Of a stretch of 54,762 nt of DNA, positions 1 to 54,762 are shown piece by piece. The notes beneath the pieces were generated by a model. That model was not told where the DNA came from, ran no database searches, and worked only from the letters and a program-made list of their open reading frames with translations. Numbering within the stretch: the stretch's first letter is position 1; each line of letters opens with the position of its first letter. Source of the stretch: an uncultured bacterium. GTDB lineage: Bacteria > CAIJMQ01. The position numbers and the translations under genes are program-made. The stretch spans positions 1 through 54,762 of the forward strand of contig CAZNJA010000001.1 in assembly GCA_964573245.1 (NCBI GenBank), in the 5' to 3' direction.

Positions 1-87
1 AAGGAAAAGAGAAACATCTTTTTATTGAGGGGTTAACAGATGTTGGGAAAGAAGTAGAAAAACAACCTAAAACGGAGGGTATAAGGG

Positions 88-1497
88 ATGAGAAAGATAT
101 CCCTGTTCTTACTTATTAGTATTGCGTTGATTTTGTCTGGTCAAATTTTTGCGCAAGAACAGATAAATGGTGAGGTTGAAACATCTTCCGAAAGCATGCT
201 TACTTTAGATTTGAAAAACGTAAAATTGGAAGATGCATTAAGATTGATAACCCAGAAAACTGGGATGAAGTTTGTTATAAATTCAGATTTGTCTGATAAA
301 TTGGTTTCCATATATTTACCCGATGTTGGGGGCAAAGATGCTCTCGATGCTATCTTAAGTATGCATGGTTTGGATTATACTCGTAGAAAAGATACGGATA
401 TATATATTATAGAAGAGATGCCTGAGACTTTACCTTTGGAAATAGACGTAGCTACACTGAAGTATGCAAAAGCGGAAGATATTGGCGAGATTGTAAAAAA
501 TACTCTTTCTCCTCATGGGAAAGTAAGTATAGACACAAGAACCAACACCGTGATCATTAAAGATTTGCCAAGAAATGTATCAGAAGTAAGAGAATTGATA
601 ACTAAATTAGACCGTTCTTTGCCTCAGGTTCTAATTCGGGCAGATATAGTGGAGTTATCTACGCAGGCTAGTAAAGAATTAGGTGTTGAGTGGGGTGTTG
701 GCATTACTGCTTCAGGAGCAGTTCAGCAAACTGCTTTTCCTTTTTATACGGATAGACCAACAACATATCGAAAGTTGGAACAAATTTATAATGAAACCGG
801 CGGTTGGGCTGGAGGGACTGGGCAGTCTCCAACTTTTAATTTCGGGCAAATATCGTTCGCAGAATTAAGCGCTTCCATAAAAGCACTTGAGACAAAAGGA
901 TTGGCAAAAGTTTTGGCTCAACCAAGAATTGCCGTCCAGAATGACCATTCTGCCAGTATTAATATCATTAATAATATAGCGATAGCTATGAAAACTGTTT
1001 ATAACGATTCTGGCTATGTGGTAAGTAGAGAACCGATATATGCTGATATCGGAGTGGAGTTAGTTGCTACTCCGCATATTACAGATGATGGAGATGTTAT
1101 ATTGGAGGTGGAGCCTTCCGTAACTTCTGCAAACGCTTCGCCCTATTTTGAGGATGAGGCTGTGGACAGGACAAGACGTTCCGCCAAAACAATAATAACT
1201 GTTAAAGATGAAGGAACTATTGTCATCGGAGGATTGCTGCGCAGTGAAACCACAACAACAGTTACGAAAGTGCCTTTTTTGGGTGATATACCTTTACTTG
1301 GACTTTTGTTCAGGTCAACTGACGAGGCAGAGACAAGGACTGATTTGGTGGTATTTATATCACCCATAATACTTACGGAAGAAAAGGCGCAAAGAGTTTT
1401 GCAGGAAGACAGAGCGACAATGAAAGATGCAGAAGAAATAATGTCATTGCCTACATCCGAAAGAGAAGACAATAGAGGATATCTAAAGTATAAGTAA
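88..1497 (+). CDS. Secretin (PilQ/GspD-family outer-membrane channel)
   Basis: 469-aa ORF with a signal peptide (MRKISLFLLISIALILSGQIFA), secretin N-domain-like repeats and the C-terminal secretin signature VPFLGDIPLLGLLFRS. GGAGGG lies upstream of the ATG. Confidence 0.8.
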   Translation: MRKISLFLLISIALILSGQIFAQEQINGEVETSSESMLTLDLKNVKLEDALRLITQKTGMKFVINSDLSDKLVSIYLPDVGGKDALDAILSMHGLDYTRRKDTDIYIIEEMPETLPLEIDVATLKYAKAEDIGEIVKNTLSPHGKVSIDTRTNTVIIKDLPRNVSEVRELITKLDRSLPQVLIRADIVELSTQASKELGVEWGVGITASGAVQQTAFPFYTDRPTTYRKLEQIYNETGGWAGGTGQSPTFNFGQISFAELSASIKALETKGLAKVLAQPRIAVQNDHSASINIINNIAIAMKTVYNDSGYVVSREPIYADIGVELVATPHITDDGDVILEVEPSVTSANASPYFEDEAVDRTRRSAKTIITVKDEGTIVIGGLLRSETTTTVTKVPFLGDIPLLGLLFRSTDEAETRTDLVVFISPIILTEEKAQRVLQEDRATMKDAEEIMSLPTSEREDNRGYLKYK

Positions 1498-1596
1498 ATA
1501 GTCTTCTCAAGAAGTAACGGAACAATGTTGCTCAAATACCTAATTAGGTAAGGAACTAAAATAAAATTTTATATTCATACTATTCTTAGTTAGACT

Positions 1597-1637
1597 GAAA
1601 ACTCTATTCCCTATTTTTACAAGGGAATAGAGTTTTC
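1597..1637. terminator. Bidirectional hairpin between convergent genes
   Basis: Perfect 16-bp stem GAAAACTCTATTCCCT / AGGGAATAGAGTTTTC with a 9-nt loop. It lies between the secretin stop (1497) and the stop of the minus-strand gene (1667), with a T-run on one side. Confidence 0.6.
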
Positions 1638-1666
1638 GTGATATAACAATTCTTCAATGGCATTGA

Positions 1667-2140
1667 TTACCATCCGAGACGTTTTTCTTCTCCCAGAAGT
1701 TTCTTGAGACGGTTTTCTATAATTTCATCTTTGTAAGATTTCCGTTTCTGAAGCGATTCTTCAAGTTCGGCAACTTTATCTTTAAGCTTTTCGACAGCTT
1801 TTTCCCCTGTTTCCAGTTTTAAATCGAATGCTTTGTCAAGGATACCCTCCATTTTACTCTTTATTTTTTCTTTGTTTCTTTGGGAAGTTTCCTCCTTATA
1901 CTCTTTGGCTAATTCCATGGCTTCTTGATTCAGCTCTTGCATCTGTTTCATCATTTTCTGCATTTCGGGGTCCATGTCTTTTTTTGGGGACATTCCTTTA
2001 TGCTGTCCTCCCCCCAAATATTCTCCGCCCAGCATTCCTTTAGACCCTGCTTCTGCAAAGCGTCTTTCCATCGGCTGTGCATACAGTGTAAAGCTTAATG
2101 CCAAAAGAAGAACCAGTGTGGTAACTATTAACTTTCTCAT
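1667..2140 (-). CDS. Secreted helical, charged periplasmic protein (Spy/CpxP-like stress protein candidate)
   Basis: 157-aa ORF with a signal peptide (MRKLIVTTLVLLLALSFTLYA) and a K/E/M-rich helical body. It is the last gene of an ECF sigma/anti-sigma operon. The function is inferred from context only. Confidence 0.4.
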   Translation of the reverse strand: MRKLIVTTLVLLLALSFTLYAQPMERRFAEAGSKGMLGGEYLGGGQHKGMSPKKDMDPEMQKMMKQMQELNQEAMELAKEYKEETSQRNKEKIKSKMEGILDKAFDLKLETGEKAVEKLKDKVAELEESLQKRKSYKDEIIENRLKKLLGEEKRLGW

Positions 2141-2156
2141 TTTTCTTCACCTCCTC

Positions 2157-2681
2157 TCATATTGATAAAAAAGCTGTTATTTCTTCTATATCTTCGTATA
2201 TACTGTTAATTTCTACATCTATACTATACCCTTCTGCTGATTGAATTGTTTCTCCTGCAATAATTTTATGTATATCTGCTATTGATTCCTCTAACTGTTC
2301 TGTTTTATATGTAAAATAATTATTTTGCCAATTTAGCTTCATATCCGAAGTTTTAATGTTCAGTAATAAAAAGAAAAGCAAAAGTGCTGTTGCGGCAAAA
2401 CTTGAGCCGAACGCGAATGCGCGTTTTCTCTGGAGAAATATTCTTTCTTTTTGAAGTCCGGCGGATTTGAGTATTCTATTAAGTAAAATACGTTTTTGTA
2501 TAAAGTTTAATCCGATTTTTTCTTCCTTTTCGACTAATTTGAGCGTCTTTTTCAGACAATTGAATTCTCTCTTGCAGTTTGTACAGTTTTTTATGTGTGT
2601 TTTTATCTCGGACATTTTTGTTTTGTCCAAATCATTGTGATAATAAAAAGGGAGATATTCTTTAACCGTTTCGCATTTCAT
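2157..2681 (-). CDS. Zinc-finger (ZAS-type) anti-sigma factor, membrane anchored
   Basis: N-terminal HxxxCxxC motif (THIKNCTNCKREF) and one TM segment (FAFGSSFAATALLLFFLLL). Its start overlaps the stop of the upstream ECF sigma gene by 4 nt. Confidence 0.6.
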   Translation of the reverse strand: MKCETVKEYLPFYYHNDLDKTKMSEIKTHIKNCTNCKREFNCLKKTLKLVEKEEKIGLNFIQKRILLNRILKSAGLQKERIFLQRKRAFAFGSSFAATALLLFFLLLNIKTSDMKLNWQNNYFTYKTEQLEESIADIHKIIAGETIQSAEGYSIDVEINSIYEDIEEITAFLSI

Positions 2682-3235
2682 GTTTGCTGCTCCTTTACGT
2701 ATTCGCGAAGGGATTCTCTTAAACCCCCTATCGCTCTGTAAAAATGAGTTTTTGCGGTGCTAGGTGAAATTCCCATAATTTGCGATATCTCTTCAAACTT
2801 AAGACCGTTGAAATGTTTAAGAGTAAAAACTGCTCGTTGTTGCGCGCCCAGTTTTTCGATAGCGTCATGAACTTTTAGGGACAATTCCTTATTTTCGATA
2901 GTTTTTGAAGGTTCGTCTTTCCCATTTATAAAATCTTCGTTCAATTCTGTTATTTTTGTCTTGCGCGCTCTTAAAATGTCTATTGCGCAATTTACCGTAA
3001 TCCTATACAACCATGTTTGCAAAGAGGATTTCCCCTCGAATTTAGGTAGAGAGCTGAAAAAATGCAAGAAAGATTCCTGACATATATCTTCCGCGTCATG
3101 AACATTGCGGATTATGCTAAACGCTGTCTGAAACATGTTGGGATATGTAATCTCTACAAATCTTACCATCGCTTTTTTATCTCCCTGTATGATTTTTTCT
3201 TGTAGTCTTTTGAAAGTGTCCAATTTAGTTTTCAT
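2678..3235 (-). CDS. ECF-family RNA polymerase sigma factor (sigma-70 regions 2 and 4)
   Basis: 185-aa ORF with region-2-like DAEDICQESFLHFF..WLYRITVNCAIDILR and a region-4 HTH (FEEISQIMGISPSTAKTHFYRA). Confidence 0.85.
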   Translation of the reverse strand: MKTKLDTFKRLQEKIIQGDKKAMVRFVEITYPNMFQTAFSIIRNVHDAEDICQESFLHFFSSLPKFEGKSSLQTWLYRITVNCAIDILRARKTKITELNEDFINGKDEPSKTIENKELSLKVHDAIEKLGAQQRAVFTLKHFNGLKFEEISQIMGISPSTAKTHFYRAIGGLRESLREYVKEQQT

Positions 3236-3240
3236 TCTTT

Positions 3241-3267
3241 AGACGTGAATGGTGGTAAAAAGTTGAC
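3241..3267 (-). promoter_or_regulatory. Putative ECF-type promoter (GTCAAC-N16-CGTCT) of the sigma operon
   Basis: The minus-sense sequence reads tGTCAACtttttaccaccattcaCGTCTAAAGA-ATG. An AAC/CGT pair with a 16-nt spacer is typical of many ECF promoters. The -35 overlaps the plus-strand TTGACA (3263-3268) upstream of rpsT. Confidence 0.3.
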
Positions 3268-3323
3268 ACAAGAGTGCTAGTATAGTAACATACCGTCCTA
3301 AATATTAGGACAAATATAACAAA

Positions 3324-3593
3324 ATGGCTACTAAATCTTCTTTAAAAAGAGCAAGACAAGCAAAAGAAAGAAATCTTAGGAACAGGAGAGTCAGGAAATC
3401 CTTTAAAACGGCGATCAAAAAACTTGAAATTGCGATTGAGGAAGAGAAGGATAAGCAAGAGTTAATCTCTCTTTTTAATAAGGCTGTCTCTCTGATAGAC
3501 AAAGCTGTTACAAAAGGAGTTCTTCACAAAAATACTGCTGGAAGGAAAAAATCCCTAATCAGCAAAAAGCTCAAAAATCCTGTATCTAAATAG
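3324..3593 (+). CDS. rpsT: 30S ribosomal protein S20
   Basis: 89-aa basic ORF starting MATKSSLKRARQAKERNLRNRRVRKSFKTAIKK, a typical S20 N-terminus. Confidence 0.9.
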   Translation: MATKSSLKRARQAKERNLRNRRVRKSFKTAIKKLEIAIEEEKDKQELISLFNKAVSLIDKAVTKGVLHKNTAGRKKSLISKKLKNPVSK

Positions 3594-3612
3594 GTTCCCT
3601 GAGGTCAAGGGC

Positions 3613-4584
3613 TTATTTTATAATTTTAAGTAGCAGTAACTCCATAGTTAAGCTTGGCTCTGCCCCCCTTTTTATTTGCGTATCCGCATCAAGCAAGAGA
3701 TTGAAGTCCGCTTGTAAATCTTTCCAACTAAAGGTTTTTGTATGCTTTAGGAATTCGTTTCTTTTGAAATACGGGATTTTTGCTTGTTCTAATGCCTTAT
3801 AATTATTGCTCCCCTTTGAAATCATAGATTTTACTTCCCATAGTTTTGTAAATTGCCACCTCAACATTCCGATAATTTGCTGCGCGGATGTTCCGGCGAA
3901 TAATAGTTCTCGGAAAATGCCTAGACTGCAGCGCGCATTTTTTTTGCTTATATTATCTATTAATTCAAAGATGTCATGTGTTTTAACGTTAGTGCCTACT
4001 TTTTTAATATCTTCAATCTCTATGGTTTTCTTGTTGTTTAGGTAGACGATTAATTTGTCTAATTCTCTTGCAAAAAGCGAAAAGTTTGCTCCGGAGTTTT
4101 CTAAAAGCAATGAGAATGCGTCCGCATCTATGAATTTGCCCTCTTCCTTTAATTTTTTTAAAGCCCATGCTTTGATTTGTAGCCGGGTTGGTTTTGAAAA
4201 AGAGATTGTCTTTGCACTCTTTGATATGAGCTGTCTTAACGATGCAGAGATTTTTGAGTCAGATAGAATCAAACAGTTGGTTGACGGGATTTTGTCTGTA
4301 TTCTTACTTAAATGTGTTATGATTTCCAAAGGTAAATCCGAAGCATTTCTTATCGCTATTATTTTTAACTGCGATAAGAAAGGAAGAGAAAAAATAGAAG
4401 AAAATAATTCTTTAGATTCTATTTCTTCGCCGTAGCGAACGCTCCAGTTAAAATCCGGATAAGTTATTTTTTTCTTTAAACTTTGTAAAACTTCGTTTTT
4501 AAAAGCTTCCTCTTCCCCTTCCCAAAAATATATTTTAGAGAAGTTTTTATTTTCAAATTCCTTTAAAATGTTGTCTGTTTTCAT
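3613..4584 (-). CDS. holA: DNA polymerase III delta subunit
   Basis: 323-aa ORF with typical size and N-terminal pattern (IYFWEGEEEAF...LPFLSQLKIIAIRNA). It lies directly downstream of an LptE-like lipoprotein gene, the canonical lptE-holA order. Confidence 0.65.
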   Translation of the reverse strand: MKTDNILKEFENKNFSKIYFWEGEEEAFKNEVLQSLKKKITYPDFNWSVRYGEEIESKELFSSIFSLPFLSQLKIIAIRNASDLPLEIITHLSKNTDKIPSTNCLILSDSKISASLRQLISKSAKTISFSKPTRLQIKAWALKKLKEEGKFIDADAFSLLLENSGANFSLFARELDKLIVYLNNKKTIEIEDIKKVGTNVKTHDIFELIDNISKKNARCSLGIFRELLFAGTSAQQIIGMLRWQFTKLWEVKSMISKGSNNYKALEQAKIPYFKRNEFLKHTKTFSWKDLQADFNLLLDADTQIKRGAEPSLTMELLLLKIIK

Positions 4585-4601
4585 CCTTTAGCAAGCTTGC
4601 G

Positions 4602-4625
4602 CCGTTGGAGAGTTTTCTCTAACGG
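4602..4625 (-). repeat. CCGTTAGAG-type hairpin in the lptE-holA intercistronic gap
   Basis: The plus strand reads CCGTTGGAGAG-tttt-CTCTAACGG. The minus sense is followed by CGCAAGCTTGCTAAAGG-ATG (holA). It is related to the element at 9735-9856. Confidence 0.6.
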
Positions 4626-4629
4626 AGGT

Positions 4630-5151
4630 TTACCACGGCTCTGTAATTTGTTCTATTACACTTCGTGCTATTTTTTCCGCTACCCACTGAGTTATTTCGT
4701 TTTCTGTTTTTGCCAGACTGCCGGCGAGAAAATAGTTGACCGATTCGCTTTCCTCGAAAGTTCCTTCCCAAAGGATTTCTTTTTTTGGAGCGGATAAAAA
4801 TTTTATATTGACTTCTATAGTTAAACTTCCGCCGATGATATTGTCTTCTTCGTCGTAAATCGTCGCGGTCCTTTTAAAATCTTTTACTTCGCCAGTTATA
4901 ACGGCTTGAGCATTTTCTTCACCAGCAAGTTTAAAAGTGCCGTCAAGGATAATTTCTCTTATCAAGGCATCAGTTACAGTAGATGAAACGTTGGGATAAT
5001 ATGTAGAGTTTTTGAATGTTGGGACATAAACGGTTTTTATGTGTTCTCTTGTCGGGATAAAAGGCTTATATCCGCATCCTATCGAAAATAATAAGAAGAT
5101 GGCAAAAAAAATGGGAAGGATGCGGCGAACTGTTATGGTTTTAACTTTCAT
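4630..5151 (-). CDS. LptE-like outer-membrane lipoprotein
   Basis: The start is moved to MKVKTITV (ATG at 5151), adjacent to the upstream stop at 5154. Lipobox LFSIGC-GYKP. Position upstream of holA supports the call. Confidence 0.5.
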   Translation of the reverse strand: MKVKTITVRRILPIFFAIFLLFSIGCGYKPFIPTREHIKTVYVPTFKNSTYYPNVSSTVTDALIREIILDGTFKLAGEENAQAVITGEVKDFKRTATIYDEEDNIIGGSLTIEVNIKFLSAPKKEILWEGTFEESESVNYFLAGSLAKTENEITQWVAEKIARSVIEQITEPW

Positions 5152-5153
5152 TG

Positions 5154-6134
5154 TTACTCCAGGTTCTTCAAGTGGGATTTGGCCTGTTCTGCCCATATCG
5201 AATCGGGGAAGTTTTCTATGATTTGCAGGTAATAGATTTTTGCCGAGTTGGGTTCCTTGTTTTTTTCGTAGAATCTTGCAATCTCATAGATTCTTTCGCT
5301 TTTGCGGTCATTTAGTTTTTTTAACTGTTTCTTCGCGTCTTCGGAAAATTCGCTTTGAGGATATTTATTTATGAATTCTTCGAAATTTTTTATTGCATTC
5401 TCAAAAAATTGTTCGCTGTTCGGAAATTTCATGGATTCGTTTAGCCAACACATGGATTTTAAATATTCGCTCTCTTCAATCAATGCGGAATTAGAATATT
5501 GAGAAGAAAATTTCTCGAATTCAATGCGGGCTATTTCGTATTTCTCAAGCCTCATATAACAATTCGCTATTCTAAATTGCATTTGGTCGGCTTTTTCGTA
5601 GTAAGGATAATTTTTAATCGCCATTTGGTAAATATTGGCGGCTTTTTCCCAGTTGCTAATCGTAAAAAGTCCCTTGGCTTTTTCTTTTATGGATATATCT
5701 CCGGACTGCTTGTCATAAAAGTAATCAGCTATTTTTTTCTGCCTTTCAACGATTTCTTTTAATCTATTTGTGGAAGGGAACTTGTCTATCGTCTGTTGGT
5801 AACTTTGACAAGCTTCATACGGAAGCCCTAGCTTTTCTTGACAATCTCCCAGCATGAATTGCGCTTCGGGAGCTTCTTCGCTTGTAGGAAAGTATTCCAA
5901 CAATTTTTGGAATTCTCTTAAAGCGCTTTCATAATCTCCCGCATTATAAGTATTTGTTGCTATCGTCCATTGTTCCGAAGAAGTTTCTCCCACATAATAT
6001 TTGGGGTTTATCCATTTATCGGTTTCGGGTGTCCACTCCCAATAGGCGGAAATTTTGCTGACCAACAACAGATAATAAACAGCAAGTAATGACGTTATAA
6101 TAATTATTTTTTTTATATTTTTGCTTTTTTTCAT
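5154..6134 (-). CDS. TPR protein, BamD/YbgF-like envelope assembly factor
   Basis: 326-aa ORF with an N-terminal hydrophobic anchor and repeated xF..l...YP.S..a..A motifs (EYFPTSEEAPEAQF, KYPQSEFSEDAKK, NFPDSIWAEQAK), as in BamD. Confidence 0.5.
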   Translation of the reverse strand: MKKSKNIKKIIIITSLLAVYYLLLVSKISAYWEWTPETDKWINPKYYVGETSSEQWTIATNTYNAGDYESALREFQKLLEYFPTSEEAPEAQFMLGDCQEKLGLPYEACQSYQQTIDKFPSTNRLKEIVERQKKIADYFYDKQSGDISIKEKAKGLFTISNWEKAANIYQMAIKNYPYYEKADQMQFRIANCYMRLEKYEIARIEFEKFSSQYSNSALIEESEYLKSMCWLNESMKFPNSEQFFENAIKNFEEFINKYPQSEFSEDAKKQLKKLNDRKSERIYEIARFYEKNKEPNSAKIYYLQIIENFPDSIWAEQAKSHLKNLE

Positions 6135-6769
6135 GGAAGATAATTCCGCGGGTTTTGCGGAACATTCTCCTTTCTTATCTCAAAATGCAATGATGGGTTT
6201 TTGCAATACCCTGAACTGCCGGAAAAGGCTATCAATTCACCCTTTTTTACAGTGCTGTTTTCCTTAACCAATAGTTGGGAATTGTGCGCATAAACGGTAA
6301 AGAATCCATCTTGGTGGTCTATAATTATAACTTTCCCATAACCTCTCAAAACATCGGCATAAGTAACTGTGCCTTCTCTGGATGCCCTTATTTGACTGCC
6401 TATTGGCAGAGAAATGCCTATCCCTTTTGAAATGCCTCCGCTTTCGAAGTCAAAATCCGACACTATTCTACCATTAGCAGGCCATATAAACCCTTCTTTA
6501 CCTATTTCAGCATGAAAATATTTATTTGTAGCTTCAGGGATAAAAATTATGCTTCCCGTTTTTAGGCTTTCCACGTTTTTAATATTGTTGTATGATTTTA
6601 TCTGTTCCATGTCTGCATAGTAGTTTCTGGCAATTTGCCATAAAGTTTCTCCCCGCTTTACTCTATGATAAACTCCATTTGGGTATAACGATGTTTTGTC
6701 TGCTTTATAGGCGGTTCTTGCGCAACCGGCAAGAAATATAACAAATAAAACGCACAACGTTTTTTTCAT
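6131..6769 (-). CDS. LysM + M23 peptidase lipoprotein (NlpD-like)
   Basis: The start is moved to MKKTLCVLFVIFLAGC (lipobox), because the longer ORF runs into a tRNA. LysM segment (YHRVKRGETLWQIARNYY) and M23 C-terminus (GELIAFSGSSGYCKNPSLHFEIR). Confidence 0.85.
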   Translation of the reverse strand: MKKTLCVLFVIFLAGCARTAYKADKTSLYPNGVYHRVKRGETLWQIARNYYADMEQIKSYNNIKNVESLKTGSIIFIPEATNKYFHAEIGKEGFIWPANGRIVSDFDFESGGISKGIGISLPIGSQIRASREGTVTYADVLRGYGKVIIIDHQDGFFTVYAHNSQLLVKENSTVKKGELIAFSGSSGYCKNPSLHFEIRKENVPQNPRNYLP

Positions 6770-6772
6770 CTT

Positions 6773-6847
6773 TGGAGCGGGCGAGGGGATTCGAACCCCC
6801 AACATCAAGCTTGGGAAGCTTGCGCTCTACCATTGAACTACACCCGC
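6773..6847 (-). tRNA. tRNA-Gly (anticodon CCC), CCA encoded
   Basis: The reverse complement GCGGGTGTAGTTCAATGGTAGAGCGCAAGCTTCCCAAGCTTGATGTTGGGGGTTCGAATCCCCTCGCCCGCTCCA folds as a cloverleaf with a 7-bp acceptor stem, anticodon loop TTCCCAA and T-loop GGTTCGAATCC. Confidence 0.9.
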
Positions 6848-6916
6848 GCTAATTTTATATTTTTTTGGGGAGAGCACATTAATTTGTTTTGCAGGCAAGA
6901 AATTTTAAACTTTTTC

Positions 6917-7825
6917 TTAAAATTTAATTAATTTTTTAAGTTCGCGCAGTCTTTTGTATATATCCTTTTTTTTCAGTTTTTTGAACCTGTCTGCACCGAA
7001 TTCTTCGACAGTCAAAGACGCCATAATTGTACCATAGGCCATAGCCTTCTTCAAACTATTGTCGTCTACCTTGCCTGTTTTGGCCAGAAACCCAATAAGC
7101 CCCCCCGCAAAACTATCTCCTGCTCCTGTGGGGTCTTTCACCTCTTCCAATGGATAGGCGGGCAGATGCAGTGTAAAGGAATGTGTAAACAAAAAAGAAC
7201 CATGTTCGCCTTTCTTGATTACTACTCCTTTTTTGACCCCTTTTGACAGAATTTTTTTGCCTGCTTTTATGAGATTGGTTTCTTTTGAAAAATGCATTGC
7301 TTCGAAATCGTTAAAGAGAGCGATATCTACTCTTGGAAGAATTTTCAATATCTGGTCAGTGTACTTATCTATCCAAAACGTCATTGTGTCCCATATAACG
7401 AATTCGGCGGATTCGAGTTGGTCCAGAAGCATTATTTGCGAGGCGGGAGAATTATTTGCAAGAAACACATATTTGGTTTTTTTATGTTCGGGCAAAAGTG
7501 AAGGTGAGTAGTCTTTAAGCACATTCTCGTATGTTGCTAAAACTTCTCTTTCGTTAGGGTTGTTGCCGTATCTTGCTTCCCATGCAAAGGTTTTTCCCTT
7601 TTTGCGTTCTAAGTTTTTTATATTTATTTTGTTTTTCTTTAACAGTTGCATATGTTCATCAAGAAAGTCTTCTCCCACTGCAGAAACTATTATAGGAGTC
7701 GTGAAATAACTCGCGGATATAGCGGCATGCGTTGCCGAACCACCGAGGATATTTTTTCTTTTGCCGAAAGGCGTTTGGACGCTGTCAAATGCCAGAGAGC
7801 CGAAAATTAATATCTCGTTATTCAT
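6917..7825 (-). CDS. PfkB-family sugar/nucleoside kinase
   Basis: 302-aa ORF with the pfkB signature DPTGAGDSFAGG near the C-terminus and an N-terminal GGSATHAA motif. Confidence 0.75.
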   Translation of the reverse strand: MNNEILIFGSLAFDSVQTPFGKRKNILGGSATHAAISASYFTTPIIVSAVGEDFLDEHMQLLKKNKINIKNLERKKGKTFAWEARYGNNPNEREVLATYENVLKDYSPSLLPEHKKTKYVFLANNSPASQIMLLDQLESAEFVIWDTMTFWIDKYTDQILKILPRVDIALFNDFEAMHFSKETNLIKAGKKILSKGVKKGVVIKKGEHGSFLFTHSFTLHLPAYPLEEVKDPTGAGDSFAGGLIGFLAKTGKVDDNSLKKAMAYGTIMASLTVEEFGADRFKKLKKKDIYKRLRELKKLIKF

Positions 7826-8517
7826 TAGTTTGTATCAAAGTTTATAATAATTGATCCCTTGGATTCTTCGTTTTTGTCGGATGGCACGAATTTCCACCTT
7901 CTTAAATAGTTTGTTGCCAAAATGTCCAATCTCGTTTCTCCTGAAGATTTTTCTACTTGTGCCTCTTTTACTTCGCCGTTTGCCGAAACAGTGAACTGAA
8001 TTGTTACCTTTGAAATTATTTTTGCTTCTTTAGCCCATTCGGGTAGCGGCGGATAATAACTTTGCACAACTTCTCTTTTCCCCGTTTCCCAGTTAATAAT
8101 TTCTTCTTTCTGTTTTATGGATTCTTCGGGAAGAACCCAATCAGGCAAAGGCTTTCTGTATATCGTCGGTTCAAGATCTTCCTTAAAAACAATTTCCATT
8201 TTATATTCGTTTAATTCTTTTGTTCTTTGAGATAATATTTCATCTTCGGTTTGCGGCAGGTTTTTGGAAGGCAAAGGCGGGCGAAGAATATCTGTTTTGG
8301 GTAAACTCGGAGGCGGCAGAACGGAACTTGTAATGCCAACTTCGTGCATCGCTGTGTATTTTGCTATGGGGCTTTTGCCTGCATAATATACCGAGACACT
8401 CTGTTTGTCGGAGCATACTTGCTTCTCCTCTAATGATAAATCAAAAAACAACCCCCAAAAAAGATGCCAACCGACAGAAAGAATTAAAGCCAATCCAAAT
8501 GGTTTGTTTAAACTCAT
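7825..8517 (-). CDS. TonB-like energy-transducer protein
   Basis: The start is moved to MSLNKPF, because the longer ORF overlaps tRNA-Glu. It has a TM anchor, a Pro-rich linker (LPPPSLPKTDILRPPLPSKNLPQ) and a TonB C-terminal-like domain (VTIQFTVSANGEVKEAQVEKSSGETRLD). Confidence 0.65.
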   Translation of the reverse strand: MSLNKPFGLALILSVGWHLFWGLFFDLSLEEKQVCSDKQSVSVYYAGKSPIAKYTAMHEVGITSSVLPPPSLPKTDILRPPLPSKNLPQTEDEILSQRTKELNEYKMEIVFKEDLEPTIYRKPLPDWVLPEESIKQKEEIINWETGKREVVQSYYPPLPEWAKEAKIISKVTIQFTVSANGEVKEAQVEKSSGETRLDILATNYLRRWKFVPSDKNEESKGSIIINFDTN

Positions 8518-8526
8518 GCTTTTTAG

Positions 8527-8599
8527 TGGCGCTACGGGGAGTCGAACCCCGGTCTGATGGCTGAGAACCATCTGTCCTAGGCCGCTAGACGATAGCGCC
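8527..8599 (-). tRNA. tRNA-Glu (anticodon CTC), no encoded CCA
   Basis: The reverse complement GGCGCTATCGTCTAGCGGCCTAGGACAGATGGTTCTCAGCCATCAGACCGGGGTTCGACTCCCCGTAGCGCCA has a Glu-type D-arm (GTCTAGCGGCCTAGGAC) and anticodon loop TTCTCAG. Confidence 0.9.
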
Positions 8600-8684
8600 A
8601 ATTAATTAAACGCATTTACGACGGACGACACCGTCCCGACATAAAGTCAGAACTGAGACGAGGGACATTTTTATTTATCGTCCT

Positions 8685-9728
8685 TCATCCTGCATCCTTC
8701 GTAATTAAAAGCTCTGCTATTTGGACAGCATTCAAAGCTGCACCTTTGCGCAGATTATCCGAGACAATCCACAAATTCAGCCCGTTTTCGATAGATTCGT
8801 CTTCTCTTATTCTACCTACAAAGACCTCGTCTTTGCCATCGCAGTCAAGTGCTAAAGGGTAAACAGAAGACGCAGGATTATCAATCACTTTTACCCCAAG
8901 AGCACCGCTTAGAATATTTTTTGCTTCTTGAGCCGAGAGCTTCTTTTCGGTTTGTATGTTTACTGCTTCGGAATGACTTCTAAATACGGGAACTCTCACA
9001 CAAGTTGCGGTAACGGCAAGTTCTGGCTCTTTCATGATTTTTCTGGTCTCGTTAACACATTTCATCTCTTCTTTTGTGTAATCGTTCTTTTCAAATACAT
9101 CTATATGAGGAATAACGTTAAACGCTATTTGAGCAGGCAAAACTTTTTCTATATTTTGGGTGTTTTTATAGTTAAAATTTTCTCTTGAGGCAATTGATTT
9201 TATTTCCTCTATCAATTGCTCGACTGCTTCTTTTCCCCATCCTGAAACGGATTGGTAAGTGCTAACTACAACTCTTTTTATTTTAGCTGCATCGTGGATA
9301 GGTTTCAAAACGACAACGAGCTGAATGGTTGAACAGTTAGGATTAGCTATTATCCCTTTATGCTTTAATGCTTCTTCGGGATTTACCTCCGGAACTACCA
9401 AAGGAATTTCAGTATCCATTCTCCATGCGCTTGAATTGTCTATTACAACCGCACCGTCTTTAGCGGCTATCGGCGCGAATTTTTTGCTTATAGTCGCGCC
9501 TGCGGAAAAAAGAGCGATATCTATGCCTTTAAAAGAGTTCTCATCAAGAACAATTACATCTATTTGTTTCCCCTTAAAAGATACTTGTCTGCCTGAAGAC
9601 CGCTCGGAAGCAAGAGGCAAAAATCTATCGACAGGGAAATTCCTCTCTTCAAGCACTTTTGCCATTTCGATGCCAACCACACCGGTGGCACCTACAACAG
9701 CTATATTGTATTTGTTTTTTCTAATCAT
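8685..9728 (-). CDS. asd: Aspartate-semialdehyde dehydrogenase
   Basis: 347-aa ORF with N-terminal VVGATGVVG (NAD(P) binding) and the active-site motif IIANPNCSTI. Confidence 0.95.
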   Translation of the reverse strand: MIRKNKYNIAVVGATGVVGIEMAKVLEERNFPVDRFLPLASERSSGRQVSFKGKQIDVIVLDENSFKGIDIALFSAGATISKKFAPIAAKDGAVVIDNSSAWRMDTEIPLVVPEVNPEEALKHKGIIANPNCSTIQLVVVLKPIHDAAKIKRVVVSTYQSVSGWGKEAVEQLIEEIKSIASRENFNYKNTQNIEKVLPAQIAFNVIPHIDVFEKNDYTKEEMKCVNETRKIMKEPELAVTATCVRVPVFRSHSEAVNIQTEKKLSAQEAKNILSGALGVKVIDNPASSVYPLALDCDGKDEVFVGRIREDESIENGLNLWIVSDNLRKGAALNAVQIAELLITKDAG

Positions 9729-9734
9729 AGCTTG

Positions 9735-9856
9735 CCCCGTTAGAGATTAACTTTAAAATTGTTTATATACAATTAACCCATATTAAAAACAATAAGATTG
9801 TATTTCAAGCTCCCCATAAGAAACAGTCGTCTAATGACGACTTATCTCTAACGGGG
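9735..9856 (-). repeat. 122-nt multi-hairpin element closed by a 13-bp stem, directly upstream of asd
   Basis: CCCCGTTAGAGAT (9735-9747) pairs perfectly with ATCTCTAACGGGG (9844-9856). Inside are three small hairpins (AATTGT/ACAATT, ACAAT/ATTGT, GTCGTC/GACGAC). The 3' arm in asd sense ends 7 nt before the asd ATG. Confidence 0.6.
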
Positions 9857-9894
9857 TGGACGAATTTTATCAAAACTTCCGAATAATTACAAAA

Positions 9895-9923
9895 TTGATT
9901 ACTAAAGATGACGTTGCTATAAT
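9895..9923 (+). promoter_or_regulatory. Near-consensus sigma-70 promoter with extended -10
   Basis: TTGATT (9895-9900), a 17-nt spacer, then TGcTATAAT (9915-9923). It lies 19 nt upstream of the truncated tRNA-Gln copy. Confidence 0.6.
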
Positions 9924-9942
9924 CTTGGTTCAAAAGACAAAT

Positions 9943-9978
9943 TGCCCGGTGGTGTAATCGGTAACACGCAAGATTCTG
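9943..9978 (+). pseudogene. Truncated tRNA-Gln copy (positions 1-36, through anticodon CTG)
   Basis: Coordinates 9939-9978 are identical to 10313-10352, the 5' flank plus 5' half of the intact tRNA-Gln. After a 64-nt insert, the sequence CTGGATCT (10043-10050) matches tRNA positions 34-41, then similarity ends. Confidence 0.8.
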
Positions 9979-10042
9979 CCATGAACCACATCGAAGATGG
10001 ATTCATGGCAGCCCTGAACTGAACTTTGTTCTAGTTCACGGG
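9979..10042 (+). repeat. CCATGAACC-type two-hairpin element inside the truncated tRNA anticodon
   Basis: Hairpin 1 is (CTG)CCATGAA..TTCATGG(CAG). Hairpin 2 is CCCTGAACTGAAC..GTTCTAGTTCACGGG. It has the same design and ends as the element at 10389-10445, and CTG lies on both sides. Confidence 0.55.
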
Positions 10043-10058
10043 CTGGATCTCTTAAATA

Positions 10059-10331
10059 TTGGCTAAAATGTATTATGTTTATATTCTTTGGAGTAAAATA
10101 GATCAAAAGTTTTATATTGGATATACAGCTAATTTAGAAAGAAGATTGCAAGAGCACAAAAATAAGAAAGCATATTCTACGTCACGATTTCATCAGCCTG
10201 AGCTTGTATTTTTTGAGGCTTTTGCTTCAGATAAAGATGCAAGAAGACGAGAAAAGTATTTTAAGACTACTAAAGGTAAAAAAGCTTTAAAGTTGATGTT
10301 AAGAGAAACTATAAATTGCCCGGTGGTGTAA
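10059..10331 (+). CDS. Small GIY-YIG nuclease-domain protein (UPF0213/COG2827-like)
   Basis: 90-aa ORF with YYVYILWS..KFYIGYTANLERRLQEH (GIY...YIG block) and R/E-rich downstream motifs. It starts at TTG 10059 or ATG 10068. The last 5 codons and the TAA stop lie inside tRNA-Gln. Confidence 0.75.
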   Translation: MAKMYYVYILWSKIDQKFYIGYTANLERRLQEHKNKKAYSTSRFHQPELVFFEAFASDKDARRREKYFKTTKGKKALKLMLRETINCPVV

Positions 10332-10391
10332 TCGGTAACACGCAAGATTCTGGATCTTGTTTTCCTGGTTCGAGTCCAGGCTGGGCAGCCA
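10317..10391 (+). tRNA. tRNA-Gln (anticodon CTG), CCA encoded
   Basis: TGCCCGGTGGTGTAATCGGTAACACGCAAGATTCTGGATCTTGTTTTCCTGGTTCGAGTCCAGGCTGGGCAGCCA has a U1-A72 acceptor as in E. coli tRNA-Gln, anticodon loop TTCTGGA and T-arm CCTGGTTCGAGTCCAGG. Confidence 0.9.
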
Positions 10392-10445
10392 TGAACCAGA
10401 ACAAAGTTCGGTTCATGGCCCTAAACCTTACGTGGTTTTAGGGCT
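10389..10445 (+). repeat. CCATGAACC-type two-hairpin element abutting the tRNA-Gln 3' end
   Basis: CCATGAACCAGAAC-aaa-GTTCGGTTCATGG followed by CCCTAAACC-ttacgt-GGTTTTAGGG-CT. Its first three bases are the CCA end of the tRNA. Confidence 0.55.
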
Positions 10446-10600
10446 AATTCTAAAACTAAGAGTAAAAAATTTATCCCGAAGCGTGCGAAGTAAATTATGG
10501 AGTGAAACGACAGAATTTACGAGCGTTTACGCAAGGGACATTATGCTAAGTTATTTGCATTGCTTCTAAAGAAGGATTTTGTTAGTATGATGTCACTTAT

Positions 10601-11110
10601 ATGGATAAGAAGAATGTTCCTCTTATAGTTGGGATAGCTATTCCCATCTTAATGATTCTTTTTGTTGCAGCCAGTATCTACCTGCCAGGATTATTTGCTC
10701 CATCCCCTAAGTATAACTTTTTATATATCACAGGTGGAGATTACCGAAATAGAGACATTTATTCGGTTAACAACAGTAGATTGGTAAGGAATGACATTAA
10801 GTATCCTGAAAATAATTCCCCACGTAGTAACCCAAAACTTTTTTTACATGATACTGTAAAAAATGACAGTAGAGAAATATCTTTTGAAGATGCTCAGAAA
10901 CTTGCTGTAAATTCAAATCGTATCTCTCCCGATGGCTTTGAAGTTATTCGAGGGGATTATTATTATGACTTTACCTCACTTTTTTTTGGAGGAGGGAGAA
11001 ATTATCGAACATGGTATATCAAAGGTCATAATACATCCAAAAAATTAAACCTTCAAACAGATAGTTATTCCTACTACCATACTTATTTTATTGCGTGGAT
11101 AATGGATTGA
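10601..11110 (+). CDS. Hypothetical membrane-anchored protein
   Basis: 169-aa ORF with one N-terminal TM (VPLIVGIAIPILMILFVAASIYL) and a Y/N/R-rich extracytoplasmic part. I recognise no motif. Confidence 0.5.
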   Translation: MDKKNVPLIVGIAIPILMILFVAASIYLPGLFAPSPKYNFLYITGGDYRNRDIYSVNNSRLVRNDIKYPENNSPRSNPKLFLHDTVKNDSREISFEDAQKLAVNSNRISPDGFEVIRGDYYYDFTSLFFGGGRNYRTWYIKGHNTSKKLNLQTDSYSYYHTYFIAWIMD

Positions 11111-11115
11111 AATTT

Positions 11116-12090
11116 ATGGAAAAAGAAGAATTATTGCAACAGATAAAGAATTCCGCTGAAAAAGGTCTTATAACTAAAGGTGAATTGATTGATGCTTATA
11201 ATACGGGGGCTAAAGTCAAAAAGGATATTTTGTCTGTTCATCATTTAGGTGTTTCAGAAATACTATATTTTATCGGCGGAGCAATTGTTTCCATCGGCAT
11301 TTCTATGTTGATTTGGCAAAATTGGGAGCAATTGAATATCTTCACGAAGATAATTGCTACACTTGGAGCTGGGATAGCTTCTTACTTTGTCGGTGTTTTG
11401 TTTAGTCGTTATGAAAAACTTGATATGGTAGGACAGGCATTTTATTTTATTTCTGCACTAGTTATGCCACTTGGTCTATATGTAGTTTTTGATAACGCCG
11501 GATTAGATTGGGGAAGTTATGCTCAAACTTTAGTTTCAGGAATACTTTTCGCTACTTATCTGTTATCTTATTTTGTTTTTAGAAGAGATATTTTCATCTT
11601 TTTTAATATTATATTCGGAACATGGTTATTTTTTAGTTTTACGAATTTACTTTTAGGAAATAATCCAATTGGCCGCGATTTTAAACTTTATGAATATCGA
11701 GTTTTATTTGTTGGATTGTCGTATATGTTATTGGGATATTACTTTTCGCAAGGCGAAAAAAAGACCCTTAGTGGGATTCTATATGGATTTGGAGTGTTTG
11801 GATTTCTTGCGGCAGCGCTTGCGCTTGGCGGTTGGTCTCCTCAACAAAACGTTTTCTGGGAGATAGCTTTTCCGGGGATTGTTTTTGTGGTTATGTTTTT
11901 AAGCGTTTACCTTAAAAATAGGTCTTTTTTGACCTTTGGTGCATTATATCTAATGGGTTATATTTTGAAGATTACCGGAGAATATTTTACTAAGGGGTTA
12001 GGTTGGCCTCTTTCACTTGTTGTAGTGGGTCTTTCGTTGATTCTTGTGGGATATTTCTCTTTTTCTTTAAACAAAAAATATATGGTCTAA
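11116..12090 (+). CDS. Polytopic integral membrane protein (about 9 TM), unknown function
   Basis: The start is set at MEKEELLQQ (ATG 11116), just after the upstream stop. A short soluble N-terminus is followed by many hydrophobic segments. Its stop overlaps the convergent miaB stop (CTAA). Confidence 0.6.
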   Translation: MEKEELLQQIKNSAEKGLITKGELIDAYNTGAKVKKDILSVHHLGVSEILYFIGGAIVSIGISMLIWQNWEQLNIFTKIIATLGAGIASYFVGVLFSRYEKLDMVGQAFYFISALVMPLGLYVVFDNAGLDWGSYAQTLVSGILFATYLLSYFVFRRDIFIFFNIIFGTWLFFSFTNLLLGNNPIGRDFKLYEYRVLFVGLSYMLLGYYFSQGEKKTLSGILYGFGVFGFLAAALALGGWSPQQNVFWEIAFPGIVFVVMFLSVYLKNRSFLTFGALYLMGYILKITGEYFTKGLGWPLSLVVVGLSLILVGYFSFSLNKKYMV

Positions 12091-13514
12091 TCTATTTCCC
12101 CCTCCAACAGCCCACCCCTTACCTCTATAATCTTCACCTTTACAAGTTTACCGATTAAGTCTTTATCGCTTTTAAAAGAGACGGATTTAAAATTTCGTGT
12201 TTTGCCCACGCACCAGTCCCGACTTACGTCGGGACGATGCGGGGTTTCACCGAATGATTTACTTTTATTCTTTGTGTTATATCCTTCAACAAGAATCTCA
12301 ACTTCTTTGCCGATTAACTTTTCGTTTCTCTTCTGCACTATTTTTTTCTGCAGGGACAAGAGATTATTTAGCCGTTCTTTTTTTATCCCTTCAGGAACAT
12401 TGTCTTCCATTTCGGCGGCTTTTGTTCCCGGTCTTGTTGAATACTTAAATATATAAGACGCATCAAATTCTATTTCTTTGACAAGATTATAAGTATCCAT
12501 AAAGTTTTCTTCGGTTTCGGTAGGGAAACCGACCATTATATCGGTGGTAATACTCACATCTGGAATAGTTTTCCTTATTCTATCAACAAGCCCTTTGTAC
12601 TGTTTCTGTGTGTATCTTCTATTCATCAATTTCAAAATCTTATCGGAACCGGATTGCAGAGCCAGATGTAAATGTTCACATACTTTAGGTAGATCTCTCA
12701 CAGCTTCAATAGTAGCCATAGACATATCCTTTGGGTGAGAAGTGGTAAATCTAATACGCTCTATACCGTCTATCGCATTTATTGTCTTTAGAAGTTCAGC
12801 AAAACTCCTTTGGTTTTCGGTTTTCGGTTTTCCCCCGAGAAATCTGAAAGATTTCCGGGACTTTGGTCCTTGAAATTCCATAGAATTTCTAAGGGGGGTT
12901 TCGTAAGAATTGACATTTTGACCGAGAAGTGTTACTTCCTTTGTGCCTTTACGTGCTAATTCTTTAACTTCATCTTCTATTTCTTCTATAGGGCGACTTG
13001 TTTCTCTACCCCTAACATAAGGCACAATACAATAAGTGCAGTAGTTATTGCACCCACGTATAATAGCCACCCACGCGGATATTTTGTTCTCTCTTGTTTC
13101 ATAAACGGGCGGAGAGAAATCCGCATAATCTTCGGAGGTTTCAATACGCTTCCCATTGGTTTTTAATAAATCTTTTACAAATTCATTGATTTTGGGAATA
13201 CTGTAAGTCCCGCATACAAGATTTAAGCGAGGTATTTTTGTCAACAGGTTGATCCCCTCTTTTTGCGCCATGCATCCGCATATGCCGATTATCAGTTCGG
13301 GTTTTCTATCTTGCTTATACTTGCTCCATTTCCATAAATACGAATATACTCTTTCCTCCGCATGCTGTCTCACGCTGCACGTATTAACAAGTATTACATC
13401 CGCTTCCTGCCAGGCGCCGGTAAATTCATACCCTTCTTTCAACAAAAGCGATTTTATGATTTCGGAGTCGTATTTGTTCATCTGACAGCCGAAAGTCTGA
13501 ATAAATACTTTCAT
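12087..13514 (-). CDS. miaB: tRNA-i6A37 methylthiotransferase MiaB (radical SAM), with two in-frame palindromic insertions
   Basis: The start is set at MKVFIQTFGCQMNKYDSE. It has the radical-SAM CxxxCxxC motif (CNNYCTYCIVPY) and a TRAM-like C-terminus. Extra segments lie at NVNSY-[33 aa]-FAELL and in the TRAM region. Confidence 0.85.
   Translation of the reverse strand: MKVFIQTFGCQMNKYDSEIIKSLLLKEGYEFTGAWQEADVILVNTCSVRQHAEERVYSYLWKWSKYKQDRKPELIIGICGCMAQKEGINLLTKIPRLNLVCGTYSIPKINEFVKDLLKTNGKRIETSEDYADFSPPVYETRENKISAWVAIIRGCNNYCTYCIVPYVRGRETSRPIEEIEDEVKELARKGTKEVTLLGQNVNSYETPLRNSMEFQGPKSRKSFRFLGGKPKTENQRSFAELLKTINAIDGIERIRFTTSHPKDMSMATIEAVRDLPKVCEHLHLALQSGSDKILKLMNRRYTQKQYKGLVDRIRKTIPDVSITTDIMVGFPTETEENFMDTYNLVKEIEFDASYIFKYSTRPGTKAAEMEDNVPEGIKKERLNNLLSLQKKIVQKRNEKLIGKEVEILVEGYNTKNKSKSFGETPHRPDVSRDWCVGKTRNFKSVSFKSDKDLIGKLVKVKIIEVRGGLLEGEID
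12205..12244 (-). repeat. Nested hairpin element inside the miaB coding sequence
   Basis: The coding sense reads CCCCGCA-tc-GTCCCGAC-gtaa-GTCGGGAC-tgg-TGCGTGGG, translated as ETPHRPDVSRDWCVG. The inner palindrome CCCGACGTAAGTCGGG closely resembles those at 28841-28857 and 43012-43030. Confidence 0.6.
12812..12832. repeat. Heptamer tandem GGTTTTC x3 (within miaB)
   Basis: GGTTTTCGGTTTTCGGTTTTC lies directly 5' (plus strand) of the palindromic element at 12832-12898 and is translated as part of KPKTENQ. Confidence 0.7.
12832..12898 (+). repeat. Two-hairpin palindromic element (C-run / hairpin / GGGACTTTGGTC / hairpin / G-run) inside miaB
   Basis: CCCCCGAGAAATCtgaaaGATTTCCGGGACTTTGGTCCTTGAAATTCcataGAATTTCTAAGGGGGG. 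By my hand alignment about 75 percent of columns match the intergenic element at 37607-37677, including an identical 12-mer. Confidence 0.7.
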
Positions 13515-13614
13515 AGTGGGGTTTATTATATAGGCTCTTCGACAGCGGGACAAGTTATTAAGAGGTCGTTTAGGATAGGGTAATTACTACTTTCTGTGCA
13601 GTGAGAAAACTGGC

Positions 13615-16570
13615 TTAGGGATATTCATTAAACTCCGCCCCCGAACTGATGTAAATAGTAGAGTAAGTTATTCCGTAGGCATTGACATCCTGGGTATTTC
13701 CGTATAAGTAGATGTCTCTAACTGAATTACTATAGTATTGGTCGTCTTCTAAGTGGGTATGGTCAGCTTCGTAGAGGACAATCCCGTATCTATTGCCGTG
13801 GATCTCGTTATTGATAAACTGGTTATATTTTCCTCTCCAGACTCCCATTCCCCAACCCTGGTATCTGTTGTTGTATCTTGCGAGGTTATCTCTAACCAGG
13901 TGATTGTTGCCTCCTAAATGAATTCCTTTGGCATTTCTTTCTAAAAGATTATTCCGGATTACCGTGCCTTCTCCGATTACATGAATCCCCCAGAAAGTAT
14001 CGCTTACGGTGTTGCCTTCTATCAAGCAGTTATTTCCGGTGCTGTAGATTCCCTGCCCCCTGCCGTTATTACTGGAGGATAGTGCCGAAGAAGCAGTCAG
14101 GTTACAGTTTCTTATGACGATGTTATCTGCTTCGCAGAAGACTATTATGTCTTCCAGGTACGGATTGATGATAGAGTAGCCCTGGCCGTCAAAGACAATG
14201 CCTTCTGCCTGAATCCAGATACATTTAGGAATTACTTCTTCTCCCAGTAGGTCCCGGGTGAGATAGTAGTTAGTGTAGGGCTGGTCAAGGATCTGGGGGG
14301 AAGAGATAAAAATAGGTGCTCTTGCTTCATAAGCGCCCATATCGGCTAAGGCAAAACCAGTATCAGGGATATCCATCCGCTCCTGGCCTAAGATATCGGT
14401 AGAAGGAGCAATAATATCATCAGCCACATCAAGACAGGGACTATTTTCACTCAATTGTAAACCGTCATCTAAGGTGCAGAATAGACCATCATTGCCGGCT
14501 GGACTACTTACATTTACAAACAAGGGGTCACTGTCAATGTTGTAATCTCCGGGGTAACCCCCTTCTACATTAGAGTAACTGACAACAGTATTTGAAGGTA
14601 GGTACGGGTCTTCATATATTTCATCTCCACTGTTATTCCAAAGAACACAGTTGGTAATTGTTGCATTATTGCTGACTACACCATATCCAATATTTCCGTA
14701 AAAAGTGCAGTTAGTTATTTTCCCATCACCATAAATTGCAACGTCAGTGTTATGGGTAAATACACTGTTTATAACCTCTAAAGAACCTCCATGTATTGCG
14801 CCCCCAACATTGTGGTCGAAAATACAGTTTTTAAGAGTTGCTTCGCCGTATATCCCTCCACCGTAATCAGCTCGGTTGTAACTAAATACACAATTAGTAA
14901 TTGTGGGGTTACCTGTTCCACCATAAGCATTGCATAATCCACCTCCGAAGGAAGCATCATATCCACCGGTAGCATTTCCTCCTGTAATTATTACCCCATC
15001 AAGGATGGCGGTAGGGTTGGCACCAATACCTCTTACAACGTGGGTACTATTATCGGTATAGTTGGAAAAATCAGGAGGATTTCCGTCATTACCGTCCGTG
15101 TCGCCGCTTAGTATAGTTTGATAATTTGCTATATCACGATCATCTTCATTTGCACCGGGTGGTGTGTCATAGTATCCAGCATAACCGCCTTTAACAGTTA
15201 AACGGCTTCTTAACTGAAATGTTGGGCCTCTATAAATGCCGGGTGGAGACGGGTCAAAAAAGTCTGCCTCATGAGGTTTATGTGTTCCGTGTGCTACCCA
15301 AATCTCGTCATAAGGTTGGATTTCAGAATGGTTGAGTGCGTCCTGCAGATATTTAAAGGCGGAGTACCATGATGTACCGTCTCGGTCCGGGTTTGTTTGG
15401 GCAGCATCAACATACCATACATTAGGTTCTACATACTCATATGCTCCCATATCGGCACCTATTCCTCCGTCGTTTCCTACCCCGGGAATGTCAACACGTC
15501 CTTTGCCTAATTTATCAGTAGAAGGTGCTATGGTATCGTTTGCAGCATCAATACACGGGCTGCCTTCCGCTAAGCGCAAGCCATCCTGTAATGGGTTGTC
15601 TGGATCCACAAATAACGGATTACTGTTTATATTACCTTCACCAGGGTATCCATTGGGGTTGGAGCCCGCTATATTAGAATAGGTGACAACCGGATTTGAT
15701 GTCCCCGAATTAAATATTTCGTTTATTCCTCCATTCCGCAAAATACTGTTTGTTATTACAGGGTTACTGTTAGAGTTATAGATAATACCGGCGTAAAATT
15801 CGCTCTTATTTTCAGTAAATGTGCAGTTTGTGATTTCTGGGGAGGAAGAGTTGCGGTTATATATAGCGCCACCCTCAGCTTTACTCCAATTATCATTAAA
15901 GATACAGCTTGTAAATTTTGGTGAAGAAGTGTGGTTATATATTGCACCTCCGCTTCCTAAGTAAATAGCCTCATTTCCGATGAATATACAGTTTGTAAAC
16001 TCTGGAGACGATTCGAAATTGTATACACCCCCACCCTTAGAAAATGCATCATTATTTTTGAATATACAGTTTTTGACTGTAGGGTTGCCATTGTTATTAA
16101 ACATCCCGGCACCTCTTACTTCGTCATCAGTTGGACTTGCTCCCACATAGAAGGCCTTCCCTTCTGTAATAGTGAAGCCATCGAGTATTGCAGTGGGGTT
16201 GGTATTGCTCCCGGTTATAACATGATAGCTATTATCATCATCGTAAATGGGTTCTCTTATGTTACCGCTTAGTATAGTTTCATAAAATACTATATCGCGT
16301 TCATCATGATCCCCTGTATCAATGCCACCATAACCACCTTTAATGGTCACGCTGTCTATAAGTTGGAATGTGGCTGTCCTATCGCCAGTTCCACTCTGAT
16401 TCGCTGTATCACGGTCGGGTTTGTAAGTCCCTTGTGCAACTCTGATTTCATGGCCAGGTTCAAGGTAAGGATTATTGAGAGCGTCCTGTAAATAGTGAAA
16501 TGCATCTGCCCATGATGTGCCATCCTGAAAATAACCGGCACTATCGTCGACATACCAGATATTAGTAATA
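13615..16570 (-). other. Three right-handed parallel beta-helix modules of the giant ORF
   Basis: Two modules of about 375 aa (about 15440-16570 and 14320-15440) each start N[IV]WYVD...DGTSW..AF.YLQDAL and end ADMGAYE, with many N/G-rich about-23-aa rungs. The terminal NosD/PbH1-like module (13615-14320) has GNTVSD..GIHV..GTVIRNN rungs. Confidence 0.6.
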
Positions 16571-19500
16571 GTGGTGGCATTTGCTTCATTAGAATATCCG
16601 GAATTATCAAAATTACCAAAGGCATACATTTGGTAATAGTACATCTGTCCTGCTTCTAACCCGGTATCAGAATAGGTAACCTCATCCGGCCCGATACTGG
16701 CTATCTGTTCGTACGTTCCTCCGGCACCCGTCTTTCTTTCTATCTTGAAACCATCCTCTCCGTCACTGTTATCCTGCCATGTAAGGTCTATCTGGGAAGA
16801 GGAAACGGCCTGGGCAGATAATGGCTCCGGTGGGTGTGGGTTCCATTCATTGGCAAAGACAGCGTAATCCAGGAAATTCACAATGCCGTCACCATTGAAG
16901 TCGCAACGCGCGTCCCAATGCGGGTCACCCGGCTGTGATAACCATGCGGCAATAAATACTTCAAAGTCTGCAAAGTCTACATCTCCATCCTGGTCAAAGT
17001 CGGCGGGAGAGACTGCAACAGCGCTTGCTTCATTGGAATATCCGGAACTGCCGAAGTCACCATAGGCATATACTCGATAATAATAGGTCTGTCCGGTTTC
17101 TAACCCGGTATCAGAATAGGTAACCACATTCTCGCCAACGCTGGCTATCTGTTCGTATGTTCCTTCCGCACCTGTTTTTCTTTCTATCTTAAAGCCGTCT
17201 TCTCCGTCACTGTTATCCTGCCATGTAAGGTCTATCTGGGTGGCGGAAACTGCCTGAGCAGTTAATCCGCTCGGCGAGAGTGGACCCCATTCATTAGCAA
17301 AGACAGCGTAATCCATGAAATTCACAATGCCGTCACCATTGAAGTCGCAGCGCGCGTCCCAATTCGGGTCACCCGGCTGTGACAGCCAAGCTGCAATAAA
17401 TACTGCAAAGTCTGCAAAGTCCACGTCGCCGTCCTGGTCAAAGTCAGCAGGCGAGGCTGCAACAGCGCTTGCTTCGTTGGAGTATCCTGAATTACCGAAG
17501 CCGCCAAATGCATAGACCCGATAATAATAAATCTGTCCTGGAGTTAAACCGGTATCCGAATAGGTAGTCACATTTGGCCCGACATCGGCTATCTGTTCAT
17601 ATGTGCCTTCCGCACCTGTTTTTCTTTCTATCTTAAAGCCGTCTTCTCCGTCACTATTATCCTGCCATGTAAGGTCTATCTGGGTGGCGGAAACTGCCTG
17701 AGCAGTTAGTCCGCTTGGCGAGGATGGGTTCCATTCGTTGGCAAAGACAGCATAATCCAGGAAATTCACAATGCCGTCATCATTGAAGTCGCAGCGCGCG
17801 TCCCAATTCGGGTCACCCGGCTGTGATAGCCAGGCAGCTGTAAATGTTGCAAAGTCTGCAAAGTCCACATTGCCGTCCTGGTCAAAGTCAGCAGGAGAAA
17901 CCAAACCTGTAGAGATAGTAACGATATCTTCTTTTGAGACTCCGTAATTATAACCATCATAGGGGATGCAGACTATTCTAAACTCGTCATCTTCACCGAT
18001 GTTATAAGTAGTGCAACTTAAGGTGTTAGTAGTTGCTCCCGAGAGAAGAGCCCCATTTTTATACCACTGATACGCATAATCCGGAGAGTCCCCATCCGCA
18101 TCATACCAGCCTGAAGGAGTGGCTGTTAAATCATTATTGGGATAAGCCGGGTCGGGAGTGATTGTGACGCTTGTAATCAAAGGCGGCGTATTGGAAATAG
18201 TGACAGTATCTTCTTTTGCCTCCCCGGGATCTTTACCATCATGAGGGGTGCAAATTACTTTTATTTGGTCTCCTTTAACGAAATTAGAAGAAGCCAGGGT
18301 ATCGGTGGTGGCACCTGAAATAGGAGATCCGTTTTTATACCACTGGTAGAGATAGCCTTCCGGGTCTCCCTCTGCGTCATACCAGCCTGAAGGAGTGGCT
18401 GTTAAATTATTATTGGTATAAGCCGGGTCAGGGCTGATAGTAACGCTTGTAATTGAGGGCGGCGTATTAGAAGCACTAGAAATAGTGATAGTATCTTCCC
18501 TTGCCACCCCGGGGTCATAGCCATCATAAGGAGTACATATTATTTTTATTTGGTCTCCTTCAACAAAATTAGTAGAGGCCAGGGTATTGGTGGTAGCCCC
18601 TGAGATGGGAGATCCATTTTTCTGCCATTGGTACTGATAACCAGGAGAATCGCCGTCTATATCTGACCAGCCGGAAGGAGTGGCTGTTAAATCATTATTG
18701 GGATAAGCCGGGTCGGGAGTAATGGTAACACTGGTAATTGAAGGCGGCGTATTTGAAATAGTGATAGTGTCCTCTTTTGCCTCCCCGGGGTCATAGCCGT
18801 CATAAGGGATACATATTATTTTTATTTGGTCTCCTTTAACGAAATTAGAAGAAGCTAGGGTAGCGGTGGTAGCGCCGCTGATATCCTGCCAGGAGCCGAT
18901 AAACTTCTGCCACTGGTACTGATAGCCTTCTGCGTCCCCATCCGCGTCATCCCATCCTGAAGGAGTAGCAGTTAAATCATTATTGGTATAAGCCGGGTCG
19001 GGAGTGATTGTAACGCCGGTAATCGAAGGCGGTGTATTGGTGGTTGTTCCCGTGCCGGAAGAACCCAAACCTGTCTCGACAGCATCACCATTGCGAGCTT
19101 TTACCCGGAAAGAATAAAGAGTCCGTGCGGAAAGCCCGGTGGCGGTAACTACTCCCCATGTGCTTTCTGTTTGCCAGACCTCGGTTGAACCATTATCGCC
19201 GCCGGCAGCATCCAGGTAATAATCAAAGGTAACATTATGGATAGCATATTCGGTATTAGGTGGATTCAGTCCGGGAACAATGTCCACGTCCAAACTTGAA
19301 GGAGTCGGATTATCTACTATAGGACTTCCCGGCGTCTCCGCCACAGTATAGACCTCAATCATCCCTGAATATCCGGTCTCATTAGGAACAGAAGCACTGT
19401 CTCTTGCTTTAACCTTATAATCATAAAGAGTATTTGGATTCAGGCCTGAATCAGAGTAAGAACTACTGCTCTGCCAGGAGCTGCTGTTGCCACTGGTAGA

Positions 19501-22500
19501 TTCAAAATAATACGCTACGGGAGGACTGCCAATATCGACCGCTGTAGTGGCAGTCATCTCAATCGAAGAGGAAGTCAGGGCGGAGGGTTCGGTCTCCCAG
19601 GTCATCGGGTTCGGGATGGGAGGAGTAGTATCAGCTGTTCCTGCTACCGAAATAGATAAATTATAATAATTGGTAGCACCATTATATCCTCTGACCTCAA
19701 TAAAATAAAAACCCGAGATGGGAACACTGCTCACGCTTACCGTCTCACTATCATTGGTTGTCTCGGAAGAATCAATCTGAGTTTGTGAAGGGTCATAAAG
19801 ATAAAGGTCTAAGTCGCCATAGGCATTTGTAAAATTATTAATGGTAGCGGTAAGAGTGTCTCCCACATTTAAGTTAACTTTATACCAGTCACTATCGTAA
19901 CTCTTAAGGTTATTATAGCTTCCCGAGGAAAGTTCATGCGCGTCAGCTAAAGTATCGTTATCTTCATAGGAATCATCGTTATCATAGATTCCGTGTCGGG
20001 CAAAAGCAAGTATGATCTGGGTCTCATGCGGGGTGCCGTTGCCGACATTTCCATCGCCGCCGAATCCTAAGGCGGGGTTGTCATCAGTTTCAAGCATCTC
20101 ATAAAGACTTTCCAGGAAATTGAAAGGCTTGCCGTCATGAATGTGCCTGAATATTACCTTGTCCGCCACCGCTTTGCCCACTCCCGGCATTTGCCGGAAA
20201 TCCCAGAGGGCTCCGGAATAAACAACAGAATTATGATGAACCCAACCCAAATCATTATAATTAGGATCCCTGGAATTTCCATTCGGAACAACCCCTGGAC
20301 CAAGGATCCAGTAGTCATTAGGCGGTTCTGGGTCAGAGATTTTATTCCTTATCCCCTGGTCATCAAAGCGCATTTCATGGACATTCTGAGCAATGTCCCG
20401 CGCCCCGTAAGGAAGCACGTATTCGCCTATAATGGGGTCGCCGGTAACCGAACAGGCAAAGTAATCAGCCAATCCCTCGTCCATTGTTCCCGGTTGCAGC
20501 AGGTATGGTAAATCATAGATATGGTCATTTACCCCATGGGTATACTCGTGATAAATTACATCCGAGCCCCGGGCGGGTTTTATAACATTACCCTGAAGAT
20601 CGCCATCGCCGAAATGAATACTCTGGTCACTGGAATCATAATACGCATTACCAAAATTGGTTCCCACATGGACATTTGCCTGCATCTGATAGTCCATCCC
20701 GATGCCCCCGTAACGGTTCGGGCTATTATAACCCATGTCATTCTTAAAGAAATCATGGATAAAATTAACGTGATAAAAGACATTTACCTCATCTAAGTGA
20801 GTATCGACAAGTCCATAATTCCAGAGATGGTCTACCTGAGTAGCCATGGGATACTGGGCAATAGCCTCAGCAGTATCTTCATTTATTGCCCGGCAGTAGG
20901 GCCCTTTGAGCTCGAAGATTACATCGTTTCCGGAGTCACTAATAAGGTAATAACCGGAAATGTTTGTTTCGCCTTCAACAAATACTCCTCCACCTTTGTC
21001 CAGGGTTACGGTCTCGTGAGAAATGTCTCTCGCTGTGAGTGGGTCGTCTCCATTTTCAGGAAAGACCATTCCTGAGACATTTCCTTCTACATAATCATTA
21101 CCGTCGGTATTGAAAAAGTTAAAGGCAGAAGAGTAACCGCTCCAACCTGAGTCATTCCCAGCTTTCACATGCCACCAGTATTGAGTGCCGTCTTGAGGAA
21201 ATCCTACTACAAGTTTCCAATCCCAATTACCGGCTGAACCTTCATAAAAAATGCTGCTAAAGGCGGCATCTGAAGCAACCTGAAGATAATAGTCATCTGC
21301 TCCGGAAGAAAGTGTCCACCGGAAAAGAATAATCTCTCCGTCAACGTCACTACCATCAGATGGGGAAAGTAACGTCGGCGGGATAGGGACAGAGTCAGCA
21401 TTAATAAAACTTCGGACGCTCGACCAAGAGCTCCAGCCAAGCCAGTTGCCCGCCGACACCCGCCACCAATACTGCCTCCCGTCGTCACTAAAACCTCCCA
21501 GGGTTATCCCCGTAAAATCTCCTATTGCTTCGTCATAGACTACACTAGCAAATCCGCTATCAATGGAAATCTGAAGCCAATAATCATCCGCCCCGTCCGA
21601 TTGGAACCACCAGAAATCCACCGCTGTTCCTCCCACCGCGGCATTATTTTCCGGTAAATATAGCACCGGAGGGTCGGGAATAAGAGACTCGCCATTAACA
21701 AAAGTCCACACACTCGACCAATTACTCCAACCGATACTATTCCCCGCACTCACCCGCCACCAATAGGACTGGCCGTCATCTCCAAAATCATAAAGGTCCA
21801 CCCATAAATAGGGACCAATCGCATCATCAAAGACGACTTGGGTAAAGCCGCTATCCGTAGAGACCTGAATCCAATAATCATTCGCTCTATCAGCATGTTC
21901 CCAGTCGAAAGGAATCATGGTCCCGGGAACATTGACCCCGTTTGCCGGAGAGATCAATGCCGGAATATCAGGAATAGTGGTAGGTTCGGTCCAGGTAAAA
22001 CTCTCGGTGCGTTCATTGTTGGTTTCGTCAGATTCAGTTACTTCATTATAGGAATCAGCGATAAACTCAAAGCTATGCCCGCCGGGCGTGAAGCCCATGT
22101 CAAAGGGAGCGGTTAAGTTGATATAAGTCCGGGCCGGGAAAGCAGGTATTTCCCAATAATATATATTTACACCATCGACATATAAATCTACGTAAAAGGG
22201 AACACCGGTAGTATCGTAACCGATGTTGTTAAGCTGGAACCCAACAGTGCTCCCTTCATAAGCTACCAAAGAAGTGGGGTCAAAAATATCGGTTATTTCT
22301 AAATCAGGCGTGCCGGTCCAGGTCCAACTCTTGGTGCGTTCATTGTTGGTTTCGTCAGATTCAGCTATGTCATCATCGGAGTCAGCGACAAATCTAAAGC
22401 TATGCTCCCCGGCCACGAACCCCCCGGACGCGGTAGCATAAGGCTCGATATAAGTCCGTGCCGAGAGAGAAGGTATATTCCAATTAGTTACATTCACATC

Positions 22501-23367
22501 GTCAACATATAAAGCTAGGGTAAAGGGACCGACGGCATCAGCGTAACCAGCGTTGGCAAGTCGGGCCTTAATGATGCTCTCTTCGCCGCCTTCTAAAGAA
22601 GTGGGATCATAAATATGGGTTATTTCTAAATCCGGCGTGCCGGTCCAGGTCCAACTCTCGGTGCGTTCATTGTTGGTTTCGTCAGATTCATCTACATCAT
22701 CATAGTAGTCAGCGACAAATCTAAAGCTATGCTCCCCGGCTAAGAAGAACCCCGCGGGAAAGGGAATATAAGGCCGGATGTAAGTCCATGCATCCAGAGA
22801 AGGGATATTCCAACTAGCTACACTCGCATCGTCAACATATAAAATTAAGGTAGATGGGTCGGCGTTGCCAGTTCCAATATTGGTAAGTTCGGCCTCAATG
22901 ATGCTCTCTTCGCCGCCTTCTAAAGAAGTGGGATCATAAATATCAGTTAATTCTAAATCAGGCGTGCCGGTCCAGGTCCACCATTCGGTGCGGTCCCCAT
23001 CAGCCCAAACATAAATTTTATGTGTTCCTTCGTCCAAGTAGGATCCGGGGATAACATCATAATAATAAACGGTTTCCCCCGCATTTATATAACCATCCCA
23101 CCCAACTATCCAGTAATCATCAACATATATCTCATAAACATAGTCTCCACTATCTCCATAATTATGTAGCTGCGTACGTATTGTACAATCTTCCAGAGCT
23201 TCTAAAGGGGTAACAGGCCAAAAATCTATTACCTGAACATCGGTATAGGCCATAGCAGTTGAGACGGTTGTAAAAGTTATGGCTATCAGGAAAAGCAGGG
23301 TAAAAATAGATACACGTGAGGAGGTTTTTGGAACGAGAATACGAATAATATTAGCTAATAAATTCAT
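13615..23367 (-). CDS. Giant (3250 aa) secreted multidomain protein: CARDB-like repeats, beta-sandwich repeats, M36/M4-type zinc metalloprotease, PPC domain, FN3, dockerin-like modules and three parallel beta-helix modules
   Basis: A single uninterrupted ORF with an N-terminal signal/anchor (IFTLLFLIAITFTTVSTAMA). The catalytic core has VNVFYHVNFIHDFF, HEYTHG and MDEGLADYF, giving HExxH plus Glu at thermolysin-like spacing. Repeats are described in separate features. Confidence 0.85.
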   Translation of the reverse strand: MNLLANIIRILVPKTSSRVSIFTLLFLIAITFTTVSTAMAYTDVQVIDFWPVTPLEALEDCTIRTQLHNYGDSGDYVYEIYVDDYWIVGWDGYINAGETVYYYDVIPGSYLDEGTHKIYVWADGDRTEWWTWTGTPDLELTDIYDPTSLEGGEESIIEAELTNIGTGNADPSTLILYVDDASVASWNIPSLDAWTYIRPYIPFPAGFFLAGEHSFRFVADYYDDVDESDETNNERTESWTWTGTPDLEITHIYDPTSLEGGEESIIKARLANAGYADAVGPFTLALYVDDVNVTNWNIPSLSARTYIEPYATASGGFVAGEHSFRFVADSDDDIAESDETNNERTKSWTWTGTPDLEITDIFDPTSLVAYEGSTVGFQLNNIGYDTTGVPFYVDLYVDGVNIYYWEIPAFPARTYINLTAPFDMGFTPGGHSFEFIADSYNEVTESDETNNERTESFTWTEPTTIPDIPALISPANGVNVPGTMIPFDWEHADRANDYWIQVSTDSGFTQVVFDDAIGPYLWVDLYDFGDDGQSYWWRVSAGNSIGWSNWSSVWTFVNGESLIPDPPVLYLPENNAAVGGTAVDFWWFQSDGADDYWLQISIDSGFASVVYDEAIGDFTGITLGGFSDDGRQYWWRVSAGNWLGWSSWSSVRSFINADSVPIPPTLLSPSDGSDVDGEIILFRWTLSSGADDYYLQVASDAAFSSIFYEGSAGNWDWKLVVGFPQDGTQYWWHVKAGNDSGWSGYSSAFNFFNTDGNDYVEGNVSGMVFPENGDDPLTARDISHETVTLDKGGGVFVEGETNISGYYLISDSGNDVIFELKGPYCRAINEDTAEAIAQYPMATQVDHLWNYGLVDTHLDEVNVFYHVNFIHDFFKNDMGYNSPNRYGGIGMDYQMQANVHVGTNFGNAYYDSSDQSIHFGDGDLQGNVIKPARGSDVIYHEYTHGVNDHIYDLPYLLQPGTMDEGLADYFACSVTGDPIIGEYVLPYGARDIAQNVHEMRFDDQGIRNKISDPEPPNDYWILGPGVVPNGNSRDPNYNDLGWVHHNSVVYSGALWDFRQMPGVGKAVADKVIFRHIHDGKPFNFLESLYEMLETDDNPALGFGGDGNVGNGTPHETQIILAFARHGIYDNDDSYEDNDTLADAHELSSGSYNNLKSYDSDWYKVNLNVGDTLTATINNFTNAYGDLDLYLYDPSQTQIDSSETTNDSETVSVSSVPISGFYFIEVRGYNGATNYYNLSISVAGTADTTPPIPNPMTWETEPSALTSSSIEMTATTAVDIGSPPVAYYFESTSGNSSSWQSSSSYSDSGLNPNTLYDYKVKARDSASVPNETGYSGMIEVYTVAETPGSPIVDNPTPSSLDVDIVPGLNPPNTEYAIHNVTFDYYLDAAGGDNGSTEVWQTESTWGVVTATGLSARTLYSFRVKARNGDAVETGLGSSGTGTTTNTPPSITGVTITPDPAYTNNDLTATPSGWDDADGDAEGYQYQWQKFIGSWQDISGATTATLASSNFVKGDQIKIICIPYDGYDPGEAKEDTITISNTPPSITSVTITPDPAYPNNDLTATPSGWSDIDGDSPGYQYQWQKNGSPISGATTNTLASTNFVEGDQIKIICTPYDGYDPGVAREDTITISSASNTPPSITSVTISPDPAYTNNNLTATPSGWYDAEGDPEGYLYQWYKNGSPISGATTDTLASSNFVKGDQIKVICTPHDGKDPGEAKEDTVTISNTPPLITSVTITPDPAYPNNDLTATPSGWYDADGDSPDYAYQWYKNGALLSGATTNTLSCTTYNIGEDDEFRIVCIPYDGYNYGVSKEDIVTISTGLVSPADFDQDGNVDFADFATFTAAWLSQPGDPNWDARCDFNDDGIVNFLDYAVFANEWNPSSPSGLTAQAVSATQIDLTWQDNSDGEDGFKIERKTGAEGTYEQIADVGPNVTTYSDTGLTPGQIYYYRVYAFGGFGNSGYSNEASAVAASPADFDQDGDVDFADFAVFIAAWLSQPGDPNWDARCDFNGDGIVNFMDYAVFANEWGPLSPSGLTAQAVSATQIDLTWQDNSDGEDGFKIERKTGAEGTYEQIASVGENVVTYSDTGLETGQTYYYRVYAYGDFGSSGYSNEASAVAVSPADFDQDGDVDFADFEVFIAAWLSQPGDPHWDARCDFNGDGIVNFLDYAVFANEWNPHPPEPLSAQAVSSSQIDLTWQDNSDGEDGFKIERKTGAGGTYEQIASIGPDEVTYSDTGLEAGQMYYYQMYAFGNFDNSGYSNEANATTITNIWYVDDSAGYFQDGTSWADAFHYLQDALNNPYLEPGHEIRVAQGTYKPDRDTANQSGTGDRTATFQLIDSVTIKGGYGGIDTGDHDERDIVFYETILSGNIREPIYDDDNSYHVITGSNTNPTAILDGFTITEGKAFYVGASPTDDEVRGAGMFNNNGNPTVKNCIFKNNDAFSKGGGVYNFESSPEFTNCIFIGNEAIYLGSGGAIYNHTSSPKFTSCIFNDNWSKAEGGAIYNRNSSSPEITNCTFTENKSEFYAGIIYNSNSNPVITNSILRNGGINEIFNSGTSNPVVTYSNIAGSNPNGYPGEGNINSNPLFVDPDNPLQDGLRLAEGSPCIDAANDTIAPSTDKLGKGRVDIPGVGNDGGIGADMGAYEYVEPNVWYVDAAQTNPDRDGTSWYSAFKYLQDALNHSEIQPYDEIWVAHGTHKPHEADFFDPSPPGIYRGPTFQLRSRLTVKGGYAGYYDTPPGANEDDRDIANYQTILSGDTDGNDGNPPDFSNYTDNSTHVVRGIGANPTAILDGVIITGGNATGGYDASFGGGLCNAYGGTGNPTITNCVFSYNRADYGGGIYGEATLKNCIFDHNVGGAIHGGSLEVINSVFTHNTDVAIYGDGKITNCTFYGNIGYGVVSNNATITNCVLWNNSGDEIYEDPYLPSNTVVSYSNVEGGYPGDYNIDSDPLFVNVSSPAGNDGLFCTLDDGLQLSENSPCLDVADDIIAPSTDILGQERMDIPDTGFALADMGAYEARAPIFISSPQILDQPYTNYYLTRDLLGEEVIPKCIWIQAEGIVFDGQGYSIINPYLEDIIVFCEADNIVIRNCNLTASSALSSSNNGRGQGIYSTGNNCLIEGNTVSDTFWGIHVIGEGTVIRNNLLERNAKGIHLGGNNHLVRDNLARYNNRYQGWGMGVWRGKYNQFINNEIHGNRYGIVLYEADHTHLEDDQYYSNSVRDIYLYGNTQDVNAYGITYSTIYISSGAEFNEYP
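16573..17905 (-). repeat. 3 x 444-nt tandem coding repeat (dockerin-like double EF-hand segment + FN3)
   Basis: The anchor GAAATTCACAATGCCGTC recurs at 16873, 17317 and 17761, an exact 444-nt period. The units encode SPADFDQDG.VDFADF...CDFN.DGIVNF.DYAVFANEW plus FN3 (IDLTWQDNSDGEDGFKIERK...YYYRVYA) and are about 85-90 percent identical at protein level by eye. Confidence 0.85.
17905..19035 (-). repeat. 4 x 276-285-nt tandem coding repeat (about 93-aa beta-sandwich units)
   Basis: The anchor GGCGGCGTA/GGCGGTGTA occurs at 18182, 18458, 18743 and 19028. The units encode NTPPSIT.VTITPDPAY.NNDLTATPSGW.D.DGD..GY.YQW.KNG..ISGATT.TLAS.NFV.GDQIK.IC.P.DG.DPG. Confidence 0.8.
20536..20550 (-). other. 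HExxH zinc-binding motif (HEYTH) of the protease domain
   Basis: The reverse complement of atgggtatactcgtg is CAC GAG TAT ACC CAT. The third-ligand Glu candidate, in MDEGLADYF, lies 20 residues after the second His, as in thermolysin. Confidence 0.8.
21105..21975 (-). repeat. 3 x about-97-aa Trp-rich beta-sandwich repeats
   Basis: The units resemble ...F.W....ADDYWLQ[IV]S.DS.F..VV.D.......YWWRVSAGN..GWS.WSSV..F.N. Confidence 0.7.
21975..23250 (-). repeat. 4 x CARDB-like repeats (327-nt period in the last three)
   Basis: The anchor GTGCGTTCATTGTTGGTTTCGTC occurs at 22007, 22334 and 22661. The units end ...SDETNNERTESWTWTGTPDLE, a typical CARDB C-terminal D/E-x-NN motif. Confidence 0.75.
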
Positions 23368-23389
23368 GTTTTATATTTTAAAGATTAAA

Positions 23390-24121
23390 TTATTCTTCCT
23401 TTTTATCAGATTTTTCGAGCAGCCGGGCAGTTCTTTCCCTTGGGGTGGTTCTTTTTTCCCTTGGAGGAGCAATTATTTCCTCGGTTGCTTCTCCCGCGGC
23501 TCCGCCGGGGGTTATCAGTTTTACTTTCTTCACCTTAATCCCTGTGCGGAGATTTTTCTTTTTAACATCAACTGGAGCAAGCGGTTGGGCTTCACCTATT
23601 TCAGCTTTTATTTCCCAATTTTGAGAAGAAGGAGCTAGCGGTTGAGCTTCACCTATTTCAGCTTTTATTTCCGGTTTTTTGTCAGAAGGGGTTAGCGGAA
23701 AGGCTTCTTCCTGCTGAACGCCGAAATTAAATCTTTCGCCCTGCTCCAGTCGGTGTTCTCTTGTTTGTTTTTCTCCCTCAACTGCGACTCCGATTTGATA
23801 ACTAGAGGGTTTCGTAATTACCGTGCCCCCTTTTGTTTCTAACCCAATGGGTGCAGGTGGTGTAATTTCTTTAAATTCCACTCTTTCCAGAAGAGGTGCG
23901 GGTGCAGTTTCCTTTACTTTCAACTCTCTTTTGGGGGCGGGGTTTTTTTCTATAATAACAAAATGAGGCTCTTTTTTGGTTTTTAATTCTGTTTTTTTAG
24001 GAGAAATCTGGTCAGCCGAGGATGGACCTTCTTCCGCCTTAATTTCAGAAGTACAAACGACGGTCATTATTAGACAAATTCCTATCGCCAATAAAAATTT
24101 TCTCCGGATATCCTTCATCAA
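23390..24121 (-). CDS. Secreted low-complexity P/E/K-rich protein, unknown function
   Basis: 243-aa ORF with a signal peptide (FLLAIGICLIMTVVCTSEIKA) and an internal 19-aa tandem repeat (EIKAEIGEAQPLAP...). It sits in the same operon orientation between the propeptide-like gene and the giant ORF. Confidence 0.6.
   Translation of the reverse strand: MMKDIRRKFLLAIGICLIMTVVCTSEIKAEEGPSSADQISPKKTELKTKKEPHFVIIEKNPAPKRELKVKETAPAPLLERVEFKEITPPAPIGLETKGGTVITKPSSYQIGVAVEGEKQTREHRLEQGERFNFGVQQEEAFPLTPSDKKPEIKAEIGEAQPLAPSSQNWEIKAEIGEAQPLAPVDVKKKNLRTGIKVKKVKLITPGGAAGEATEEIIAPPREKRTTPRERTARLLEKSDKKEE
23574..23700 (-). repeat. 57-nt tandem coding repeat (about 2.3 units)
   Basis: GGAGC[A/T]AGCGGTTG[G/A]GCTTCACCTATTTCAGCTTTTATTTCC starts at 23574 and 23631, and a degenerate third unit follows. 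Confidence 0.8.
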
Positions 24122-24128
24122 ATATCTC

Positions 24129-24863
24129 CTAATATCTAATATTATTGTACTTATGGATTATCTCGCTTGTTTTGGCATCAACAAAATAGAACCAATCGCC
24201 AAGCGGGTCCCGGCAGGAAATTCTCACCTTCCAGGTAAGATAATAATCTCCGTCATAGTCGGGAAATATGACCAGTTCTACGGTTGGTTCCGAATCCGGG
24301 GATTCTTCCACGCCTAAATCTGCTTTTACCAATTCAAGCGCAGTTTCCTGAGTAATAGCGGGAACAGGATCAAGGGTGATGTTGGGGTAGTAATTTAAAA
24401 CGATCTCGGTAAGTTCTCCCTTGTCGGTAACGTCGCATTTAATTCTTCCCCAGTGCACCGGGATACCTTCGTAAACCTGCTGATATTCTACAAGTTTGAA
24501 TCCTTCTCGTTCGCTTATCGCGGGCTTACCCATCTCGGACACTTTAAGCGGCATAAGAGTTTGATTTTCTTCAATAAAAGTCTTGACTACTCTATCAGGA
24601 GAGCCGGAGATAGACAGGGTGCGGTGATAGTCAATTGAACTAAGGAGTCCGGTTTTGGGATTCCAGTTAATCTTCCATTTGTTATTATAGCGGGCATTGA
24701 ATTCTTTTGCCGCTTGAACTAACTCGGCTGAGGGTTCAACTTTCTTGAAGGAGAAGGATTTAGCAGGTAAAATAAGAAATAAACTTAGAATAATCAGGTG
24801 AGCAAATAAGTTTTTTGTCCCGAATTTTCTTTTTAAATTTAAAGATAGGGAGTCTTTATTCAT
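24129..24863 (-). CDS. Stand-alone FTP + PepSY propeptide-like protein (M4/M36 protease prodomain homolog)
   Basis: 244-aa ORF with a signal peptide. The FTP-like segment is GFKLVEYQQVYEGIPVHWGRIKCDVTDKGEL. The PepSY-like segment is ITQETALELVKADLG...YYLTWKVRISCRDPLGDWFYFVDAKTSEIIHKYN. Confidence 0.65.
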   Translation of the reverse strand: MNKDSLSLNLKRKFGTKNLFAHLIILSLFLILPAKSFSFKKVEPSAELVQAAKEFNARYNNKWKINWNPKTGLLSSIDYHRTLSISGSPDRVVKTFIEENQTLMPLKVSEMGKPAISEREGFKLVEYQQVYEGIPVHWGRIKCDVTDKGELTEIVLNYYPNITLDPVPAITQETALELVKADLGVEESPDSEPTVELVIFPDYDGDYYLTWKVRISCRDPLGDWFYFVDAKTSEIIHKYNNIRY

Positions 24864-25111
24864 TGCTAACCTCTAATAAAGTTAGTTCTCTTTTTTCTCT
24901 GGAACAAAACTCAAGACTATATTATATGTATAATAAGCAGGTAGTAAATATAACACATAAAAATATTTTGTCAAGTATTCTTTTATTAGCGTCAATCCTC
25001 CTTGAAGATACCCTCTCATTCCTTTCAAAAGGCGGTGTCTAAAACGCCGAAGGCGGCTGAAGTCCTCTTTTGTTTTTCCATGGTCAAATTATATACTATA
25101 TATGGAAGTTT

Positions 25112-25136
25112 GAACCTTTTTGTTTGTGTGTACGTC
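25112..25136 (+). promoter_or_regulatory. Putative ECF-type autoregulatory promoter (GAAC-N17-CGTC)
   Basis: tttGAACCtttttgtttgtgtgtaCGTCTTA lies 17 nt upstream of the ECF sigma ATG. It has the same CGTCT -10 element as the candidate at 3241-3267. Confidence 0.35.
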
Positions 25137-25153
25137 TTATTCATGAGAGAGAA

Positions 25154-25693
25154 ATGAATAACAGGTATGAAAATCTGCATGACGAAATTCTGGTGCTTCG
25201 CAGTCAGCAAAAACAAGTTGAGGCTTTTGAGGAACTTGTTAAACGTTGGCAAAAGCGTCTCTGGAGACATGCGTTTCAAATAACACGGGATGAAAATGCC
25301 TCGTGGGATATTGTCCAAAACACTTGGATGAGAGTTATTAAATCCCTTGCACGATTGGAAGACCCCGCGGCTTTTCCTGGATGGGTTCTTCGAATCGTAA
25401 ATAACTTAGCCATAGATTGGATTCGTAAAGAGATTAAAAGAAGGAAAACGCACGAACTATATGCGCAGTCAGTTCATGATAAAGATTTGCAGCATAATTC
25501 TACTTTCGATACCGTTCAGGAAGCTATGTGCAAACTACACCCAGCTGAACATACTATTCTTGGTTTCTTCTATATCGAGGGTTTTAATCTTGATGAAATT
25601 GCAACTGTTTTGTGTATACCTAAGGGAACAGCAAAGTCCAGACTTCATTATGCCAGAAAAAAATTAAAAAATTTATTGGAGGAAAAGTTATGA
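25154..25693 (+). CDS. ECF-family RNA polymerase sigma factor
   Basis: The start is set at MNNRYENLHDE (ATG 25154, preceded by GAGAGAG). Region 2 is DIVQNTWMRVIKS...WVLRIVNNLAIDWIRK and the region 4 HTH is LDEIATVLCIPKGTAKSRLHYARKKL. Confidence 0.85.
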   Translation: MNNRYENLHDEILVLRSQQKQVEAFEELVKRWQKRLWRHAFQITRDENASWDIVQNTWMRVIKSLARLEDPAAFPGWVLRIVNNLAIDWIRKEIKRRKTHELYAQSVHDKDLQHNSTFDTVQEAMCKLHPAEHTILGFFYIEGFNLDEIATVLCIPKGTAKSRLHYARKKLKNLLEEKL

Positions 25694-26079
25694 TGGAAAA
25701 ACTGGATAAACAAATCCGGACGGTTTTTGAACAAGATTTTAAATATGATGAAAACAGACACGCAACTTCAATTAAGGAGGTGGTAAAAATGTATAGAAAA
25801 AGAACCAAAATTGCAAAATATGTAACATGGGCTTATCTTTTTTTTGCGACGGGGCTTATCCTATTCTGTTTTTGGCAGTTCTTTAGAACAGACAACATGA
25901 AGACAATGATTCTTATGGCTATCGTCATTCTCATATTGCACGAAGTTACTATATTAATGAAACTATGGTGGTGGGTTTACAGCTCGAGAAATGCTACCTT
26001 GGAAAGTTTAAAAACAATCCAGTATCAACTTAATGAGATACAAGGAGCAAATACGAAGAAAACTGATCCGAATAATTAG
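25690..26079 (+). CDS. Small two-TM membrane protein, candidate cognate anti-sigma factor
   Basis: 129-aa ORF with an ATGA overlap with the sigma stop and two TM segments (YVTWAYLFFATGLILFCFWQFF and MILMAIVILILHEVTILMKLWWW). The function is inferred from position only. Confidence 0.45.
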   Translation: MMEKLDKQIRTVFEQDFKYDENRHATSIKEVVKMYRKRTKIAKYVTWAYLFFATGLILFCFWQFFRTDNMKTMILMAIVILILHEVTILMKLWWWVYSSRNATLESLKTIQYQLNEIQGANTKKTDPNN

Positions 26080-26101
26080 GATAATTCGGCCCTGCTTTTA
26101 C

Positions 26102-26356
26102 TTATTTAGCATTTTTAACTAATCTCTCTTTCTGCGCTCTTGTTAGTTTCTTTATTCTAATCTCTTCTAGAACAGCTTTCTTGGAATGTTTATATTCTTT
26201 ATACCATACCAATTTAACAGGTTTTCTACTTCTGGTGTATTTCGCGCCTTTTCCGTCATTATGCAGTTTAAGCCGTTTTTCCAAATCATTCGTGTAACCT
26301 GTGTAATAAGTGCCCTTACTACACTCAACGATGTACACATAGTACTTGTTTTTCAT
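26102..26356 (-). CDS. Small GIY-YIG nuclease-domain protein (second copy of the family)
   Basis: The start is set at MKNKYYVYIVECSKGTYYTGYTNDLEKRLKLHN (GIY-YIG block). A TAATG stop/start overlap links it to the upstream hydrolase gene. Confidence 0.75.
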   Translation of the reverse strand: MKNKYYVYIVECSKGTYYTGYTNDLEKRLKLHNDGKGAKYTRSRKPVKLVWYKEYKHSKKAVLEEIRIKKLTRAQKERLVKNAK

Positions 26357-27108
26357 TAGCTTGTTAAAGTAGATTCCGTCAGCCACGAATTACACAAAGA
26401 TACAAATTCTTTTGGGCTATTTATATACAAATCTTCCGCGTGCAAGCCGTTTTTTATCATTGCCAATTTCTTCGGGTCTTTGGCTTTTTTGTATAGTGCT
26501 TCCGCATGGTGCTTGAAAATAATCGGGTCTTTTTCTCCCTGAATCAACAAAAGCGGGATAGGGGAGATATTGTCAATAACATTGATGGGTTTTTCCTTTT
26601 TCGCAAACATATTCCCTAGTCGCATCTTAAAAGTATGTTTGCCCGACTTCTTGATTCCGGGGATAAGAGCGTCTTTATACAGGAATCTGTTTTCAATCTT
26701 CTCAAAACTAATCGGCGCGCTTATAGTGATTAAGCCGTTTACATTCTTATGTTTTGCCACTTCAATAATACAAGAAGCGGCTCCCAACGAAAATCCCATT
26801 AAATAAATGCAGGTATAATTCTTTTTAGCATATTCAACGACTGCTTTGATGTCTTCGTGCTCTATAGAGGAAAAACCAAATATGCCGCCGCTGTCTCCAT
26901 GCCCGCGTTGGTCCATTGCAATAATATCGTATAGTTCGAAAAGGTCGTTGGAAAGGTCTAAAAAAGGTTTTGAATCTTTGGACATTGCAAACCCGTGACA
27001 AATAATTAAGACAGCATCCCTGCCGTCTTTTTTAAAATGATTCAAAGCGATTTTCGTTTTATCAAATGATTCTACTGTTTTATTTTGCATTTTGTGATTA
27101 TAAATCAT
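26356..27108 (-). CDS. Alpha/beta-fold hydrolase
   Basis: 250-aa ORF with HGF (oxyanion region), the nucleophile elbow GFSLGA and a late LHAED His region. Confidence 0.75.
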   Translation of the reverse strand: MIYNHKMQNKTVESFDKTKIALNHFKKDGRDAVLIICHGFAMSKDSKPFLDLSNDLFELYDIIAMDQRGHGDSGGIFGFSSIEHEDIKAVVEYAKKNYTCIYLMGFSLGAASCIIEVAKHKNVNGLITISAPISFEKIENRFLYKDALIPGIKKSGKHTFKMRLGNMFAKKEKPINVIDNISPIPLLLIQGEKDPIIFKHHAEALYKKAKDPKKLAMIKNGLHAEDLYINSPKEFVSLCNSWLTESTLTS

Positions 27109-27126
27109 GGAAAAAACGATAGTCAG

Positions 27127-27315
27127 TTACCAGGATTTTTTCCCCACAAAGAACCCGATTATGAAACCAATAAGTATCATTAAAGGTAACAAAATAATGC
27201 GGGACATACTTATTTTCCAAAAGAACAGTCTTATGTCAACAACCTGAGTATTTTGAAGCAAAAGAATTAAGAATAAACCTGCCACAACAAGCGCGAAAAT
27301 AACTTTAGGCTTCAT
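27127..27315 (-). CDS. LapA-domain small inner-membrane protein
   Basis: The start is set at MKPKVIF, with GGGAGGA 6 nt upstream. It has two TM segments flanking QNTQVVDIRLFFWKISM, the LapA/DUF1049 pattern. Confidence 0.6.
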   Translation of the reverse strand: MKPKVIFALVVAGLFLILLLQNTQVVDIRLFFWKISMSRIILLPLMILIGFIIGFFVGKKSW

Positions 27316-27321
27316 AACAAA

Positions 27322-27400
27322 TCCTCCCGTAGTACTCCCGTAGGAGTACGGAGTCCCCCCTGTTAGTCTCGCCATTGTATCAGTGGCGGACTAGGGGGGA
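27322..27400 (-). repeat. Two-hairpin leader element L1 (C-run / hairpin / AACAGGGGGGACTCCG / hairpin / CGGGAGGA)
   Basis: The minus sense reads TCCCCCCTAGTCCGCCActgatacaaTGGCGAGACTAACAGGGGGGACTCCGTACTCCtacgGGAGTACTACGGGAGGA, followed by tttgttATG. It is a homolog of 28795-28865. Confidence 0.7.
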
Positions 27401-27469
27401 TTTATTCTCTTATAATTTTAAGTTATTATAACAGGATGTGGTGATTTTGTGGGGGGAAGATATATTATT

Positions 27470-27970
27470 CTATTTATTAAATTCTCTTTCTTTTGCTTGA
27501 AGTAGTTTATTACGTTCTTTTTTAAAATTTTCAATCGTGCTAATCCTACTTCCTTCAGTGCCTCTCATGCTAAATTGACCATTAATTTCTTCTAATAGAT
27601 GTTCGTATAGTAATCTTTCACTATCTTTCCATTCTTTAGGAGTAAAATAAACAGGTATTTTCTCAACTGTATTGTAATAAATAGTAATCCAGTCTTTGTC
27701 TGTTAATAATTTATCGCTCATTTTTTCTTTTATTTCGTCAAGATTTTTAGATATTCCTATTCCCATTTTTAGTATCTCTTTCTGGTATTGTTTATCTGAT
27801 TTTTTTTCATTCAAGCCATAATAAACTTGAAAAAGCAAACAAATAACCAGCAACAAAAGAATTTTTTTCTGCTTTTTCCATAATGCGATTGCTCCAATTA
27901 TTCCAATAATAATTAGAGATAATCCATATAATATTTCCATTAAATTCATGACAATTGTCTCCAAGAACAT
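27470..27970 (-). CDS. Hypothetical two-TM membrane protein with a charged cytoplasmic tail
   Basis: 166-aa ORF with TM segments near the N-terminus and a K/E-rich remainder. I recognise no motif, and the start is uncertain (alternative MNLMEIL). Confidence 0.5.
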   Translation of the reverse strand: MFLETIVMNLMEILYGLSLIIIGIIGAIALWKKQKKILLLLVICLLFQVYYGLNEKKSDKQYQKEILKMGIGISKNLDEIKEKMSDKLLTDKDWITIYYNTVEKIPVYFTPKEWKDSERLLYEHLLEEINGQFSMRGTEGSRISTIENFKKERNKLLQAKEREFNK

Positions 27971-28026
27971 TTATTTTTAGATTACCTTCTCTTATACAAC
28001 TCAATCAATTTCACTTTATTTAATTC

Positions 28027-28788
28027 TTAGAATGGCAAAATATCCTTCAATTTTTCCATTGTCTTTTCACCCTCTTCTTTTGCTTTATCAAGTGTGCCTT
28101 GAGCTGATTTGGTTGCGCCTTTTAAAAGGTCGCCTGCTTCTGTCTGCAGAGAACCCAAATCAAAATCGGCAAGTTTTGCGATTGCTGTATTTATCAGCGC
28201 TTTGGTTATGATCAAGCTGGCAAGTTTTTTAGGGTCTGTTATGTTTTCATATCTATCATCAATATTTAACTCAAATTCTGTTGTTTTGGGTTCTGAACCT
28301 TTAGAATAATCTTTGTAAACAACTTTACCTATTTTTAACTCAAGCACATCTATTTTAAACTCTGCTTTTTGTGTCTTCTCTTCTTGAGATGGGGTTCCCT
28401 TTTCTTTTGTATCCTTAACAACTTTTAGAGAATCAAGGTTAAGTTTACCTTTTTCGTTTTTCACTACAACAAATTCTTTTAGGTTAAGCCTCATTTCTTC
28501 AATGTGCACATTTTTCTTTAGGAATGCACCCAAATCATAATCAACATAGATTTCCGGCATGTCTATCATTAATTTGTCGCTGAACTGGGGCGGGTTGTAT
28601 AACTTCATTTCTTTTATGCTAACCATACTTTTTATTATTCCTACATTCATACTACCAATACTTAAATCCAATCCCGTCATCGTCTTAACACCGGCCGATA
28701 TAGCTTTTTTAGCTATTATGTTTTTAGCGGAGATTAGAGCAACAACTAAAACTACCAGTATTAAAACTACAATTCCCAGCTTTTTCAT
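28027..28788 (-). CDS. Membrane-anchored envelope protein (AsmA-like/DUF748-like, weak)
   Basis: 253-aa ORF with an N-terminal TM (LGIVVLILVVLVVALISA) and a beta-rich body with alternating patterns. GGGAGGAG lies 5 nt upstream of the ATG. Confidence 0.45.
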   Translation of the reverse strand: MKKLGIVVLILVVLVVALISAKNIIAKKAISAGVKTMTGLDLSIGSMNVGIIKSMVSIKEMKLYNPPQFSDKLMIDMPEIYVDYDLGAFLKKNVHIEEMRLNLKEFVVVKNEKGKLNLDSLKVVKDTKEKGTPSQEEKTQKAEFKIDVLELKIGKVVYKDYSKGSEPKTTEFELNIDDRYENITDPKKLASLIITKALINTAIAKLADFDLGSLQTEAGDLLKGATKSAQGTLDKAKEEGEKTMEKLKDILPF

Positions 28789-28794
28789 TTTTAC

Positions 28795-28865
28795 TCCTCC
28801 CGAAGCACTCCCTACGGGAGTGCGAAGTCCCCCTGTTATCCCGACGTTACGTCGGGGTAGGGGGA
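28795..28865 (-). repeat. Two-hairpin leader element L2
   Basis: The minus sense reads CTCCCCCTACCCCGACGtaaCGTCGGGATAACAGGGGGACTTCGCACTCCCgtaGGGAGTGCTTCGGGAGGAG, followed by taaaaATG. It contains the last codons and TAA stop of the upstream trmO-like gene. Confidence 0.7.
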
Positions 28866-29350
28866 GAGTTCCATTCCATTTTTATATCTATTACGGGACT
28901 ACCATCAATTGCGTCCAACCCTTCAACATATAGTTTAGTTCCTTCTACTTTAACTAATTTTACATCCTGAATAGCAATTTTAGATAGCCTGTGAGGTGTT
29001 CTTGAAGCAAAAACTCCTACCTTTTTACCGTCCAGACCCCTGCTAAAAACAGTTCTTACTTTATTGAATTTATGTAAGTAATATACCAAAGTTATATATT
29101 TTTCTTCCTCAAGTTTATATAAAAATGGCTTTTGGGAGGGTAATAATTCTATGCAGGATATACTTTCCTTACCTAAAGTTCCGAAGTCTGTCCCGTTAAG
29201 GTTTAGTTTGTTTTTTACTATGCCTATAGGATATATCTTAAAAGGTTTTGTTTTACCGTATATACAGTAAATGCATATGTTCTTATTATCAATGACAAAA
29301 ATCTCATCTTTTTTAAAACTTTTTTGGCATTTCTGGCAGGTATAATCCAT
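28847..29350 (-). CDS. trmO: TrmO/TsaA-family tRNA methyltransferase-like protein with an N-terminal Cys-rich segment
   Basis: 167-aa ORF. YPIGIVKNK...VGVFASRTPHRLSKIAIQDVKLVKVEG.KLYVEGLDAIDGSPVIDIK matches the UPF0066/TsaA pattern. The C-terminal NSPPTPT* is encoded by element L2. Confidence 0.65.
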   Translation of the reverse strand: MDYTCQKCQKSFKKDEIFVIDNKNICIYCIYGKTKPFKIYPIGIVKNKLNLNGTDFGTLGKESISCIELLPSQKPFLYKLEEEKYITLVYYLHKFNKVRTVFSRGLDGKKVGVFASRTPHRLSKIAIQDVKLVKVEGTKLYVEGLDAIDGSPVIDIKMEWNSPPTPT

Positions 29351-29352
29351 TT

Positions 29353-30903
29353 TTATCTTCTCTTATACAACCCGAACAATTCCGCTTGTTCTAATATATG
29401 TTCTTGCATAGCTTCTTCTAATTGGGCTTTGGTTGTTCCCTCATTTAAATTTAACATCGTATCAATCGCATATATTTTGAAAAAATAGCGGTGTGTTCCC
29501 GAAGGCGGGCAGGGGCCATGGTATTGTTTCCTGCCGGCAGTATTATTTCCCTGCTTGCCAGGGATGCTGTTTTCTTTAATTTCTGAAATTACAGGAATAT
29601 CAAAAACTACCCAATGCACCCAAGTGCCCATCGGCGCATCAGGGTCGTCAACTATCAATGCCAAACTTTTTGTTCCTTCTGGAGCACCTTCAATATTAAG
29701 AGCAGGATTGATATCTTCTCCGTCACATGTGAACTTGCCGGGCATAAGTTGATTATTCTGAAAATCCGGGCTTGTTATTTTCATATTCTTACCTCCTTTT
29801 ATTTGTGAAAAAATAGATAAGTATTCTCCGTAACCTTCTTTTGCTAAATCTTCTTTGGGAATGAAGCGCAATGCTGCAGAATTTATGCAATAGCGCAATC
29901 CTGTGGGTTGGGGACCGTCTTGGAACAAATGCCCCAAATGAGAATCTCCCTGTTTGCTTTTCACCTCGGTTCTTTTCATAAAGAGGGTTCGGTCTTCTTT
30001 TTCAACTATGTTTTCCTCTTCTAAGGGTTTTGTAAAACTTGGCCAGCCTGTTCCCGATTTGAATTTATCTTTCGAACTGAATAATGGTTCTCCTGTAACT
30101 ATATCTACATAGATTCCTTCTCTCTTGTTATTCCAGTATTCATTGTCAAAAGCATTTTCCGTTGCGCATTCCTGGGTAACTTTGTATTGCAGGGGTGTTA
30201 ACTTGGATTCTAATTCTTCGTCAGTTGGTTTCTGGTATTTTTTGTTTTCTTGAGTTTCTTTTTGTTTTTTGAATGTTTCCCATATTTGTTTTATTTTCTT
30301 CAGGAAAGATTCTCTTCCCGATGCTTTTTTATACCTGTCATATCTTTCAGGGTTTTTCTTATAGTAATCCTGATGGTATTCTTCTGCTTTATAGAATATG
30401 GATGCGGGAATTATCTCTGTAACTATTGGCTTTTTATGTATTCCGGATTTTTCCAGTTCTTCTTTTGATTTTTCTGCAAGTTTCTTTTGTTCTTCTGTAT
30501 GGTAAAAAATAGCTGTTTTATATTGACTTCCTTTATCGTTAAACTGTCCTTTGGGATCTGTGGGGTCTATTTGTAGCCAAAAAATATCCAGAAGCTGGGA
30601 ATATGAAATTTTTGAAGGGTCATATGTAATCTGCGCTACTTCCCTGTGCTCTGTTGTGCCCGAACTAACATCTTTATATGTAGGGTCTTTGGTAGCTCCT
30701 CCCATATATCCTGCTTGTACGTCAATGACTCCCGGCTGGAATTCAAATACGGGCTCCATACACCAAAAACAACCTCCTGCAAAAGTGGCTTTTTCCATTT
30801 TTGTTTCAGCGTTTGAATTTTGCGGCATCATATAGAGTAGAAATACTAATATAAAAATAGTAATACTTTTAACAAGAAATCTCAAATTACTTACTTTTAC
30901 CAT
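29353..30903 (-). CDS. msrAB: Secreted MsrA-MsrB-PEBP(YbhB-like) triple-domain protein
   Basis: 516-aa ORF with a signal peptide. MsrA motif: [11 protein letters not shown]. MsrB motifs: [30 protein letters not shown] motifs: [15 protein letters not shown] and [13 protein letters not shown]. Confidence 0.85.
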
Positions 30904-31124
30904 TTTTTTTATTTTGCTTGGATTTTATTTTACCTATTTTCTCCTGAAGTATCCCCATAGGGCATATAGTACGCCAAGCGCGGTGTTTCATTGTAGTTCC
31001 CAAAATAATTGATATGATATGTTATAAGGCACATACTTACAAAAACAGCTCCTATTGTGGTTAAGTTGCCACCGGTAGGAACTATTCTATATTATTTGCG
31101 ATTTTTTCATGTATTCACCTTTGA

Positions 31125-32831
31125 TTAACGTTTTATTATCCCAAGTGAATTTTCAAGGATATTCCAAATGTCTTGAATATCTTTTGCATTTATAAGTCCA
31201 TTCCTGACTTTTTTGTTACTTAGCGCTTTTGCAATCAACGCAAGTGTCTGGACCTGGACGTCGTTATCAGTTGGCGTTAATATTAAAAATATAAAATGAG
31301 TAAGTTCTCCATCAGGAGAATTCCAGTCTATTCCGGATATAGACCTGCCGAAAGCAATAATAGGTTTTTTTAGGAAAGAAAGGCGCGCATGCGGGACGGC
31401 GATTCCTTCTTCCATTGCCGTTCCCATGGAATTTTCCCGGTCTAATACTGCTTTGTAGATTTTTTCTACATTTGAAAATCCCTCCTGTTCGCAGATAATT
31501 TCGCAAAGGTTTTTTATGGATTTATCCCTGTTTTCCGTTGACAGTTCAAGGATAATAGCCCTTCGGGAGAAGAATTCCAAAACGCTTATTCTCTTGCGTT
31601 TCTTAATGGCATAATTTAACCATGGTCCCAGTATTACGGATGAAAATACCGCGCTGAAAACAATCGCCACAAAAACTCTTGCTGTAATAAGGTTATATTC
31701 CAGCGCCAGCACGCTTATCACTATTTCCATCACGCCTCCGGGTATATGTGCAATCGCGATCGGCAAACGGTTTGCTCTGTCAATTTTTGTTAAGTTGACG
31801 CCAAACCACGCCCCAAAAAATCTGCCTAAAATTCCGATAATGCTAAACAATAAAACAAGAAAAATATCAAAGTTCAACCAGAAATCAACTTTTAATCCTA
31901 TGTTTACGAAAAATAGCGGGACGAATAGAGCATAGACTATTTGAGAAATAATCTGGCGGGTTCTTTCTGAAAGCGCCGGCGAGCTTCCCGCCATTATGCC
32001 TGCCAAAAAGAAACCGAATAACGCGTGAATGCCGATTTTTTGGGTTATCGCGCCGCATAACGCGCCCAAAAGGCATATGAATGTAAGCGAAGTTGCCGGC
32101 TCGGGCAAGTTTTTGGAATGTATTTTAGAAATAAAACGGTCGGTGAATTTTCTGCCTATAGTAAGGCATAAAACGGCGAAGCCGATTGTTAGGGAAAATA
32201 TAAGGAAAGCGGAACCTATATTGAACTTGATTTGCGTGAAAATGCCCAAAACCATCGTAAATATCAGCCAGCCGATAATATCGTTGACCGAAAGCGCGGA
32301 CATTATCAAATATCCTAAATCTGTTTTGGATAATTTTAAGTCGTGCAGGGCTCTGGCTGTTATCGGCATGGCGCTTATTGTCATTACCGTAGCCATAAAA
32401 AAAGCGAAAATTATTCTTCTGCTTGGGTCCACCAAGTAATGATCAGGCAAGAATAAACAGGGAATAAAAGCGATTAGCATAGGAAAGACAATGTCCAACA
32501 GAGATATTTTTAACGCGTCTCCTCTTTGCCGCCAGGCGCTTGAGAAATCTATTTCAAGCCCTATTTCCAAAAGAAGGAATAAGACACCCAGCCATGCAAC
32601 GGTTTCAAACATGCTTTGCTGGACTATATCAGGCGGGAAAATATATTGATGTAATTGAGGGAAGAATCTGCCCAGAATAGTTTTTCCTAAAATAATGCCT
32701 ATCAGGATTTCCGCAGTTAAAGGTGGCTGTTTCCATTTATTGAAAATTTCGCCGAGGATTCGGGCTAATCCCAACAGTAAGAATACCTGAACAAGGAAGA
32801 TGAATATGTTTTGTTCGTTTAAGTAATGCAT
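31125..32831 (-). CDS. CPA2-type cation:proton antiporter fused to a C-terminal PTS EIIA(Ntr/Fru)-like domain
   Basis: 568-aa ORF with about 12 TM segments and Kef/NapA-like motifs. The C-terminal 150 aa carry GTAMEEGIAVPHARL, the EIIA type-2 His motif. Confidence 0.75.
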   Translation of the reverse strand: MHYLNEQNIFIFLVQVFLLLGLARILGEIFNKWKQPPLTAEILIGIILGKTILGRFFPQLHQYIFPPDIVQQSMFETVAWLGVLFLLLEIGLEIDFSSAWRQRGDALKISLLDIVFPMLIAFIPCLFLPDHYLVDPSRRIIFAFFMATVMTISAMPITARALHDLKLSKTDLGYLIMSALSVNDIIGWLIFTMVLGIFTQIKFNIGSAFLIFSLTIGFAVLCLTIGRKFTDRFISKIHSKNLPEPATSLTFICLLGALCGAITQKIGIHALFGFFLAGIMAGSSPALSERTRQIISQIVYALFVPLFFVNIGLKVDFWLNFDIFLVLLFSIIGILGRFFGAWFGVNLTKIDRANRLPIAIAHIPGGVMEIVISVLALEYNLITARVFVAIVFSAVFSSVILGPWLNYAIKKRKRISVLEFFSRRAIILELSTENRDKSIKNLCEIICEQEGFSNVEKIYKAVLDRENSMGTAMEEGIAVPHARLSFLKKPIIAFGRSISGIDWNSPDGELTHFIFLILTPTDNDVQVQTLALIAKALSNKKVRNGLINAKDIQDIWNILENSLGIIKR

Positions 32832-32913
32832 GATTACTTATTCCTAAGAAAAAGCATAAAGAGCCTCGTCTTGTAAGTGGATTGTTCTACCTACAAGGCA
32901 GTAAAAAATTTAA

Positions 32914-33348
32914 TTACTTGTTTAAGTAATTGGTTAATGCTAACGCAGTGCGTGTGCCGACGATTCCGTCTACTTTAAGCCCATGTGCTTTTTGAAATTG
33001 TTCTATTGCGGATTTTGTTTGCGTTCCCGATTTGCCGTCAATTACTCCTCTATAAAAGCCGGCGTTTTTTAATGCTATTTGTATTTGACGGATAGATAAG
33101 TTTATTATCGGTGCGGTTTCTTGTCTGGGATGATGTTCTATTATCCTTGTTCTTTCAAGTTCACTTTCCAATTCACTGATTTCTTTACTTTTTATTTGCA
33201 ATTCTTGTTCGAGAAAAGTTATCTTATCCTGTAATTCCTTTACTTGATTTTGAAGTTGTTGCGCTTGATTTTTGGGGGTTGGAGTTGTTGTGGCGCAACC
33301 AGCCAAAATTAAAGCAATAAACGCAGCGATTGTAATTCTCAAAAACAT
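32914..33348 (-). CDS. Lipoprotein with a coiled coil and a peptidoglycan-binding (PG_binding_1) domain
   Basis: Lipobox LILAGC-ATT, a Q/E-rich coiled coil, and C-terminal FQKAHGLKVDGIVGTRTALAL. Confidence 0.7.
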   Translation of the reverse strand: MFLRITIAAFIALILAGCATTTPTPKNQAQQLQNQVKELQDKITFLEQELQIKSKEISELESELERTRIIEHHPRQETAPIINLSIRQIQIALKNAGFYRGVIDGKSGTQTKSAIEQFQKAHGLKVDGIVGTRTALALTNYLNK

Positions 33349-33382
33349 ATTTTATTTCTCCGTTTTTATTCTGTGCCGTAAA

Positions 33383-34360
33383 TTATTCAATCGGTATAAT
33401 TATTTTTTGCCCTACTTTTAGTTTATTCGGGTCTTTTATTCGATCTTTATTAAGTTCATAAAGATATTTCCAACGGGATGCTCTCCCAAGTTGTTCCTGC
33501 GCAATTTTGGAAAGCGTATCATCTTTTTGGATTATATACTCTTTGGTGGAAACTTTTATTTCCGATTCTATGATTTCTTCTTTCTCTATCAAGAATGTCT
33601 CCTCTCCGATTTGTTCTGCCTGCATTTCTTTTGCTTTTCCCGGAGAAGGCAACATTATTTCTTGGACTTCGGCTATCATAAATTGAGCATTCCTGTCTTT
33701 TTGCATTCCGACTATATCTGTGACTGGGGCTACAGCGTCAAGTTTGCCCCGACTCACTATTTTAATGCGGTTTTCAGCAATACCGTTTTCGAGCATGAAT
33801 TTTTTTACCGACTCAGCGCGGTTTCTCCCTAATTTCTTGTTGTATGATTCTGGTCCGCGGATATCGCAGTTGCCGGTAATTAGAATGCTTGCTTCAAGAT
33901 TTCTATTTAATACCCTAATGGCATCATTCAGAATAACTTTAGCATCTTCGCGCAAGTTATATTTGTCAAAATCAAAGTAAATTTTTACATTCCTTATTAT
34001 TTTCTTTATAAGCAACGATGGTCTTAATTCTTTCGGCTCAGGCGGGGGCAGTTCGTCTTCTTGATAATCAAAAATCATCTTATATACGTAAACATAGCCG
34101 CGGTTCCCCCAGGGTTCTATCTTGCCCGGTTCTTCAGGCCACCACCAATAACCGCCGCGCTCGGGGTCTTGGACGGGACCGGGCATAGCGTCGGTTGGCC
34201 ACCACTGAAATTGTTCTTGAAGTTCTTCAAGTTTCTGTTTTTTTCTTTCCTCTCTATTCTCTCGTTTATCAAAAGCATGATTTGGGATAGTGAACAGCAG
34301 AATAAAAAAAGCAATTAATGGAAGCAAAACAAGGCTTTTCAATAAATCTTTTTTTAGCAT
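33383..34360 (-). CDS. OmpA-family peptidoglycan-associated protein with a C-terminal LysM domain
   Basis: OmpA_C-like motif ITGNCDIRGPESYNKKLGRNRAESVKKFM and LysM segment YIIQKDDTLSKIAQEQLG...VGQKIIIP. An N-terminal signal/anchor is present. Confidence 0.8.
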   Translation of the reverse strand: MLKKDLLKSLVLLPLIAFFILLFTIPNHAFDKRENREERKKQKLEELQEQFQWWPTDAMPGPVQDPERGGYWWWPEEPGKIEPWGNRGYVYVYKMIFDYQEDELPPPEPKELRPSLLIKKIIRNVKIYFDFDKYNLREDAKVILNDAIRVLNRNLEASILITGNCDIRGPESYNKKLGRNRAESVKKFMLENGIAENRIKIVSRGKLDAVAPVTDIVGMQKDRNAQFMIAEVQEIMLPSPGKAKEMQAEQIGEETFLIEKEEIIESEIKVSTKEYIIQKDDTLSKIAQEQLGRASRWKYLYELNKDRIKDPNKLKVGQKIIIPIE

Positions 34361-34522
34361 TCTGTTTTCCCTCCTAATTTATTTTCATTCTTGATATTGT
34401 GAAGCTCAAAATTATTCTATCATTTTTGCATTTAGAAAGGAACAATTGTTGTGGCAGAAGGTTTTCTTGCTCTAAGTAAAGTAAATTATATCTATTGGCG
34501 TCGGCGTAACTTATATGCGATT

Positions 34523-34551
34523 TTGACATAGGTATGCTCTGTTAGTATAAT
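34523..34551 (+). promoter_or_regulatory. Perfect-consensus sigma-70 promoter (TTGACA-17-TATAAT)
   Basis: TTGACA at 34523-34528, exactly 17 nt, then TATAAT at 34546-34551. It lies about 150 nt upstream of the eno start codon. Confidence 0.65.
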
Positions 34552-34685
34552 CTCAAGCCTCTTTAGACTCGTAAGACCGTTTTTTCTGTCCTGTCTAATG
34601 TGCACAGCAGACGGGAACCCAATAAAAGTCAAAGAGTTAATTTAAATATTAGGCGGTTGATTGGTAAAATAGATACACATTTTAA

Positions 34686-36262
<1,577 letters not shown>

Positions 36263-36285
36263 TAGAAAAGGCGGATAAAAAAGAT

Positions 36286-37614
36286 ATGTTTGCAAATCTA
36301 ACCGGCAAATTACAAGCGATTTTTAAAAATTTAAGAGGGCAGGGAGTAATCAGCGAAAGCAATATAAAGGAAATGTTACACGAGATTCAACTTGCTTTGC
36401 TTGAAGCGGATGTAAATTATAGAATAGTAAAAGAATTTGTTGAGGCCGTTGCGCAAGATGCTATCGGGCAAAAAATTATCACTAGTATTACTCCTTCCCA
36501 GAAATTGGTTCAAATAGTCCACGAAAAATTAATTGAATTACTCGGCAAAGACTCTTCGCCGCTAAAACACTCATCAAATCCACCTAACATTATTATGCTG
36601 GTTGGGCTGCAGGGAAGCGGTAAAACAACAACAAGCAGTAAATTGGCAAAGATTTTAACCAATAAAGGGAAGAACGTTTTACTTGCCGGGACAGACACAC
36701 AAAGGCCTGCGGCAAGAGAGCAGCTTCAATTTCTCGGGAAAAACTTGGGACTACCCGTGATTACGGATGGGAAAAATCCGATTGACATAGCTGTAAACGC
36801 GGTAAAGAAAGCGAATTCTATGGGCGCAGACGCTTTAATTATAGACACTCAGGGACGGCTTCATGTAAACAATGAACTGATGGAAGAACTTATCAGAATG
36901 AAAGAAGCGGTTTCTCCCTCCGAAATTCTACTCGTTGCAGATGCAATGACAGGACAGGATGCGGTAAATATCTCAAAAAGTTTTAATGAAAGATTAGGTA
37001 TAACAGGCGTAATCCTTACAAAGTTGGACACCGATACCCGCGGAGGAGCAGCAATATCAGTTAGGAAAGTTACAAATGTGCCGATTAAATTCATAGGCGT
37101 GGGTGAAAAAACAGAAGATTTGGAAATTTTTTATCCTGAGCGAATGGCTTCGCGCATATTAGGTATGGGAGATATCCTAACATTGGTTGAAAAGGCAGAG
37201 GTTGAAGTTGAAAAAGGCGATGCTCAAAGATTAGCAAAAAAACTTAAAGCGGAAAAACTCGACTTCGAAGATTTTCTTACTCAATTAAGACAGATGAAAA
37301 AAATCGGGCCTTTGTCCAAAATGCTAGACTATTTGCCAGTAGACCCTTCTTTAAAAAATTTTGATGTTTCCGAAGAAAGATATAAACATATAGAAGCTAT
37401 AATTTTATCAATGACTCTTGAAGAAAGGTGCAACCCACGTATAATAGACGGTCGCAGAAAAAAGAGAATTGCTGAAGGAAGCGGGACGAGTGTCCAGGAT
37501 ATAAATCAATTATTAAAGCAATTTTATTCCGTTCAAAAATTTGTAAAGGAAATGGCTGGCAAAGGAGCACAAATGAAAAGAAAGGGGTTTCTACCTAAGT
37601 TGATTTCCCCCTAG
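36286..37614 (+). CDS. ffh: Signal recognition particle protein Ffh
   Basis: 442-aa ORF with an NG domain (GLQGSGKTTT, DTQGR, TKLD) and a Met-rich M domain. The TAG stop lies inside the palindromic element at 37607-37677. Confidence 0.95.
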   Translation: MFANLTGKLQAIFKNLRGQGVISESNIKEMLHEIQLALLEADVNYRIVKEFVEAVAQDAIGQKIITSITPSQKLVQIVHEKLIELLGKDSSPLKHSSNPPNIIMLVGLQGSGKTTTSSKLAKILTNKGKNVLLAGTDTQRPAAREQLQFLGKNLGLPVITDGKNPIDIAVNAVKKANSMGADALIIDTQGRLHVNNELMEELIRMKEAVSPSEILLVADAMTGQDAVNISKSFNERLGITGVILTKLDTDTRGGAAISVRKVTNVPIKFIGVGEKTEDLEIFYPERMASRILGMGDILTLVEKAEVEVEKGDAQRLAKKLKAEKLDFEDFLTQLRQMKKIGPLSKMLDYLPVDPSLKNFDVSEERYKHIEAIILSMTLEERCNPRIIDGRRKKRIAEGSGTSVQDINQLLKQFYSVQKFVKEMAGKGAQMKRKGFLPKLISP

Positions 37615-37677
37615 AAATTGCAGAATGCAATTTCAGGGACTTTGGTCTCGGAAATTCTTCGAATTTCTCGAGGGGGG
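37607..37677 (+). repeat. Two-hairpin palindromic element (same family as 12832-12898)
   Basis: CCCCCTAGAAATTGCAgaaTGCAATTTCAGGGACTTTGGTCTCGGAAATTCttcGAATTTCTCGAGGGGGG. A further AGGGGGACT motif follows at 37690-37698. Confidence 0.7.
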
Positions 37678-37732
37678 AAATCAGGATAGGGGGACTATGC
37701 CTAAATTGTCTTAAACATTAAATGGAGGAATT

Positions 37733-37978
37733 ATGGCGATAAGAATCAGATTAAAAAGAATAGGCAAAAAGAAACAAAGTTATTACAGAATAGTGGTTGC
37801 AGATGTTTGTTTTCCCAGAGATGGCAGACTGATTGAAGAAATTGGGCTTTATGACCCGAATCAAAATCCAGCAAAAGTGGATATAAAAAAAGAACGTTTG
37901 GAATACTGGATGGCAAATGGAGCTACTGCCACGCCTACAGTAGAAAATATCCTCAAAAGCAGACCAAAAGCAAAATAA
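37733..37978 (+). CDS. rpsP: 30S ribosomal protein S16
   Basis: 81-aa ORF starting MAIRIRLKRIGKKKQSYYRIVVAD, with a GGAGG SD. Confidence 0.95.
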   Translation: MAIRIRLKRIGKKKQSYYRIVVADVCFPRDGRLIEEIGLYDPNQNPAKVDIKKERLEYWMANGATATPTVENILKSRPKAK

Positions 37979-38014
37979 AAATTGAGTACTTGATACTCGT
38001 AAAAACAAAAGATT

Positions 38015-38049
38015 AGAATTTGGTAGCGAGAATCTGGTATCGATAATCG
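38015..38049 (+). repeat. 14-nt tandem repeat (2.5 units) just upstream of trmD
   Basis: AGAATTTGGTAGCG / AGAATCTGGTATCG / ATAATCG, ending 11 nt before the trmD ATG. Confidence 0.6.
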
Positions 38050-38060
38050 TTTTTAATAAC

Positions 38061-38834
38061 ATGGATATCCATATATTGACTCTATTCCCGGGCATGTTTC
38101 GTGGAGTTCTAGAAGAAAGCATAATAAAAAGAGCGCAAGAAAAGGGGCTTGTTAAAATATTTTTGCATGATTTGAGAGAATTTGGTTTGGGTAAACGTAA
38201 AACTACAGACGACTATCCTTACGGCGGCGGCGCCGGAATGATTATGCGGATAGAGCCCGTGTATAACGCTATAAAAAAAATCAAGGCGAAAAATACCCGC
38301 CATTGCAGAACAGGCGGGCAGGAAAGAAAGAAAAATAAAATCAGGACTATTTTACTCACTCCGCAAGGAGAAATTTTAAACGAGGGAAAAAGCAAAAAAT
38401 TGGCAAAGGAATCATCGGTTATCCTTATATGCGGACATTATAAGGGATTGGACGAGAGAATACGTTTAAATCTTATTGACGAAGAAATATCCGTAGGCGA
38501 TTATGTTCTAAGCGGCGGAGAAATTGCCGCTATGGTTGTTGTGGATACGATAACAAGACTTATTCCTGGAGTTTTGGGGAACAAAGAATCCATGCGGTTG
38601 GATTCCTTTCATCAAAATATTTTGGAGGGGCCGTTATACACAAGACCCGTCGAATTCAAAGGAATGAAAGTTCCAGACTCTCTTTTATCGGGAAATCATG
38701 GGCAAATCTTCGATTGGAGAAGAAAAGAAGCGTTAAGGAGAACTTATTTAAAAAGACCCGAACTTTTTAATGTGATTAAGTTAAGCGAAAAAGACAAACA
38801 AATGTTAGAAGAAATAAAAAAAGAAAAACTGTAA
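38061..38834 (+). CDS. trmD: tRNA (guanine37-N1)-methyltransferase TrmD, with an in-frame hairpin insertion
   Basis: 257-aa ORF with MDIHILTLFPGMF, YPYGGGAGM, ICGHYKGLDERI, GDYVLSGGE and LLSGNH motifs. An extra NTRHCRTGGQER segment precedes the conserved LLTPQG. Confidence 0.93.
   Translation: MDIHILTLFPGMFRGVLEESIIKRAQEKGLVKIFLHDLREFGLGKRKTTDDYPYGGGAGMIMRIEPVYNAIKKIKAKNTRHCRTGGQERKKNKIRTILLTPQGEILNEGKSKKLAKESSVILICGHYKGLDERIRLNLIDEEISVGDYVLSGGEIAAMVVVDTITRLIPGVLGNKESMRLDSFHQNILEGPLYTRPVEFKGMKVPDSLLSGNHGQIFDWRRKEALRRTYLKRPELFNVIKLSEKDKQMLEEIKKEKL
38296..38322 (+). repeat. CCCGCC-N11-GGCGGGCAGG hairpin inside the trmD coding sequence
   Basis: aCCCGCCattgcagaacaGGCGGGCAGG has the same arms, loop length and 3' CAGG as the intergenic hairpin at 39252-39278. 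It is translated as TRHCRTGGQ. Confidence 0.6.
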
Positions 38835-38873
38835 TCATGTATAATTAGATTATTAAAAACAGGGGGACGTAAA

Positions 38874-39245
38874 ATGTTAGATGTAGGGCAAATAATAGAA
38901 AAACCTAGAATGAAGACAAAAATTTCTAATTTTCAAGTAGGGGACACAGTAAAAGTTTCTTTGAAAGTTAAGGAAATAATTAAGGAAGAGAGAGATAGAA
39001 AGAAAGGCAGTAAAGGAAAGGTTAGCCAAAGAGAAAAGATTTATCCGTTTCAGGGGATAGTGATAAAAAGAAAAGGCGGCGGCATAAGAGAAACTTTTAC
39101 CGTTAGAAAAGACAGTTACGGGATTGGCGTTGAAAGGATATTTCCGCTTCATTCACCGATAATTAGCGAAATACGGGTCTTGAAAAAAGGCAAGGTAAGA
39201 AGAGCAAAACTATATTATTTGAGGGATGGGAAGAAAAGAAAATAA
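38874..39245 (+). CDS. rplS: 50S ribosomal protein L19
   Basis: 123-aa ORF with [30 protein letters not shown] and [11 protein letters not shown] motifs. It carries a Lys/Glu-rich extra segment of about 15 aa relative to E. coli L19 (from memory). AACAGGGGGAC lies upstream of the ATG. Confidence 0.9.
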
Positions 39246-39251
39246 GTTCTA

Positions 39252-39278
39252 CCCGCCACTACTACAACGGCGGGCAGG
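39252..39278 (+). repeat. CCCGCC-N11-GGCGGGCAGG hairpin 7 nt after the rplS stop
   Basis: CCCGCCactactacaacGGCGGGCAGGG. The loop resembles the inner loop of L1 (ACTGATACAAT). There is no U-run, so it is not a classical intrinsic terminator. Confidence 0.6.
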
Positions 39279-39320
39279 GATGCTTGATGCTAGATTCTGG
39301 ATACTAGATACTAGATGCTC
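39279..39320 (+). repeat. Heptamer tandem array GATNCTN x6
   Basis: GATGCTT GATGCTA GATTCTG GATACTA GATACTA GATGCTC, in the convergent gap between rplS and the minus-strand gene ending at 39354. Confidence 0.75.
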
Positions 39321-39353
39321 GTAGAAGAAAATAAAGCATCATAATAACACGCG

Positions 39354-39863
39354 TTATTTACGAACTATCTGACATTGTACACCTCGCAAAACAGGACCCT
39401 CTACCGAACCACCAGAAACCAGAAGTCCAATATACTCGTTGATGGCGGTGATTTTAATCTCTGCATCAGCATATACAAAATTTTTCTCGTAATCTGGACG
39501 TCCTTTCAGTAGAAGTTTGTCAAACGCAATAGTATTACCACTAATTTCGTAAGGCTTGTCGGTAGTAAAAACCAACTGACCAAATTGGTATATTCCAAGA
39601 TAATCTATTGTTTTAGTTGTTGGCTTAGATTCTACTGTCGTAGGAGCAGCTTGTTCGAATACTATGAATTTTGGAATTAATTCAGCAAAAGTTTTTTCCA
39701 AATCTACACTATTCCCCTGATATTTAACCAACCATATCACCAGAATAATCAATACAATAAAGAACAATATTTTAAATAGACGTTCAAAGAAGTCATACCC
39801 GAAATTGAATTTCTCCATTCTCTCAACCCAGCGTTTCTTCTTCATGCTTTTTCGCATTTTCAT
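39354..39863 (-). CDS. Hypothetical membrane-anchored protein
   Basis: 169-aa ORF with a basic N-terminus, one TM (ILFFIVLIILVIWLV) and a beta-rich C-terminal part. I recognise no motif. Confidence 0.5.
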   Translation of the reverse strand: MKMRKSMKKKRWVERMEKFNFGYDFFERLFKILFFIVLIILVIWLVKYQGNSVDLEKTFAELIPKFIVFEQAAPTTVESKPTTKTIDYLGIYQFGQLVFTTDKPYEISGNTIAFDKLLLKGRPDYEKNFVYADAEIKITAINEYIGLLVSGGSVEGPVLRGVQCQIVRK

Positions 39864-39958
39864 AACCTAATCAGTTGTTTTAAACATTATCTTGCAAAAA
39901 AGGGTTATGTCTGATAACATTTTTTATCGCAACAGATAAGAGATAGCAAGGGAGTCTT

Positions 39959-40582
39959 ATGCCTGAAAATATCGACCTTACCGTTTATGAAAGAAATTTA
40001 TGGCAGAAAGGCATCAGAGTTGTCGCCGGCATAGACGAATCAGGTAGAGGTCCCTTGGCAGGTCCCGTGGTGGCGGCAGTAGCGATTTTCCCCCCATTCA
40101 AAAAAATAGACGGGATAAAAGACAGTAAACAATTGTCCTCTTCAAAAAGAGAAGAACTTTTTGAACTCATAAAAAAGGAAGCGCTGGCTTGGGGTATCGG
40201 CATAGTAAGCGAGAGGATAATAGAAGAAATAAATATTTTACAGGCAACACGTCTGGCAATGACAAAAGCCATACAAAATCTGGAAACTTCTCCGGAATTC
40301 CTTTTAATAGACGGTCCTATTTCTCTTGATGTAGAAATATCACAACAACCCATAATAAACGGTGACGCGAAATCTTTTTCTATCGGCGCAGCTTCAATAA
40401 TAGCCAAAGTTACAAGGGATGGCCTGATGCAAAAATATCATAAATTGTTTCCCGAATATGGCTTTGACAAGCACAAAGGATATGGCACCCCAGGACATCT
40501 TTATGCTTTGCAAGAGCATGGCCCTTGTCCAATTCACAGGAAAACCTATGAACCTGTTCAGAAACTTCTTTTCAAAGATTAG
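39959..40582 (+). CDS. rnhB: Ribonuclease HII
   Basis: 207-aa ORF with VAGIDESGRGPLAGPVVAAAV, DSKQLS and IAKVTRD motifs. Confidence 0.92.
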   Translation: MPENIDLTVYERNLWQKGIRVVAGIDESGRGPLAGPVVAAVAIFPPFKKIDGIKDSKQLSSSKREELFELIKKEALAWGIGIVSERIIEEINILQATRLAMTKAIQNLETSPEFLLIDGPISLDVEISQQPIINGDAKSFSIGAASIIAKVTRDGLMQKYHKLFPEYGFDKHKGYGTPGHLYALQEHGPCPIHRKTYEPVQKLLFKD

Positions 40583-40961
40583 TTCTCTTTTTTCAAAAAA
40601 GACAAAGAAAAAAACAACAGGCAAAATCGGCGAAGATATTGCGGCAAAATTTTTGACGCGTAAAGGCTACCGCATCTTGGAACGAAACTGGCGTATAAAA
40701 GGCGGAGAAATAGATATAGTTGCTGACGACCGAGGCACTATGGTTTTTGTTGAAGTAAAAGCCCGTTCGTCCACGGAATACGGAACAGGAGAGGAAGCAA
40801 TCACGCCGCACAAAAAAGGAAAAATAATAAATACCGCCAAAGCATATTTAAAATATAAAGGGGAAGACCGCCCCTGCCGTTTTGATGTAATTGCTATACT
40901 TTTCGACAAAAGAGGAAAAGCAAAAGAAATCAATCATATAGAAGATGCGTTTACTTTGTAA
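40548..40961 (+). CDS. yraN: YraN-family (UPF0102) endonuclease-like protein
   Basis: GEDIAAKFLTRKGYRILERNWRIKGGEIDIVA...VFVEVKAR...RFDVIA. The start is set at MNLFRNFF (ATG 40548) and overlaps the rnhB 3' end. The start is uncertain. Confidence 0.8.
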   Translation: MNLFRNFFSKISSLFSKKTKKKTTGKIGEDIAAKFLTRKGYRILERNWRIKGGEIDIVADDRGTMVFVEVKARSSTEYGTGEEAITPHKKGKIINTAKAYLKYKGEDRPCRFDVIAILFDKRGKAKEINHIEDAFTL

Positions 40962-40964
40962 ACA

Positions 40965-41927
40965 ATGGAAAAATATCCTGCCTATTTAGAATCATACAAT
41001 AACGGACATTTGCTAAAAGTAATTGATAAAACTTTTAAGTTGCTGGAAGCATGCACTATCTGTCCACGCAAGTGCAAAATAGACCGCATACAGGGCGAAA
41101 AAGGGTTTTGCAAGACTGCGCTTTTGCCGAAAGTCTTCAGTTACACGCAACATCGTGGCGAAGAACCGCCTGTTTCAGGGAAAAACGGTTCCGGCACAAT
41201 ATTCTTTTCAAACTGCAATATGCGCTGCATCTATTGCCAAAATTTCAAATTCAGCCAATCGGGATTGGGAAAAGAAATCCAGATAGAAGAATTGGCCGAT
41301 TACATGCTAAAACTTCAAGGAATGGAATGCCATAATATAAATTTCGTTACCCCAACACACATCATGCCGCAAATTTTAAAAGCGCTTTATATCGCGATTC
41401 CCAAAGGGCTTAAAACCCCGCTTTGTTATAACACGAGCGGTTATGAGCTCCCAGAGATGATTAAATTGTTAGACGGTATTATAGATATCTATCTTCCCGA
41501 CATGCGTTACAGCGATAATAAATCGGCAAAAAAATATTCTTCCGCGCCAAATTATCCTTTATATAATCAGCAGTCGATAAAAGAGATGCACAGGCAAGTC
41601 GGTATAGCCCAGATGGGCGAAAACGGAATAATAAAAAGAGGAATGATTATCAGGCATCTTGTGTTGCCAAACAAAATTTCCGGTACGGAAAAAATCATGA
41701 AATTCATTGCGGAAGAAATTTCCCAACAAACTTATATCAGTTTAATGAGCCAATATTTCCCTTGCTATAAAGTAAAAGAAACGGGTCCAATAGGAAGAAG
41801 AATCACTCTTGAAGAATACGAAGAAGCCCAAGACATGATGCATAAACACGGTTTGCATAACGGCTGGATTCAAAGCCCGGACGGACTGGAAAAATTCGCG
41901 GGAACGGATTTGAACCAAAATTTATGA
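40965..41927 (+). CDS. Radical SAM protein (PflX-like, pyruvate formate-lyase activase homolog)
   Basis: 320-aa ORF with CNMRCIYCQN (CxxxCxxC) and an N-terminal extra Cys cluster (CTICPRKC). Confidence 0.7.
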   Translation: MEKYPAYLESYNNGHLLKVIDKTFKLLEACTICPRKCKIDRIQGEKGFCKTALLPKVFSYTQHRGEEPPVSGKNGSGTIFFSNCNMRCIYCQNFKFSQSGLGKEIQIEELADYMLKLQGMECHNINFVTPTHIMPQILKALYIAIPKGLKTPLCYNTSGYELPEMIKLLDGIIDIYLPDMRYSDNKSAKKYSSAPNYPLYNQQSIKEMHRQVGIAQMGENGIIKRGMIIRHLVLPNKISGTEKIMKFIAEEISQQTYISLMSQYFPCYKVKETGPIGRRITLEEYEEAQDMMHKHGLHNGWIQSPDGLEKFAGTDLNQNL

Positions 41928-42704
41928 GCCGGTTAGATTGGCTATTTCTTTCTGAATAGTATTAGAAGAGATCTTATCTCCTGTTTTGTCATATGCCTCA
42001 GCCAGTGTTTTGAGAATATCAATTCCGTCATAAATTAAACCTAACTCTATTCTTTTTTTGTTTCTAATATTAACTTTCTTTTTTGCATCTCCAAGGTACT
42101 TGATCGCTTCCTTATATTTTCCCTGAAGAGCAGCAATTTTACCCAATGCATAACTAATAACAAATTCCTGTTTTGGGGCGAATTTATCAATGTTTTGACA
42201 GATAGCTTTTACCTTCTCTATTTCTTTATCCATTTCGGTTATAATGCCTTTCTGACGATATATCAGCACAAGCCAAAAATGGATAGATAGATCATCCTTA
42301 TTACCTTCTTCAGCTATCCTAAACCAACCAACTGCTTTGTCTGATTCGCCTTTTACAAAATAAACATAACCCATACCTTTACAAGCACGCCAATCATTAG
42401 AAGATAAAGAAAGTGCTTTTTCTAAATTTAAAAGAGCTTTGTCTGTTTCCCCTTTGATGATATTCACGTTTGCAAGTTCAATGTGTGCTTTTACAGAATC
42501 AGGGTTAATCCTGATTTCATCTGTATACATTTCTTCAGCCGCATCAAAGCGGCTCTGCTTTAAATAAATATCTCCAAGAGCCAGGTGCGCGCCTCTTATC
42601 TGAATATTTTGAACAATTGCCTCTTTTAGACAATCCTCTGCCTTTTCTAATTGACCCTTAAGCATGTGGGTCAAGCCAATATCTAATAGTTCTTCAGCGT
42701 TCAT
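41922..42704 (-). CDS. TPR repeat protein
   Basis: 260-aa ORF with repeated 34-aa A..Y..A...P motifs. It overlaps the convergent radical SAM gene by 6 nt. Confidence 0.7.
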   Translation of the reverse strand: MNAEELLDIGLTHMLKGQLEKAEDCLKEAIVQNIQIRGAHLALGDIYLKQSRFDAAEEMYTDEIRINPDSVKAHIELANVNIIKGETDKALLNLEKALSLSSNDWRACKGMGYVYFVKGESDKAVGWFRIAEEGNKDDLSIHFWLVLIYRQKGIITEMDKEIEKVKAICQNIDKFAPKQEFVISYALGKIAALQGKYKEAIKYLGDAKKKVNIRNKKRIELGLIYDGIDILKTLAEAYDKTGDKISSNTIQKEIANLTGS

Positions 42705-42833
42705 AAGAGTAATTTTACACTTTCTTGTTATATTTTTCTATTCATTGTAAGAATCTGTGACGCATTGGGAAAACCATACTTATTTTCCCAAAGGAGCAGA
42801 TATATTTTGTAATTGCGCAAAAAACATATTTGT

Positions 42834-42863
42834 TTGACAACTTAGACAACCTTATACTACAAT
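42834..42863 (+). promoter_or_regulatory. Sigma-70-type promoter for the tRNA pair (TTGACA-18-TACAAT)
   Basis: TTGACA at 42834-42839 and TACAAT at 42858-42863. The tRNA 5' end lies 13 nt downstream. Confidence 0.5.
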
Positions 42864-42875
42864 GCCCAATAAGAT

Positions 42876-42952
42876 CGCGGGGTGGAGCAGTCAGGTAGCT
42901 CGTAGGGCTCATAACCCTAAGGTCGGCGGTTCAAATCCGTCCCCCGCAACCA
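42876..42952 (+). tRNA. Initiator tRNA-fMet (CAT)
   Basis: CGCGGGGTGGAGCAGTCAGGTAGCTCGTAGGGCTCATAACCCTAAGGTCGGCGGTTCAAATCCGTCCCCCGCAACCA has the C1-A72 mismatch and the three G-C pairs in the anticodon stem (GGGCTCATAACCC). It is nearly identical to E. coli tRNA-fMet (from memory). Confidence 0.93.
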
Positions 42953-43060
42953 AAATACAGAACGAAGGACGAAAGACGAGGGACGAGAAAACGTCCTTCT
43001 TCCTAGCGGCTCCGACGTTACGTCGGAGGAGCGATCATCCTTCGTGTTTCGTTTTAAAAG
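42953..43060 (+). repeat. Structured inter-tRNA spacer: heptamers ACGARRG x4 plus nested hairpins
   Basis: ACGAAGG ACGAAAG ACGAGGG ACGAGAA (42962-42989). GGGACG/CGTCC(T) pair, the inner palindrome is CTCCGACGttaCGTCGGAG, and the outer pairing is ACGAAGGA/TCCTTCGT. Confidence 0.6.
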
Positions 43061-43137
43061 GGCGGTGTAGCTCAGTTGGTTAGAGCAGCGGAATCATAAT
43101 CCGCGTGTCCGGGGTTCGAATCCCTGCACCGCCACCA
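43061..43137 (+). tRNA. tRNA with anticodon CAT (elongator Met or lysidine-dependent Ile2, undecided)
   Basis: GGCGGTGTAGCTCAGTTGGTTAGAGCAGCGGAATCATAATCCGCGTGTCCGGGGTTCGAATCCCTGCACCGCCACCA has a 7-bp acceptor and anticodon loop AATCATAA-type with A32. tilS lies 95 nt downstream. Confidence 0.85.
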
Positions 43138-43232
43138 TATCGTTACCTATCTGTTTTCAGCGATATTAAATTCCCAATTCCCAATTCGACAAGAATTTGT
43201 CCAATAGTTGTTATTGGTGATATACTAAATTC

Positions 43233-44657
43233 ATGTTGTCAAACAAAAAACAACCACAAATAATAGTAAAAACTCGTAAAACAATCGACAAATTGAATCT
43301 GTTGAAGAGAGGCGACAACGTATTAGTCGCTTTTTCCGGAGGACCCGATTCCTGCGCTTTATTGTACCTTTTATTTGAATTAAAGAAAGAATACGGCATT
43401 TCTCTTTGCGCGGGACATATAAACCACATGTTAAGAGACAAAGAATCTTCCGAAGATGAAAAATGGGTAAAAAAAACGTGTAAAGATTTGAAAATCCCCT
43501 GCAAGACTAAAAAAAAAGATATAAAAAAATTGAAAAAGAAAGGCGAATCGTTGGAAGAAGCGGCAAGAAGAATTAGATATAAGGCATTGGAGGAAATCAC
43601 AAGAAAATTTGGCGCAAATAAAATTGCCTTCGGTCATAATAGAAACGACCAAGTAGAAACAGTCCTTTTTAGAATTATAAGAGGCACGGGAGAAGATGGT
43701 TTAGGCGGGATTCCGGCAGTGAGACAGCTAAATGCCGACATCAAGCTGATTCGCCCTTTGATTGATGTAGGCAGAAAAGAAATTGAGAGGTATCTTGAAT
43801 CCGAAAAGATAAATTATAGGATTGATTCGTCGAATTTAGATGTGAAATTTTTAAGAAACAAAATAAGGCATGAACTTATTCCTTATCTTGAAAAGTTCAA
43901 TCCCAAAATACAAGAAGGACTCGTTAAAGTTTCGCAAATTTCAAGAGAAAACAGCGAGTATATAAAACAGAATACTCAACAAATATTAGAACGGATATCT
44001 ACCCGCATGCCGGATGCCATAAAAATGGACATCAAGAAGTTGATGGCTTATCCCCATATTTTGCGCAACAACATATTAAGAGAGTTTGCCGGGAGATTTA
44101 AAGAGCTTAATTATGCAAACCTCAAAGAAATAGAAAAAATTATCAAGTCCAAAAAGGCAAATTTAAGTTTGTATCTCTCTCCCAAAGTAAAAGTAATAAA
44201 AGAATATGCAAACCTTATCATAAAAAAGGTCGAAAACCTTGAAAAGTCAACTAATGCAAGAGCTTTTTATTATATTTTCAAAGAAGATGGGAAATTTCAT
44301 ATCCCTGAAATAAAAAAGAACATCCACATTGATATAAGGCAAAAATCGAGCAGGACGCCCTTAAAATTTGAAGATGCCAGGCAGATATATCTTGATGCGG
44401 ATAAAGTAAAATTTCCCTTAATACTGAGGACAAGACAAAAAGGCGACCGTTTTTGTCCTTTTGGCATGAATAAGGAAAAGAAACTAAAGGACTTTTTTAT
44501 CGATGAGAAAATTCCCCTTGCCAAGCGGGATAAAATACCGATTTTGGTTTCCGGAGACAGTAGGATCCTTTGGATTGTGGGCTGTCGGAGGGGTAATCCG
44601 GGGAAAATAACCCCGAAAACACGCAAAATTATGAGCATAACGTTAAAAAAGGAATGA
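43233..44657 (+). CDS. tilS: tRNA(Ile)-lysidine synthase
   Basis: 474-aa ORF with the PP-loop VLVAFSGGPDSCAL, HINHMLR and a C-terminal TilS substrate-binding pattern (RTRQKGDRFCPFGM..KKLKDFFID.KIP). Confidence 0.9.
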   Translation: MLSNKKQPQIIVKTRKTIDKLNLLKRGDNVLVAFSGGPDSCALLYLLFELKKEYGISLCAGHINHMLRDKESSEDEKWVKKTCKDLKIPCKTKKKDIKKLKKKGESLEEAARRIRYKALEEITRKFGANKIAFGHNRNDQVETVLFRIIRGTGEDGLGGIPAVRQLNADIKLIRPLIDVGRKEIERYLESEKINYRIDSSNLDVKFLRNKIRHELIPYLEKFNPKIQEGLVKVSQISRENSEYIKQNTQQILERISTRMPDAIKMDIKKLMAYPHILRNNILREFAGRFKELNYANLKEIEKIIKSKKANLSLYLSPKVKVIKEYANLIIKKVENLEKSTNARAFYYIFKEDGKFHIPEIKKNIHIDIRQKSSRTPLKFEDARQIYLDADKVKFPLILRTRQKGDRFCPFGMNKEKKLKDFFIDEKIPLAKRDKIPILVSGDSRILWIVGCRRGNPGKITPKTRKIMSITLKKE

Positions 44658-45553
44658 ATAGCCGATATTTGAAAATTTGGTTATTTGTTTTTGTTGTATT
44701 TGCATTGGTATCTGCAGATATAAGGGGTTTTTCTTTTTTAGAGAAAGAACAAGTTGAGGCAAGGTCAATATCTTTTTTGGAAAAACTCATTTATGAAAAA
44801 GTAAACGAAGAGCGCCTCAAACATAGTCTCTTGGGGGTGCAGTGGGCTTCGGATGTAGCAGAGGTGGCGCGCAAGCATTCACAAGATATGGCTATTAAAG
44901 GATATTTTGCGCATGAGAATAAAGAAAAGGAAACAGTAAGCGAGCGTTTGACAAAAGCGGGAATTGCTTTTACCGTATCAGCCGAGAATTTGTTTAAGTG
45001 CGAAAATTATCCCGATATAGTGGAAGAATCGGTACAAGGTTGGATGCAAAGTTCGGGACACAGGGAAAATATCCTTAATGATAAGGTTGAAGAAACAGGA
45101 GTTGGAATTTATAAGGTTGATGGCAAAAATGAGTATTACGTTACTCAGAATTTTATCAAGAGAGCATTGAAATTCGTTCCTGCACCTTCAAAACTGTCCG
45201 ATGAAGAAATATCTGAAATATTTAATATTATAAAAGATGCTATAACAGGTCCTGATTATAGAAATGTTCCTTTAAAAGAAAGAATCGTAAAAAAACTTAT
45301 AAATTCCAATATTGCGGTTAAAAGGGGTGTGACTGTTGAAGGTTTTTTAAGAGGATATCCAGAAGTAAAAATGGCAGTTGATTTGGTAGCCTCTGATGGT
45401 TTTATCATTGATTTTACACGGAGGGCATTTGAAGACGAAAAAGAAACTTTTAGCCGACTTGTAACTTTGCATGGTTATTCAGCGGTAGTTTTGATACAGG
45501 TAACGAAGAAAAAAGTAGAATATGTTCTGATAAGAGCCGGACAGTCAGAATGA
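44654..45553 (+). CDS. Secreted CAP/SCP (YkwD-like) domain protein with a C-terminal extension
   Basis: Signal peptide, then ARKHSQDMAIKGYFAHEN...AENL...VQGWMQSSGHRENIL...GVG. Confidence 0.7.
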   Translation: MNSRYLKIWLFVFVVFALVSADIRGFSFLEKEQVEARSISFLEKLIYEKVNEERLKHSLLGVQWASDVAEVARKHSQDMAIKGYFAHENKEKETVSERLTKAGIAFTVSAENLFKCENYPDIVEESVQGWMQSSGHRENILNDKVEETGVGIYKVDGKNEYYVTQNFIKRALKFVPAPSKLSDEEISEIFNIIKDAITGPDYRNVPLKERIVKKLINSNIAVKRGVTVEGFLRGYPEVKMAVDLVASDGFIIDFTRRAFEDEKETFSRLVTLHGYSAVVLIQVTKKKVEYVLIRAGQSE

Positions 45554-45888
45554 CAAAAGATAAATTCCAAAAACTGGTAAAGGAATCTTTGGAAGAATTG
45601 CCTAAACAATTCAAAAATAAGCTGCAAAATGTCGATATAGTCGTAGAAGAGGACATGCCGACAAACTTTGTAAAACGCGGAATGGTTTTGTTGGGATTAT
45701 ATAGGGGAATACCGTTAAGAAAACGAAGTGTTTGGCATAGTTTTACTTTACCGGATAAAATAACGATATACAAGAATACTATAGAACAAATGTGCGGCAG
45801 TGATGTGGAGATAAAACGGAAAATTTCAGAAGTGCTTTATCATGAAATCGGGCATCATTTCGGTTTAAGCGAAGAAGAATTAAAATAA
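45550..45888 (+). CDS. Small zincin-like metallopeptidase-fold protein (DUF1025/Zincin_1-like)
   Basis: 112-aa ORF with C-terminal LYHEIGHHFGLSEEEL (HExxH). Confidence 0.6.
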   Translation: MTKDKFQKLVKESLEELPKQFKNKLQNVDIVVEEDMPTNFVKRGMVLLGLYRGIPLRKRSVWHSFTLPDKITIYKNTIEQMCGSDVEIKRKISEVLYHEIGHHFGLSEEELK

Positions 45889-45914
45889 GCACTTAAAACA
45901 TAAGACGATTTGAT

Positions 45915-46853
45915 ATGAAAATAATATTTTTTGGTTCGGATAATTTTGCTATTCCTTCGCTGAAATTGTTATCTGAAAAGAAAGAAGATATAAATATTCT
46001 AAGTATTATTACTAAACCGGACAGAAGAAAAGGCAGGGGATTGGAAATTATTCCTTTGGATATAAAGGATTTGGCGTTAAAACTTGGTTTAAATGTATAT
46101 CAACCCGAGAAGATTGATGATGAGACGGCGTCTTATATAATGTCTCTTGCGCCTGAATTAATAGTTGTTGTTGCTTATGGTAAAATTCTTCCGAAGAAAA
46201 TACTGGAAATTCCCCCAAAAGGATGTGTTAATCTGCATTCTTCTTTTCTTCCGGATTTAAGAGGAGCGGGTGCTATTCCTTTTAGTATTCTTCGCGGATA
46301 TAAACACACGGGTGTTACGACTATGTATATGAACGAAAAGGTAGATGCGGGAGATATTATCGACCAGGAAAAGATAGAAATTGACCGAGAAGATACATCC
46401 GCCACTTTATCCGAAAAGTTGGCTAGGGAAGGAGCTAACCTGTTATATCGCACTTTGGAAAGCATTGAAGAGGGCAAAGCAGCGGTTATTGCACAAGACG
46501 ATAATAAAGCAACTTATGCTCCGAGGCTAAAAAAAGAGGATGGCTTAATAGATTGGAATAAGAGCGCAGAGGAAATTTTTAATCTTGTGAGGGGACTGAA
46601 TCCCTGGCCGTCTGCTTACACATATTTAGAAGGTAAAATGTTGAAGATACATAAAGCGCAGACAATTCAATCTCTTGATTTAAAAGCGAACCCTGGTGAG
46701 ATAGCAGAAGTTGATAAAAATAATCTTATTGTTGCTACAGGTAATGGGAATTTAAGTATTTTGGAAGTGCAGATGGAAGGCAAGAGAAAAATGCGCGCGC
46801 ACGATTTTTTACAGGGGCATAAATTAAGAAAAGGAGCAAGGTTTTCAAAATGA
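45915..46853 (+). CDS. fmt: Methionyl-tRNA formyltransferase
   Basis: 312-aa ORF with MKIIFFGSDNFAIPSL, NLHSSFLPDLRGAGAI and a C-terminal OB-like domain. Confidence 0.92.
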   Translation: MKIIFFGSDNFAIPSLKLLSEKKEDINILSIITKPDRRKGRGLEIIPLDIKDLALKLGLNVYQPEKIDDETASYIMSLAPELIVVVAYGKILPKKILEIPPKGCVNLHSSFLPDLRGAGAIPFSILRGYKHTGVTTMYMNEKVDAGDIIDQEKIEIDREDTSATLSEKLAREGANLLYRTLESIEEGKAAVIAQDDNKATYAPRLKKEDGLIDWNKSAEEIFNLVRGLNPWPSAYTYLEGKMLKIHKAQTIQSLDLKANPGEIAEVDKNNLIVATGNGNLSILEVQMEGKRKMRAHDFLQGHKLRKGARFSK

Positions 46854-47872
46854 AAGCAGCAGTTCTTTACGGTCCAAGAGATATTAGATTGGAGGATGTT
46901 GAAAAACCCTCTATAAACGATAAGGAAGTTCTCGTAAAAATTAAAGTTGCGTTGACTTGCGGGACTGATGTTAAGGTTTATCGAGAAGGCGGACATCCAA
47001 AAATGATTTTTGTACCGTCCCTATTTGGACATGAATGGTCGGGAATCATTGAAAAAGCGGGCAAAAGCGTTGTCGGTTTTAAAAAAGGCGACAGAGTTGT
47101 TGCGGCAAATTCCGCTCCTTGTTTTAAATGTTATTACTGCAAGATGAATCAATTCTCCCTATGCGAAAATTTAATCTTTTTAAACGGAGCCTATGCTGAA
47201 TACATAAGAGTCCCTGAAGCGATTGTAAAAACGAATATGTTTCGCATACCTTCGAATATTACATATGAGGAAGCGGCGTTTTTGGAACCGCTTTCTTGCG
47301 TTCTTCATGGAATTGAAGACATCGGTTTTGAAAAGGACGAGAATGTGGTAATAATTGGAGCGGGCCCCGTCGGACTTGTTTTTCTTCTTGTTTTGAAAAA
47401 TATCGGGGCAAAGGTCGTTGTTGTGGAAAAGAACGAACAGAGATTGAAAATAGCGGAAAATTTAGGATGCGATAAGACTATTTTGACAAGAGAAAACGAT
47501 GATTTCATAACCGATATCAAGAAAATTTTTGGCAGAGGGGCAGATTTAGCAATAGAAGCCACAGGCAATCCGAAAGCTTGGGAAGATAGCGTTAAAATGG
47601 TAAGAGGAAGCGGGAGAGTTCTTTTCTTTGGGGGTTGCAAGCGAGGCGAGAAAATAAAATTGGATACCGAAATTCTTCATTATTCTCAAATTACGACAAA
47701 GGGTGTTTTCCATCATGCTCCTGTCCATGTAGAGGAAGCGCATGCTTTAATCGCAAAACAGGAATTGAATCTGTCGCGTCTGATTACAGATAAAATCCCA
47801 TTGAGGGACATTTTGGGAGCGTTTAAAAAAATAATAGCAGGCGAAGGAATAAAAATTGCGATTATCCCTTGA
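46850..47872 (+). CDS. Zinc-dependent medium-chain alcohol/polyol dehydrogenase
   Basis: 340-aa ORF with CGTDV, GHEWSGIIEKAG, a structural-Zn Cys cluster (CFKCYYCKMNQFSLC) and GAGPVGL (Rossmann). It has an ATGA overlap with fmt. Confidence 0.85.
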   Translation: MKAAVLYGPRDIRLEDVEKPSINDKEVLVKIKVALTCGTDVKVYREGGHPKMIFVPSLFGHEWSGIIEKAGKSVVGFKKGDRVVAANSAPCFKCYYCKMNQFSLCENLIFLNGAYAEYIRVPEAIVKTNMFRIPSNITYEEAAFLEPLSCVLHGIEDIGFEKDENVVIIGAGPVGLVFLLVLKNIGAKVVVVEKNEQRLKIAENLGCDKTILTRENDDFITDIKKIFGRGADLAIEATGNPKAWEDSVKMVRGSGRVLFFGGCKRGEKIKLDTEILHYSQITTKGVFHHAPVHVEEAHALIAKQELNLSRLITDKIPLRDILGAFKKIIAGEGIKIAIIP

Positions 47873-47921
47873 ATTTTAAAGTTGGTGGTTAACAATTTGG
47901 ACTTTGTGATAAAATAGCAAT

Positions 47922-48800
47922 ATGAAATTAAAACTTGGAATACCTAAAGGTAGTTTACAGGAATCAACCTTGAGGCTTTTTGCCAAAGCCGGTTTTAATA
48001 TGATAGTAGGCAAGCGTTCTTATTTCCCATCGATAGACGACGCGGAAATCGAGCCTATGCTTATAAGGGCGCAGGAAATACCCAAATATGTTGCAAGCGG
48101 TGTTATAGATGCCGGGCTTACGGGTATGGATTGGGTAAAAGAAAATAAAGCAAAAGTGACTGAAGTTTGTGAACTTATATATGCCAAAGAGGGAATGAAG
48201 CCCGTTAAGTGGGTGCTTGCTGTTCCCAATGATTCAAAAATAAATAGTGTTAAAGATTTGCAGGGTAAAAGAATAGCTACGGAGCTCGTAGAAGTTACGA
48301 AAGAATATCTCAAGAAGAACAAAGTGAATGCTATAGTTGAGTTTTCGTGGGGTGCTACCGAAGTCAAACCACCATATTTAGCTGATGCTATTGTAGAGCT
48401 TACCGAAACCGGAGCTTCTTTAAGAGCAAGTAATCTTAGAATCATTGATACTATTTTGGAATCTACTACCAGACTTATTGCAAATAACAAGTCTTATTCT
48501 GACAAATGGAAGAAGGCAAAAATAGATAATATTGCTCTGTTGTTAAAAGGGGCGTTAAATGCGGAAGGTAAAGTAGGATTGAAGATGAATGTTTTATATA
48601 AAAAGAAACAATGTTCGCAGGTAACCGATATTTTCGTCAATATGGGTATTAATCCCACCATTTCAAAACTTGCCGAAGGCAACGGTTATGCCGTTGAAGT
48701 AATAATAGAAGAAGAAAAAGTGAAAGATTTAATTCCTTTACTTAAAAAAGCAGGTGCCTCGGACATTATAGAATATCCTTTGAATAAGGTTGTGCCTTAG
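47922..48800 (+). CDS. hisG: ATP phosphoribosyltransferase (long form)
   Basis: 292-aa ORF with [23 protein letters not shown] and [12 protein letters not shown] motifs and a C-terminal regulatory domain. No other his genes are adjacent. Confidence 0.88.
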
Positions 48801-48879
48801 CCCCGTTAGAAACAGGTTCAGATTTTGGACGACCGTAAGTCTAATTTAATGTGAGATATCTTTATCCCCCAACTTTATT

Positions 48880-50589
48880 ATGAGCAAAATAATCCGGAAC
48901 TCTATTTTTTTGTTTGTTTTTCTTCTGAGTAATTTTATTCTCCTGCAGGATTTGTATCCTGCTTCAAAAGAGACTTATTGCGCTTATGCCCACTTCTTAA
49001 ACGGTCAGTTGTCAAAAATAGAGGGTAATGCTGAAAGAGTTGTTCAAGAATATGAGAAAGCGCTTGAATGCGATCCCTCCTCTTTTTATCTGCGTAAAGA
49101 ATTGATAACTTTATTCCTTACCCAAGGTAAGATGGGTTTGGCAAGAGACTTATTGGAAGATACGTTAAGACATTTTCCCGATGAGGAGAATTTGCGGTTG
49201 GTTCTGGCGCAGGTATATAAAAAAGAAGGGAAGAATAGAAACGCTTTTAGAATTGCGGACGGGATTTTAAAGAAAAATCCACAAAGTCAAAACGCAAATT
49301 ACTTGCTTTTTACGCTTTTTCTGGGCCGGGAGGAATGGGAAAAAGCCGAAAAGCATGCTCAAAGAGTAATAGAATTGCATGATAGCGAAAACGCAGAAGA
49401 ACTAAAAAACATTTATTTTATGCTCGCGATGGAATATGCGAGAGTCGAAAATTTTGAAAAAGGATTGAAGTATTTAAAACAGGCGCAAACTTTTTCTGCA
49501 AACGACGCAGAGTTATACGCAGCGCTGGGAACTTTTTACGAAGGCGACGGGAAACTCGAGGAAGCTTTAAGCGAATATAAAAAAGCGCTTGAGATTTCGC
49601 CTTTTTCCCTTGCGCTTTATTATAAAATAGGCGAAATATACAACCGTTTAGACAGAATAGATGAGGCTATTTCTGTATACGAGAAAGCCCTTCAGATAAA
49701 CAACAGTGACTATATAAGTTTAACAAACCTTGCGCAGCTTTATTATAGACAGGGAGAATACCAAAAAGGATTGAAGGTTTTACAGGATTGTCCGATTAAA
49801 GACGCTAATATTTATTATCTTTTGGGCACATTCTTCATTCAACTTGAAAAGATGAACGAAGCCGAAGAAAATCTAAAAAGGGCTGTTAATCTAACGCCGA
49901 ATTCTTATGCTCCTTATTTGCTCCTTATTCATATATACGGCATGCAGAATGAAAAAGACAAAGCATTGTCTTTACTGGACAATGCTTCGGAAAAATCTTT
50001 ACTCGCCGAAGATAGAATAAATCTTTTGTTTGGAATAGCGCATTTGCAATTCAAAAATTACGATGAGGCAATAAAATATCTAAGGAAAGCGCATCAATTA
50101 AATCCCGATGACGATTTTATAGCATTTCATCTGGCGTCTTCTTACGAGCAAAACGGTGACTCTTTTAGGGCGGTTTATTATTTGAAAAAGGCAATAAAAA
50201 TAAATCCCGAGAATGCGGAAGCGTTGAATTATTTGGGGTATATGTTTGCCGAAGAGGGAACAAACTTGAACGAAGCAATGTTCTTAATAGAAAAAGCATT
50301 ACAGATAGAACCTGACAACGGCTATTTCGTGGACTCGCTGGGATGGGTGTATTATCAGAAAGGGCTTTTGGACAAAGCACTTACGCAGCTTAATAGGGCA
50401 ATTGAACTTTTAAAAGCGGAAGGTGAGGACGATGCCATAATACGCGAACATTTAGGAGATGCGTATTATGAAAAGGGCGAGTTTTTGAAAGCAAAAGAAC
50501 AGTGGGGAATTTCCCTTTCCCTTGATTCTACGAGGGAAGAAGTAAAAAAGAAACTGGATAAAGCCGAAGATAGATTAGAGAAAAAGTAA
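48880..50589 (+). CDS. Large TPR repeat protein with an N-terminal signal/anchor
   Basis: 569-aa ORF with many 34-aa TPR units (e.g. AEALNYLGYMFAEEGTNLNEAMFLIEKALQIEPDN). Confidence 0.75.
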   Translation: MSKIIRNSIFLFVFLLSNFILLQDLYPASKETYCAYAHFLNGQLSKIEGNAERVVQEYEKALECDPSSFYLRKELITLFLTQGKMGLARDLLEDTLRHFPDEENLRLVLAQVYKKEGKNRNAFRIADGILKKNPQSQNANYLLFTLFLGREEWEKAEKHAQRVIELHDSENAEELKNIYFMLAMEYARVENFEKGLKYLKQAQTFSANDAELYAALGTFYEGDGKLEEALSEYKKALEISPFSLALYYKIGEIYNRLDRIDEAISVYEKALQINNSDYISLTNLAQLYYRQGEYQKGLKVLQDCPIKDANIYYLLGTFFIQLEKMNEAEENLKRAVNLTPNSYAPYLLLIHIYGMQNEKDKALSLLDNASEKSLLAEDRINLLFGIAHLQFKNYDEAIKYLRKAHQLNPDDDFIAFHLASSYEQNGDSFRAVYYLKKAIKINPENAEALNYLGYMFAEEGTNLNEAMFLIEKALQIEPDNGYFVDSLGWVYYQKGLLDKALTQLNRAIELLKAEGEDDAIIREHLGDAYYEKGEFLKAKEQWGISLSLDSTREEVKKKLDKAEDRLEKK

Positions 50590-50652
50590 AAGACCCGACA
50601 TCAATTCCATTTTAATTGATTGTCACCTAGATGGGCAAATTCGCCTTTAAAG

Positions 50653-52338
50653 TTATGTTGGTTTTAGAATAAAAATGAGTTGTAGTTGTGGCATAGCTGG
50701 GTACAGATCTGACGACCATATTCCTTCTACATAACAACATCCATCAAAAGGGTCACTACACGGTGGAGATGGTAGTGAAGGAATAGCTTCAGAAACTTGA
50801 TTGTTTGTTGTTAGACCTAAGTATGTATTACCAGAATAATTTATCATCTCTTGTGGGATTTCCCATTGAGTTCCTACCGAAAAATCACCTGTAATTATTT
50901 TTTCTGGGCATTGAGAGTAATTTGATGTTTTCCACTCATTTAATCCAACAACAGTTTTACCAGAAGCATTATAAACTCTGAAATATGTATCTCTAGCCAA
51001 ATTTACCGAAATCCAACCGCCAGATGCTCCCTTATTAATTTTAACATAGGTTTTTAAAACGTTTTCCTGGGGAATTATACTGGTATTAAGTTGCCAAACA
51101 GCATTCCTCATTTGAAAAATACAAAAGTCATAGTCAGGCTCAGGTGGGTAAAGGCCCATAGATGTAAACACGCCAGCGTAAAGCTCACCACCACTACAAG
51201 CTCCCATCCTCCCAAGGTCTAATTCTTCGAATTGACTACCCATCGTACAACTCCATGCTATTCCAAATAGGTTGAACGCACAGTAAACATCATATCGCAG
51301 ACCTGCTATGCAACCTCCCACTATTGTTTGTGTAACGGGTAACAAAATGCACACCCCTATACTAATATCCTCCCTATTCCCTGCCTGGTCGTAGGCTAAG
51401 ATGTGGAGGGTATATGCACCGGCAAAGGGACTGTCAGAGCCATCCTCTTCATCAATATTCCAATTTGCTTTATATATACCGCCGACTGTTTCCGGATGAG
51501 CATCTATTTCTATTCTTTTACCACTATTGTTTCCTTCAAATATATCCGGGGTATCATCAGGCGCACCAACCCAAAAATCAGTCATTCTAATTCCAGAGCC
51601 ATAATTACCATCACTTACATTTACTTCTATAGTTACTATGTCAGTAATTGGGCTATCGTAAACATAATATATACCGCCATCAGGTTCTATTAGTTCACCA
51701 TTTTGAAGGACTCTTTCTATTTCTACTGTTTCTACTTCTGCAGAAGTACGTTCTGAAAGAAGCGGAGAATTCATCTGATTTTTAGGAGTAATGAAATTTC
51801 TTCCCGGGAATGCGGCGATAGAAGGATTACAAGTATCGCCGGGGACTAAATCTACCCCTACCATTTCATAGCAATATTCAACTAAGCCATCACATCTAAA
51901 AGAGATGCCGGGTTTTTTATAACCCCACAAACTGTGGAATTTAATTCCTATTTGATTCTTAGCCGTTCCCGCTATTATTGCCCGTTGTAGACGAGTCAAA
52001 TTTGCGGTTCGGACTCCCCAAAAGGCTGCTCCGTCAGATAAAAATTTTGCTATGTTATTTTTGCTTACAGGCAATCCTATACCTAAAGCTTCTATAGTAG
52101 AATATTGAGAAGAATCGTGGGTGTCTGTTTCTGTTATAGGCCATTCATAAAAAATACCGGTATGCCCCTCCATATTAGTTGGGGGTGTTTTCCCCTTACG
52201 ATATATAGCGTCTCCTTTTTCAAAAACCACAGCATGCCCGTCAACCGAACCCAAGTCACCTGCATAAAGAGAGAAAGACAAAAGACAAAACATTGCCACA
52301 AAATAGAAGCTCTTTAGCTCAAATTTTATTTTCTTCAT
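50653..52338 (-). CDS. Secreted protein with an N-terminal permuted papain-fold (YiiX/C92-like NlpC/P60-superfamily) domain and a Cys-rich C-terminal region
   Basis: The start is set at MKKIKFELKSFYFVAMFCLLSFSLYA, with an ATGA overlap with the upstream stop. The His-before-Cys order (GHTGIFYEW ... SFRCDGLVEYCYEMVG) resembles permuted NlpC/P60 enzymes. The call is weak. Confidence 0.4.
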   Translation of the reverse strand: MKKIKFELKSFYFVAMFCLLSFSLYAGDLGSVDGHAVVFEKGDAIYRKGKTPPTNMEGHTGIFYEWPITETDTHDSSQYSTIEALGIGLPVSKNNIAKFLSDGAAFWGVRTANLTRLQRAIIAGTAKNQIGIKFHSLWGYKKPGISFRCDGLVEYCYEMVGVDLVPGDTCNPSIAAFPGRNFITPKNQMNSPLLSERTSAEVETVEIERVLQNGELIEPDGGIYYVYDSPITDIVTIEVNVSDGNYGSGIRMTDFWVGAPDDTPDIFEGNNSGKRIEIDAHPETVGGIYKANWNIDEEDGSDSPFAGAYTLHILAYDQAGNREDISIGVCILLPVTQTIVGGCIAGLRYDVYCAFNLFGIAWSCTMGSQFEELDLGRMGACSGGELYAGVFTSMGLYPPEPDYDFCIFQMRNAVWQLNTSIIPQENVLKTYVKINKGASGGWISVNLARDTYFRVYNASGKTVVGLNEWKTSNYSQCPEKIITGDFSVGTQWEIPQEMINYSGNTYLGLTTNNQVSEAIPSLPSPPCSDPFDGCCYVEGIWSSDLYPAMPQLQLIFILKPT

Positions 52339-54762
52339 GGCTGATATTCTTGTCCTGTTAATTGCTCGTAGGCTTCTATTAATTTTTGTTTTCCCCAAGT
52401 GTCTTGTTCATCTTCTATTGCGTTAGCTATCGGCTGAGCGGCGCTCAAATCACCTATCTGAACAAGTGCCTCTGCAGAATTTATTCTAAGGAGTCCTCCT
52501 CTATCTAAAGCACTTATCAGAGTATCTACTGCGGAGATGTCTTTTATCATTCCTAAAGCAATAGCGGCGTTATCGGCTACGTAAAGGCTAGTATCTTCGT
52601 TTACAGCATCTATTAAAGTAGGAACCGCATCCGTATGTTCAAGAAAACCGAGCCATAAAGCAGAGCGTCCTCGCATATTTTCACTTTCATCATTTTGAAG
52701 GATGTTTATAAATGTATCTAATGCCAATAAGGTTTCAAGGTTAGATAATGCTTCACCACAGCGGATACGAACTATCGCTTCTTCTTCCGTATTTTCTAAT
52801 AGGGTAATGAGAGGAGTGATTGCTTCTTCTTTTCCCAAAAGACCTAAACCTAAAGCGGCGGAAGATTTTATGTCTATATCGGGATTATTCAGAGCATTTA
52901 GCAAGGGAGCAAGGGCCGTATCGCTTCCTGTTGTTCCTAATACATATGCTGCCTCGGCTCGAATGTATGTATCCTGATTTACATCTTCCAAGATTGCAAT
53001 TAAAGGTTCTGCAGCATTTGGGTCTTCTATCTGTTCTATTATCTCTGCTATTATTCCTCGAAAATCAAGGTCCTTGTTTTCATCTTGAAATACTGCTGTT
53101 AACAGCGGAATAGCCGCTGAACCTTGTTTTGCTAATTTATCTGCATTTAAAGCTATTCCCTCCAAATCTCCCGCATAATAAGCTGTTTCCAATAGAGATA
53201 GGAGGTCTTCAGGTAAGGGCGGTTGGCCTTCATCTAAAGGGTCGGCGGGGTCGCTTCCCTGATTTACTTCATCGCCGTCACTTACACCATCACCGTCGGA
53301 ATCAGGATTGTTGGGGTCAGTGCCGTAGGCATATATTTCATATCCGTCATCCAATCCGTCGCCGTCTGTATCGGGGTTTGTCGGGTCGGTGTTATATATA
53401 TATTCCAATAAGTTGGTAACTTCGTCTTCGTCCGGGTCGTCATCTGCATCATCGGGATTGTATGGATTAAGTCCATATAAAATCTCCCACCAATCAGGCA
53501 TACCATCGTTATCACTATCAAGATTGGTATTATCCAAATTAACGGTTATTTCTTTTTTATAATATAGGTGAGATTTGCTGTGATAGCTCATAGCTTTTAT
53601 TGCATAGGGTCCATTCTCTAAATCTTGGGTATGCCAGGTGAATTGATAAGGGGGCCGTGAATCATATCCTATCCATCCGCCGTTAACATAGCAGATAACG
53701 GCTCTCATATTTGCAGGGTCGCTTACTGATGCCTGAATTGTAACCGTGCCGCTAACTTCCTGCCCATCAATTAAATTATCTATGTTTACTTCAGGGTTTT
53801 GCGTGGCACTATTATCTACGGTAACAGAAACCGAATCCTCGCACCTAATCTTGAATGTTAGACCCGAGTCGCAAAAGTGGGAAACAACTTTTACGGTATA
53901 TGTGCCATCCGGGAAGTATTCAGTTGCCCAAGTCCTGCCGGCCGGTGAACTGAAGCCGGGACCGAGATATTGGTTATTTACATAGAAATAAGTGGCTAAT
54001 CTTGTCATTTCACTCGGATGGCTGTGGGTTGCCTGGATACGGATAGAACCTGAAACAGTCTGAGCTTCTACAGGATTAGTTATTGTTACAGAGGGAACAT
54101 CAGGCGTTTCATTATATACTGTAACTTCAACAGGAGCGGATTCTATATATTCTTTAAGAACTTTGTGGTAAGCTTTTGCCTTCAGGGTGTGGGTGCCATT
54201 GGTGAAACGAATTGTGTTCCAGTTGTATTCCAATGGGTCTGTTATATCCACACCGAGTTGGCTACCGTCACAATATAGATATACCCAATAGAAATTTTCA
54301 AGGTCAATTGCGGTTACATTTACAGTTACTGTATCTTCAACCGGAGAAGAAGGAGGGATTATTTCCAGGGAAGGGGTGGTGTCTAATGTTACTGTTTCAG
54401 TCAACGGGATATCGGGTAAATCAGCGGAAGAAGGAGGAGTAACGGGAGTTTCATTTTTTGTATCTGTCGCATTCAAATTATCAGTTTTTACATTAGAATC
54501 GATAGGGGCTTCGGTTATGATTGGAGATTTAAGAATAACAGTTTCAATCTCCGTAAGAGCAACGGGATTATCCGGATTTGTAGAAGTTATAGTGAGTGAT
54601 TTTCCTTTATAGTTTATATTGCCCTGGTATTTACCCTCAGATACTAAAATAGTATCTCCGTTAATTGCCACGTCTATTGCTTCTTGGATTGTTTTGGCAT
54701 CTTTCGGGACATTGATTGTAATGTTTTCGTTAGGTATGCTTTCTTTATCCTGGGGGTCTGAT
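52335..54762 (-). CDS. Large secreted protein (5'-truncated by the window edge): beta-helix start, Ig-like repeats, thrombospondin-type-3-like acidic Ca-binding repeats and HEAT/PBS-lyase-like repeats
   Basis: The frame stays open upstream of the GTG at 54671 to the window end (..KTIQEAIDVAINGDTILVSEGKY). There are three Ig-like units of about 95 aa. The acidic repeats read DSDNDGMPDWWE..TDPTNPDTDGDGLDDGYE..DSDGDGVSDGDE. The C-terminal part has repeated ..R..AA.ALG.....A..PLI..L.. units. Confidence 0.7.
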   Translation of the reverse strand, partial: SDPQDKESIPNENITINVPKDAKTIQEAIDVAINGDTILVSEGKYQGNINYKGKSLTITSTNPDNPVALTEIETVILKSPIITEAPIDSNVKTDNLNATDTKNETPVTPPSSADLPDIPLTETVTLDTTPSLEIIPPSSPVEDTVTVNVTAIDLENFYWVYLYCDGSQLGVDITDPLEYNWNTIRFTNGTHTLKAKAYHKVLKEYIESAPVEVTVYNETPDVPSVTITNPVEAQTVSGSIRIQATHSHPSEMTRLATYFYVNNQYLGPGFSSPAGRTWATEYFPDGTYTVKVVSHFCDSGLTFKIRCEDSVSVTVDNSATQNPEVNIDNLIDGQEVSGTVTIQASVSDPANMRAVICYVNGGWIGYDSRPPYQFTWHTQDLENGPYAIKAMSYHSKSHLYYKKEITVNLDNTNLDSDNDGMPDWWEILYGLNPYNPDDADDDPDEDEVTNLLEYIYNTDPTNPDTDGDGLDDGYEIYAYGTDPNNPDSDGDGVSDGDEVNQGSDPADPLDEGQPPLPEDLLSLLETAYYAGDLEGIALNADKLAKQGSAAIPLLTAVFQDENKDLDFRGIIAEIIEQIEDPNAAEPLIAILEDVNQDTYIRAEAAYVLGTTGSDTALAPLLNALNNPDIDIKSSAALGLGLLGKEEAITPLITLLENTEEEAIVRIRCGEALSNLETLLALDTFINILQNDESENMRGRSALWLGFLEHTDAVPTLIDAVNEDTSLYVADNAAIALGMIKDISAVDTLISALDRGGLLRINSAEALVQIGDLSAAQPIANAIEDEQDTWGKQKLIEAYEQLTGQEYQP

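Follow-up and report, generated by a model that had tools for sequence, protein, structure and literature searches.

A GIY-YIG nuclease cassette inserted in a bacterial tRNA-Gln(CTG) gene that stays complete: a candidate homing-type element

The window, the whole stretch of 54,762 nucleotides that was analysed, comes from the genome of an uncultured bacterium (G000) and contains an intact tRNA-Gln(CTG) preceded by a broken copy of its own 5' part, with two hairpins and a minimal GIY-YIG nuclease gene lying between them. The features of the locus, in window coordinates, are as follows.

9895-9923, + strand: sigma-70-like promoter TTGATT-17-TGcTATAAT, the top promoter-like site of the region.
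9939-9978, + strand: left copy of the exact 40-nt repeat, comprising a 4-nt leader (AAAT) and tRNA-Gln positions 1-36 (9943-9978).
9976-10045, no strand assigned: double hairpin module, hairpin 1 at 9976-10011 and hairpin 2 at 10009-10045 (inverted repeats I8 and I1).
10043-10050, + strand: tRNA continuation CTGGATCT, tRNA positions 34-41, after which the fragment ends (read from the sequence).
10051-10067, + strand: leader of the nuclease gene, 17 nt, without a strong Shine-Dalgarno (read from the sequence).
10068-10331, + strand: GIY-YIG nuclease gene, 87 aa, Slx1/UPF0213 type, catalytic domain only (PF01541).
10313-10352, + strand: right repeat copy, AAAT and tRNA positions 1-36, lying within the intact tRNA and also supplying the ORF's 3' end (repeat analysis and sequence).
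10317-10391, + strand: intact tRNA-Gln(CTG) (ARAGORN; Rfam RF00005, 60.3 bits).
10388-10445, no strand assigned: hairpin pair, CCATGAACC... and CCCTAAACC..., right behind the tRNA 3' end (repeats D2 and I10; RNA fold).
10474-10538, no strand assigned: long imperfect conserved hairpin, TCCCGAAGCG...CGCAAGGGA, downstream of the tRNA (RNA fold; shared with relatives).

Repeat analysis of the window revealed an exact 40-nt direct repeat (9939-9978 and 10313-10352), which at 94% identity stretches to 47 nt (9932-9978 versus 10306-10352) and includes 4-7 nt of local leader as well as the tRNA part. The two 40-nt copies enclose 334 nt, occupied by the double hairpin and the gene for the 87-aa protein. 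The left tRNA-Gln fragment, identical at 36/36 positions in a BLAST comparison of the tRNA with the genome, is interrupted after position 36 by a 64-nt insert and then resumes with CTGGATCT at 10043-10050. The 3' end of the nuclease ORF runs into the acceptor stem and D-arm of the intact tRNA: the fifth-from-last codon lies in the repeated 4-nt flank, outside the tRNA, while the last four codons (C-P-V-V) and the TAA stop fall within the tRNA called by ARAGORN, the stop being located in the D-loop. This tRNA is the sole Gln tRNA with a CTG anticodon that ARAGORN found in the whole assembly. The promoter at 9895-9923 (10/12 matches, extended -10) is the best sigma-70-like site within 9700-10650, and the + strand from there to the intact tRNA has no further site of that kind. 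An earlier note, made from sequence alone, had described the 40-nt repeat, the intact tRNA, the left fragment with its continuation, the promoter and the ORF, and had stated that the intact tRNA lacks a promoter of its own; all of this held, at the positions it gave. Its claim that the last five codons and the stop lie in the tRNA held only in part, for four codons and the stop, and its estimate of about 260 bp for the cassette failed, as the inserted unit measures 334-374 bp including hairpins. It had missed the double hairpin: the 64-nt insert consists of two hairpins, relatives of the one that follows the intact tRNA.

Hairpin 1, CTGCCATGAACC...GGATTCATGGCAG (9976-10011), and hairpin 2, CAGCCCTGAAC...GTTCACGGGCTG (10009-10045), occupy the anticodon loop of the left fragment, after position 36, and the RNA fold of both hairpins with the residual anticodon stem is a three-way junction (z = -4.4). 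The ORF-less pair at 10388-10445 belongs to the same family as this module; hairpins related to it are found at the same site in two of the four related genomes compared (G001 to G004), namely G001 and G003, and are missing from G004. The same two-hairpin module also stands at the equivalent place in three homologous loci (L134, L136 and L137). The distance from hairpin to start codon is near-constant, at 20-25 nt, and the type of hairpin tracks the nuclease clade, not the identity of the tRNA. Because hairpin type follows the nuclease clade, the hairpins are read as part of the cassette unit, and the double hairpin is a constant cassette component and not a separate accident. In the Gln clade, CTG/CAG borders the hairpins, which are found in one of three places: the CTG anticodon, a different CTG within the anticodon stem (L137), or behind the 3'-terminal CAG. 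Hairpins that stand alone, with no ORF attached, are found at the 3' ends of tRNA-Gln (G000, G001 and G003) and elsewhere in these genomes. An initial, loose hairpin motif search returned mostly noise; a structured search found about nine related hairpins in G000, including three at this locus. Counts of exact TGAACC...GGTTCA hairpins are 4, 7, 17, 9 and 1 in G000 to G004, respectively, and G001, with its seven, has no nuclease gene of the tRNA-linked subfamily. Across these five related genomes, the relation between hairpin count and nuclease copy number is suggestive only, and G001 breaks the dependence.

The ORF at 10068-10331 matches PF01541 over residues 1-71 (E 7e-17; 61.9 bits versus a cut-off of 22.6). 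The complete catalytic set is present in the 87-aa protein, consisting of the Tyr of GIY, the Tyr of YIG, Arg, His and the metal-binding Glu, and residues Y5, Y16, G18, R26, H30 and E62 are invariant in an alignment of 12 subfamily homologues. An AlphaFold model (pLDDT 84) has a beta-beta-alpha-beta-alpha-alpha arrangement, with strands at residues 2-9, 14-20 and 45-52 and helices at 23-31, 55-65 and 68-78; the last four residues, encoded by the tRNA, are disordered in the model. The whole protein amounts to the catalytic domain and lacks a DNA-binding domain. By both sequence and fold, it is nearer to UPF0213 and Slx1 than to the I-TevI or UvrC branches: sequence E-values were 8e-17 for 1ZG2, 5e-14 for 1YWL, 7e-6 for SLX1 and 0.014 for I-TevI, and Foldseek ranked 1ZG2 first and Slx1 next, with Slx1/UPF0213 types filling ranks 1 and 2-9 and I-TevI at rank 17. 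Given the invariant catalytic Y, Y, R, H and E, the confidently predicted fold and a patchy copy number (see below), the nuclease is likely functional, although this is predicted by the model and inferred from sequence, with no cleavage data. The window contains a second GIY-YIG gene on the minus strand (26105-26356), which had been put forward (as 26102-26356) as a further copy of the family; this failed, since it encodes a YhbQ-like protein of a separate subfamily without tRNA linkage. GIY-YIG proteins of a 95-aa NPxWxDLY type also lack tRNA linkage. Membership of a known defence system was considered and rejected, PADLOC having returned weak GIY-motif matches alone (E >= 2e-4).

Comparison with relatives shows that the window holds an insertion. 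In G004, the same promoter sits directly on an unbroken tRNA-Gln(CTG), 19 nt away, and the long downstream hairpin, which served as the right-hand synteny marker, is common to both genomes. In G001 and G003 this asd-proximal promoter likewise precedes an unbroken tRNA-Gln(CTG), with other inserts separating the two. Both the GIY-YIG gene and the tRNA fragment are missing at the syntenic promoter/tRNA-Gln(CTG) site of G001, G003 and G004, and it is these three empty sites that establish the 334-374 bp insertion. As the same promoter lies 19 nt 5' of the intact tRNA in G004 and is found also in G001 and G003, the promoter at 9895-9923 is the ancestral tRNA-Gln promoter, now upstream of a tRNA fragment. 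The long hairpin is located downstream of tRNA-Gln(CTG) in G004 and G003 and downstream of tRNA-Gln(TTG) in G002. There, 3' of tRNA-Gln(TTG), G002 carries a hairpin and GIY-YIG cassette with a 22-nt direct repeat on both sides, adjoining a non-tRNA palindrome; contig C81 of G000, syntenic to that site, has no cassette. Copy number within the genus is patchy (0, 1, 4 and 6), and some copies contain in-frame stops. One pattern scan of metagenome contigs found no empty allele, the sole match being identical to the window.

The three closest homologues with genomic context, L134 (69% identity), L136 (65%) and L137 (64%), display the same architecture at tRNA-Gln(CTG), running from the fragment through the double hairpin, 5-8 nt of tRNA, the leader and the ORF to an intact tRNA-Gln(CTG), in neighbourhoods whose flanking genes are mutually unrelated. 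Break point and layout are the same in four genomes, and because the architecture recurs elsewhere, a chance origin is excluded. The tRNA remnant after the hairpin measures 5-8 nt in homologous cassettes, and the leader from remnant to start codon about 13-19 nt in related ones. Fragment and intact tRNA agree at 36/36 positions within G000, L134 and L136, and tRNA-Gln differs between genomes. The nearest homologue of the window's own protein is only 69% identical, and there is no sign of recent transfer of this copy. One cassette (L138) is located at a non-tRNA site.

Related loci were scanned for with a five-sequence alignment, and 80 loci from many phyla were surveyed. A tRNA lies within 300 nt in 34/80, against about 1-2% by chance, and on the same strand in 33 of these 34; tRNA fragments are also present in 14 of the 34. 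In the class where the ORF precedes the tRNA, the stop codon is inside the tRNA or at most 14 nt from it in 12/14 loci. The surveyed genes occupy many different tRNAs, and linkage is bound to clade: 34/49 rows in one clade versus 1/32 in sister clades. The survey shows that the tRNA-gene cassette design recurs across many bacterial phyla. On the nuclease tree, built from an 80-column alignment with few nodes resolved, tRNA identity clusters weakly (30 changes versus a null of 33.5 +/- 1.3, with 8/300 shuffles as low). In two species (L101 and L128), a block running from the fragment through the palindrome and the ORF to the tRNA start is 96% identical, while the flanking genes are 73-79% identical and rearranged; because of this difference, the whole cassette block likely moves horizontally. 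Some cassettes adjoin tandem arrays of tRNA fragments. The central claim of the earlier note, that a GIY-YIG cassette was captured in tRNA-Gln with a duplicated 5' part and the promoter left upstream, held, on the empty sites in G001, G003 and G004. Of the checks it proposed, the search for empty sites found an unbroken tRNA-Gln(CTG) in three relatives, and the search for other family copies abutting tRNAs found three of four subfamily members in G000 (at Gln, Val and Ser tRNAs), in addition to the survey loci. Nor were two outcomes that it had named as refuting encountered: no relative has the duplication without the GIY-YIG gene, and the subfamily shows a strong association with tRNA loci.

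We favour, with moderate confidence, the interpretation that the locus is one copy of a small selfish homing-type cassette in tRNA-Gln(CTG), with the tRNA target preserved. Cleavage, transcription, transfer and insertion route are inferred, and every step beyond the insertion itself is inference, without a cleavage, transcription or transfer experiment. The cassette comprises the double hairpin, the minimal GIY-YIG gene and, 3' of these, a duplicate of the tRNA's opening 36-41 nt together with about 4 nt of leader, and the comparison with relatives shows that it entered at the anticodon loop. The old tRNA 5' part, with its promoter still attached, became a dead fragment, and the 5' part at the cassette's 3' end now joins the old 3' part in a complete tRNA, so that the host keeps its tRNA. 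The nuclease gene and the tRNA would share a single transcript from the old tRNA promoter; this co-transcription, and the release of the tRNA by RNase P, both proposed by the earlier note, fit the absence of another promoter and remain inferred, as there are no RNA data. An RNase P cut at tRNA +1 would deprive the message of its last four codons and stop codon, so that tRNA processing and nuclease synthesis would be in competition, keeping nuclease levels low. The nuclease may then break unoccupied tRNA genes, or adjoining hairpin-bearing sites, the occupied copy serving as the putative repair template and the tRNA-derived segments on either side of the cassette as portable homology arms. Single-crossover integration of a circular copy, or cuts staggered far apart that leave a long target duplication, would be alternative routes to the same product and are not excluded.

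Several observations sit uneasily with the homing-cassette interpretation. Recognition of a tRNA gene is unexplained in the absence of a DNA-binding domain, and the insertion restores, beside the nuclease gene, an intact tRNA gene that can presumably be cleaved; classical homing endonucleases avoid regenerating a cleavable target. Against a selfish cassette stand G001, which retains family hairpins without the nuclease, the weak clustering of tRNA identity on the nuclease tree, the lack of any sign of recent transfer for this copy, with its nearest homologue at 69% identity, and the failure of the metagenome contigs to yield an empty allele. The evidence is divided on whether the tRNA part beside the ORF was imported with the cassette or duplicated locally. 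Import is favoured by the L101/L128 block and by the remnant in L138; local duplication or gene conversion is favoured by the identity of fragment and tRNA within a genome and by the shared leader bases, two features that are easier to reconcile with local target duplication or gene conversion than with a donor arm simply being imported.

A bolder reading may also be entertained, in which the locus would represent a new class of bacterial mobile element, with a catalytic-domain-only GIY-YIG nuclease that takes its specificity from a nucleic-acid partner. In its main version, for which no binding data exist, the enzyme would bind the clade-specific hairpin module as a DNA hairpin or cruciform and cut a fixed few nt away; the constant length of the tRNA remnant, 5-8 nt, would then be explained. 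A further version, which we consider doubtful, holds that a promoter-driven transcript of tRNA 1-36 plus two hairpins would act as guide and scaffold, directing cuts in matching tRNA genes.

Among the rival explanations, the most serious is that the hairpin module is the real mobile or recognised entity (REP/MITE-like) and the GIY-YIG gene a rider or a structure-specific enzyme. The enzyme would cut beside hairpins or cruciforms and not at a tRNA sequence, and tRNA arms and loops would offer similar structures or CTG/CAG matches. This remains possible: hairpin type co-varies with the nuclease clade whichever tRNA is occupied, the spacing from hairpin to start codon is near-constant, CTG/CAG-bounded hairpins lie at CTG or CAG sites in the Gln clade, solo hairpins exist, the G002 cassette adjoins a non-tRNA palindrome, L138 is at a non-tRNA site, and Slx1, the nearest characterised relative, is structure-specific. 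However, G001 combines seven hairpins with no subfamily nuclease gene, showing that dependence is not strict; about nine related hairpins in G000 are few for an active repeat family; and hairpins alone do not explain the duplicated tRNA 5' part, biochemical data also being absent. It is unlikely that the nuclease is instead a resident housekeeping protein (DNA repair or RNA metabolism), linked to tRNAs for co-expression, with fragments and hairpins as recombination debris. Same-strand linkage and tight fusion to the tRNA would suit co-expression, the catalytic residues are conserved, and a 2006 survey suggested a possible role in RNA metabolism for prokaryotic Slx1-like proteins (PMC1564403). 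Yet the gene is missing at the syntenic sites of three relatives, varies from 0 to 6 copies within one genus, occupies many different tRNAs and carries in-frame stops in some copies; two genomes with flanking genes about 75% identical have the 96%-identical block in common, and the fragments break regularly at the hairpin.

Still less probable is a scar, left either by an integrase-borne island at tRNA-Gln or by a decayed tandem tRNA duplication into which an ORF had drifted. Partial tRNA duplicates are a classic sign of integrase-mediated insertion, and the tRNA-Gln of L134 adjoins a large serine recombinase gene. In the window, however, no recombinase lies between or near the repeats, which enclose only 334 nt with the 87-aa ORF alone; it is the tRNA 5' end, not the 3' end, that has been duplicated; and a break point and layout recurring in four genomes are not expected of random decay. 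An artefact of metagenome assembly is similarly remote, although reads were not inspected. The genome is a 110-contig metagenome assembly, and its contigs break at other tRNA or cassette loci (C14 has an N gap, and C23 and C16 both end at tRNA-Ser). Against this, a separate JGI metagenome contig (L140) matches window positions 8690-10676 with 100% identity, the repeat is only 40 nt long, and other samples, assembled independently, yield this architecture too. A group I intron in the anticodon loop was also considered and rejected: the insert is followed by a complete tRNA where an intron would have a 3' exon, and an Rfam search of 9700-10650 at E <= 1 gave no intron match.

Small stand-alone GIY-YIG proteins of the UPF0213/COG2827 type are among the commonest bacterial proteins without a known role. 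The locus and its empty sites suggest that one large UPF0213-type subfamily behaves as selfish DNA in tRNA genes, and point to tRNA-gene DNA, the accompanying hairpins or both as candidate substrates. An essential gene would be occupied without splicing, a spare piece rebuilding the tRNA and placing it under read-through of the nuclease message. Such elements would explain many puzzling tRNA fragments, tandem arrays of pseudo-tRNAs and contig breaks in uncultured bacteria, and may drive rearrangements at tRNA loci. Were specificity to come from a hairpin or RNA, an 87-residue enzyme would be of practical interest; if the nucleic-acid-partner reading were true, it would provide a function for small UPF0213/Slx1-like proteins and a programmable minimal nuclease.

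A search of the literature found SegB and mitochondrial cases, while small GIY-YIG cassettes in bacterial chromosomal tRNA genes were not described in the literature that could be searched. SegB of phages T4/T6 is a free-standing GIY-YIG homing endonuclease in a phage tRNA gene cluster (PMC2330249; PMC13096335), which cuts the tRNA gene region of an ORF-less relative and is then copied in by repair (PMC2330249). Like SegB, the cassette has a GIY-YIG gene among or beside tRNA genes and is present or absent between relatives, and the segmental amplification of tRNA loci promoted by SegB (PMC13096335) recalls the tandem tRNA-fragment arrays beside some cassettes. Unlike SegB, a phage protein with a DNA-binding region, the window protein is a catalytic domain of 87 aa from the Slx1/UPF0213 branch; its host is a bacterial chromosome, it lies inside a tRNA gene restored by a duplicated tRNA part, and a hairpin module constantly accompanies this type of cassette. 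The homing-endonuclease label of the earlier note therefore held only in part: the presence and absence between relatives and the tRNA target match Seg-type homing genes, whereas their fusion of nuclease and DNA-binding domain is not matched.

The same minimal domain, and the best sequence and fold matches, are found in Slx1/UPF0213 proteins (YhbQ-like; BH0048 = 1ZG2, EF2693 = 1YWL), which a 2006 survey grouped in an Slx-1 cluster, its suggestion of RNA metabolism resting on a fusion with a TrmH-like methyltransferase (PMC1564403). Unlike the cassette nuclease, these small proteins have no assigned role or genomic behaviour. Slx1-Slx4 performs structure-specific cleavage of branched DNA; unlike the window protein, eukaryotic Slx1 depends on Slx4 and carries a RING/PHD-type domain. 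In mitochondria, free-standing GIY-YIG ORFs (for example Allomyces atp6) insert at gene ends and bring a replacement for the gene segment they displace. As with these, the target gene is kept working by a carried copy and the old part is left as a pseudogene fragment; they differ in residing in fungal mitochondrial protein genes, with larger nucleases and no hairpin module, while here a tRNA 5' part is duplicated. Integrative elements that target tRNAs likewise leave direct repeats of a tRNA part around the insert and regenerate one intact tRNA. Unlike islands of tyrosine or serine recombinases, the cassette has no recombinase, an insert of 334 nt and a duplicated 5' part instead of the 3' part, so that the tRNA loses its own promoter. 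In REP/REPIN elements with RAYT, and in integron cassettes with attC, a short imperfect palindrome is paired with one dedicated enzyme. The cassette resembles both in its single ORF plus hairpin site, and differs in that its enzyme is a GIY-YIG nuclease, without evidence of action on the hairpins, where RAYT is an HUH transposase and integrons use a tyrosine recombinase.

The 87-codon GIY-YIG gene of the window is lodged, together with a double hairpin, in a tRNA-Gln(CTG) gene, and the sequence features that the earlier note had listed for this locus were confirmed; the locus is laid out as follows:

9895-9923, + strand: sigma-70-like promoter (TTGATT-17-TGcTATAAT), upstream of the tRNA fragment
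9939-9978 = 10313-10352, + strand: exact 40-nt direct repeat, 4 nt of leader plus tRNA positions 1-36
After position 36 of the left tRNA copy: 64-nt insert made of two hairpins
10043-10050, + strand: tRNA resumption CTGGATCT (tRNA positions 34-41), where the left copy breaks off
10068-10331, + strand: GIY-YIG ORF of 87 codons (PF01541, E 7e-17), starting 17 nt past the tRNA remnant
10317-10391, + strand: single intact tRNA-Gln(CTG) (ARAGORN; Rfam 60.3 bits)

The repeat lengthens to 47 nt at 94% identity, and the final four codons and TAA stop of the ORF lie within the acceptor stem/D-arm of the intact tRNA. No other good sigma-70-like promoter is present on the + strand at the locus. A JGI metagenome contig (L140) matches window 8690-10676 at 100% identity.

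Comparison with relatives revealed that the cassette is an insertion at tRNA-Gln(CTG), because three of them have the promoter and an unbroken tRNA without the nuclease gene. The left neighbour of the locus, asd (aspartate-semialdehyde dehydrogenase, opposite strand), was located in eight relatives and the adjoining DNA was read. In G004, from the same family and another genus, the same promoter stands 19 nt from an unbroken tRNA-Gln(CTG). Two genomes of the same genus, G003 and G001, also keep the promoter and an unbroken tRNA-Gln(CTG), and the gap between them is occupied by unrelated inserts (~125 nt in G003; in G001 ~800 nt, including an ORF for a zeta-toxin-like ATPase). Neither a GIY-YIG gene nor a tRNA fragment was found at the syntenic site in any of the three, which are thus the empty sites in related genomes that the earlier note had named as a check on its reading. 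What stayed at the original site is the old promoter with the 5'-most 36-41 nt of the tRNA; the functional tRNA has its start within the last part of the ORF. The opposite case was also found: G002 carries a hairpin and GIY-YIG cassette 3' of tRNA-Gln(TTG), with a 22-nt direct repeat on either side, and the syntenic site of the window's own genome (contig C81) has no cassette.

Other elements were observed around these tRNA genes. The G001 insert (L046:3065-4008) contains, besides the zeta-toxin-like P-loop ATPase ORF, a second, small ORF, and the two resemble a toxin-antitoxin pair; with the different insert of G003, the promoter-tRNA gap appears to be an insertion hot spot. A long imperfect hairpin at window 10474-10538 (TCCCGAAGCGTGCGAAGTAAATT...GAATTTACGAGCGTTTACGCAAGGGA), without a match in Rfam, is kept downstream of tRNA-Gln genes in the window's genome, G003, G004 (3' of tRNA-Gln(CTG)) and G002; in G002 the 3' edge of this hairpin is the insertion point of the cassette with its 22-nt duplication.

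The cassette recurs at tRNA genes, the host tRNA staying intact. Even the nearest homologues share only 64-69% identity with the window protein, and the three closest with usable context (L134, L136, L137) all lie at tRNA-Gln(CTG) genes, among mutually unrelated flanking genes and in the same order: tRNA-Gln fragment, CCnTGAACC-type double hairpin, 5-8 nt more of tRNA, short leader, ORF, intact tRNA-Gln(CTG). A fourth homologue (L138) occupies a non-tRNA site and retains the double hairpin upstream of the ORF, at whose end stands an apparent decayed tRNA-Gln 5' end, likewise cut by a hairpin. In a survey of 80 loci from ~185,000 species' genomes of many phyla, an intact tRNA was present within 300 nt at 34, on the same strand in 33 of these; the chance rate, by our own estimate from 40 tRNAs in 1.46 Mb, is 1-2%. 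tRNA fragments were also present at 14 of the 34, an association the earlier note had suggested looking for elsewhere in the genome. Of 14 loci with the ORF ahead of the tRNA, 12 have the ORF stop codon no more than 14 nt from the tRNA or within it. Some loci hold tandem fragment arrays with one tRNA arm replaced by a hairpin. In Melioribacter sp. Ez-97 (L131:1911-2725), a culturable isolate usable for experiments, five tandem 99-nt tRNA-Cys fragments, each with its own leader and hairpin CCCGCCTTAGGCGGG in place of positions 39-56, precede an intact tRNA-Cys and a GIY-YIG gene.

The cassette travels as hairpin plus ORF with tRNA-derived flanks. Where a tRNA is split in a loop into A and B, the general layout is A - [hairpin - 5-8 nt of B - 13-19 nt - ORF] - A' - B. 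Two bins (L101 and L128) share, at 96% identity, a block composed of a tRNA-Ser(TGA) leader, tRNA positions 1-12, a 30-nt palindrome, positions 13-18, a 19-nt leader, the ORF and the tRNA start; identity falls to 73-79% in the flanking genes, whose orientation relative to the block is reversed. In a tree of 94 proteins, hairpin type tracks nuclease clade: xxTGAACC stems go with the clade at Gln, Leu, Cys, Gly, Asn, Glu and Ala tRNAs, and the remaining clades have palindromes of CGCCCCGC or CTCCGCCCAAGG type. Linkage to tRNA genes is clade-bound (34 of 49 rows in one clade vs 1 of 32 in its sister clades), and tRNA identity clusters weakly on the tree (30 changes vs a null of 33.5 +/- 1.3; 8 of 300 shuffles as low).

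Two side observations concern the surroundings of such cassettes. DNA on both sides of the tRNA-Ser block is inverted between L101:1455-4023 and L128:2270-4050; the breakpoints coincide with the block edges, a hint that such cassettes promote local rearrangements. At L013:1501-2238 and L012:1486-1743, subfamily nucleases either end with a type IV prepilin leader (MKRFLSLTG|FTFLEI) or are joined to one in frame, so cassettes also lie at 5' ends of conserved protein genes and not at tRNAs alone.

The window's genome contains seven GIY-YIG matches: UvrC, a YhbQ-like gene, a divergent one on contig C30, and four of an ~85-aa subfamily (consensus YYVYIL.S.KD..FYIG.T), three of which adjoin tRNA genes: Gln in the window, Val on C14 and Ser on C23. 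The copy at 26102-26356 that the earlier note had named for a survey of tRNA linkage is not such a case: this gene (26105-26356, minus strand) is the YhbQ-like one, of another subfamily whose members are not next to tRNAs in the sampled genomes, and it is coupled to an alpha/beta hydrolase gene, overlapping the hydrolase stop codon (TAATG). The C14 cassette (L006:913-1870 = C14:12662-13618) begins with a tRNA-Val fragment with ~70 nt inserted in the D-loop, continues with at least three tandem 108-nt fragments with CTCCGACGTAACGTCGGAG in place of the anticodon arm (an N gap lies inside the array), and reaches the intact tRNA-Val(GAC); the ORF follows 8 nt on (ARAGORN end 13235, ATG 13244), then a degenerate copy that closes with an exact match to the tRNA 3' part (positions 44-75). 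The fourth member (L002:1400-1900 = C27:11351-11851) has a permease-like gene on either side and no tRNA in its vicinity; it is bracketed by nested inverted repeats CCCCACACCTT / AAGGGTGTGG and AAGATGCGGGATT / AATCCCGCATCTT and followed by hairpin GAAGGTGCGGGGTGAACCCCGCACCTTC. Outside the window, at C10:26280-26460, a partial copy 74 nt after tRNA-Ala(CGC) has its anticodon arm swapped for TCCCGACGTTACGTCGGGA and then the exact tRNA 3' part; it might be the relic of a lost cassette, since no nuclease gene is nearby.

The 87-aa protein is predicted by AlphaFold to adopt a confident GIY-YIG fold (pLDDT 84), with its four tRNA-encoded residues disordered, and Y5, Y16, G18, R26, H30 and E62 are invariant in 12 subfamily members. 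It has no DNA-binding domain. By sequence and fold alike, the uncharacterised UPF0213 proteins BH0048 and EF2693 are its closest matches of known structure; the Slx1 nuclease domain comes next, and I-TevI is far behind. Defence-system and phage libraries gave only weak matches, confined to the GIY motif.

The reading preferred here is a selfish homing-type cassette that preserves its tRNA target. The displaced tRNA promoter would drive a joint transcript of the nuclease gene and tRNA-Gln, and tRNA maturation would limit nuclease synthesis because RNase P, cutting at tRNA +1, would separate the nuclease message from its stop codon. The nuclease would make the break through which the cassette is copied into unoccupied sites. 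Three routes would yield the observed product, and the evidence does not decide among them: repair of a break with the tRNA-derived sequences as arms, integration of a circular copy through one crossover in the 5' part of the tRNA, and widely staggered cuts that duplicate a long target. The L101/L128 block and the L138 remnant speak for imported arms. Local duplication or gene conversion is favoured by the perfect match of each fragment to the tRNA of its own genome, by the sharing of 4-7 leader bases, and by the 22-nt repeat of G002, which is not tRNA sequence. The main rival, that the enzyme recognises the hairpin and tRNA genes are struck for structural or microhomology reasons, is supported by the hairpins of the Gln clade, which have CTG/CAG at their boundaries and are found at the CTG anticodon, at a different CTG in L137, or just past the CAG that ends the tRNA. 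However, G001 lacks the nuclease and yet keeps hairpins of this type, and the rival is considered unlikely.

No account of such GIY-YIG/hairpin cassettes in tRNA genes was found in the literature searched; a 2006 survey places these small GIY-YIG proteins in the Slx-1 cluster without mention of tRNA-gene context (PMC1564403). The window contributes a clean contrast between filled and empty sites in which the promoter is kept, together with a nuclease clade that is specific for tRNA-Gln at its CTG anticodon. Among known systems, SegB comes closest in behaviour; this phage GIY-YIG homing endonuclease is encoded in the T4 tRNA cluster (PMC2330249) and was recently shown to amplify tRNA loci (PMC13096335). 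Unlike SegB, the window cassette resides in a bacterial chromosome, encodes a minimal Slx1-type protein, belongs to a type constantly accompanied by a hairpin module, and has its target restored by duplication.

Follow-up and report, generated by a model that had tools for sequence, protein, structure and literature searches.

A dispersed 63-nt hairpin doublet lies in frame within a loop of the tRNA methylthiotransferase gene miaB in an uncultured bacterium

The analysis of a 54,762-nt contig from an uncultured bacterium (CAZNJA010000001.1; this whole stretch is called the window below) raises the question of why an intact miaB gene carries within its coding sequence a palindromic segment that resembles one lying between genes elsewhere in the window. 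The host gene is a 488-aa ORF on the minus strand (12087..13553) with UPF0004, radical SAM, and TRAM domains (PF00919, PF04055, and PF01938). Its identity as the tRNA-i6A37 methylthiotransferase is given by a match with E = 5e-104 to Bacteroides uniformis MiaB (PDB 7MJV), and the closest named relatives of the protein come from Ratteibacteria and Omnitrophota MAGs. An earlier note on this DNA, made from the letters alone, had proposed that the miaB segment shares its architecture with positions 37607-37677, and the two indeed proved to be copies of one 63-nt element with a common layout of C-run, hairpin, GGGACTTTGGTC, second hairpin, and G-run. The 12-mer that the note described as identical occurs exactly at these two copies and nowhere else in the window, and its hand estimate of about 75% identical columns agrees with the 74% obtained when the flanks are aligned too. 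A covariance-model scan of the whole window, run without filters, recovered these two copies and no others, with copy A (12832-12898) scoring 74.5 bits on the plus strand and 67.3 bits on the minus strand, and copy B (37607-37677) scoring 65.8 and 68.4 bits, respectively.

The core of copy A (12833-12895, plus strand) is a hairpin doublet antisense to miaB. Its first hairpin (12834..12859) reads CCCG(A)GAAATC-loop-GATTTCCGGG, the bracketed A bulging from its 5' arm, the spacer (12860..12867) reads ACTTTGGT, and the second hairpin (12868..12894) reads CCTTGAAATTC-loop-GAATTTC(T)AAGG, where the bulge is a T in the 3' arm; the first hairpin follows the consensus structure, covarying pairs mark both, and the spacer was defined in an alignment of 70 copies, where the consensus ACT-N-AGT forms the centre of the inverted pair. 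The family unit thus consists of two bulged hairpins of ~26-28 nt each, which are inverted around ACTNAGT because the bulge lies 5' in hairpin 1 and 3' in hairpin 2. Copy B (core 37608-37673, plus strand) is intergenic, ~60 nt upstream of rpsP (ATG at 37733), with a folding z-score of -4.7, and is enclosed by outer inverted flanks (TGATTT ... AAATCA, 37601..37683, plus strand), arms that recur at the non-orthologous copies L082 and L100.

Within miaB, the block is translated between the NVNSY and FAELL blocks with the reading ETPLRNSMEFQGPKSRKSFRFLGGKPKTENQRS, as had been claimed, and the core by itself gives residues ~220-240 (PLRNSMEFQGPKSRKSFRFLG) on the minus strand. The frame and the ORF are kept, and the extra segment predicted from the letters is real, the element contributing 21 residues rather than the ~22 first counted. 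A metagenome scan for miaB orthologues yielded four close ones, while the remainder, at ~45% identity, served as the baseline for linker length: the distant MiaB genes, of which 68 out of 75 have a 9-aa linker, lack the segment, and the linker counts 11 residues in Bacteroides uniformis MiaB (PDB 7MJV) and 12-18 residues in element-free close relatives. Close orthologues are polymorphic for the element, and the length difference between filled and element-free genes is exactly 63 nt (21 codons), no target duplication being visible. This was seen at the DNA level for L003 against L119/L121 and for L125 against L123/L124; L001 and the window were compared with the P0003 type, and the empty-site relatives P0003 (of the window) and P0005 (of L004) are known from protein sequence. 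The element has entered this loop on at least four separate occasions, in either orientation and in several frames, so that its translation is PLRNSMEFQGPKS for the window, PEKFREFPGLSP for L003, and PREIQGISGTKS for L004; since orientation and frame differ between the copies, a conserved peptide is not encoded. Residues 219-248 have a pLDDT below 50 and are modeled as coil between strand 206-210 and helix 251-259, which places the segment in a strand-helix loop of the radical-SAM barrel that is predicted to be disordered, in line with the surface loop expected by the earlier note. The gene also holds a second, unrelated palindromic insert of +45 nt in its TRAM domain (12212..12256, minus strand), which encodes SFGETPHRPDVSRDW and contains a hairpin GTCCCGAC-GTAA-GTCGGGAC at 12216-12235; here, too, the pLDDT is below 50 (residues 428-444).

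The dispersal of the element was examined with a search pattern built from four copies, which returned 113 stretches. The family profile upheld 89 of these and discarded the remaining 24 as chance matches, leaving ~104 copies in 89 stretches of species-representative genomes among the matches listed. A lack of further copies would have left the resemblance within the window to chance, and the family is not confined to the type of low-GC genome considered in the note: the hosts belong to Omnitrophota, Planctomycetota, Ratteibacteria, Desantisbacteria, Nitrospirota, and Auribacterota, with GC contents from 0.33 to 0.65. One Omnitrophota MAG carries at least nine copies and several others at least 5-7, with up to 3 copies inside 8 kb at the tightest clustering. 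About 90% of copies lie outside verified genes and ~10% in coding sequence; the idea that many genome matches represent one miaB site, suggested by AT-rich flanks that look similar by eye, was rejected, as most copies are intergenic. The core is nearly invariant between phyla in the 70-copy alignment, and identical 63-mers occur in three separate MAGs (L003, L088, and L092). Inverted-repeat flanks of at least 7 nt accompany 29% of copies compared with 5.6% of controls, and the element ends, CCCC(G/T)AGAAAT and ATTTCYNRGGGG, are themselves inverted repeats, with no longer element bearing these ends found in the loci.

RNAalifold analysis of the 70 aligned copies gave the two hairpins already described from the letters, with compensatory changes in 9 of 21 base pairs (hairpin 1, column 7-35, GC 34 / UA 28 / CG 5; hairpin 2, 49-76, UA 49 / CG 20, and 50-75, CG 25 / GC 24 / UA 18). 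A cloverleaf with a four-way junction, first suggested by single-sequence folding of copy B, was rejected: the two helices peculiar to it lack compensatory changes, in 49 of the 70 copies one of their pairs would be G-U, and the basal stems of the two-hairpin fold, unlike these helices, covary. Because G-U and A-C pairs are similarly rare (~6 versus ~5 of 1470 cells), the constraint is equal on both strands, as expected for DNA.

Besides miaB, the element lies in frame in hisF, cobT, hypF, rlmN, leuC, and a DUF5131 gene, with Pfam matches running across the insert in all of these except hisF, which was confirmed separately. At hisF, filled genes (L076 and L203) could be compared at the DNA level with an empty one (L202), giving the junction CAGAAATCA|GAAAAT; miaB has the same junction (CA|GAAAAT), and neither gene shows duplicated bases there. 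All intragenic copies keep the frame and lack stop codons, and the net insert in hisF and in each of the four miaB events has a length divisible by three. Where the left array of hisF is one unit shorter through loss, translation enters the core in a different frame and returns to the original one downstream.

The sequence next to copy A does contain GGTTTTC three times at 12812-12832, which on the coding strand forms a heptamer array, (GAAAACC)x3 (12812..12832, minus strand), encoding KPKTENQ. The earlier note had counted this run as part of the inserted block, an assignment that fails because element-free orthologues carry a period-7 array as well; P0003 reads ENRKPKTENQSS at the protein level, implying (GAAAACC)x4. 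Comparison of the window with L001 and L122 places a degenerate first unit across the core, GAAACCC at 12896..12902 (minus strand; GAAAACG in L001), and the layout in L001 is GAAAACG[63 nt]GAAAACC GATAACC GATAACC. Across the family, period-7 arrays flank 13.3% of copies against 0.4% of controls in joined flanks, with no enrichment of other periods, and array and junction are alike in miaB and hisF. A derivation of the array units from the ends or arms of the core is unsupported (best match 5.85 of 7, versus 5.54 for shuffled cores), and we found no published explanation for a link to period-7 arrays common to unrelated genes. It is tempting, though we hold it doubtful, to see hairpin doublet and arrays as one previously undescribed two-part system. 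In it, purine-rich heptamer arrays would pass from surface loop to surface loop among unrelated housekeeping genes and would be either the specific landing site or a by-product of the hairpin element, which is conserved across several phyla and which selection or continual correction would hold constant at orthologous sites. Such a system, if true, would point to a new single-strand DNA insertion mechanism or to a host function for the doublet.

Taken together, we assign a probability of roughly 60% to the reading that the miaB segment is one copy of a palindromic repeat that is dispersed and non-autonomous, of the kind represented by REP/REPIN or the Rickettsia RPE. Such an element would be copied or moved as single-stranded hairpin DNA, probably by a trans-acting HUH/Y1 enzyme of the RAYT or IS200 type, an agent that, if right, would explain the hairpins, the missing duplication, and the lack of coding capacity, and the period-7 tandem arrays may be its preferred landing sites. 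Inside genes, the survivors would be insertions that keep the frame and bring no stop codon, and survival should be easy given a length of 21 codons and almost no stops in most frames. The ribosome would then read through, and the 21 additional residues of MiaB would form a disordered loop linking a strand of the barrel to the helix that follows, with the constraint acting on the DNA and not on the peptide. A phmmer search with an approximate IS200-type TnpA query gave no match in 3832 ORFs of the 8-kb loci and the window, and the GTAG/CGTC tag of the described REP super-families is not conserved in the 70-copy alignment, where the nearest motif is (N)AGTC, partly within the stem. Target-site duplication is absent at miaB and hisF, where 63 nt is the whole difference between a filled and an empty site, a result that is not fully secure since a 7-bp duplication would be hidden in a period-7 array.

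The state of orthologous cores bears on an alternative in which the element is a DNA site maintained by the host, for instance for a conserved protein acting in binding, topology, or recombination, its spread into genes being a side effect and its sequence being kept by selection. The core of copy A is identical to its orthologue in L001 at 63 of 63 positions and to that in L122 at 62 of 63, while four-fold sites of the same miaB are only 47-54% identical and the arrays beside the core change as the core stays. Frozen cores of this kind, unlike a decaying selfish insertion, make either a host function or correction from other copies possible. The near invariance across phyla and the symmetry of the constraint between strands argue in the same direction, and the REP/BIME sequences of E. 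coli bind gyrase and IHF. Nevertheless, the analysis yielded no partner protein, the contexts are diverse (coding loops, both orientations, and nesting in various outer palindromes), and presence or absence among close orthologues means that any given copy is dispensable, so that we consider a host-maintained site unlikely.

The arrays, in turn, could be read as the work of a miniature transposon whose DDE transposase makes 7-bp staggered cuts, with repeated insertion and excision at hot spots leaving 7-bp duplications that build the heptamer arrays, and with core-less arrays remaining as old footprints. The exclusive enrichment of period 7, the retention of arrays at empty sites, and 7-nt flanks that match by eye at 6 of 7 positions in L004, L070, L061, L084, L001, the window, and L088 would fit this, but the unit number is equal in filled and empty genes (four in L003 and in L119/L121), the shared hisF and miaB junction shows no duplication, most copies lack a flanking direct repeat, neither a transposase nor a longer parent element was seen, and within a gene stepwise growth by 7 nt would disrupt the reading frame each time; we regard this origin as improbable. 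A structured cis-regulatory or small RNA, with the miaB copy acting on the mRNA, would account for the strong covariation and stable fold and for the position of copy B in the rpsP leader, where an orthologous copy is retained in L009. It is nonetheless distinctly improbable in view of the near-equal scores on both strands, both orientations relative to host genes, the absence of a preference for G-U over A-C, the unrelated gene contexts, and Rfam 15, in which the window had no match at the gathering score and the neighborhood of both copies gave chance-level matches only (E 0.25-0.75). In phage T4 gene 60, translational bypassing features hairpins at take-off sites, which brings to mind a segment that the ribosome would skip, or that would be cut out of the mRNA, and that would hence be missing from mature MiaB. 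Nothing direct favors such removal, and the preserved frame and absent stops of every intragenic copy, insert lengths in multiples of three that would be needless, and the downstream restoration of frame in hisF leave it very little credence. Finally, a chance similarity or an ancestral, lineage-specific MiaB linker has practically no probability left, being refuted by the 89 stretches and the 9-aa linker of distant genes, as well as by the differences in presence, orientation, and frame among close orthologues.

On the preferred reading of a dispersed palindromic repeat, the element constitutes a new family, whereas its kind, palindromic repeats tolerated in working genes, is already known because intragenic REP dimers have been documented. 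The findings extend such repeats in working genes beyond Rickettsia and a few Proteobacteria and indicate that largely uncultivated phyla, Omnitrophota, Planctomycetota, and Ratteibacteria among them, commonly carry such repeats. For annotation, 21-residue inserts and heptamer-coded linkers would otherwise be mistaken for lineage-specific protein features, and unrecognised inserts distort alignments, trees, and structure predictions. With at least four insertions and orthologous copies that stay constant while the gene diverges, the MiaB loop presents a natural experiment in which the upkeep of such repeats can be studied, and the link to period-7 arrays points to a concrete, testable insertion mechanism.

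Mobile two-hairpin modules that also enter coding or rRNA genes non-destructively are known from organelles, namely the double-hairpin elements of Allomyces mitochondria and the GC clusters of yeast mitochondria, the sequences of which are unrelated to the 63-nt element. Dispersed arrays of 7-nt units of unknown origin, with different unit sequences, occur as the STRR of heterocystous cyanobacteria, and to our knowledge, these arrays neither flank hairpin repeats nor occupy coding loops. Among bacterial elements, RPE-1 is roughly twice as long as the 63-nt element. Bacterial MITEs (Correia/NEMIS, RUP, ERIC, and Nezha; PMC10969869) resemble it in being small, non-coding, and dispersed with inverted-repeat ends, and they are sometimes co-transcribed or located inside genes (PMC10969869), but their TIRs match a parent IS and they have target-site duplications, neither of which was found in the loci compared here. 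The RPE, which the earlier note took as the precedent, is a valid but not the sole one in light of intragenic REP dimers (PMC3733652). Like the RPE (Ogata et al. 2000, cited in PMC3733652), whose host proteins are thought to be still functional, our element is palindromic and sits in frame in housekeeping genes with the ORF intact, as in miaB, hisF, cobT, hypF, rlmN, leuC, and the DUF5131 gene. The likeness is one of behaviour only; length and host phyla differ, the sequence probably differs as well, and one MiaB loop holds the element in both orientations and three frames, hence with no favoured peptide.

The comparison with REPs and REPINs goes further into structure. Each half of the element is an imperfect palindrome within the 20-40 nt expected of a REP (a hairpin of ~26-28 nt), the two units are inverted across the short spacer ACTNAGT, and the copy number is high (at least 5-9 per MAG) and mainly extragenic (~90%); an unpaired GTAG or CGTC tetranucleotide at the unit end is lacking. 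As in the REPIN-RAYT system (Bertels and Rainey 2011, PMC3116915; Ton-Hoang et al. 2012), an inverted REP pair with a short spacer exists in many copies, has no coding capacity, and persists for long without decay. Unlike that system, no RAYT match appeared in the 8-kb loci with the approximate IS200 TnpA query, the core is common to several phyla whereas REPINs are described as vertically inherited and lineage-specific, and the element also lies inside genes whereas REPINs are described as extragenic. Intragenic REP dimers (Di Nocera, De Gregorio and Rocco 2013, PMC3733652) add 20-30 residues to proteins and were reported from several phyla, Opitutus terrae of the PVC group being one host. 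The 63-nt element departs from them in its missing unpaired GTAG/CGTC tag, stems with a conserved bulge, C-run start, near-invariant core over several phyla, and period-7 tandem arrays, which are unmentioned in PMC3733652. It shares with them short stem-loops in close inverted dimers, a mostly intergenic location with a minority in frame in genes for known proteins, some genes that are hit twice, dimers within larger palindromes, a nesting already published for REP dimers (PMC3733652), and hosts of the PVC group, represented in that study by Opitutus terrae and Rhodopirellula baltica.

The earlier note had placed a two-hairpin palindromic element in frame inside miaB, and this finding is real and was correctly read. 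The stretches 12832-12898 and 37607-37677, the latter intergenic, share one architecture (C-run, hairpin, GGGACTTTGGTC, hairpin, G-run), their identical 12-mer occurs at both element sites and nowhere else in the window, and 74% of columns agree when both are aligned with their flanks, against the roughly 75% first estimated. GGTTTTC x3 was located at 12812-12832, and the block keeps frame within a 488-aa ORF (12087-13553, minus strand) that is MiaB by its UPF0004, radical SAM and TRAM domains and its similarity to Bacteroides uniformis MiaB (PDB 7MJV; E = 5e-104). As the note had proposed, the segment between NVNSY and the next helix is enlarged, with 33 residues in the alignment versus 11 in 7MJV; mapped on an AlphaFold model, it falls in the expected loop (residues 219-248, coil, pLDDT < 50), flanked by strand 206-210 and helix 251-259. 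A filter-free scan of the window found just the two copies.

Close MiaB proteins differ in having a block at this position. Protein P0002 shares the block of the window MiaB, and in the closest MiaB proteins, aligned, P0003, P0005, P0007, P0008 and P0013 have 12 residues there; P0014 and P0004 have 21-residue blocks unlike the window's, which at the DNA level (loci L003 and L004, respectively) are the same element, forward relative to miaB and in two different reading frames. In the window and the loci L001 and L122 the element is reversed. Comparison of filled sites with orthologous empty ones pairs TTCAAGA TTCAAAA TTC[63 nt]AAGA TTAAAGA (L003) with (TTCAARA)x4 (L119, L121), and (CAGAARA)x4 CA[63 nt]GAAAAT (L125) with the identical array lacking the core (L123, L124). 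GAAAACG[63 nt]GAAAACC GATAACC GATAACC (L001) pairs with ENRKPKTENQSS, i.e. (GAAAACC)x4, in P0003, and a core after unit 3 of (AATATCA)n (L004) pairs with P0005, both of these empty sites at protein level only. These comparisons put the element at 63 nt (21 codons), with no target duplication visible across the miaB filled/empty pairs. At least four entries into the MiaB loop were distinguished, in four different arrays: two follow a unit (1 and 3) and two interrupt one (3 and 5). In distant MiaB genes the canonical linker is 9 residues (68 of 75) and gives no period-7 signal.

Other repeats lie in miaB and elsewhere in the window. A second in-frame palindromic insert, unrelated to the core, occupies the TRAM domain (12212-12256, minus strand; residues 428-444, modelled as coil, pLDDT < 50), adds 36 to 48 nt, is also present in L001, L004, L122 and L123 and is missing from L003, L119 and L120. 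The tops of its hairpins are similar to the variable hairpins found in a second two-hairpin family (window 12216-12235 with 28842-28858; the L122 insert with window 27368-27390). The two copies of that family, 27324-27398 and 28797-28866, read CCTCCCG-[hairpin]-GAGTCCCCCCTGTTA-[variable hairpin]-TAGGGGGG, are both intergenic and about 1.47 kb apart, and stand out from the contig (39% GC) as islands of GC 0.60-0.65; their folding energies are -43 to -47 kcal/mol. A third variable MiaB site of this clade was seen at protein level in P0010, P0012 and P0016 (alignment columns ~165-176), where extra residues such as PPKSWQAGR and GGEPPASDKGGRAGR follow LLKT. Elsewhere, a 47-nt copy of the 5' part of tRNA-Gln(CTG), 94% identical, is found 374 nt upstream of the gene proper (10317-10391), and each tRNA-Gln copy is followed by a ~32-nt palindrome, GCCATGAACC...GGTTCATGGC (regions 9932-10041 and 10306-10419); ARAGORN calls just one tRNA-Gln. 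The 3250-aa ORF adjoining miaB (13615-23367, minus strand) contains several tandem repeats of domains, whose periods in the DNA are 444, ~280 and 327 nt.

The search for further copies suggested in the earlier note also succeeded. The pattern TTTCNGGGACTN{2,3}GTCNNNGRAAT, run on one-genome-per-species contigs, returned at least 113 stretches, and a covariance model and nhmmer profile, both built from 70 distinct copies, confirmed 89 of the 113 listed, holding ~104 copies among the matches listed, some missed by the pattern. The remaining 24 (Rhodococcus, Nonomuraea and others), which neither confirmed, are chance pattern matches. By record title, loci among the matches listed belong to Omnitrophota (48), Planctomycetota (21), Ratteibacteria (5), Desantisbacteria (3), Nitrospirota (2), Auribacterota (2), unclassified records (7) and an Aenigmatarchaeota bin (1), with at least 9 copies in one Omnitrophota MAG and at least 5-7 in several others. 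The Aenigmatarchaeota copy (L036), the sole archaeal match among those listed, differs little from the copies in a Sedimentisphaerales MAG (L026, L051, L103), and its contig is probably mis-binned. About 1 in 10 copies, among the matches listed, lies within a long ORF whose flanking parts both code for real protein. Five such hosts were recognised by Pfam matches running across the insert: CobT (L039), HypF (L085, between the zinc fingers and the YrdC-like domain), RlmN (L115), LeuC (L064) and a DUF5131 protein (L011); HisF of a Ratteibacteria MAG (L076) is another. The encoded peptides vary with orientation and frame, and there is therefore no conserved peptide.

The DNA of the core is nearly constant. 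Window and L001 cores agree at 63/63 positions and window and L122 at 62/63, while identity over the rest of the gene is 0.79 in both pairs and at four-fold sites 0.54 (n = 127) and 0.47 (n = 130), respectively; the core is the sole 63-nt stretch of miaB free of any difference, and the arrays beside it do vary (GAAAACC, GATAACC, GAAACCC). The same 63-mer also turns up in three different MAGs (L003, L088, L092). A neutral, decaying insertion would not behave in this way, and the comparison suggests that something keeps the core's DNA sequence, either selection or correction from other copies. From the 70 copies RNAalifold derived two adjacent hairpins with the bulge on the 5' side in hairpin 1 and the 3' side in hairpin 2, which makes the element two similar units in inverted orientation about a central ACTNAGT. 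Compensatory changes occur in 9 of 21 pairs (column 7-35: GC 34, UA 28, CG 5; column 50-75: CG 25, GC 24, UA 18). From the similar rarity of G-U pairs and A-C mismatches, and from nearly equal scores on the two strands, we infer a constraint that would concern the DNA or both strands alike rather than one RNA strand. A cloverleaf from single-sequence folding of the intergenic window copy (37608-37673) was rejected, its two specific helices never varying on both sides; no Rfam family matches.

The heptamer arrays extend beyond miaB. When the 21 nt on either side of each copy were joined with the core taken out, 13.3% of copies reached a period-7 self-match of at least 0.6 against 0.4% for control windows of the same loci, with no enrichment at other periods from 3 to 12. 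Such flanks surround intergenic copies (L041, L070, L061, L006, L076 and others) and intragenic ones (cobT, hypF, hisF). The unrelated genes miaB and hisF share an identical array and junction: (CAGAARA)n CA[core]GAAAATAAAAATGAT in L125, with L123 empty, and (CAGARRA)n CAGAAATCA[core]GAAAAT... in L076 and L203, with CAGAAATCA directly abutting GAAAAT in the empty L202. Many HisF orthologues have the array-coded segment (LQKTEDRRQKS...) without the core, and canonical HisF has neither. The left array of L203 is one unit shorter, and the core is consequently read in another frame; the right-hand array 3' of the core counts four CATCTGA units in L203 and two in L202, and in L076 it is a tract of CTGNNNN period, its unit number varying among orthologues with frame preserved. 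One possibility is that the array serves as the landing site and moves from gene to gene in its own right; the other is that array and core move as a unit, with precise loss of the core afterwards. Likeness of array units to the core is not significant. Inverted repeats of 7 nt or more flank another 29% of copies (5.6% of controls), and longer flanks are common to groups of non-orthologous copies, which makes the core a single module within bigger mosaic repeats. An adjoining conserved module, hairpin GTCCGCC-TNAG-GCGGAC then GAATTAATCC, was seen at L022, L028, L079, L072 and L038, in one Omnitrophota MAG (three loci), a second one and a Planctomycetia MAG. L017:3051 and L099:5586, from MAGs labelled Planctomycetia and Omnitrophota, share ~45 nt of flank per side, themselves inverted repeats (GGTGTTTGCGCATTTTG ... 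CAAAATGCGCCAAACAC), which may reflect a larger shared element, a binning problem or transfer.

The closest known kind comprises REP dimers/REPINs and Rickettsia RPEs, which the 63-nt family resembles in architecture, distribution and behaviour. According to a survey (PMC3733652), REP dimers that encode 20-30 residues occur within genes of several phyla, with a PVC bacterium among the hosts, and some are nested inside larger palindromes, a trait that the core shares as a module of mosaic repeats. The family nevertheless lacks the GTAG or CGTC tag, a defining feature of described REP super-families, and no RAYT or IS200-type gene was found among ORFs of the window and the 8-kb loci around copies (IS200 TnpA query, approximate sequence). 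The family is not classed as an established member of the RAYT-mobilised group; it may move as hairpins of single-stranded DNA processed by an HUH-type enzyme, without target duplication. The literature searches turned up no report of such repeats in Omnitrophota. The element works like REP, REPIN and RPE repeats and is filed as a new family of that kind, a good example and not a new category, raised above routine by one loop colonised repeatedly in both orientations, a frozen core and an unexplained link with period-7 arrays common to unrelated genes.

What the first reader, a model, noticed from the sequence alone, without database searches (positions are those of the whole stretch)
13615..24863. 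An operon encodes a 3250-aa secreted protease/adhesin giant protein
Seen in sequence:
- One uninterrupted 9.75-kb ORF follows two small secreted-protein genes on the same strand, with gaps of 7 and 22 nt.
- From motifs, the architecture runs: signal/anchor, 4 CARDB-like repeats, 3 Trp-rich beta-sandwich repeats, and an M36/M4-type catalytic core (VNVFYHVNFIHDFF, HEYTHG, and Glu in MDEGLADYF at thermolysin spacing).
- It continues with a PPC domain, 2 FN3 domains, 4 units of about 93 aa, 3 (dockerin-like + FN3) units, two about-375-aa parallel beta-helix modules, and a NosD/PbH1-like beta-helix.
- I see no recognisable C-terminal sorting signal (no LPXTG, PEP-CTERM or T9SS-like tail) and no cohesin partner in the window.

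Inference:
- This is a cell-surface or secreted machine combining proteolysis, Ca-dependent docking and carbohydrate- or surface-binding beta-helices.
- Proteins of this kind are proposed to mediate attachment or predation in small-celled uncultivated bacteria.
- The combination in one polypeptide looks unusual.
Basis: partly seen in the sequence, partly recalled or inferred. Interest (0 to 1): 0.6.

Follow-up and report, generated by a model that had tools for sequence, protein, structure and literature searches.

The report
Giant decorated zinc protease, separate prodomain
A small-genome uncultivated bacterium (Ratteibacteria/Omnitrophota-like) encodes a real 3250-residue exported protein with a thermolysin-type zinc protease between many binding-type modules, and the protease's "safety-cap" prodomain is made by a separate gene just upstream; it is a new variant of a common theme, not a new kind of system.

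Summary

- **Modules:** 3 clear and 1 degenerate CARDB, 3 Trp-rich FN3-like repeats, a thermolysin-like core, PPC, FN3, four Ig-like units, three dockerin+FN3 units, two 375-aa beta-helix modules and a NosD-like beta-helix.
- **Protease core:** it has every catalytic residue. It folds confidently (pLDDT 92) onto M4 enzymes such as vibriolysin, aureolysin and thermolysin. It is nearer M4 than M36.
the first "small secreted protein" is the FTP+PepSY prodomain of this protease, encoded in trans. 124 of 152 relatives carry it in cis. The nearest relatives with Trp-rich repeats before the catalytic domain also have it as a separate upstream gene.
- **Distribution:** the operon is accessory. It is absent from three same-genus genomes and sits at a variable site. 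A 69%-identical copy of the operon head exists in another metagenome.
- **Partners:** no cohesin is found, and dockerins occur only in this protein.
- **Export:** a Sec signal plus one of the many T2SS-like machines is plausible but untested.

Verdict: a new variant of a known kind, of moderate interest.

The parts
24947..24974 (-). sigma-70-like promoter candidate (TTGACA-16-TG-TATATT) about 85 nt upstream of the first gene
   Evidence: 11 of 12 matches with an extended -10. This is a consensus match only; the number of sites in the region is no higher than in shuffles.
24129..24863 (-). gene 1 (P0003, 244 aa): exported stand-alone FTP+PepSY prodomain of the protease
   Evidence: Pfam FTP E 2.7e-4 and PepSY E 3e-4. 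An HMM built from the stand-alone proteins hits the N-terminal cis-propeptides of 124 of 152 family members, with E down to 1e-56. AF2 pLDDT 90.5. Best Foldseek hits are the propeptide chains of vibriolysin MCP-02 (3nqz_A) and Aspergillus M36 (4k90_B).
23390..24118 (-). gene 2 (P0002, ~242 aa): signal peptide followed by a K/E/P-rich low-complexity protein with a 19-aa tandem repeat; function unknown
   Evidence: No Pfam or NCBIfam hit. 57-nt tandem repeat at 23574-23707. A 43%-identical ortholog sits in the same position in L001. GGAG lies before the ATG at 24118.
23248..23367 (-). N-terminal Sec-type signal peptide of the giant protein (residues 1-40, ...STAMA/YT)
   Evidence: Read from the sequence. 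The AxA motif is kept in the L001 ortholog. Cleavage is inferred.
21988..23247 (-). CARDB-like repeats: one degenerate (43-123) and three clear (135-460)
21109..21975 (-). three Trp-rich ~95-aa FN3-like beta-sandwich repeats (465-753)
   Evidence: The same repeat occurs x6, x9 and x1 directly before the protease in P0017, P0018 and P0023.
19963..21105 (-). beta-sandwich (755-850) plus thermolysin-like zinc protease core (850-1135): HEYTH 940-944, Glu964, Asp968, Arg990, His1044, Asn907
   Evidence: Pfam Peptidase_M4 46.6 bits. Invariant columns in a 38-sequence alignment. AF2 pLDDT 92.4, pTM 0.92. Foldseek to M4 structures: E ~1e-13, TM 0.70-0.74. Profile against PDB: M4 E 2e-22, M36 E 1e-11.
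19687..19896 (-). PPC (pre-peptidase C-terminal) domain, residues 1158-1227
   Evidence: 30.5 bits against a cut-off of 25.9. The closest homologue, P0017, ends just after its PPC.
19039..19635 (-). two FN3-like domains (1245-1443)
   Evidence: fn3 E 6e-7 for the second; the first is weak.
17908..19038 (-). four ~93-aa Ig-like units (1445-1820)
   Evidence: Ig_2 E 1.9e-8. ZirU-like. Four full copies. 285-nt tandem repeat at 78%.
16570..17901 (-). three (dockerin-like + FN3) units (1823-2266), each dockerin with two DxDxDG-type Ca loops
   Evidence: Dockerin_1 E 1.4e-22 and fn3 E 9e-26. dockerin_GC. Units are 80-87% identical in DNA.
14323..16563 (-). two ~375-aa right-handed beta-helix modules, each ending in a choice-of-anchor-Q segment (2269-3015)
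   Evidence: Beta_helix E 3e-20. choice_anch_Q x2. Paralogous modules (41-45% identity) sit on an S8 subtilase elsewhere in the genome.
13615..14322 (-). C-terminal NosD/PbH1-like beta-helix (3016-3250) and stop codon; no sorting tail
   Evidence: NosD E 3e-10. No anchor models hit.

Best explanation
This is a three-gene operon for a two-component zymogen.

**Gene 3** encodes a Sec-exported 3250-aa protein. Its enzymatic heart is an active thermolysin-like (clan MA(E), M4-like) zinc endopeptidase. Non-catalytic beta-sandwich and beta-helix modules flank it on both sides. They most likely hold the enzyme on a target or cell surface: CARDB and Trp-rich FN3-like repeats on the N-terminal side, and PPC, FN3, Ig-like, Ca-binding dockerin-like and beta-helix modules on the C-terminal side.

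**Gene 1** supplies the FTP+PepSY prodomain as a separate exported protein. I infer that it binds the catalytic domain in the periplasm, helps it fold and keeps it inhibited until it is released or degraded, as cis-prodomains of M4 enzymes do. Supplying the prodomain in trans lets N-terminal modules stay attached to the mature enzyme, because no autocleavage is needed between prodomain and catalytic domain.

**Gene 2** is an exported low-complexity protein of unknown role.

**Export** across the outer membrane is probably through one of the genome's type-II-secretion-like machines.

**What is shown:** the ORFs, the domain identities, the complete catalytic residues, both folds, the homology of gene 1 to cis-prodomains, the recurrence of the split arrangement, and the accessory distribution.

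**What is inferred:** activity, the chaperone/inhibitor role, the secretion route, and any adhesion or prey-surface function.
For: - **ORF and operon:**
- **Domains:**
- **Catalytic site:** His940, Glu941, His944, Glu964, Asp968, Arg990 and Asn907 are invariant, and His1044 nearly invariant, in 38 diverse relatives.
- **Fold of the core:** pLDDT 92.4. Best PDB matches are vibriolysin MCP-02, aureolysin and thermolysin.
- **Gene 1 is the prodomain:** weak Pfam FTP and PepSY hits. Its profile finds cis-propeptides in 124 of 152 family members. Its model matches the prodomain chains 3nqz_A and 4k90_B.
- **The giant protein has no cis-prodomain**.
- **The split recurs:** L001, a 69%-identical copy of the operon head with the same three-gene order; L002, two prodomain genes before P0017; L003/L004 before P0018; L086 before P0023.
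- **N-terminal decoration:** all four split proteases carry Trp-rich repeats directly N-terminal to the catalytic domain.
- **Contrast set:** none of 80 species-representative loci has a separate prodomain ORF.
- **One-to-one pairing:** one protease copy and one prodomain gene in the genome.
- **Secretion machinery:** 5 secretins, 4 GspG-type pseudopilins and about 10 GspE-like ATPases in 1.46 Mb.
- **Second example of the module theme:** an S8 subtilase in the same genome carries three copies of the same beta-helix module.
Against: - There are no expression, proteomic or read-level data.
- The giant gene has no clear Shine-Dalgarno sequence.
- The C-terminal ~2000 residues are not confirmed by any independent assembly. 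The nearest homologue stops after PPC.
- Pfam scores of gene 1 are at or below the gathering cut-offs.
- The tree needs two changes for the trans state, and P0023 sits on a long branch. The split may therefore not have a single origin.
- No cohesin or other dockerin protein exists, so the partner of the dockerin-like modules is unknown.
- The long hydrophobic N-terminal segment could be an uncleaved anchor, which would keep the protein in the envelope.
- The substrate is unknown.
Confidence: 0.7

Rival explanations
1. Polyprotein. The 3250-aa product is a precursor that is cut after secretion, for example around the PPC domain. This would give a ~1200-aa decorated protease and a separate ~2000-aa dockerin/beta-helix adhesin. 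It is compatible with the main explanation and differs only in the mature form.
For: The closest homologue, P0017 (50% identity over residues 462-1242), ends just after its PPC domain. From established knowledge of vibriolysin-type M4 enzymes, PPC domains are usually removed during maturation. The C-terminal beta-helix modules also occur on another protease in the genome, so they behave as a transferable cassette.
Against: No cleavage site can be predicted. One uninterrupted frame is kept. There is no evidence on the mature form.
Confidence: 0.3
2. Assembly artefact. The giant ORF is a chimera or has collapsed or expanded repeat copies, so the true gene is shorter or split.
For: It is a metagenome-assembled genome in 110 contigs. 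The ORF contains three tandem-repeat blocks. The C-terminal 2000 aa have no independent assembly. The read check was impossible.
Against: - The longest exact internal repeat is only 52 nt, and repeat units are 70-87% identical, so ordinary assemblers can resolve them.
- The frame stays open through whole-unit repeats.
- The operon head was assembled independently in another sample.
- Residues 462-1242 are collinear with P0017.
- GC3 is fairly even along the modules.
Confidence: 0.07
3. Envelope-retained protein. The N-terminal hydrophobic segment is an uncleaved signal anchor, and the protein acts in the periplasm or on the cell's own envelope rather than outside.
For: The h-region is long, about 22 residues. 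There is no C-terminal sorting signal. The secretin in the window is 12 kb away behind unrelated genes.
Against: The AxA motif after the h-region is conserved in the ortholog. CARDB, dockerin and beta-helix modules are typical of extracellular proteins. T2SS-like machinery is abundant.
Confidence: 0.15
4. Gene 1 is only a regulatory inhibitor, or a decayed remnant, and is not needed for folding. The protease would fold on its own, like prodomain-less family members.
For: Some giant family members (the P0013 type) show no prodomain in cis or next door. PepSY proteins can act purely as inhibitors, for example YpeB on SleB (PMC13556211).
Against: Gene 1 is conserved at 69% identity, more than gene 2 at 43%. 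It has a confident full two-domain fold. It is tightly coupled upstream in four independent lineages.
Confidence: 0.25

Closest known systems
M4 thermolysin-family peptidases with FTP-PepSY propeptide and C-terminal PPC (vibriolysin MCP-02, PDB 3nqx/3nqz; aureolysin 1bqb; thermolysin 1kei)
   Same: HExxH plus Glu 20 residues on; Asn, Asp, Arg and His active-site residues; the two-lobed fold (TM 0.70-0.74); an FTP+PepSY prodomain fold; PPC directly after the catalytic domain.
   Different: The prodomain is a separate gene. About 750 residues of CARDB and FN3-like repeats precede the catalytic domain, with an extra beta-sandwich at 755-850, and about 2000 residues follow PPC. Sequence identity to solved M4 structures is only 16-19%. 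Peptidase_M4_C is not detected in this protein.
M36 fungalysins (Aspergillus fumigatus Mep, PDB 4k90)
   Same: HEYTHG-type zinc motif, an N..FYH.N..HD block, and an FTP prodomain.
   Different: Pfam Peptidase_M36 does not hit this protein. Fold and profile matches are weaker than to M4 (TM ~0.52; E 1e-11 against 2e-22).
Giant surface proteins of Omnitrophota ('Dockerin-type' and 'Archaeovorin' proteins; West-Roberts et al., bioRxiv 10.1101/2023.11.21.568195)
   Same: A small-genome, uncultivated host near Omnitrophota; a very long exported protein with dockerin repeats and beta-helices; many T2SS-like loci; a proposed attachment or prey-surface role.
   Different: It is ten times shorter than those proteins (>=30,000 aa). 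It has no TSP3, discoidin, SecA, C39 or transmembrane regions. It is built around an M4-like protease, which that paper does not describe. The T2SS-like genes are not adjacent.
Cellulosomal type-I dockerin-cohesin systems
   Same: Three Dockerin_1 modules with paired Ca-binding loops.
   Different: There is no cohesin anywhere in the genome and no other dockerin-bearing protein. The dockerins are internal rather than terminal.
Trans-acting prodomain-like partners (Bacillus YpeB-SleB; lipase-specific foldase Lif; propeptide-like inhibitors of subtilisins and cathepsins)
   Same: A separately encoded, operon-linked protein with a prodomain or PepSY fold that controls or folds a secreted hydrolase (PMC13556211 for YpeB; the others from general knowledge).
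   Different: Here the partner is a true homologue of the family's own cis-prodomain (FTP+PepSY), and the target is the cognate M4-like protease. I found no published natural example for M4 or M36.

Membership tests
Peptidase family M4 (thermolysin) | HExxH zinc motif with the third ligand Glu 20 residues after the second His | tested here: met
   His940, Glu941, His944 and Glu964; invariant in 38 relatives
Peptidase family M4 (thermolysin) | Pfam Peptidase_M4 (N-terminal catalytic lobe) above the gathering score | tested here: met
   46.6 bits against 22.4
Peptidase family M4 (thermolysin) | Pfam Peptidase_M4_C (alpha-helical lobe) above the gathering score | tested here: not met
   Not reported for P0001 at E<=0.01. 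Relatives score 21-37 bits. The helical lobe is nonetheless present in the model.
Peptidase family M4 (thermolysin) | Two-lobed thermolysin fold | tested here: met
   AF2 pLDDT 92.4. Foldseek to 3nqx, 1bqb and 1kei: E ~1e-13, TM 0.70-0.74 normalised to the target.
Peptidase family M4 (thermolysin) | N-terminal FTP/PepSY propeptide on the same polypeptide | tested here: not met
   No cis match. The prodomain is the separate gene at 24129-24863.
Peptidase family M36 (fungalysin) | Pfam Peptidase_M36 match | tested here: not met
   No hit in P0001. Relatives give only weak hits. PDB M36 matches are weaker than M4 matches.
Cellulosome-type dockerin-cohesin system | Dockerin module with two Ca-binding loop-helix repeats | tested here: met
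   Dockerin_1 x3, E 1.4e-22. The DFDQDGNVDFAD and DFNDDGIVNFLD loops are readable in the sequence.
Cellulosome-type dockerin-cohesin system | Cohesin-bearing partner encoded in the genome | tested here: not met
   PF00963 gives 0 matches in the 93%-complete genome, and the control genomes are detected.
Omnitrophota 'Dockerin-type' giant proteins (West-Roberts 2023) | >=30,000 aa with many dockerin and TSP3 repeats, discoidin domains, and C-terminal TM and SecA-like regions | tested here: not met
   3250 aa with 3 dockerins. No TSP3, F5_F8_type_C or SecA hits.
Proteins with a known C-terminal sorting signal (LPXTG, PEP-CTERM, T9SS CTD) | Recognisable sorting domain at the C-terminus | tested here: not met
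   No such NCBIfam or Pfam model hit. The protein ends inside the NosD-like beta-helix.
Type II secretion substrate | Sec/Tat signal plus a T2SS in the genome; export shown experimentally | tested here: inconclusive
   A signal peptide is readable. Secretins, GspG-like and GspE-like genes are present.

The most novel reading that the evidence does not exclude
The operon is a natural 'split zymogen'. In one lineage of thermolysin-like proteases, the intramolecular chaperone/inhibitor (FTP+PepSY) became a separately exported intermolecular foldase-inhibitor. That would free the N-terminus of the catalytic domain to carry permanent targeting modules. The resulting 350-kDa enzyme would be the contact weapon or anchor with which an ultra-small Ratteibacteria-like cell attacks or holds a partner's proteinaceous surface.
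Probability: 0.3. Interest if true: 0.65.

Novelty: new variant of a known kind. Interest (0 to 1): 0.45.

Why it matters
- **Protease folding.** Thermolysin-type proteases are the textbook case of folding by an intramolecular chaperone. A conserved natural system in which that chaperone is a separate gene, paired one-to-one with its protease, offers a direct test of what the prodomain does (foldase or inhibitor) and why it is normally fused.
- **Biology of the host.** The protein is one of the largest investments (0.67% of a 1.46-Mb genome) of an uncultivated small-genome bacterium. It is a concrete candidate for how such cells attach to or digest the surfaces of other cells.
- **Annotation.** The protease belongs to a very large, mostly unannotated M4-like family that is widespread in candidate phyla and DPANN archaea.

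Tried and rejected
- **Cohesin partner:** none in the genome. Self-built HMMs find dockerin, CARDB, Trp-rich and Ig-like units only in this protein.
- **Full-length homologues:** among 5.8 billion proteins of 0.55-1.75 times the length, none is above 35% identity in the protease region.
- **Horizontal transfer from composition:** the 45.6% GC against 38.4% for the genome lies mostly in codon positions 1 and 2, so it reflects amino-acid make-up. GC3 (0.42) falls within the range of neighbouring genes. This is not decisive.
- **Secretin at 88-1497 as a dedicated exporter:** it is one of five secretins and is separated from the operon by tRNAs, asd and miaB. No specific link was found.
- **L002's 8895-aa neighbour as a relative of the C-terminal half:** no similarity in the 1252 residues held.
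- **P0013-type giants as further split cases:** no prodomain gene next to them.
- **Published precedent for a naturally split M4/M36 prodomain:** none found in two searches. One search failed because a term was too short.
- **PDB sequence search with the beta-helix and NosD-like modules:** no hits.
Full report
**1. Observation**

The window has one uninterrupted ORF on the minus strand, 13615-23367, of 3250 codons. Two same-strand ORFs precede it: 24129-24863 (P0003, 244 aa) and 23390-24121 (P0002). The gaps are 7 and 22 nt, as reported. P0002 more likely begins at the ATG at 24118, which has a GGAG in front and matches its ortholog's start.

A strong sigma-70-like site, TTGACA-16-TG-TATATT, lies at 24974-24947, about 85 nt before the first gene. 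No terminator-like site separates the three genes. An ECF sigma gene and a DUF6768 gene diverge from the operon, and miaB follows it.

**2. Architecture**

| Residues | Module | Support |
|---|---|---|
| 1-40 | signal peptide, ends AMA/Y | read from sequence |
| 43-123 | degenerate CARDB-like unit | iE 4e-4 |
| 135-460 | three clear CARDB | Pfam E 8.5e-53 |
| 465-753 | three Trp-rich ~95-aa repeats | no significant Pfam hit; weakly FN3-like |
| 755-850 | beta-sandwich | AF2 model, Foldseek |
| 850-1135 | catalytic core | Peptidase_M4, 46.6 bits |
| 1158-1227 | PPC | 30.5 bits |
| 1245-1443 | two FN3-like domains | second E 6e-7; first weak |
| 1445-1820 | four Ig-like units | Ig_2 E 1.9e-8 |
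| 1823-2266 | three dockerin+FN3 units | Dockerin_1 E 1.4e-22 |
| 2269-3015 | two ~375-aa right-handed beta-helix modules ending in choice-of-anchor-Q segments | Beta_helix E 3e-20 |
| 3016-3250 | NosD-like beta-helix | E 3e-10 |

No LPXTG, PEP-CTERM or T9SS model is hit.

**3. Is the ORF an assembly artefact?**

Indirect evidence argues against collapse or chimerism:
- The three tandem-repeat blocks are only 78-86% self-identical.
- Units are 70-87% identical in DNA, and the longest exact internal repeat is 52 nt.
- A 69%-identical copy of the operon head (prodomain gene, K/E-rich gene, start of a CARDB protein) was assembled independently from another sample (L001).
- Residues 462-1242 are collinear with the 1111-aa protein P0017 at 50% identity.

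The C-terminal 2000 residues have no independent confirmation.

**4. The protease**

A search of 1.84 billion representative proteins with residues 755-1135 found 3066 relatives (594 at E<=1e-10). Many are 1000-3400 aa long. Species-representative genomes that carry it span many candidate bacterial phyla, DPANN archaea and Methanosarcina.

In a 38-sequence alignment the following are invariant: His940, Glu941, His944, Glu964, Asp968, Tyr969, Arg990 and Asn907. His1044 is nearly invariant. By position and spacing these correspond to the thermolysin zinc ligands and catalytic residues (established knowledge of M4).

AlphaFold2 with that alignment gives pLDDT 92.4 and pTM 0.92. Foldseek places the model on vibriolysin MCP-02, aureolysin, thermolysin, ProA and LasB (E ~1e-13 to 1e-10, TM 0.6-0.74). 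M36 fungalysins match less well (E ~1e-7, TM ~0.52). The first ~95 residues form a separate CnaB/transthyretin-like sandwich.

A profile search of PDB sequences agrees: M4 at E 2e-22, M36 at E 1e-11. The core is therefore a complete, probably active, thermolysin-like enzyme from a distinct lineage. It is nearer M4, although its HEYTHG motif looks M36-like.

**5. The prodomain is a separate gene**

P0003 has weak Pfam hits to FTP and PepSY. I built an HMM from P0003 and its stand-alone relatives. It matches the N-terminal region of 124 of 152 family members, with E down to 1e-56. It does not match the giant protein, P0017 or P0018.

P0003 folds confidently (pLDDT 90.5). Its best PDB matches are the propeptide chains of autoprocessed vibriolysin MCP-02 (3nqz_A, 3nqy_A) and of Aspergillus M36 (4k90_B), followed by the PepSY protein YpeB.

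Stand-alone prodomain genes lie directly upstream of the closest relatives:
- two before P0017 (L002);
- one before P0018 (L003/L004);
- one before P0023 (L086).

None of 80 species-representative loci has a separate prodomain ORF.

All four trans-type proteases carry the Trp-rich repeat (x3, x6, x9, x1) immediately N-terminal to the catalytic region. On a quick ML tree the giant protein and P0017 are sisters (SH-aLRT 95). They group with P0018 and with a cis pair, P0019/P0020, whose prodomain is separated from the catalytic domain by a ~220-aa spacer. P0023 falls elsewhere on a long branch, so there may have been one or two fissions.

Inference: moving the prodomain into trans lets N-terminal modules remain on the mature enzyme, which a cleaved cis-prodomain would not allow.

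I found no published natural split M4 or M36 prodomain. Earlier unchecked notes of this scan report free-standing FTP-PepSY genes in several other phyla, so the phenomenon may be broader.

**6. Host and distribution**

The genome is 1.46 Mb in 110 contigs and 93% complete. Its Asd protein is 82% identical to one from a Candidatus Ratteibacteria MAG and about 70% identical to Omnitrophota proteins.

The protease is absent from three same-genus, one same-family and four same-class genomes. In two same-genus genomes the region upstream of miaB holds other genes. The operon is therefore accessory and sits at a variable site.

Its higher GC (45.6% against 38.4%) is mostly due to amino-acid composition.

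The genome has one protease copy, one prodomain gene, no cohesin and no other dockerin protein. It also has 5 secretins, 4 GspG-type pseudopilins and about 10 GspE-like ATPases.

A second protease, an S8 subtilase on contig C20, carries three copies of the same beta-helix module at 41-45% identity. In this organism, then, these modules act as a shared appendage of exported proteases.

**7. Mechanism**

Most likely (0.7): all three products are exported by Sec. P0003 binds, folds and inhibits the catalytic domain in the periplasm. The giant protein is then passed outward, probably by a T2SS-like machine. There its CARDB, FN3, Ig, dockerin-like and beta-helix modules hold the active protease on a surface, either its own or that of a partner or prey cell.

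Rivals:
- post-secretory cutting near PPC into a protease and an adhesin (0.3; compatible with the main model);
- retention in the envelope by an uncleaved anchor (0.15);
- P0003 acting only as an inhibitor (0.25);
- an assembly artefact (0.07).

The role of P0002 is unknown.

**8. Comparison and verdict**

The protein works like a decorated M4 zymogen. It fails two family criteria: it has no cis propeptide and no Peptidase_M4_C hit. It is not an M36 member by profile.

It resembles the giant Omnitrophota surface proteins in theme (10.1101/2023.11.21.568195; 10.64898/2026.06.07.730766). It is ten times smaller than those and lacks their defining domains.

It is not a cellulosome component. The exact domain string is unique, but the theme is common. 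The distinctive point is the trans-encoded prodomain. Verdict: a new variant of a known kind, interest about 0.45.

Noticed in passing
own genome contig C20:51-5531 (minus strand), outside the window: An ~1826-aa S8 subtilase with a signal peptide, a beta-helix, an I9 propeptide and three beta-helix modules 41-45% identical to those of the giant protein. It is interrupted by a single in-frame TAA exactly between the I9 propeptide and the catalytic domain, with AAGGAAGG-N4-GTG just after the stop. It could be a pseudogene, a sequencing error or a second 'split prodomain' case.
   Followed up: partly
window 13514-26356, compared with L098 (G001:C4) and L099 (G003:C44): The stretch between miaB and the alpha/beta-hydrolase gene differs in every same-genus genome. 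G001 has dehydroquinate-synthase-like and aldolase-like genes plus a small GIY-YIG gene. G003 has a carbamoyltransferase-like gene plus a GIY-YIG gene. This looks like a hot spot for accessory genes.
   Followed up: partly
window 23574-23707: P0002 contains a 57-nt (19-aa) tandem repeat, EIKAEIGEAQPLAPS..., in 2.4 copies. The protein evolves much faster (43% identity to its ortholog) than the prodomain gene beside it (69%).
   Followed up: partly
L002:11580-15336: The contig that carries P0017, the closest relative, also encodes a called gene of 8895 residues 2.2 kb downstream. It is unrelated to the C-terminal half of the window's protein in the part held.
   Followed up: partly
L086:7873-11859: The trans-prodomain protease P0023 is followed by an M23 peptidase with SLH domains and a >1400-aa Laminin_G_3 protein, which suggests a cell-wall-directed gene cluster in that organism.
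   Followed up: no
own genome (contigs C1, C12, C17, C53, C77 and others): Five secretins, four GspG-type pseudopilins and about ten GspE/PilB-like ATPases in a 1.46-Mb genome. On C12 a secretin lies about 9 kb upstream of another giant ORF (>=2544 aa) that runs off the contig.
   Followed up: partly
window 13514-13553: miaB most likely starts at the ATG at 13514 (MKVFIQTFGCQ...), not at the TTG at 13553 listed mechanically. A TTGTCC-17-TATAAT site lies at 13553-13525 in the 100-nt spacer after the giant gene.
   Followed up: partly
L006 (DYIV01000029.1): The closest species-representative relative of the protease (44% identity) is in a mine-water MAG labelled Slackia heliotrinireducens. That label looks improbable for this gene and habitat.
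   Followed up: no

Follow-up and report, generated by a model that had tools for sequence, protein, structure and literature searches.

The window analysed here (the whole stretch of DNA, 54,762 nt) is part of a 1.46-Mb genome, referred to as G000. It was compared with four relatives (G001–G004) and with metagenome loci that include L138, L160, L230, L231 and L232, of which L230 and L231 are two assemblies of one lineage. On the minus strand of the window lie a gene for a LapA-domain membrane protein and one for a DUF748/AsmA-like protein, each preceded by a two-hairpin leader (L1 and L2, respectively). The features are as follows.

27127–27315, minus: gene for a LapA-domain membrane protein of 62 aa (Pfam PF06305 LapA_dom, E=1.2e-8)
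27313–27327, minus: Shine–Dalgarno sequence (SD) of the LapA gene, GGAGGA (27327–27322), and its ATG (27315–27313)
27400–27322, minus: L1, two-hairpin leader preceding the LapA-domain gene
27328–27354, minus: module B of L1 (ACTCCG, hairpin GTACTCC-UACG-GGAGTAC, TACG); 62.8 bits with the covariance model CM R1
27355–27400, minus: module A of L1, with an outer C-run/G-run stem, a TAGTC/GACTA stem, a bulged ACA and an apical hairpin (from predicted fold, family pattern and pair counts)
27368–27389, minus: nested palindrome CCGCCACTGATACAATGGCGAG in L1, replacing the usual GTTTT..AAAAC apex of module A
27401–27414, minus: box TATAAGAGAATAAA on the 5′ side of L1, resembling an SD plus spacer
27425–27433, minus: extended −10-like box TGTTATAAT, read from the sequence, in the spacer upstream of L1
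27470–27970, minus: ORF166, an accessory gene; its slot, flanked by the AsmA-like and LapA genes, is variable
27982–28012, minus: 31-nt copy of the 3′ end of a PEBP gene (GAAATTGATTGAGTTGTATAAGAGAAGGTAA), after the AsmA-like stop codon
28027–28788, minus: gene for a DUF748/AsmA-like membrane-anchored protein of 253 aa (Pfam)
28786–28800, minus: SD of the AsmA-like gene, GGAGGAG (28800–28794), and its ATG (28788–28786)
28865–28794, minus: L2, two-hairpin leader preceding the DUF748/AsmA-like gene
28801–28828, minus: module B of L2 (ACTTCG, hairpin GCACTCCC-GTA-GGGAGTGC, TTCG); 53 bits with CM R1
28829–28865, minus: module A of L2, with a C-run/G-run stem, a bulged ACA and an apical hairpin
28840–28856, minus: nested 17-nt palindrome CCCGACGTAACGTCGGG in L2, whose loop (28849–28847) is the TAA stop codon of the TrmO-like gene
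28847–29350, minus: accessory gene with Zn-ribbon and TrmO_N domains (Pfam), upstream of L2, with its last codons and stop within the element

In gene sense, L1 reads TCCCCCC-TAGTC-CGCCA..TGGCG-A-GACTA-ACA-GGGGGG-ACTCCG-[GTACTCC UACG GGAGTAC]-TACG-GGAGGA-TTTGTT-ATG, and L2 reads TCCCCC-TA-[CCCCGACG TAA CGTCGGG]-ATAACA-GGGGG-ACTTCG-[GCACTCCC GTA GGGAGTGC]-TTCG-GGAGGAG-TAAAA-ATG. The common layout and gene-sense alignment set out in the original prediction check out in every sequence statement. The covariance model of module B (CM R1) finds exactly two sites in the 1.46-Mb genome, namely L1 and L2 (E 5e-12 and 1e-9); their resemblance is therefore not due to chance.

L1 and L2 belong to a modular palindromic repeat, here termed the A-B element, which is lineage-restricted and low in copy number. 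A typical copy consists, in this order, of a G[A/G]GAATAWA box, module A, module B and GG, with a core of ~65 nt. The consensus of module A is TCCCCCC-TA-[variable hairpin]-TA-ACA-GGGGGG and that of module B is ACTYCG-[CACTCC..GGAGTG hairpin]-CTWCG. With CM R1, G000, G001, G002, G003 and G004 contain 2, 7, 11, 4 and 1 copies of module B, and four genomes from other classes of the phylum set contain none. The pattern CCCCCTA-N(6-40)-AACAGGGGG occurs 4, 10, 11 and 1 times in G000–G003 and is essentially absent from 57 other genomes. Among the 80 metagenome loci listed, there are at least five further true copies, and the L230/L231 lineage has one further copy. The carriers are a few uncultured Ratteibacteria; homologues of the AsmA-like protein bear the name 'AsmA family protein [Candidatus Ratteibacteria bacterium]'. 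This uncultured lineage has genomes of 1.3–1.5 Mb. The A-B element is previously undescribed. Across the whole window, only tRNAs pass the gathering scores of Rfam 15; at E≤10, the best overlaps between 27250 and 28950, RAGATH-10 (18.1 bits, gathering 41.2) and RAGATH-32 (12.6 versus 41.8), are noise.

The element is a mosaic: B-B units occur in tandem, head-to-tail, there are alternative partner hairpins, and a hairpin core can have either orientation. The linkers (UAACAGGGGGGACUYCG and CUWCGGGAGG) are invariant, while stems and loops vary and even invert. Most copies have a G[A/G]GAATAWA-like box 5′ of the C-run; GAGAATAAA, GAGAATATA, GAGAATAGA and GGAAATAGA abut TCCCCCC on its 5′ side in copies at unrelated loci. 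A module B identical to that of L1 is present at the unrelated locus G002:C37:16090. Within hairpin A, L1 and L2 each contain a nested copy of some other dispersed palindrome, one in L1 and another in L2. The two interiors are entirely different from each other, as had been noted at the outset; the accompanying statement that both are perfectly paired fails for L1, in whose inner hairpin an A is bulged and there is a mismatch inside the stem. What had been taken for compensatory change in the stems of hairpin A is instead replacement by these two unrelated palindromes. The core of the one in L1 recurs in identical form at C3:11092 and C13:15656, with related copies in the tens, and the CCCGACGTAACGTCGGG palindrome of L2 is found at seven loci of G000. 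In orthologous elements other sequences take their place, GTTTTTCTTTCGCAAAAC in the L1 of L230 and GTTTTCTTGGGAAAAC in the L2 of L138.

The description of a structured, gene-sense leader that ends at the SD holds beyond these two sites. Copies are polar relative to their neighbours: in 26 of 27 cases the next gene downstream runs the same way as the element, and for the gene upstream this is so in 21 of 25. CTWCG runs straight into GGAG-N(5-8)-ATG in at least 13 copies. Several fill the entire gap between two genes; in these, the stop codon falls inside module A or 0–2 nt ahead of it, and the SD follows module B directly. Many lie 60–240 nt past the upstream stop. A sigma-70 scan detected no promoter at or inside the elements, and a role as terminator was rejected, a U-tract being absent and a terminator scan giving no match. 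A promoter-like box, TGTTATAAT, is seen upstream of L1 only, at a distance of ~25 nt; it is conserved, and the spacer in which it lies is single-copy in the genome. Judged by its sequence, TGTTATAAT is a putative promoter, in which case L1 may be a true 5′ UTR.

The A-B element is gained and lost between relatives. The AsmA-like (L2) site is filled in two of nine lineages (G000 and L138 only), the LapA (L1) site in two of three (G000 and L230, with G001 empty), and the rpiB site in four lineages, with G000 empty. Filled and empty sites were compared at the AsmA-like gene (G000 versus G001, G003 and L232), the LapA gene (G000 versus G001) and rpiB (G001, G003 and L160 versus G000); in four such comparisons, the insertion lies exactly 5′ of a pre-existing SD. 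At the empty L232 site, the insertion point is directly 5′ of the SD, and AsmA-like orthologues without the element have GAGGTGGAAAAATG or GGAGGAGAAAAATG at this position. The SD of the LapA gene is also ancestral, and not supplied by the element, because the element-free G001 orthologue (protein 89% identical) has AAAGGAGAGTTTATTATG in the same register.

The genes around both sites differ between relatives. The TrmO-like gene is missing at this position in G001–G004; in L232 it is present without the element, and its product ends in ..MKWNGEGE* versus ..MEWNSPPTPT* in G000. ORF166 has no homologue in G001–G004, and its slot holds a DUF5677 gene in L230 and is empty in G001. In L230, a fragment similar to the copied 3′ end of the PEBP gene follows the AsmA-like stop codon. 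A leader dedicated to two envelope genes is not compatible with the distribution of the element: G001, G003 and five metagenome lineages have orthologues without it, and the genes downstream of copies are mixed, with rpiB, Iso_dh (isocitrate dehydrogenase-like), FMN_red (FMN reductase-like), Nitro_FeMo-Co and TPR genes among them.

At the RNA level, L1 and L2 are predicted to fold far more stably than shuffled sequences (z −4.2 to −6.3; as stable in 0 of 200 shuffles), the two hairpins being very stable in prediction (−40 to −46 kcal/mol). The minimum-free-energy fold pairs the SD with CUYC, a linker that immediately precedes hairpin B. The predicted probability that the SD is unpaired is 0.1–0.4 in seven of nine filled sites (up to 0.65), versus 0.5–0.9 in empty orthologous sites, and opening the SD would cost 2.1–4.4 kcal/mol. 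The proposed sequestration of the SD is thus upheld to the extent that filled sites are predicted to be less accessible than empty ones; its partner in the minimum-free-energy fold is the CUYC linker and not, as had been suggested, the 5′ arm of hairpin B. Occlusion of the SD by the element is predicted to be mild, at 2–4 kcal/mol. A relay by translational coupling was considered and rejected; when the 5′ half of module A is blocked to mimic a terminating ribosome, the CUYC:GGAG helix stays in place in the prediction.

Taken together, the A-B element is probably a mosaic repeat, mobile or copy-pasted, and serves as a portable leader, intercistronic or 5′, rather than as a sensor dedicated to envelope genes. 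Of the two readings in the original prediction, the alternative (REP-like insertions with an SD) fits the data better than the main proposal. The element would spread as DNA; candidate routes are a Y1/HUH transposase that acts in trans and recognises the hairpins, or recombination via near-identical translation-initiation regions of the AT-rich genome. Copies are observed in one polarity between a stop codon and the SD of the next gene, usually exactly 5′ of GGAG. Other small palindromes enter the hairpin apices or take their place, and in this way the hairpin A interiors of L1 and L2 came to differ. Once transcribed, two stable hairpins would stand directly upstream of the ribosome-binding site; pairing between the CUYC linker and the GGAG of the SD, worth those 2–4 kcal/mol, would mildly lower initiation, and the hairpins would probably also insulate or stabilise the mRNA. 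Against this reading stand the lack of a linked transposase, of terminal inverted repeats and of a consistent target-site duplication, and a copy number (2–11 per genome) that is low for a selfish repeat.

To regard the element as a by-product may be too dismissive, because its polarity, its retention at rpiB in four lineages, the conservation of L1 above that of coding sequence and the enrichment of hydrophobic products fit a selected cis-regulatory motif. Between G000 and L230, L1 and its spacer are ~95% identical, the surrounding coding block 82%. The element is kept at orthologous rpiB, LapA, AsmA-like and Iso_dh sites across species. N-terminally hydrophobic proteins are in modest excess downstream (9 of 17 versus a 25% background, p=0.013; 8 of 11 at SD-adjacent sites, p=0.0013), in a small sample with a crude test, crude ORF calls and some paralogous sites. 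This excess supports the original prediction in part; genes for cytosolic enzymes also lie downstream. All these observations would suit an exapted operator, in which the invariant linkers and the bulged ACA bind a trans-acting protein or small RNA. This factor would co-regulate, at the level of translation, a small regulon with many membrane and envelope proteins; Neisseria REP2 would be the precedent (PMC3184786). Linkers that stay constant while stems and loops vary or invert also favour such an operator. It is nonetheless unlikely: close relatives have the same genes without the element, ordinary cytosolic enzymes are encoded downstream, the hydrophobicity test is limited as described, a candidate binding factor was not found, and recent copying could alone explain identical sequences at unrelated loci.

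A function in mRNA fate is a weaker contender still, and we consider it improbable. The element would then be an intercistronic processing or stability element, like the REP stabilisers of E. coli operons, and would uncouple the stoichiometry of neighbouring genes; hairpin A would guard the 3′ end of the upstream cistron and, after cleavage of the linker, hairpin B the 5′ end of the downstream one. Copies that span the gap from stop codon to SD, the stability of the hairpins, the frequent co-orientation of the upstream gene and the conserved single-stranded linker between the hairpins all agree with this proposal. The many copies distant from the upstream stop codon do not, and L1 need not be intercistronic because it has an apparent promoter-like box of its own (TGTTATAAT).

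An RNA thermometer or riboswitch, as originally proposed, in which ACUCC pairs with GGGAGU (hairpin B) or alternatively with the SD and so switches translation by temperature or ligand, is highly improbable; the required complementarities are present and the predicted ensembles have the SD partly paired, but freeing the 5′ arm of hairpin B costs 6.3–10.5 kcal/mol in silico, so that the mutually exclusive states are not near-isoenergetic, the predicted probability of an unpaired SD is alike at 15 and 37 °C, a conserved pocket-like core is absent (other repeats are nested in apices and loops, or these are replaced or inverted), presence among orthologues is patchy, and Rfam gives no match even at E≤10. 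Since the alternative pairing costs 6–10 kcal/mol, there is no sign of a bistable switch, and the modelled folds give no evidence of ligand or temperature sensing by the element.

The portable mosaic repeat thus stays the preferred reading. A bolder version of it, possible though doubtful, is a self-contained mobile 'intercistronic cassette', with a stop codon often at its 5′ edge and an SD met or brought at its 3′ edge, which the host has recruited as a portable translational attenuator or operator with a preference for membrane and envelope proteins. If this were true, the cassette could enter the operons of compact genomes without killing either neighbour. In an uncultured phylum, a regulon would then be built by a mobile 5′ leader. 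What is unusual is the combination of three properties: copies keep a strict polarity, they lie exactly at the ribosome-binding site as their point of insertion, and their hairpins host other repeats. If translation is modulated, the element would exemplify a regulatory leader copied from gene to gene. For annotators there are three cautions: a leader that looks 'riboswitch-like' in such a genome may be a repeat, a C-terminus can be rewritten by a repeat (as in the TrmO-like gene), and replacement of modules can mimic covariation.

In principle, the A-B element could belong to one of several known classes. MITEs are recognised by terminal inverted repeats and a target-site duplication of fixed length. 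The A-B element has no terminal inverted repeats; its ends are TCCCCCCTAG.. and ..GTGCTTCG. Some copies have flanking direct repeats (GGGGGAAATAAA / GGGAGAAATAAA at G002:C52:2334) of varying length and position, and the mean best flanking repeat is 6.6 nt versus 5.4 in mismatched flank pairs; these repeats do not form a target-site duplication that is consistent among copies. In the window, each of the two copies is found at the 3′ edge of an accessory gene absent from G001, an observation that brought integron-like cassettes into consideration. In integron attC sites, the core sites R″ (RYYYAAC) and R′ (GTTRRRY) pair at the ends of the folded site. This class was rejected: the paired ends of the A-B element are the C-run and the G-run, ..CTAAC and ..ATAAC have no GTTRRRY partner, the element is found where there is no accessory gene (rpiB site, L138), and L232 has the TrmO-like gene but no element.

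BOX elements of Streptococcus pneumoniae have the structure boxA-boxB(n)-boxC, and the BIMEs of enterobacteria alternate the orientation of their REP units and reach hundreds of copies. Like these, the A-B element is modular (A, one or more tandem B, alternative partner hairpins), intergenic and variably present, with stable hairpins predicted in RNA or DNA; unlike them, it is strictly polar to the downstream gene, precisely SD-adjacent, and limited to 2–11 copies per genome. REPs have a conserved 5′ GT(A/G)G head right before the palindrome, and REP/BIME elements usually exceed 100 copies per genome, with orientation alternating within clusters (PMC2817692); REP/REPIN elements are mobilised by RAYT (Y1/HUH) transposases (PMC2817692, PMC3333891, PMC3116915). 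The A-B element shares with them GC-rich imperfect palindromes, conserved flanking 'heads' and compensating stems, and RAYT-like Y1 genes are found in some genomes of this genus. It differs in its low copy number and in lacking the GT(A/G)G head, a repeat-flanked RAYT gene and inverted doublets. GTAG/GTGG precedes no stem in A-B copies, whose heads are TCCCCCCTA, ACAGGGGGGACTYCG and CTWCGGG. Membership of the REP/BIME class was rejected on copy number and on the head-to-tail arrangement of tandem B units. Y1_Tnp matches number one in G000, four in G002, two in G003 and none in G001; linkage to RAYT or IS200/IS605 was discarded, as no A or B module lies within ~1.5 kb of the Y1_Tnp genes in G000, G002 and G003, and G001 has seven copies with no Y1_Tnp.

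As in ROSE and fourU thermometers and translational riboswitches, an upstream pyrimidine tract (CUYC) pairs with the SD GGAG at the base of a hairpin; in contrast to these, the A-B element has neither a near-isoenergetic alternative fold nor a conserved sensing core, and is mosaic, mobile and patchy at orthologous sites. Neisseria REP2 is the closest analogue, with BOX and BIME alike in build. Dispersed repeats that double as shared leaders are, to our knowledge, known from very few bacteria, REP2 being the clearest case; its primary reports are Parkhill 2000 and Morelle 2003. REP2 is present in ~25 intergenic copies, each with two stem-loops, immediately upstream of unrelated ORFs, and provides a shared 5′ UTR with a ribosome-binding site; it measures 120–150 bp, carries a promoter and an ATG, and has been shown to mediate co-regulation (PMC3184786). 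The A-B element differs in its ~65-nt core and in usually abutting a pre-existing SD, and belongs to another phylum; a sequence relationship is not expected. Like REP2, it is low-copy and intergenic, lacks terminal inverted repeats, forms two stem-loops, and adjoins the ribosome-binding site of the downstream gene, as in the 13 or more copies that end at GGAG-N(5-8)-ATG.

Read on the minus strand, the layout given in the original prediction, which described a structured leader shared by two envelope genes, is borne out exactly. The two leaders are as follows.

27400-27322, minus strand: L1, 5′ of the gene for a 62-aa LapA_dom protein (Pfam)
28865-28794, minus strand: L2, 5′ of the gene for a 253-aa DUF748/AsmA-like protein (Pfam)

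RNAfold gives both the same architecture, with hairpin A followed directly by hairpin B. Hairpin A is built of an outer C-run/G-run stem, a bulge of 3 nt (ACA) and an apical hairpin; the base of hairpin B is lengthened where the linker CUYC pairs with the Shine-Dalgarno (SD) GGAG, which leaves a UNCG-like bulge of 4 nt (UACG in L1, UUCG in L2). The folds have energies of −40 to −46 kcal/mol, with z-scores of −4.2 to −6.3 relative to dinucleotide shuffles. In the comparison with Rfam proposed at the outset, no described family matched either leader, at the gathering score or at E<=10.

L1 and L2 belong to a repeat family and are not a leader private to their two genes. The genome of the window (G000) has the pattern CCCCCTA-N(6-40)-AACAGGGGG four times, and three genomes of the same genus have it 10, 11 and 1 times; a pattern search found it practically absent from 57 others. 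Module B (GGGACTYCG-hairpin-CTWCG) was modelled from 16 copies (model R1, alignment A2) and searched for in nine genomes of the phylum, which yielded two copies in G000 (L1 and L2), 7, 11 and 4 in the same-genus G001, G002 and G003, one in G004 from a second genus of the family, and none in the four that belong to other classes. In metagenome contigs, an exact-word scan brought in at least five further true copies out of 80 loci listed, and a look-up of AsmA-like homologues one more (a single lineage, in two assemblies); the homologue names put the organism in 'Candidatus Ratteibacteria'. Nearly all B modules follow an A-like hairpin that ends in ..ACAGGGGGGAC, the two forming an A-B element. 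A G[A/G]GAATAWA box adjoins the C-run on its 5′ side in most copies, and some have a third hairpin type (CCCAAAGAG..CTTTGGG) on the 5′ side, two tandem B units with a common G-run, or GGTAAWT heptamer arrays thereafter.

Six of the seven G001 copies lie within 27 kb (L041/L042, G001:C11:554-582 kb), a region that also carries restriction-modification-like giant ORFs, a RelE/ParE-like toxin, an NYN-domain gene and other accessory genes. Module A also occurs by itself, in inconsistent orientation relative to its neighbours, surrounded by AACCG-rich repeats and in one case 10 nt upstream of a tRNA gene.

A-only copies, CATTTC..GAAATG subtype: G000 C30:7126-7157 and C48:1624-1655; L002 (G002:C1:12404)

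According to a simple ORF caller, 26 of 27 copies share the orientation of the gene downstream, and 21 of 25 that of the gene upstream. At least 13 copies run from CTWCG straight into GGAG(G)-N(5-8)-ATG, and in several the upstream stop codon falls 0–2 nt 5′ of module A or within it.

Orthologous gene starts with (filled) and without (empty) the A-B element
AsmA-like site, empty: G001 ..GAGAGGTGGAAAAATG; G003 ..CTGGAGGAGAAAAATG; metagenome locus L232 ..AATGGGGAGGGAGAATAAAGATG
AsmA-like site, filled: G000 ..CTTCG/GGAGGAGTAAAAATG
LapA site, empty: G001 AAAAGGAGAGTTTATTATG
LapA site, filled: G000 CTACG/GGAGGATTTGTTATG
rpiB site, empty: G000 GTATAGGAGGATATTTTACAATG
rpiB site, filled: G001, G003 and metagenome locus L160 CTTCG/GGAGGATAAAAATG

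The empty sites show that the SD predates the element, which lies exactly 5′ of it. L2 has also rewritten the C-terminus of a TrmO-like protein, which reads ..MKWNGEGE* in the empty L232 and ..MEWNSPPTPT* with L2, the new stop lying in the hairpin A loop.

At the AsmA-like site only G000 and L138 (protein 78% identical) carry the element; G001 (77%), G003, L228, L229, L230, L232 and L234 are empty there. At the LapA site G000 and L230 are filled and G001 is empty, and G000 is empty at both the rpiB site (filled in G001, G002, G003 and L160/L172) and the Iso_dh site (filled in G001 and G002). Presence therefore does not track relatedness, a pattern that fits a mobile or often exchanged element.

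L1 and its 60-nt single-copy spacer are ~95% identical between G000 and L230, compared with 82% for the 1.2-kb coding block around them. A perfect extended −10-like TGTTATAAT lies in the spacer. Here, at any rate, the sequence looks constrained, and L1 probably serves as a true 5′ UTR.

Between the AsmA-like and LapA genes lies a variable slot: it holds ORF166 in the window (27470-27970), a DUF5677 gene in L230 (3402-4160) and 50 nt in G001 (C4:129509-129558), and its right flank (spacer, L1 and LapA) is conserved despite the differing accessory genes. Its left edge is a 31-nt copy of a PEBP 3′ end (GAAATTGATTGAGTTGTATAAGAGAAGGTAA; window 27982-28012 and 29357-29386, minus strand), just 3′ of the AsmA-like stop and 5′ of ORF166; the duplication is old, because L230 has a similar fragment after its AsmA-like stop. 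The window encodes a 516-aa Msr-PEBP fusion whose MsrA-MsrB part (29803-30922) is missing from G001, where the aligned blocks abut; relatives (L138, L228-L234) encode a stand-alone PEBP of 143-171 aa. A small GIY-YIG gene (26102-26386) overlaps the end of an alpha/beta-hydrolase gene, a position kept in L230 (5347-5610); that of L138 (4379-4654) lies elsewhere on the contig.

Across 22 copies of module A the stated structure is 95.5% paired, with double changes in 6 of 8 inner pairs and a score reached by none of 500 shuffles; most of this is a split between two subfamilies, CATTTC..GAAATG and GTTTTN..NAAAAC. Module B has a single covarying pair (C-G in 11 copies, U-A in 4, a mismatch in 1). 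The interiors of hairpin A in L1 and L2, read as compensated stems, are nested copies of two other palindromes that are dispersed in the genome: CCCGACGTWACGTCGGG, at seven loci in G000, and CCGCCA-N-TGGCGG (N also given as N(8-12)), with tens of copies in G000, some inside genes. The L1 insert core recurs identically at C3:11092 and C13:15656, and the orthologous L1 (L230) and L2 (L138) keep the ordinary GTTTT..AAAAC apex. Both palindromes nest within other hairpins too.

Loci of these two dispersed GC-rich palindrome families: genome contigs C3:30081, C5:21988, C6:22239, C10:26314, C82:5207, C2:29165; window 38296-38322 and 39252-39278

Several hairpin cores occur in either orientation between fixed linkers (GCACTCCCGTAGGGAGTGC in L2 is GCACTCCCTACGGGAGTGC in G003). 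Swapped pairs, such as L2 and G003:C65:1361 or G001:C11:555853 and 581219, are exact reverse complements, with loops GTA/TAC, TGAAG/CTTCA and TTTT/AAAA. This points to DNA-level events, argues against loop-specific recognition, and suggests palindromic units that may have been inverted or inserted in either orientation.

A switch is disfavoured by the predicted energetics. Pairing of the hairpin B 5′ arm with the SD, the suggested mutually exclusive alternative, requires loss of hairpin B at a cost of 6.3–10.5 kcal/mol; forced SD opening costs 2.1 (L2) or 4.4 kcal/mol (L1). In predicted ensembles at 37 °C, an unpaired SD has a probability of 0.11–0.38 at seven filled sites out of nine (the two G003 copies reach 0.52 and 0.65) and of 0.54–0.92 at four orthologous sites that are empty. 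The 15 °C values are close to these. Thermometer or riboswitch control is unlikely. With the 5′ half of module A blocked, mimicking a terminating ribosome, the SD is predicted to stay paired. Energies and ensembles together predict, in silico, mild and constitutive SD occlusion rather than a poised two-state device.

The envelope link survives only as a tendency. Downstream genes are mixed: RpiB, Iso_dh, Nitro_FeMo-Co, TPR, FMN_red, DUF502, LapA, AsmA-like, several small unannotated proteins and, from N-terminal sequence alone, PhoH-like, PRPP-synthetase-like and TsaC-like. By a crude Kyte-Doolittle test on small numbers, with two sites paralogous, an N-terminal hydrophobic segment follows 9 of 17 independent sites, against 25% of 1039 G000 ORFs (p=0.013), and 8 of 11 SD-adjacent sites (p=0.0013). 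The association with N-terminally hydrophobic or membrane proteins is suggestive only; it could reflect a regulon, spread via initiation regions that resemble one another (GGAGGATAAAAATGAAAAA..), or membrane-protein genes that better tolerate attenuated initiation.

As to spread, the element has no terminal inverted repeats or attC-type core sites, and its copies no consistent target duplication. Y1 genes of RAYT-like and IS200-like type are present in G002, G003 and, weakly, G000, but the element does not flank them; G001, with its seven copies, has zero Y1 matches. The RAYT-like N-termini are of the type M(P/A)R..I....YH(V/I)..RG, and G003:C1 carries a classical IS200/IS605 TnpA-TnpB pair.

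RAYT-like Y1 (HUH) proteins, 224-446 aa: L044, L046 and L048 (G002); L045 (G000:C12:23931); L047 (G003)

The fallback reading, a REP-like insertion carrying an SD, was essentially right. REP/RAYT systems are defined by a GTAG head, RAYT flanking, copy number and alternating orientation (PMC2817692); the A-B element is without GTAG head or RAYT flanking, is low in copy number and does not alternate. It is best filed as a polar, SD-adjacent, two-hairpin mosaic repeat serving as a portable leader, and its polarity, local conservation and bias towards membrane proteins make an exapted regulatory role a real possibility. Its mosaic construction resembles that of BOX and BIME elements. By behaviour, the nearest described analogue is Neisseria REP2, with ~25 copies, two stem-loops and an RBS, upstream of unrelated co-regulated genes (PMC3184786).
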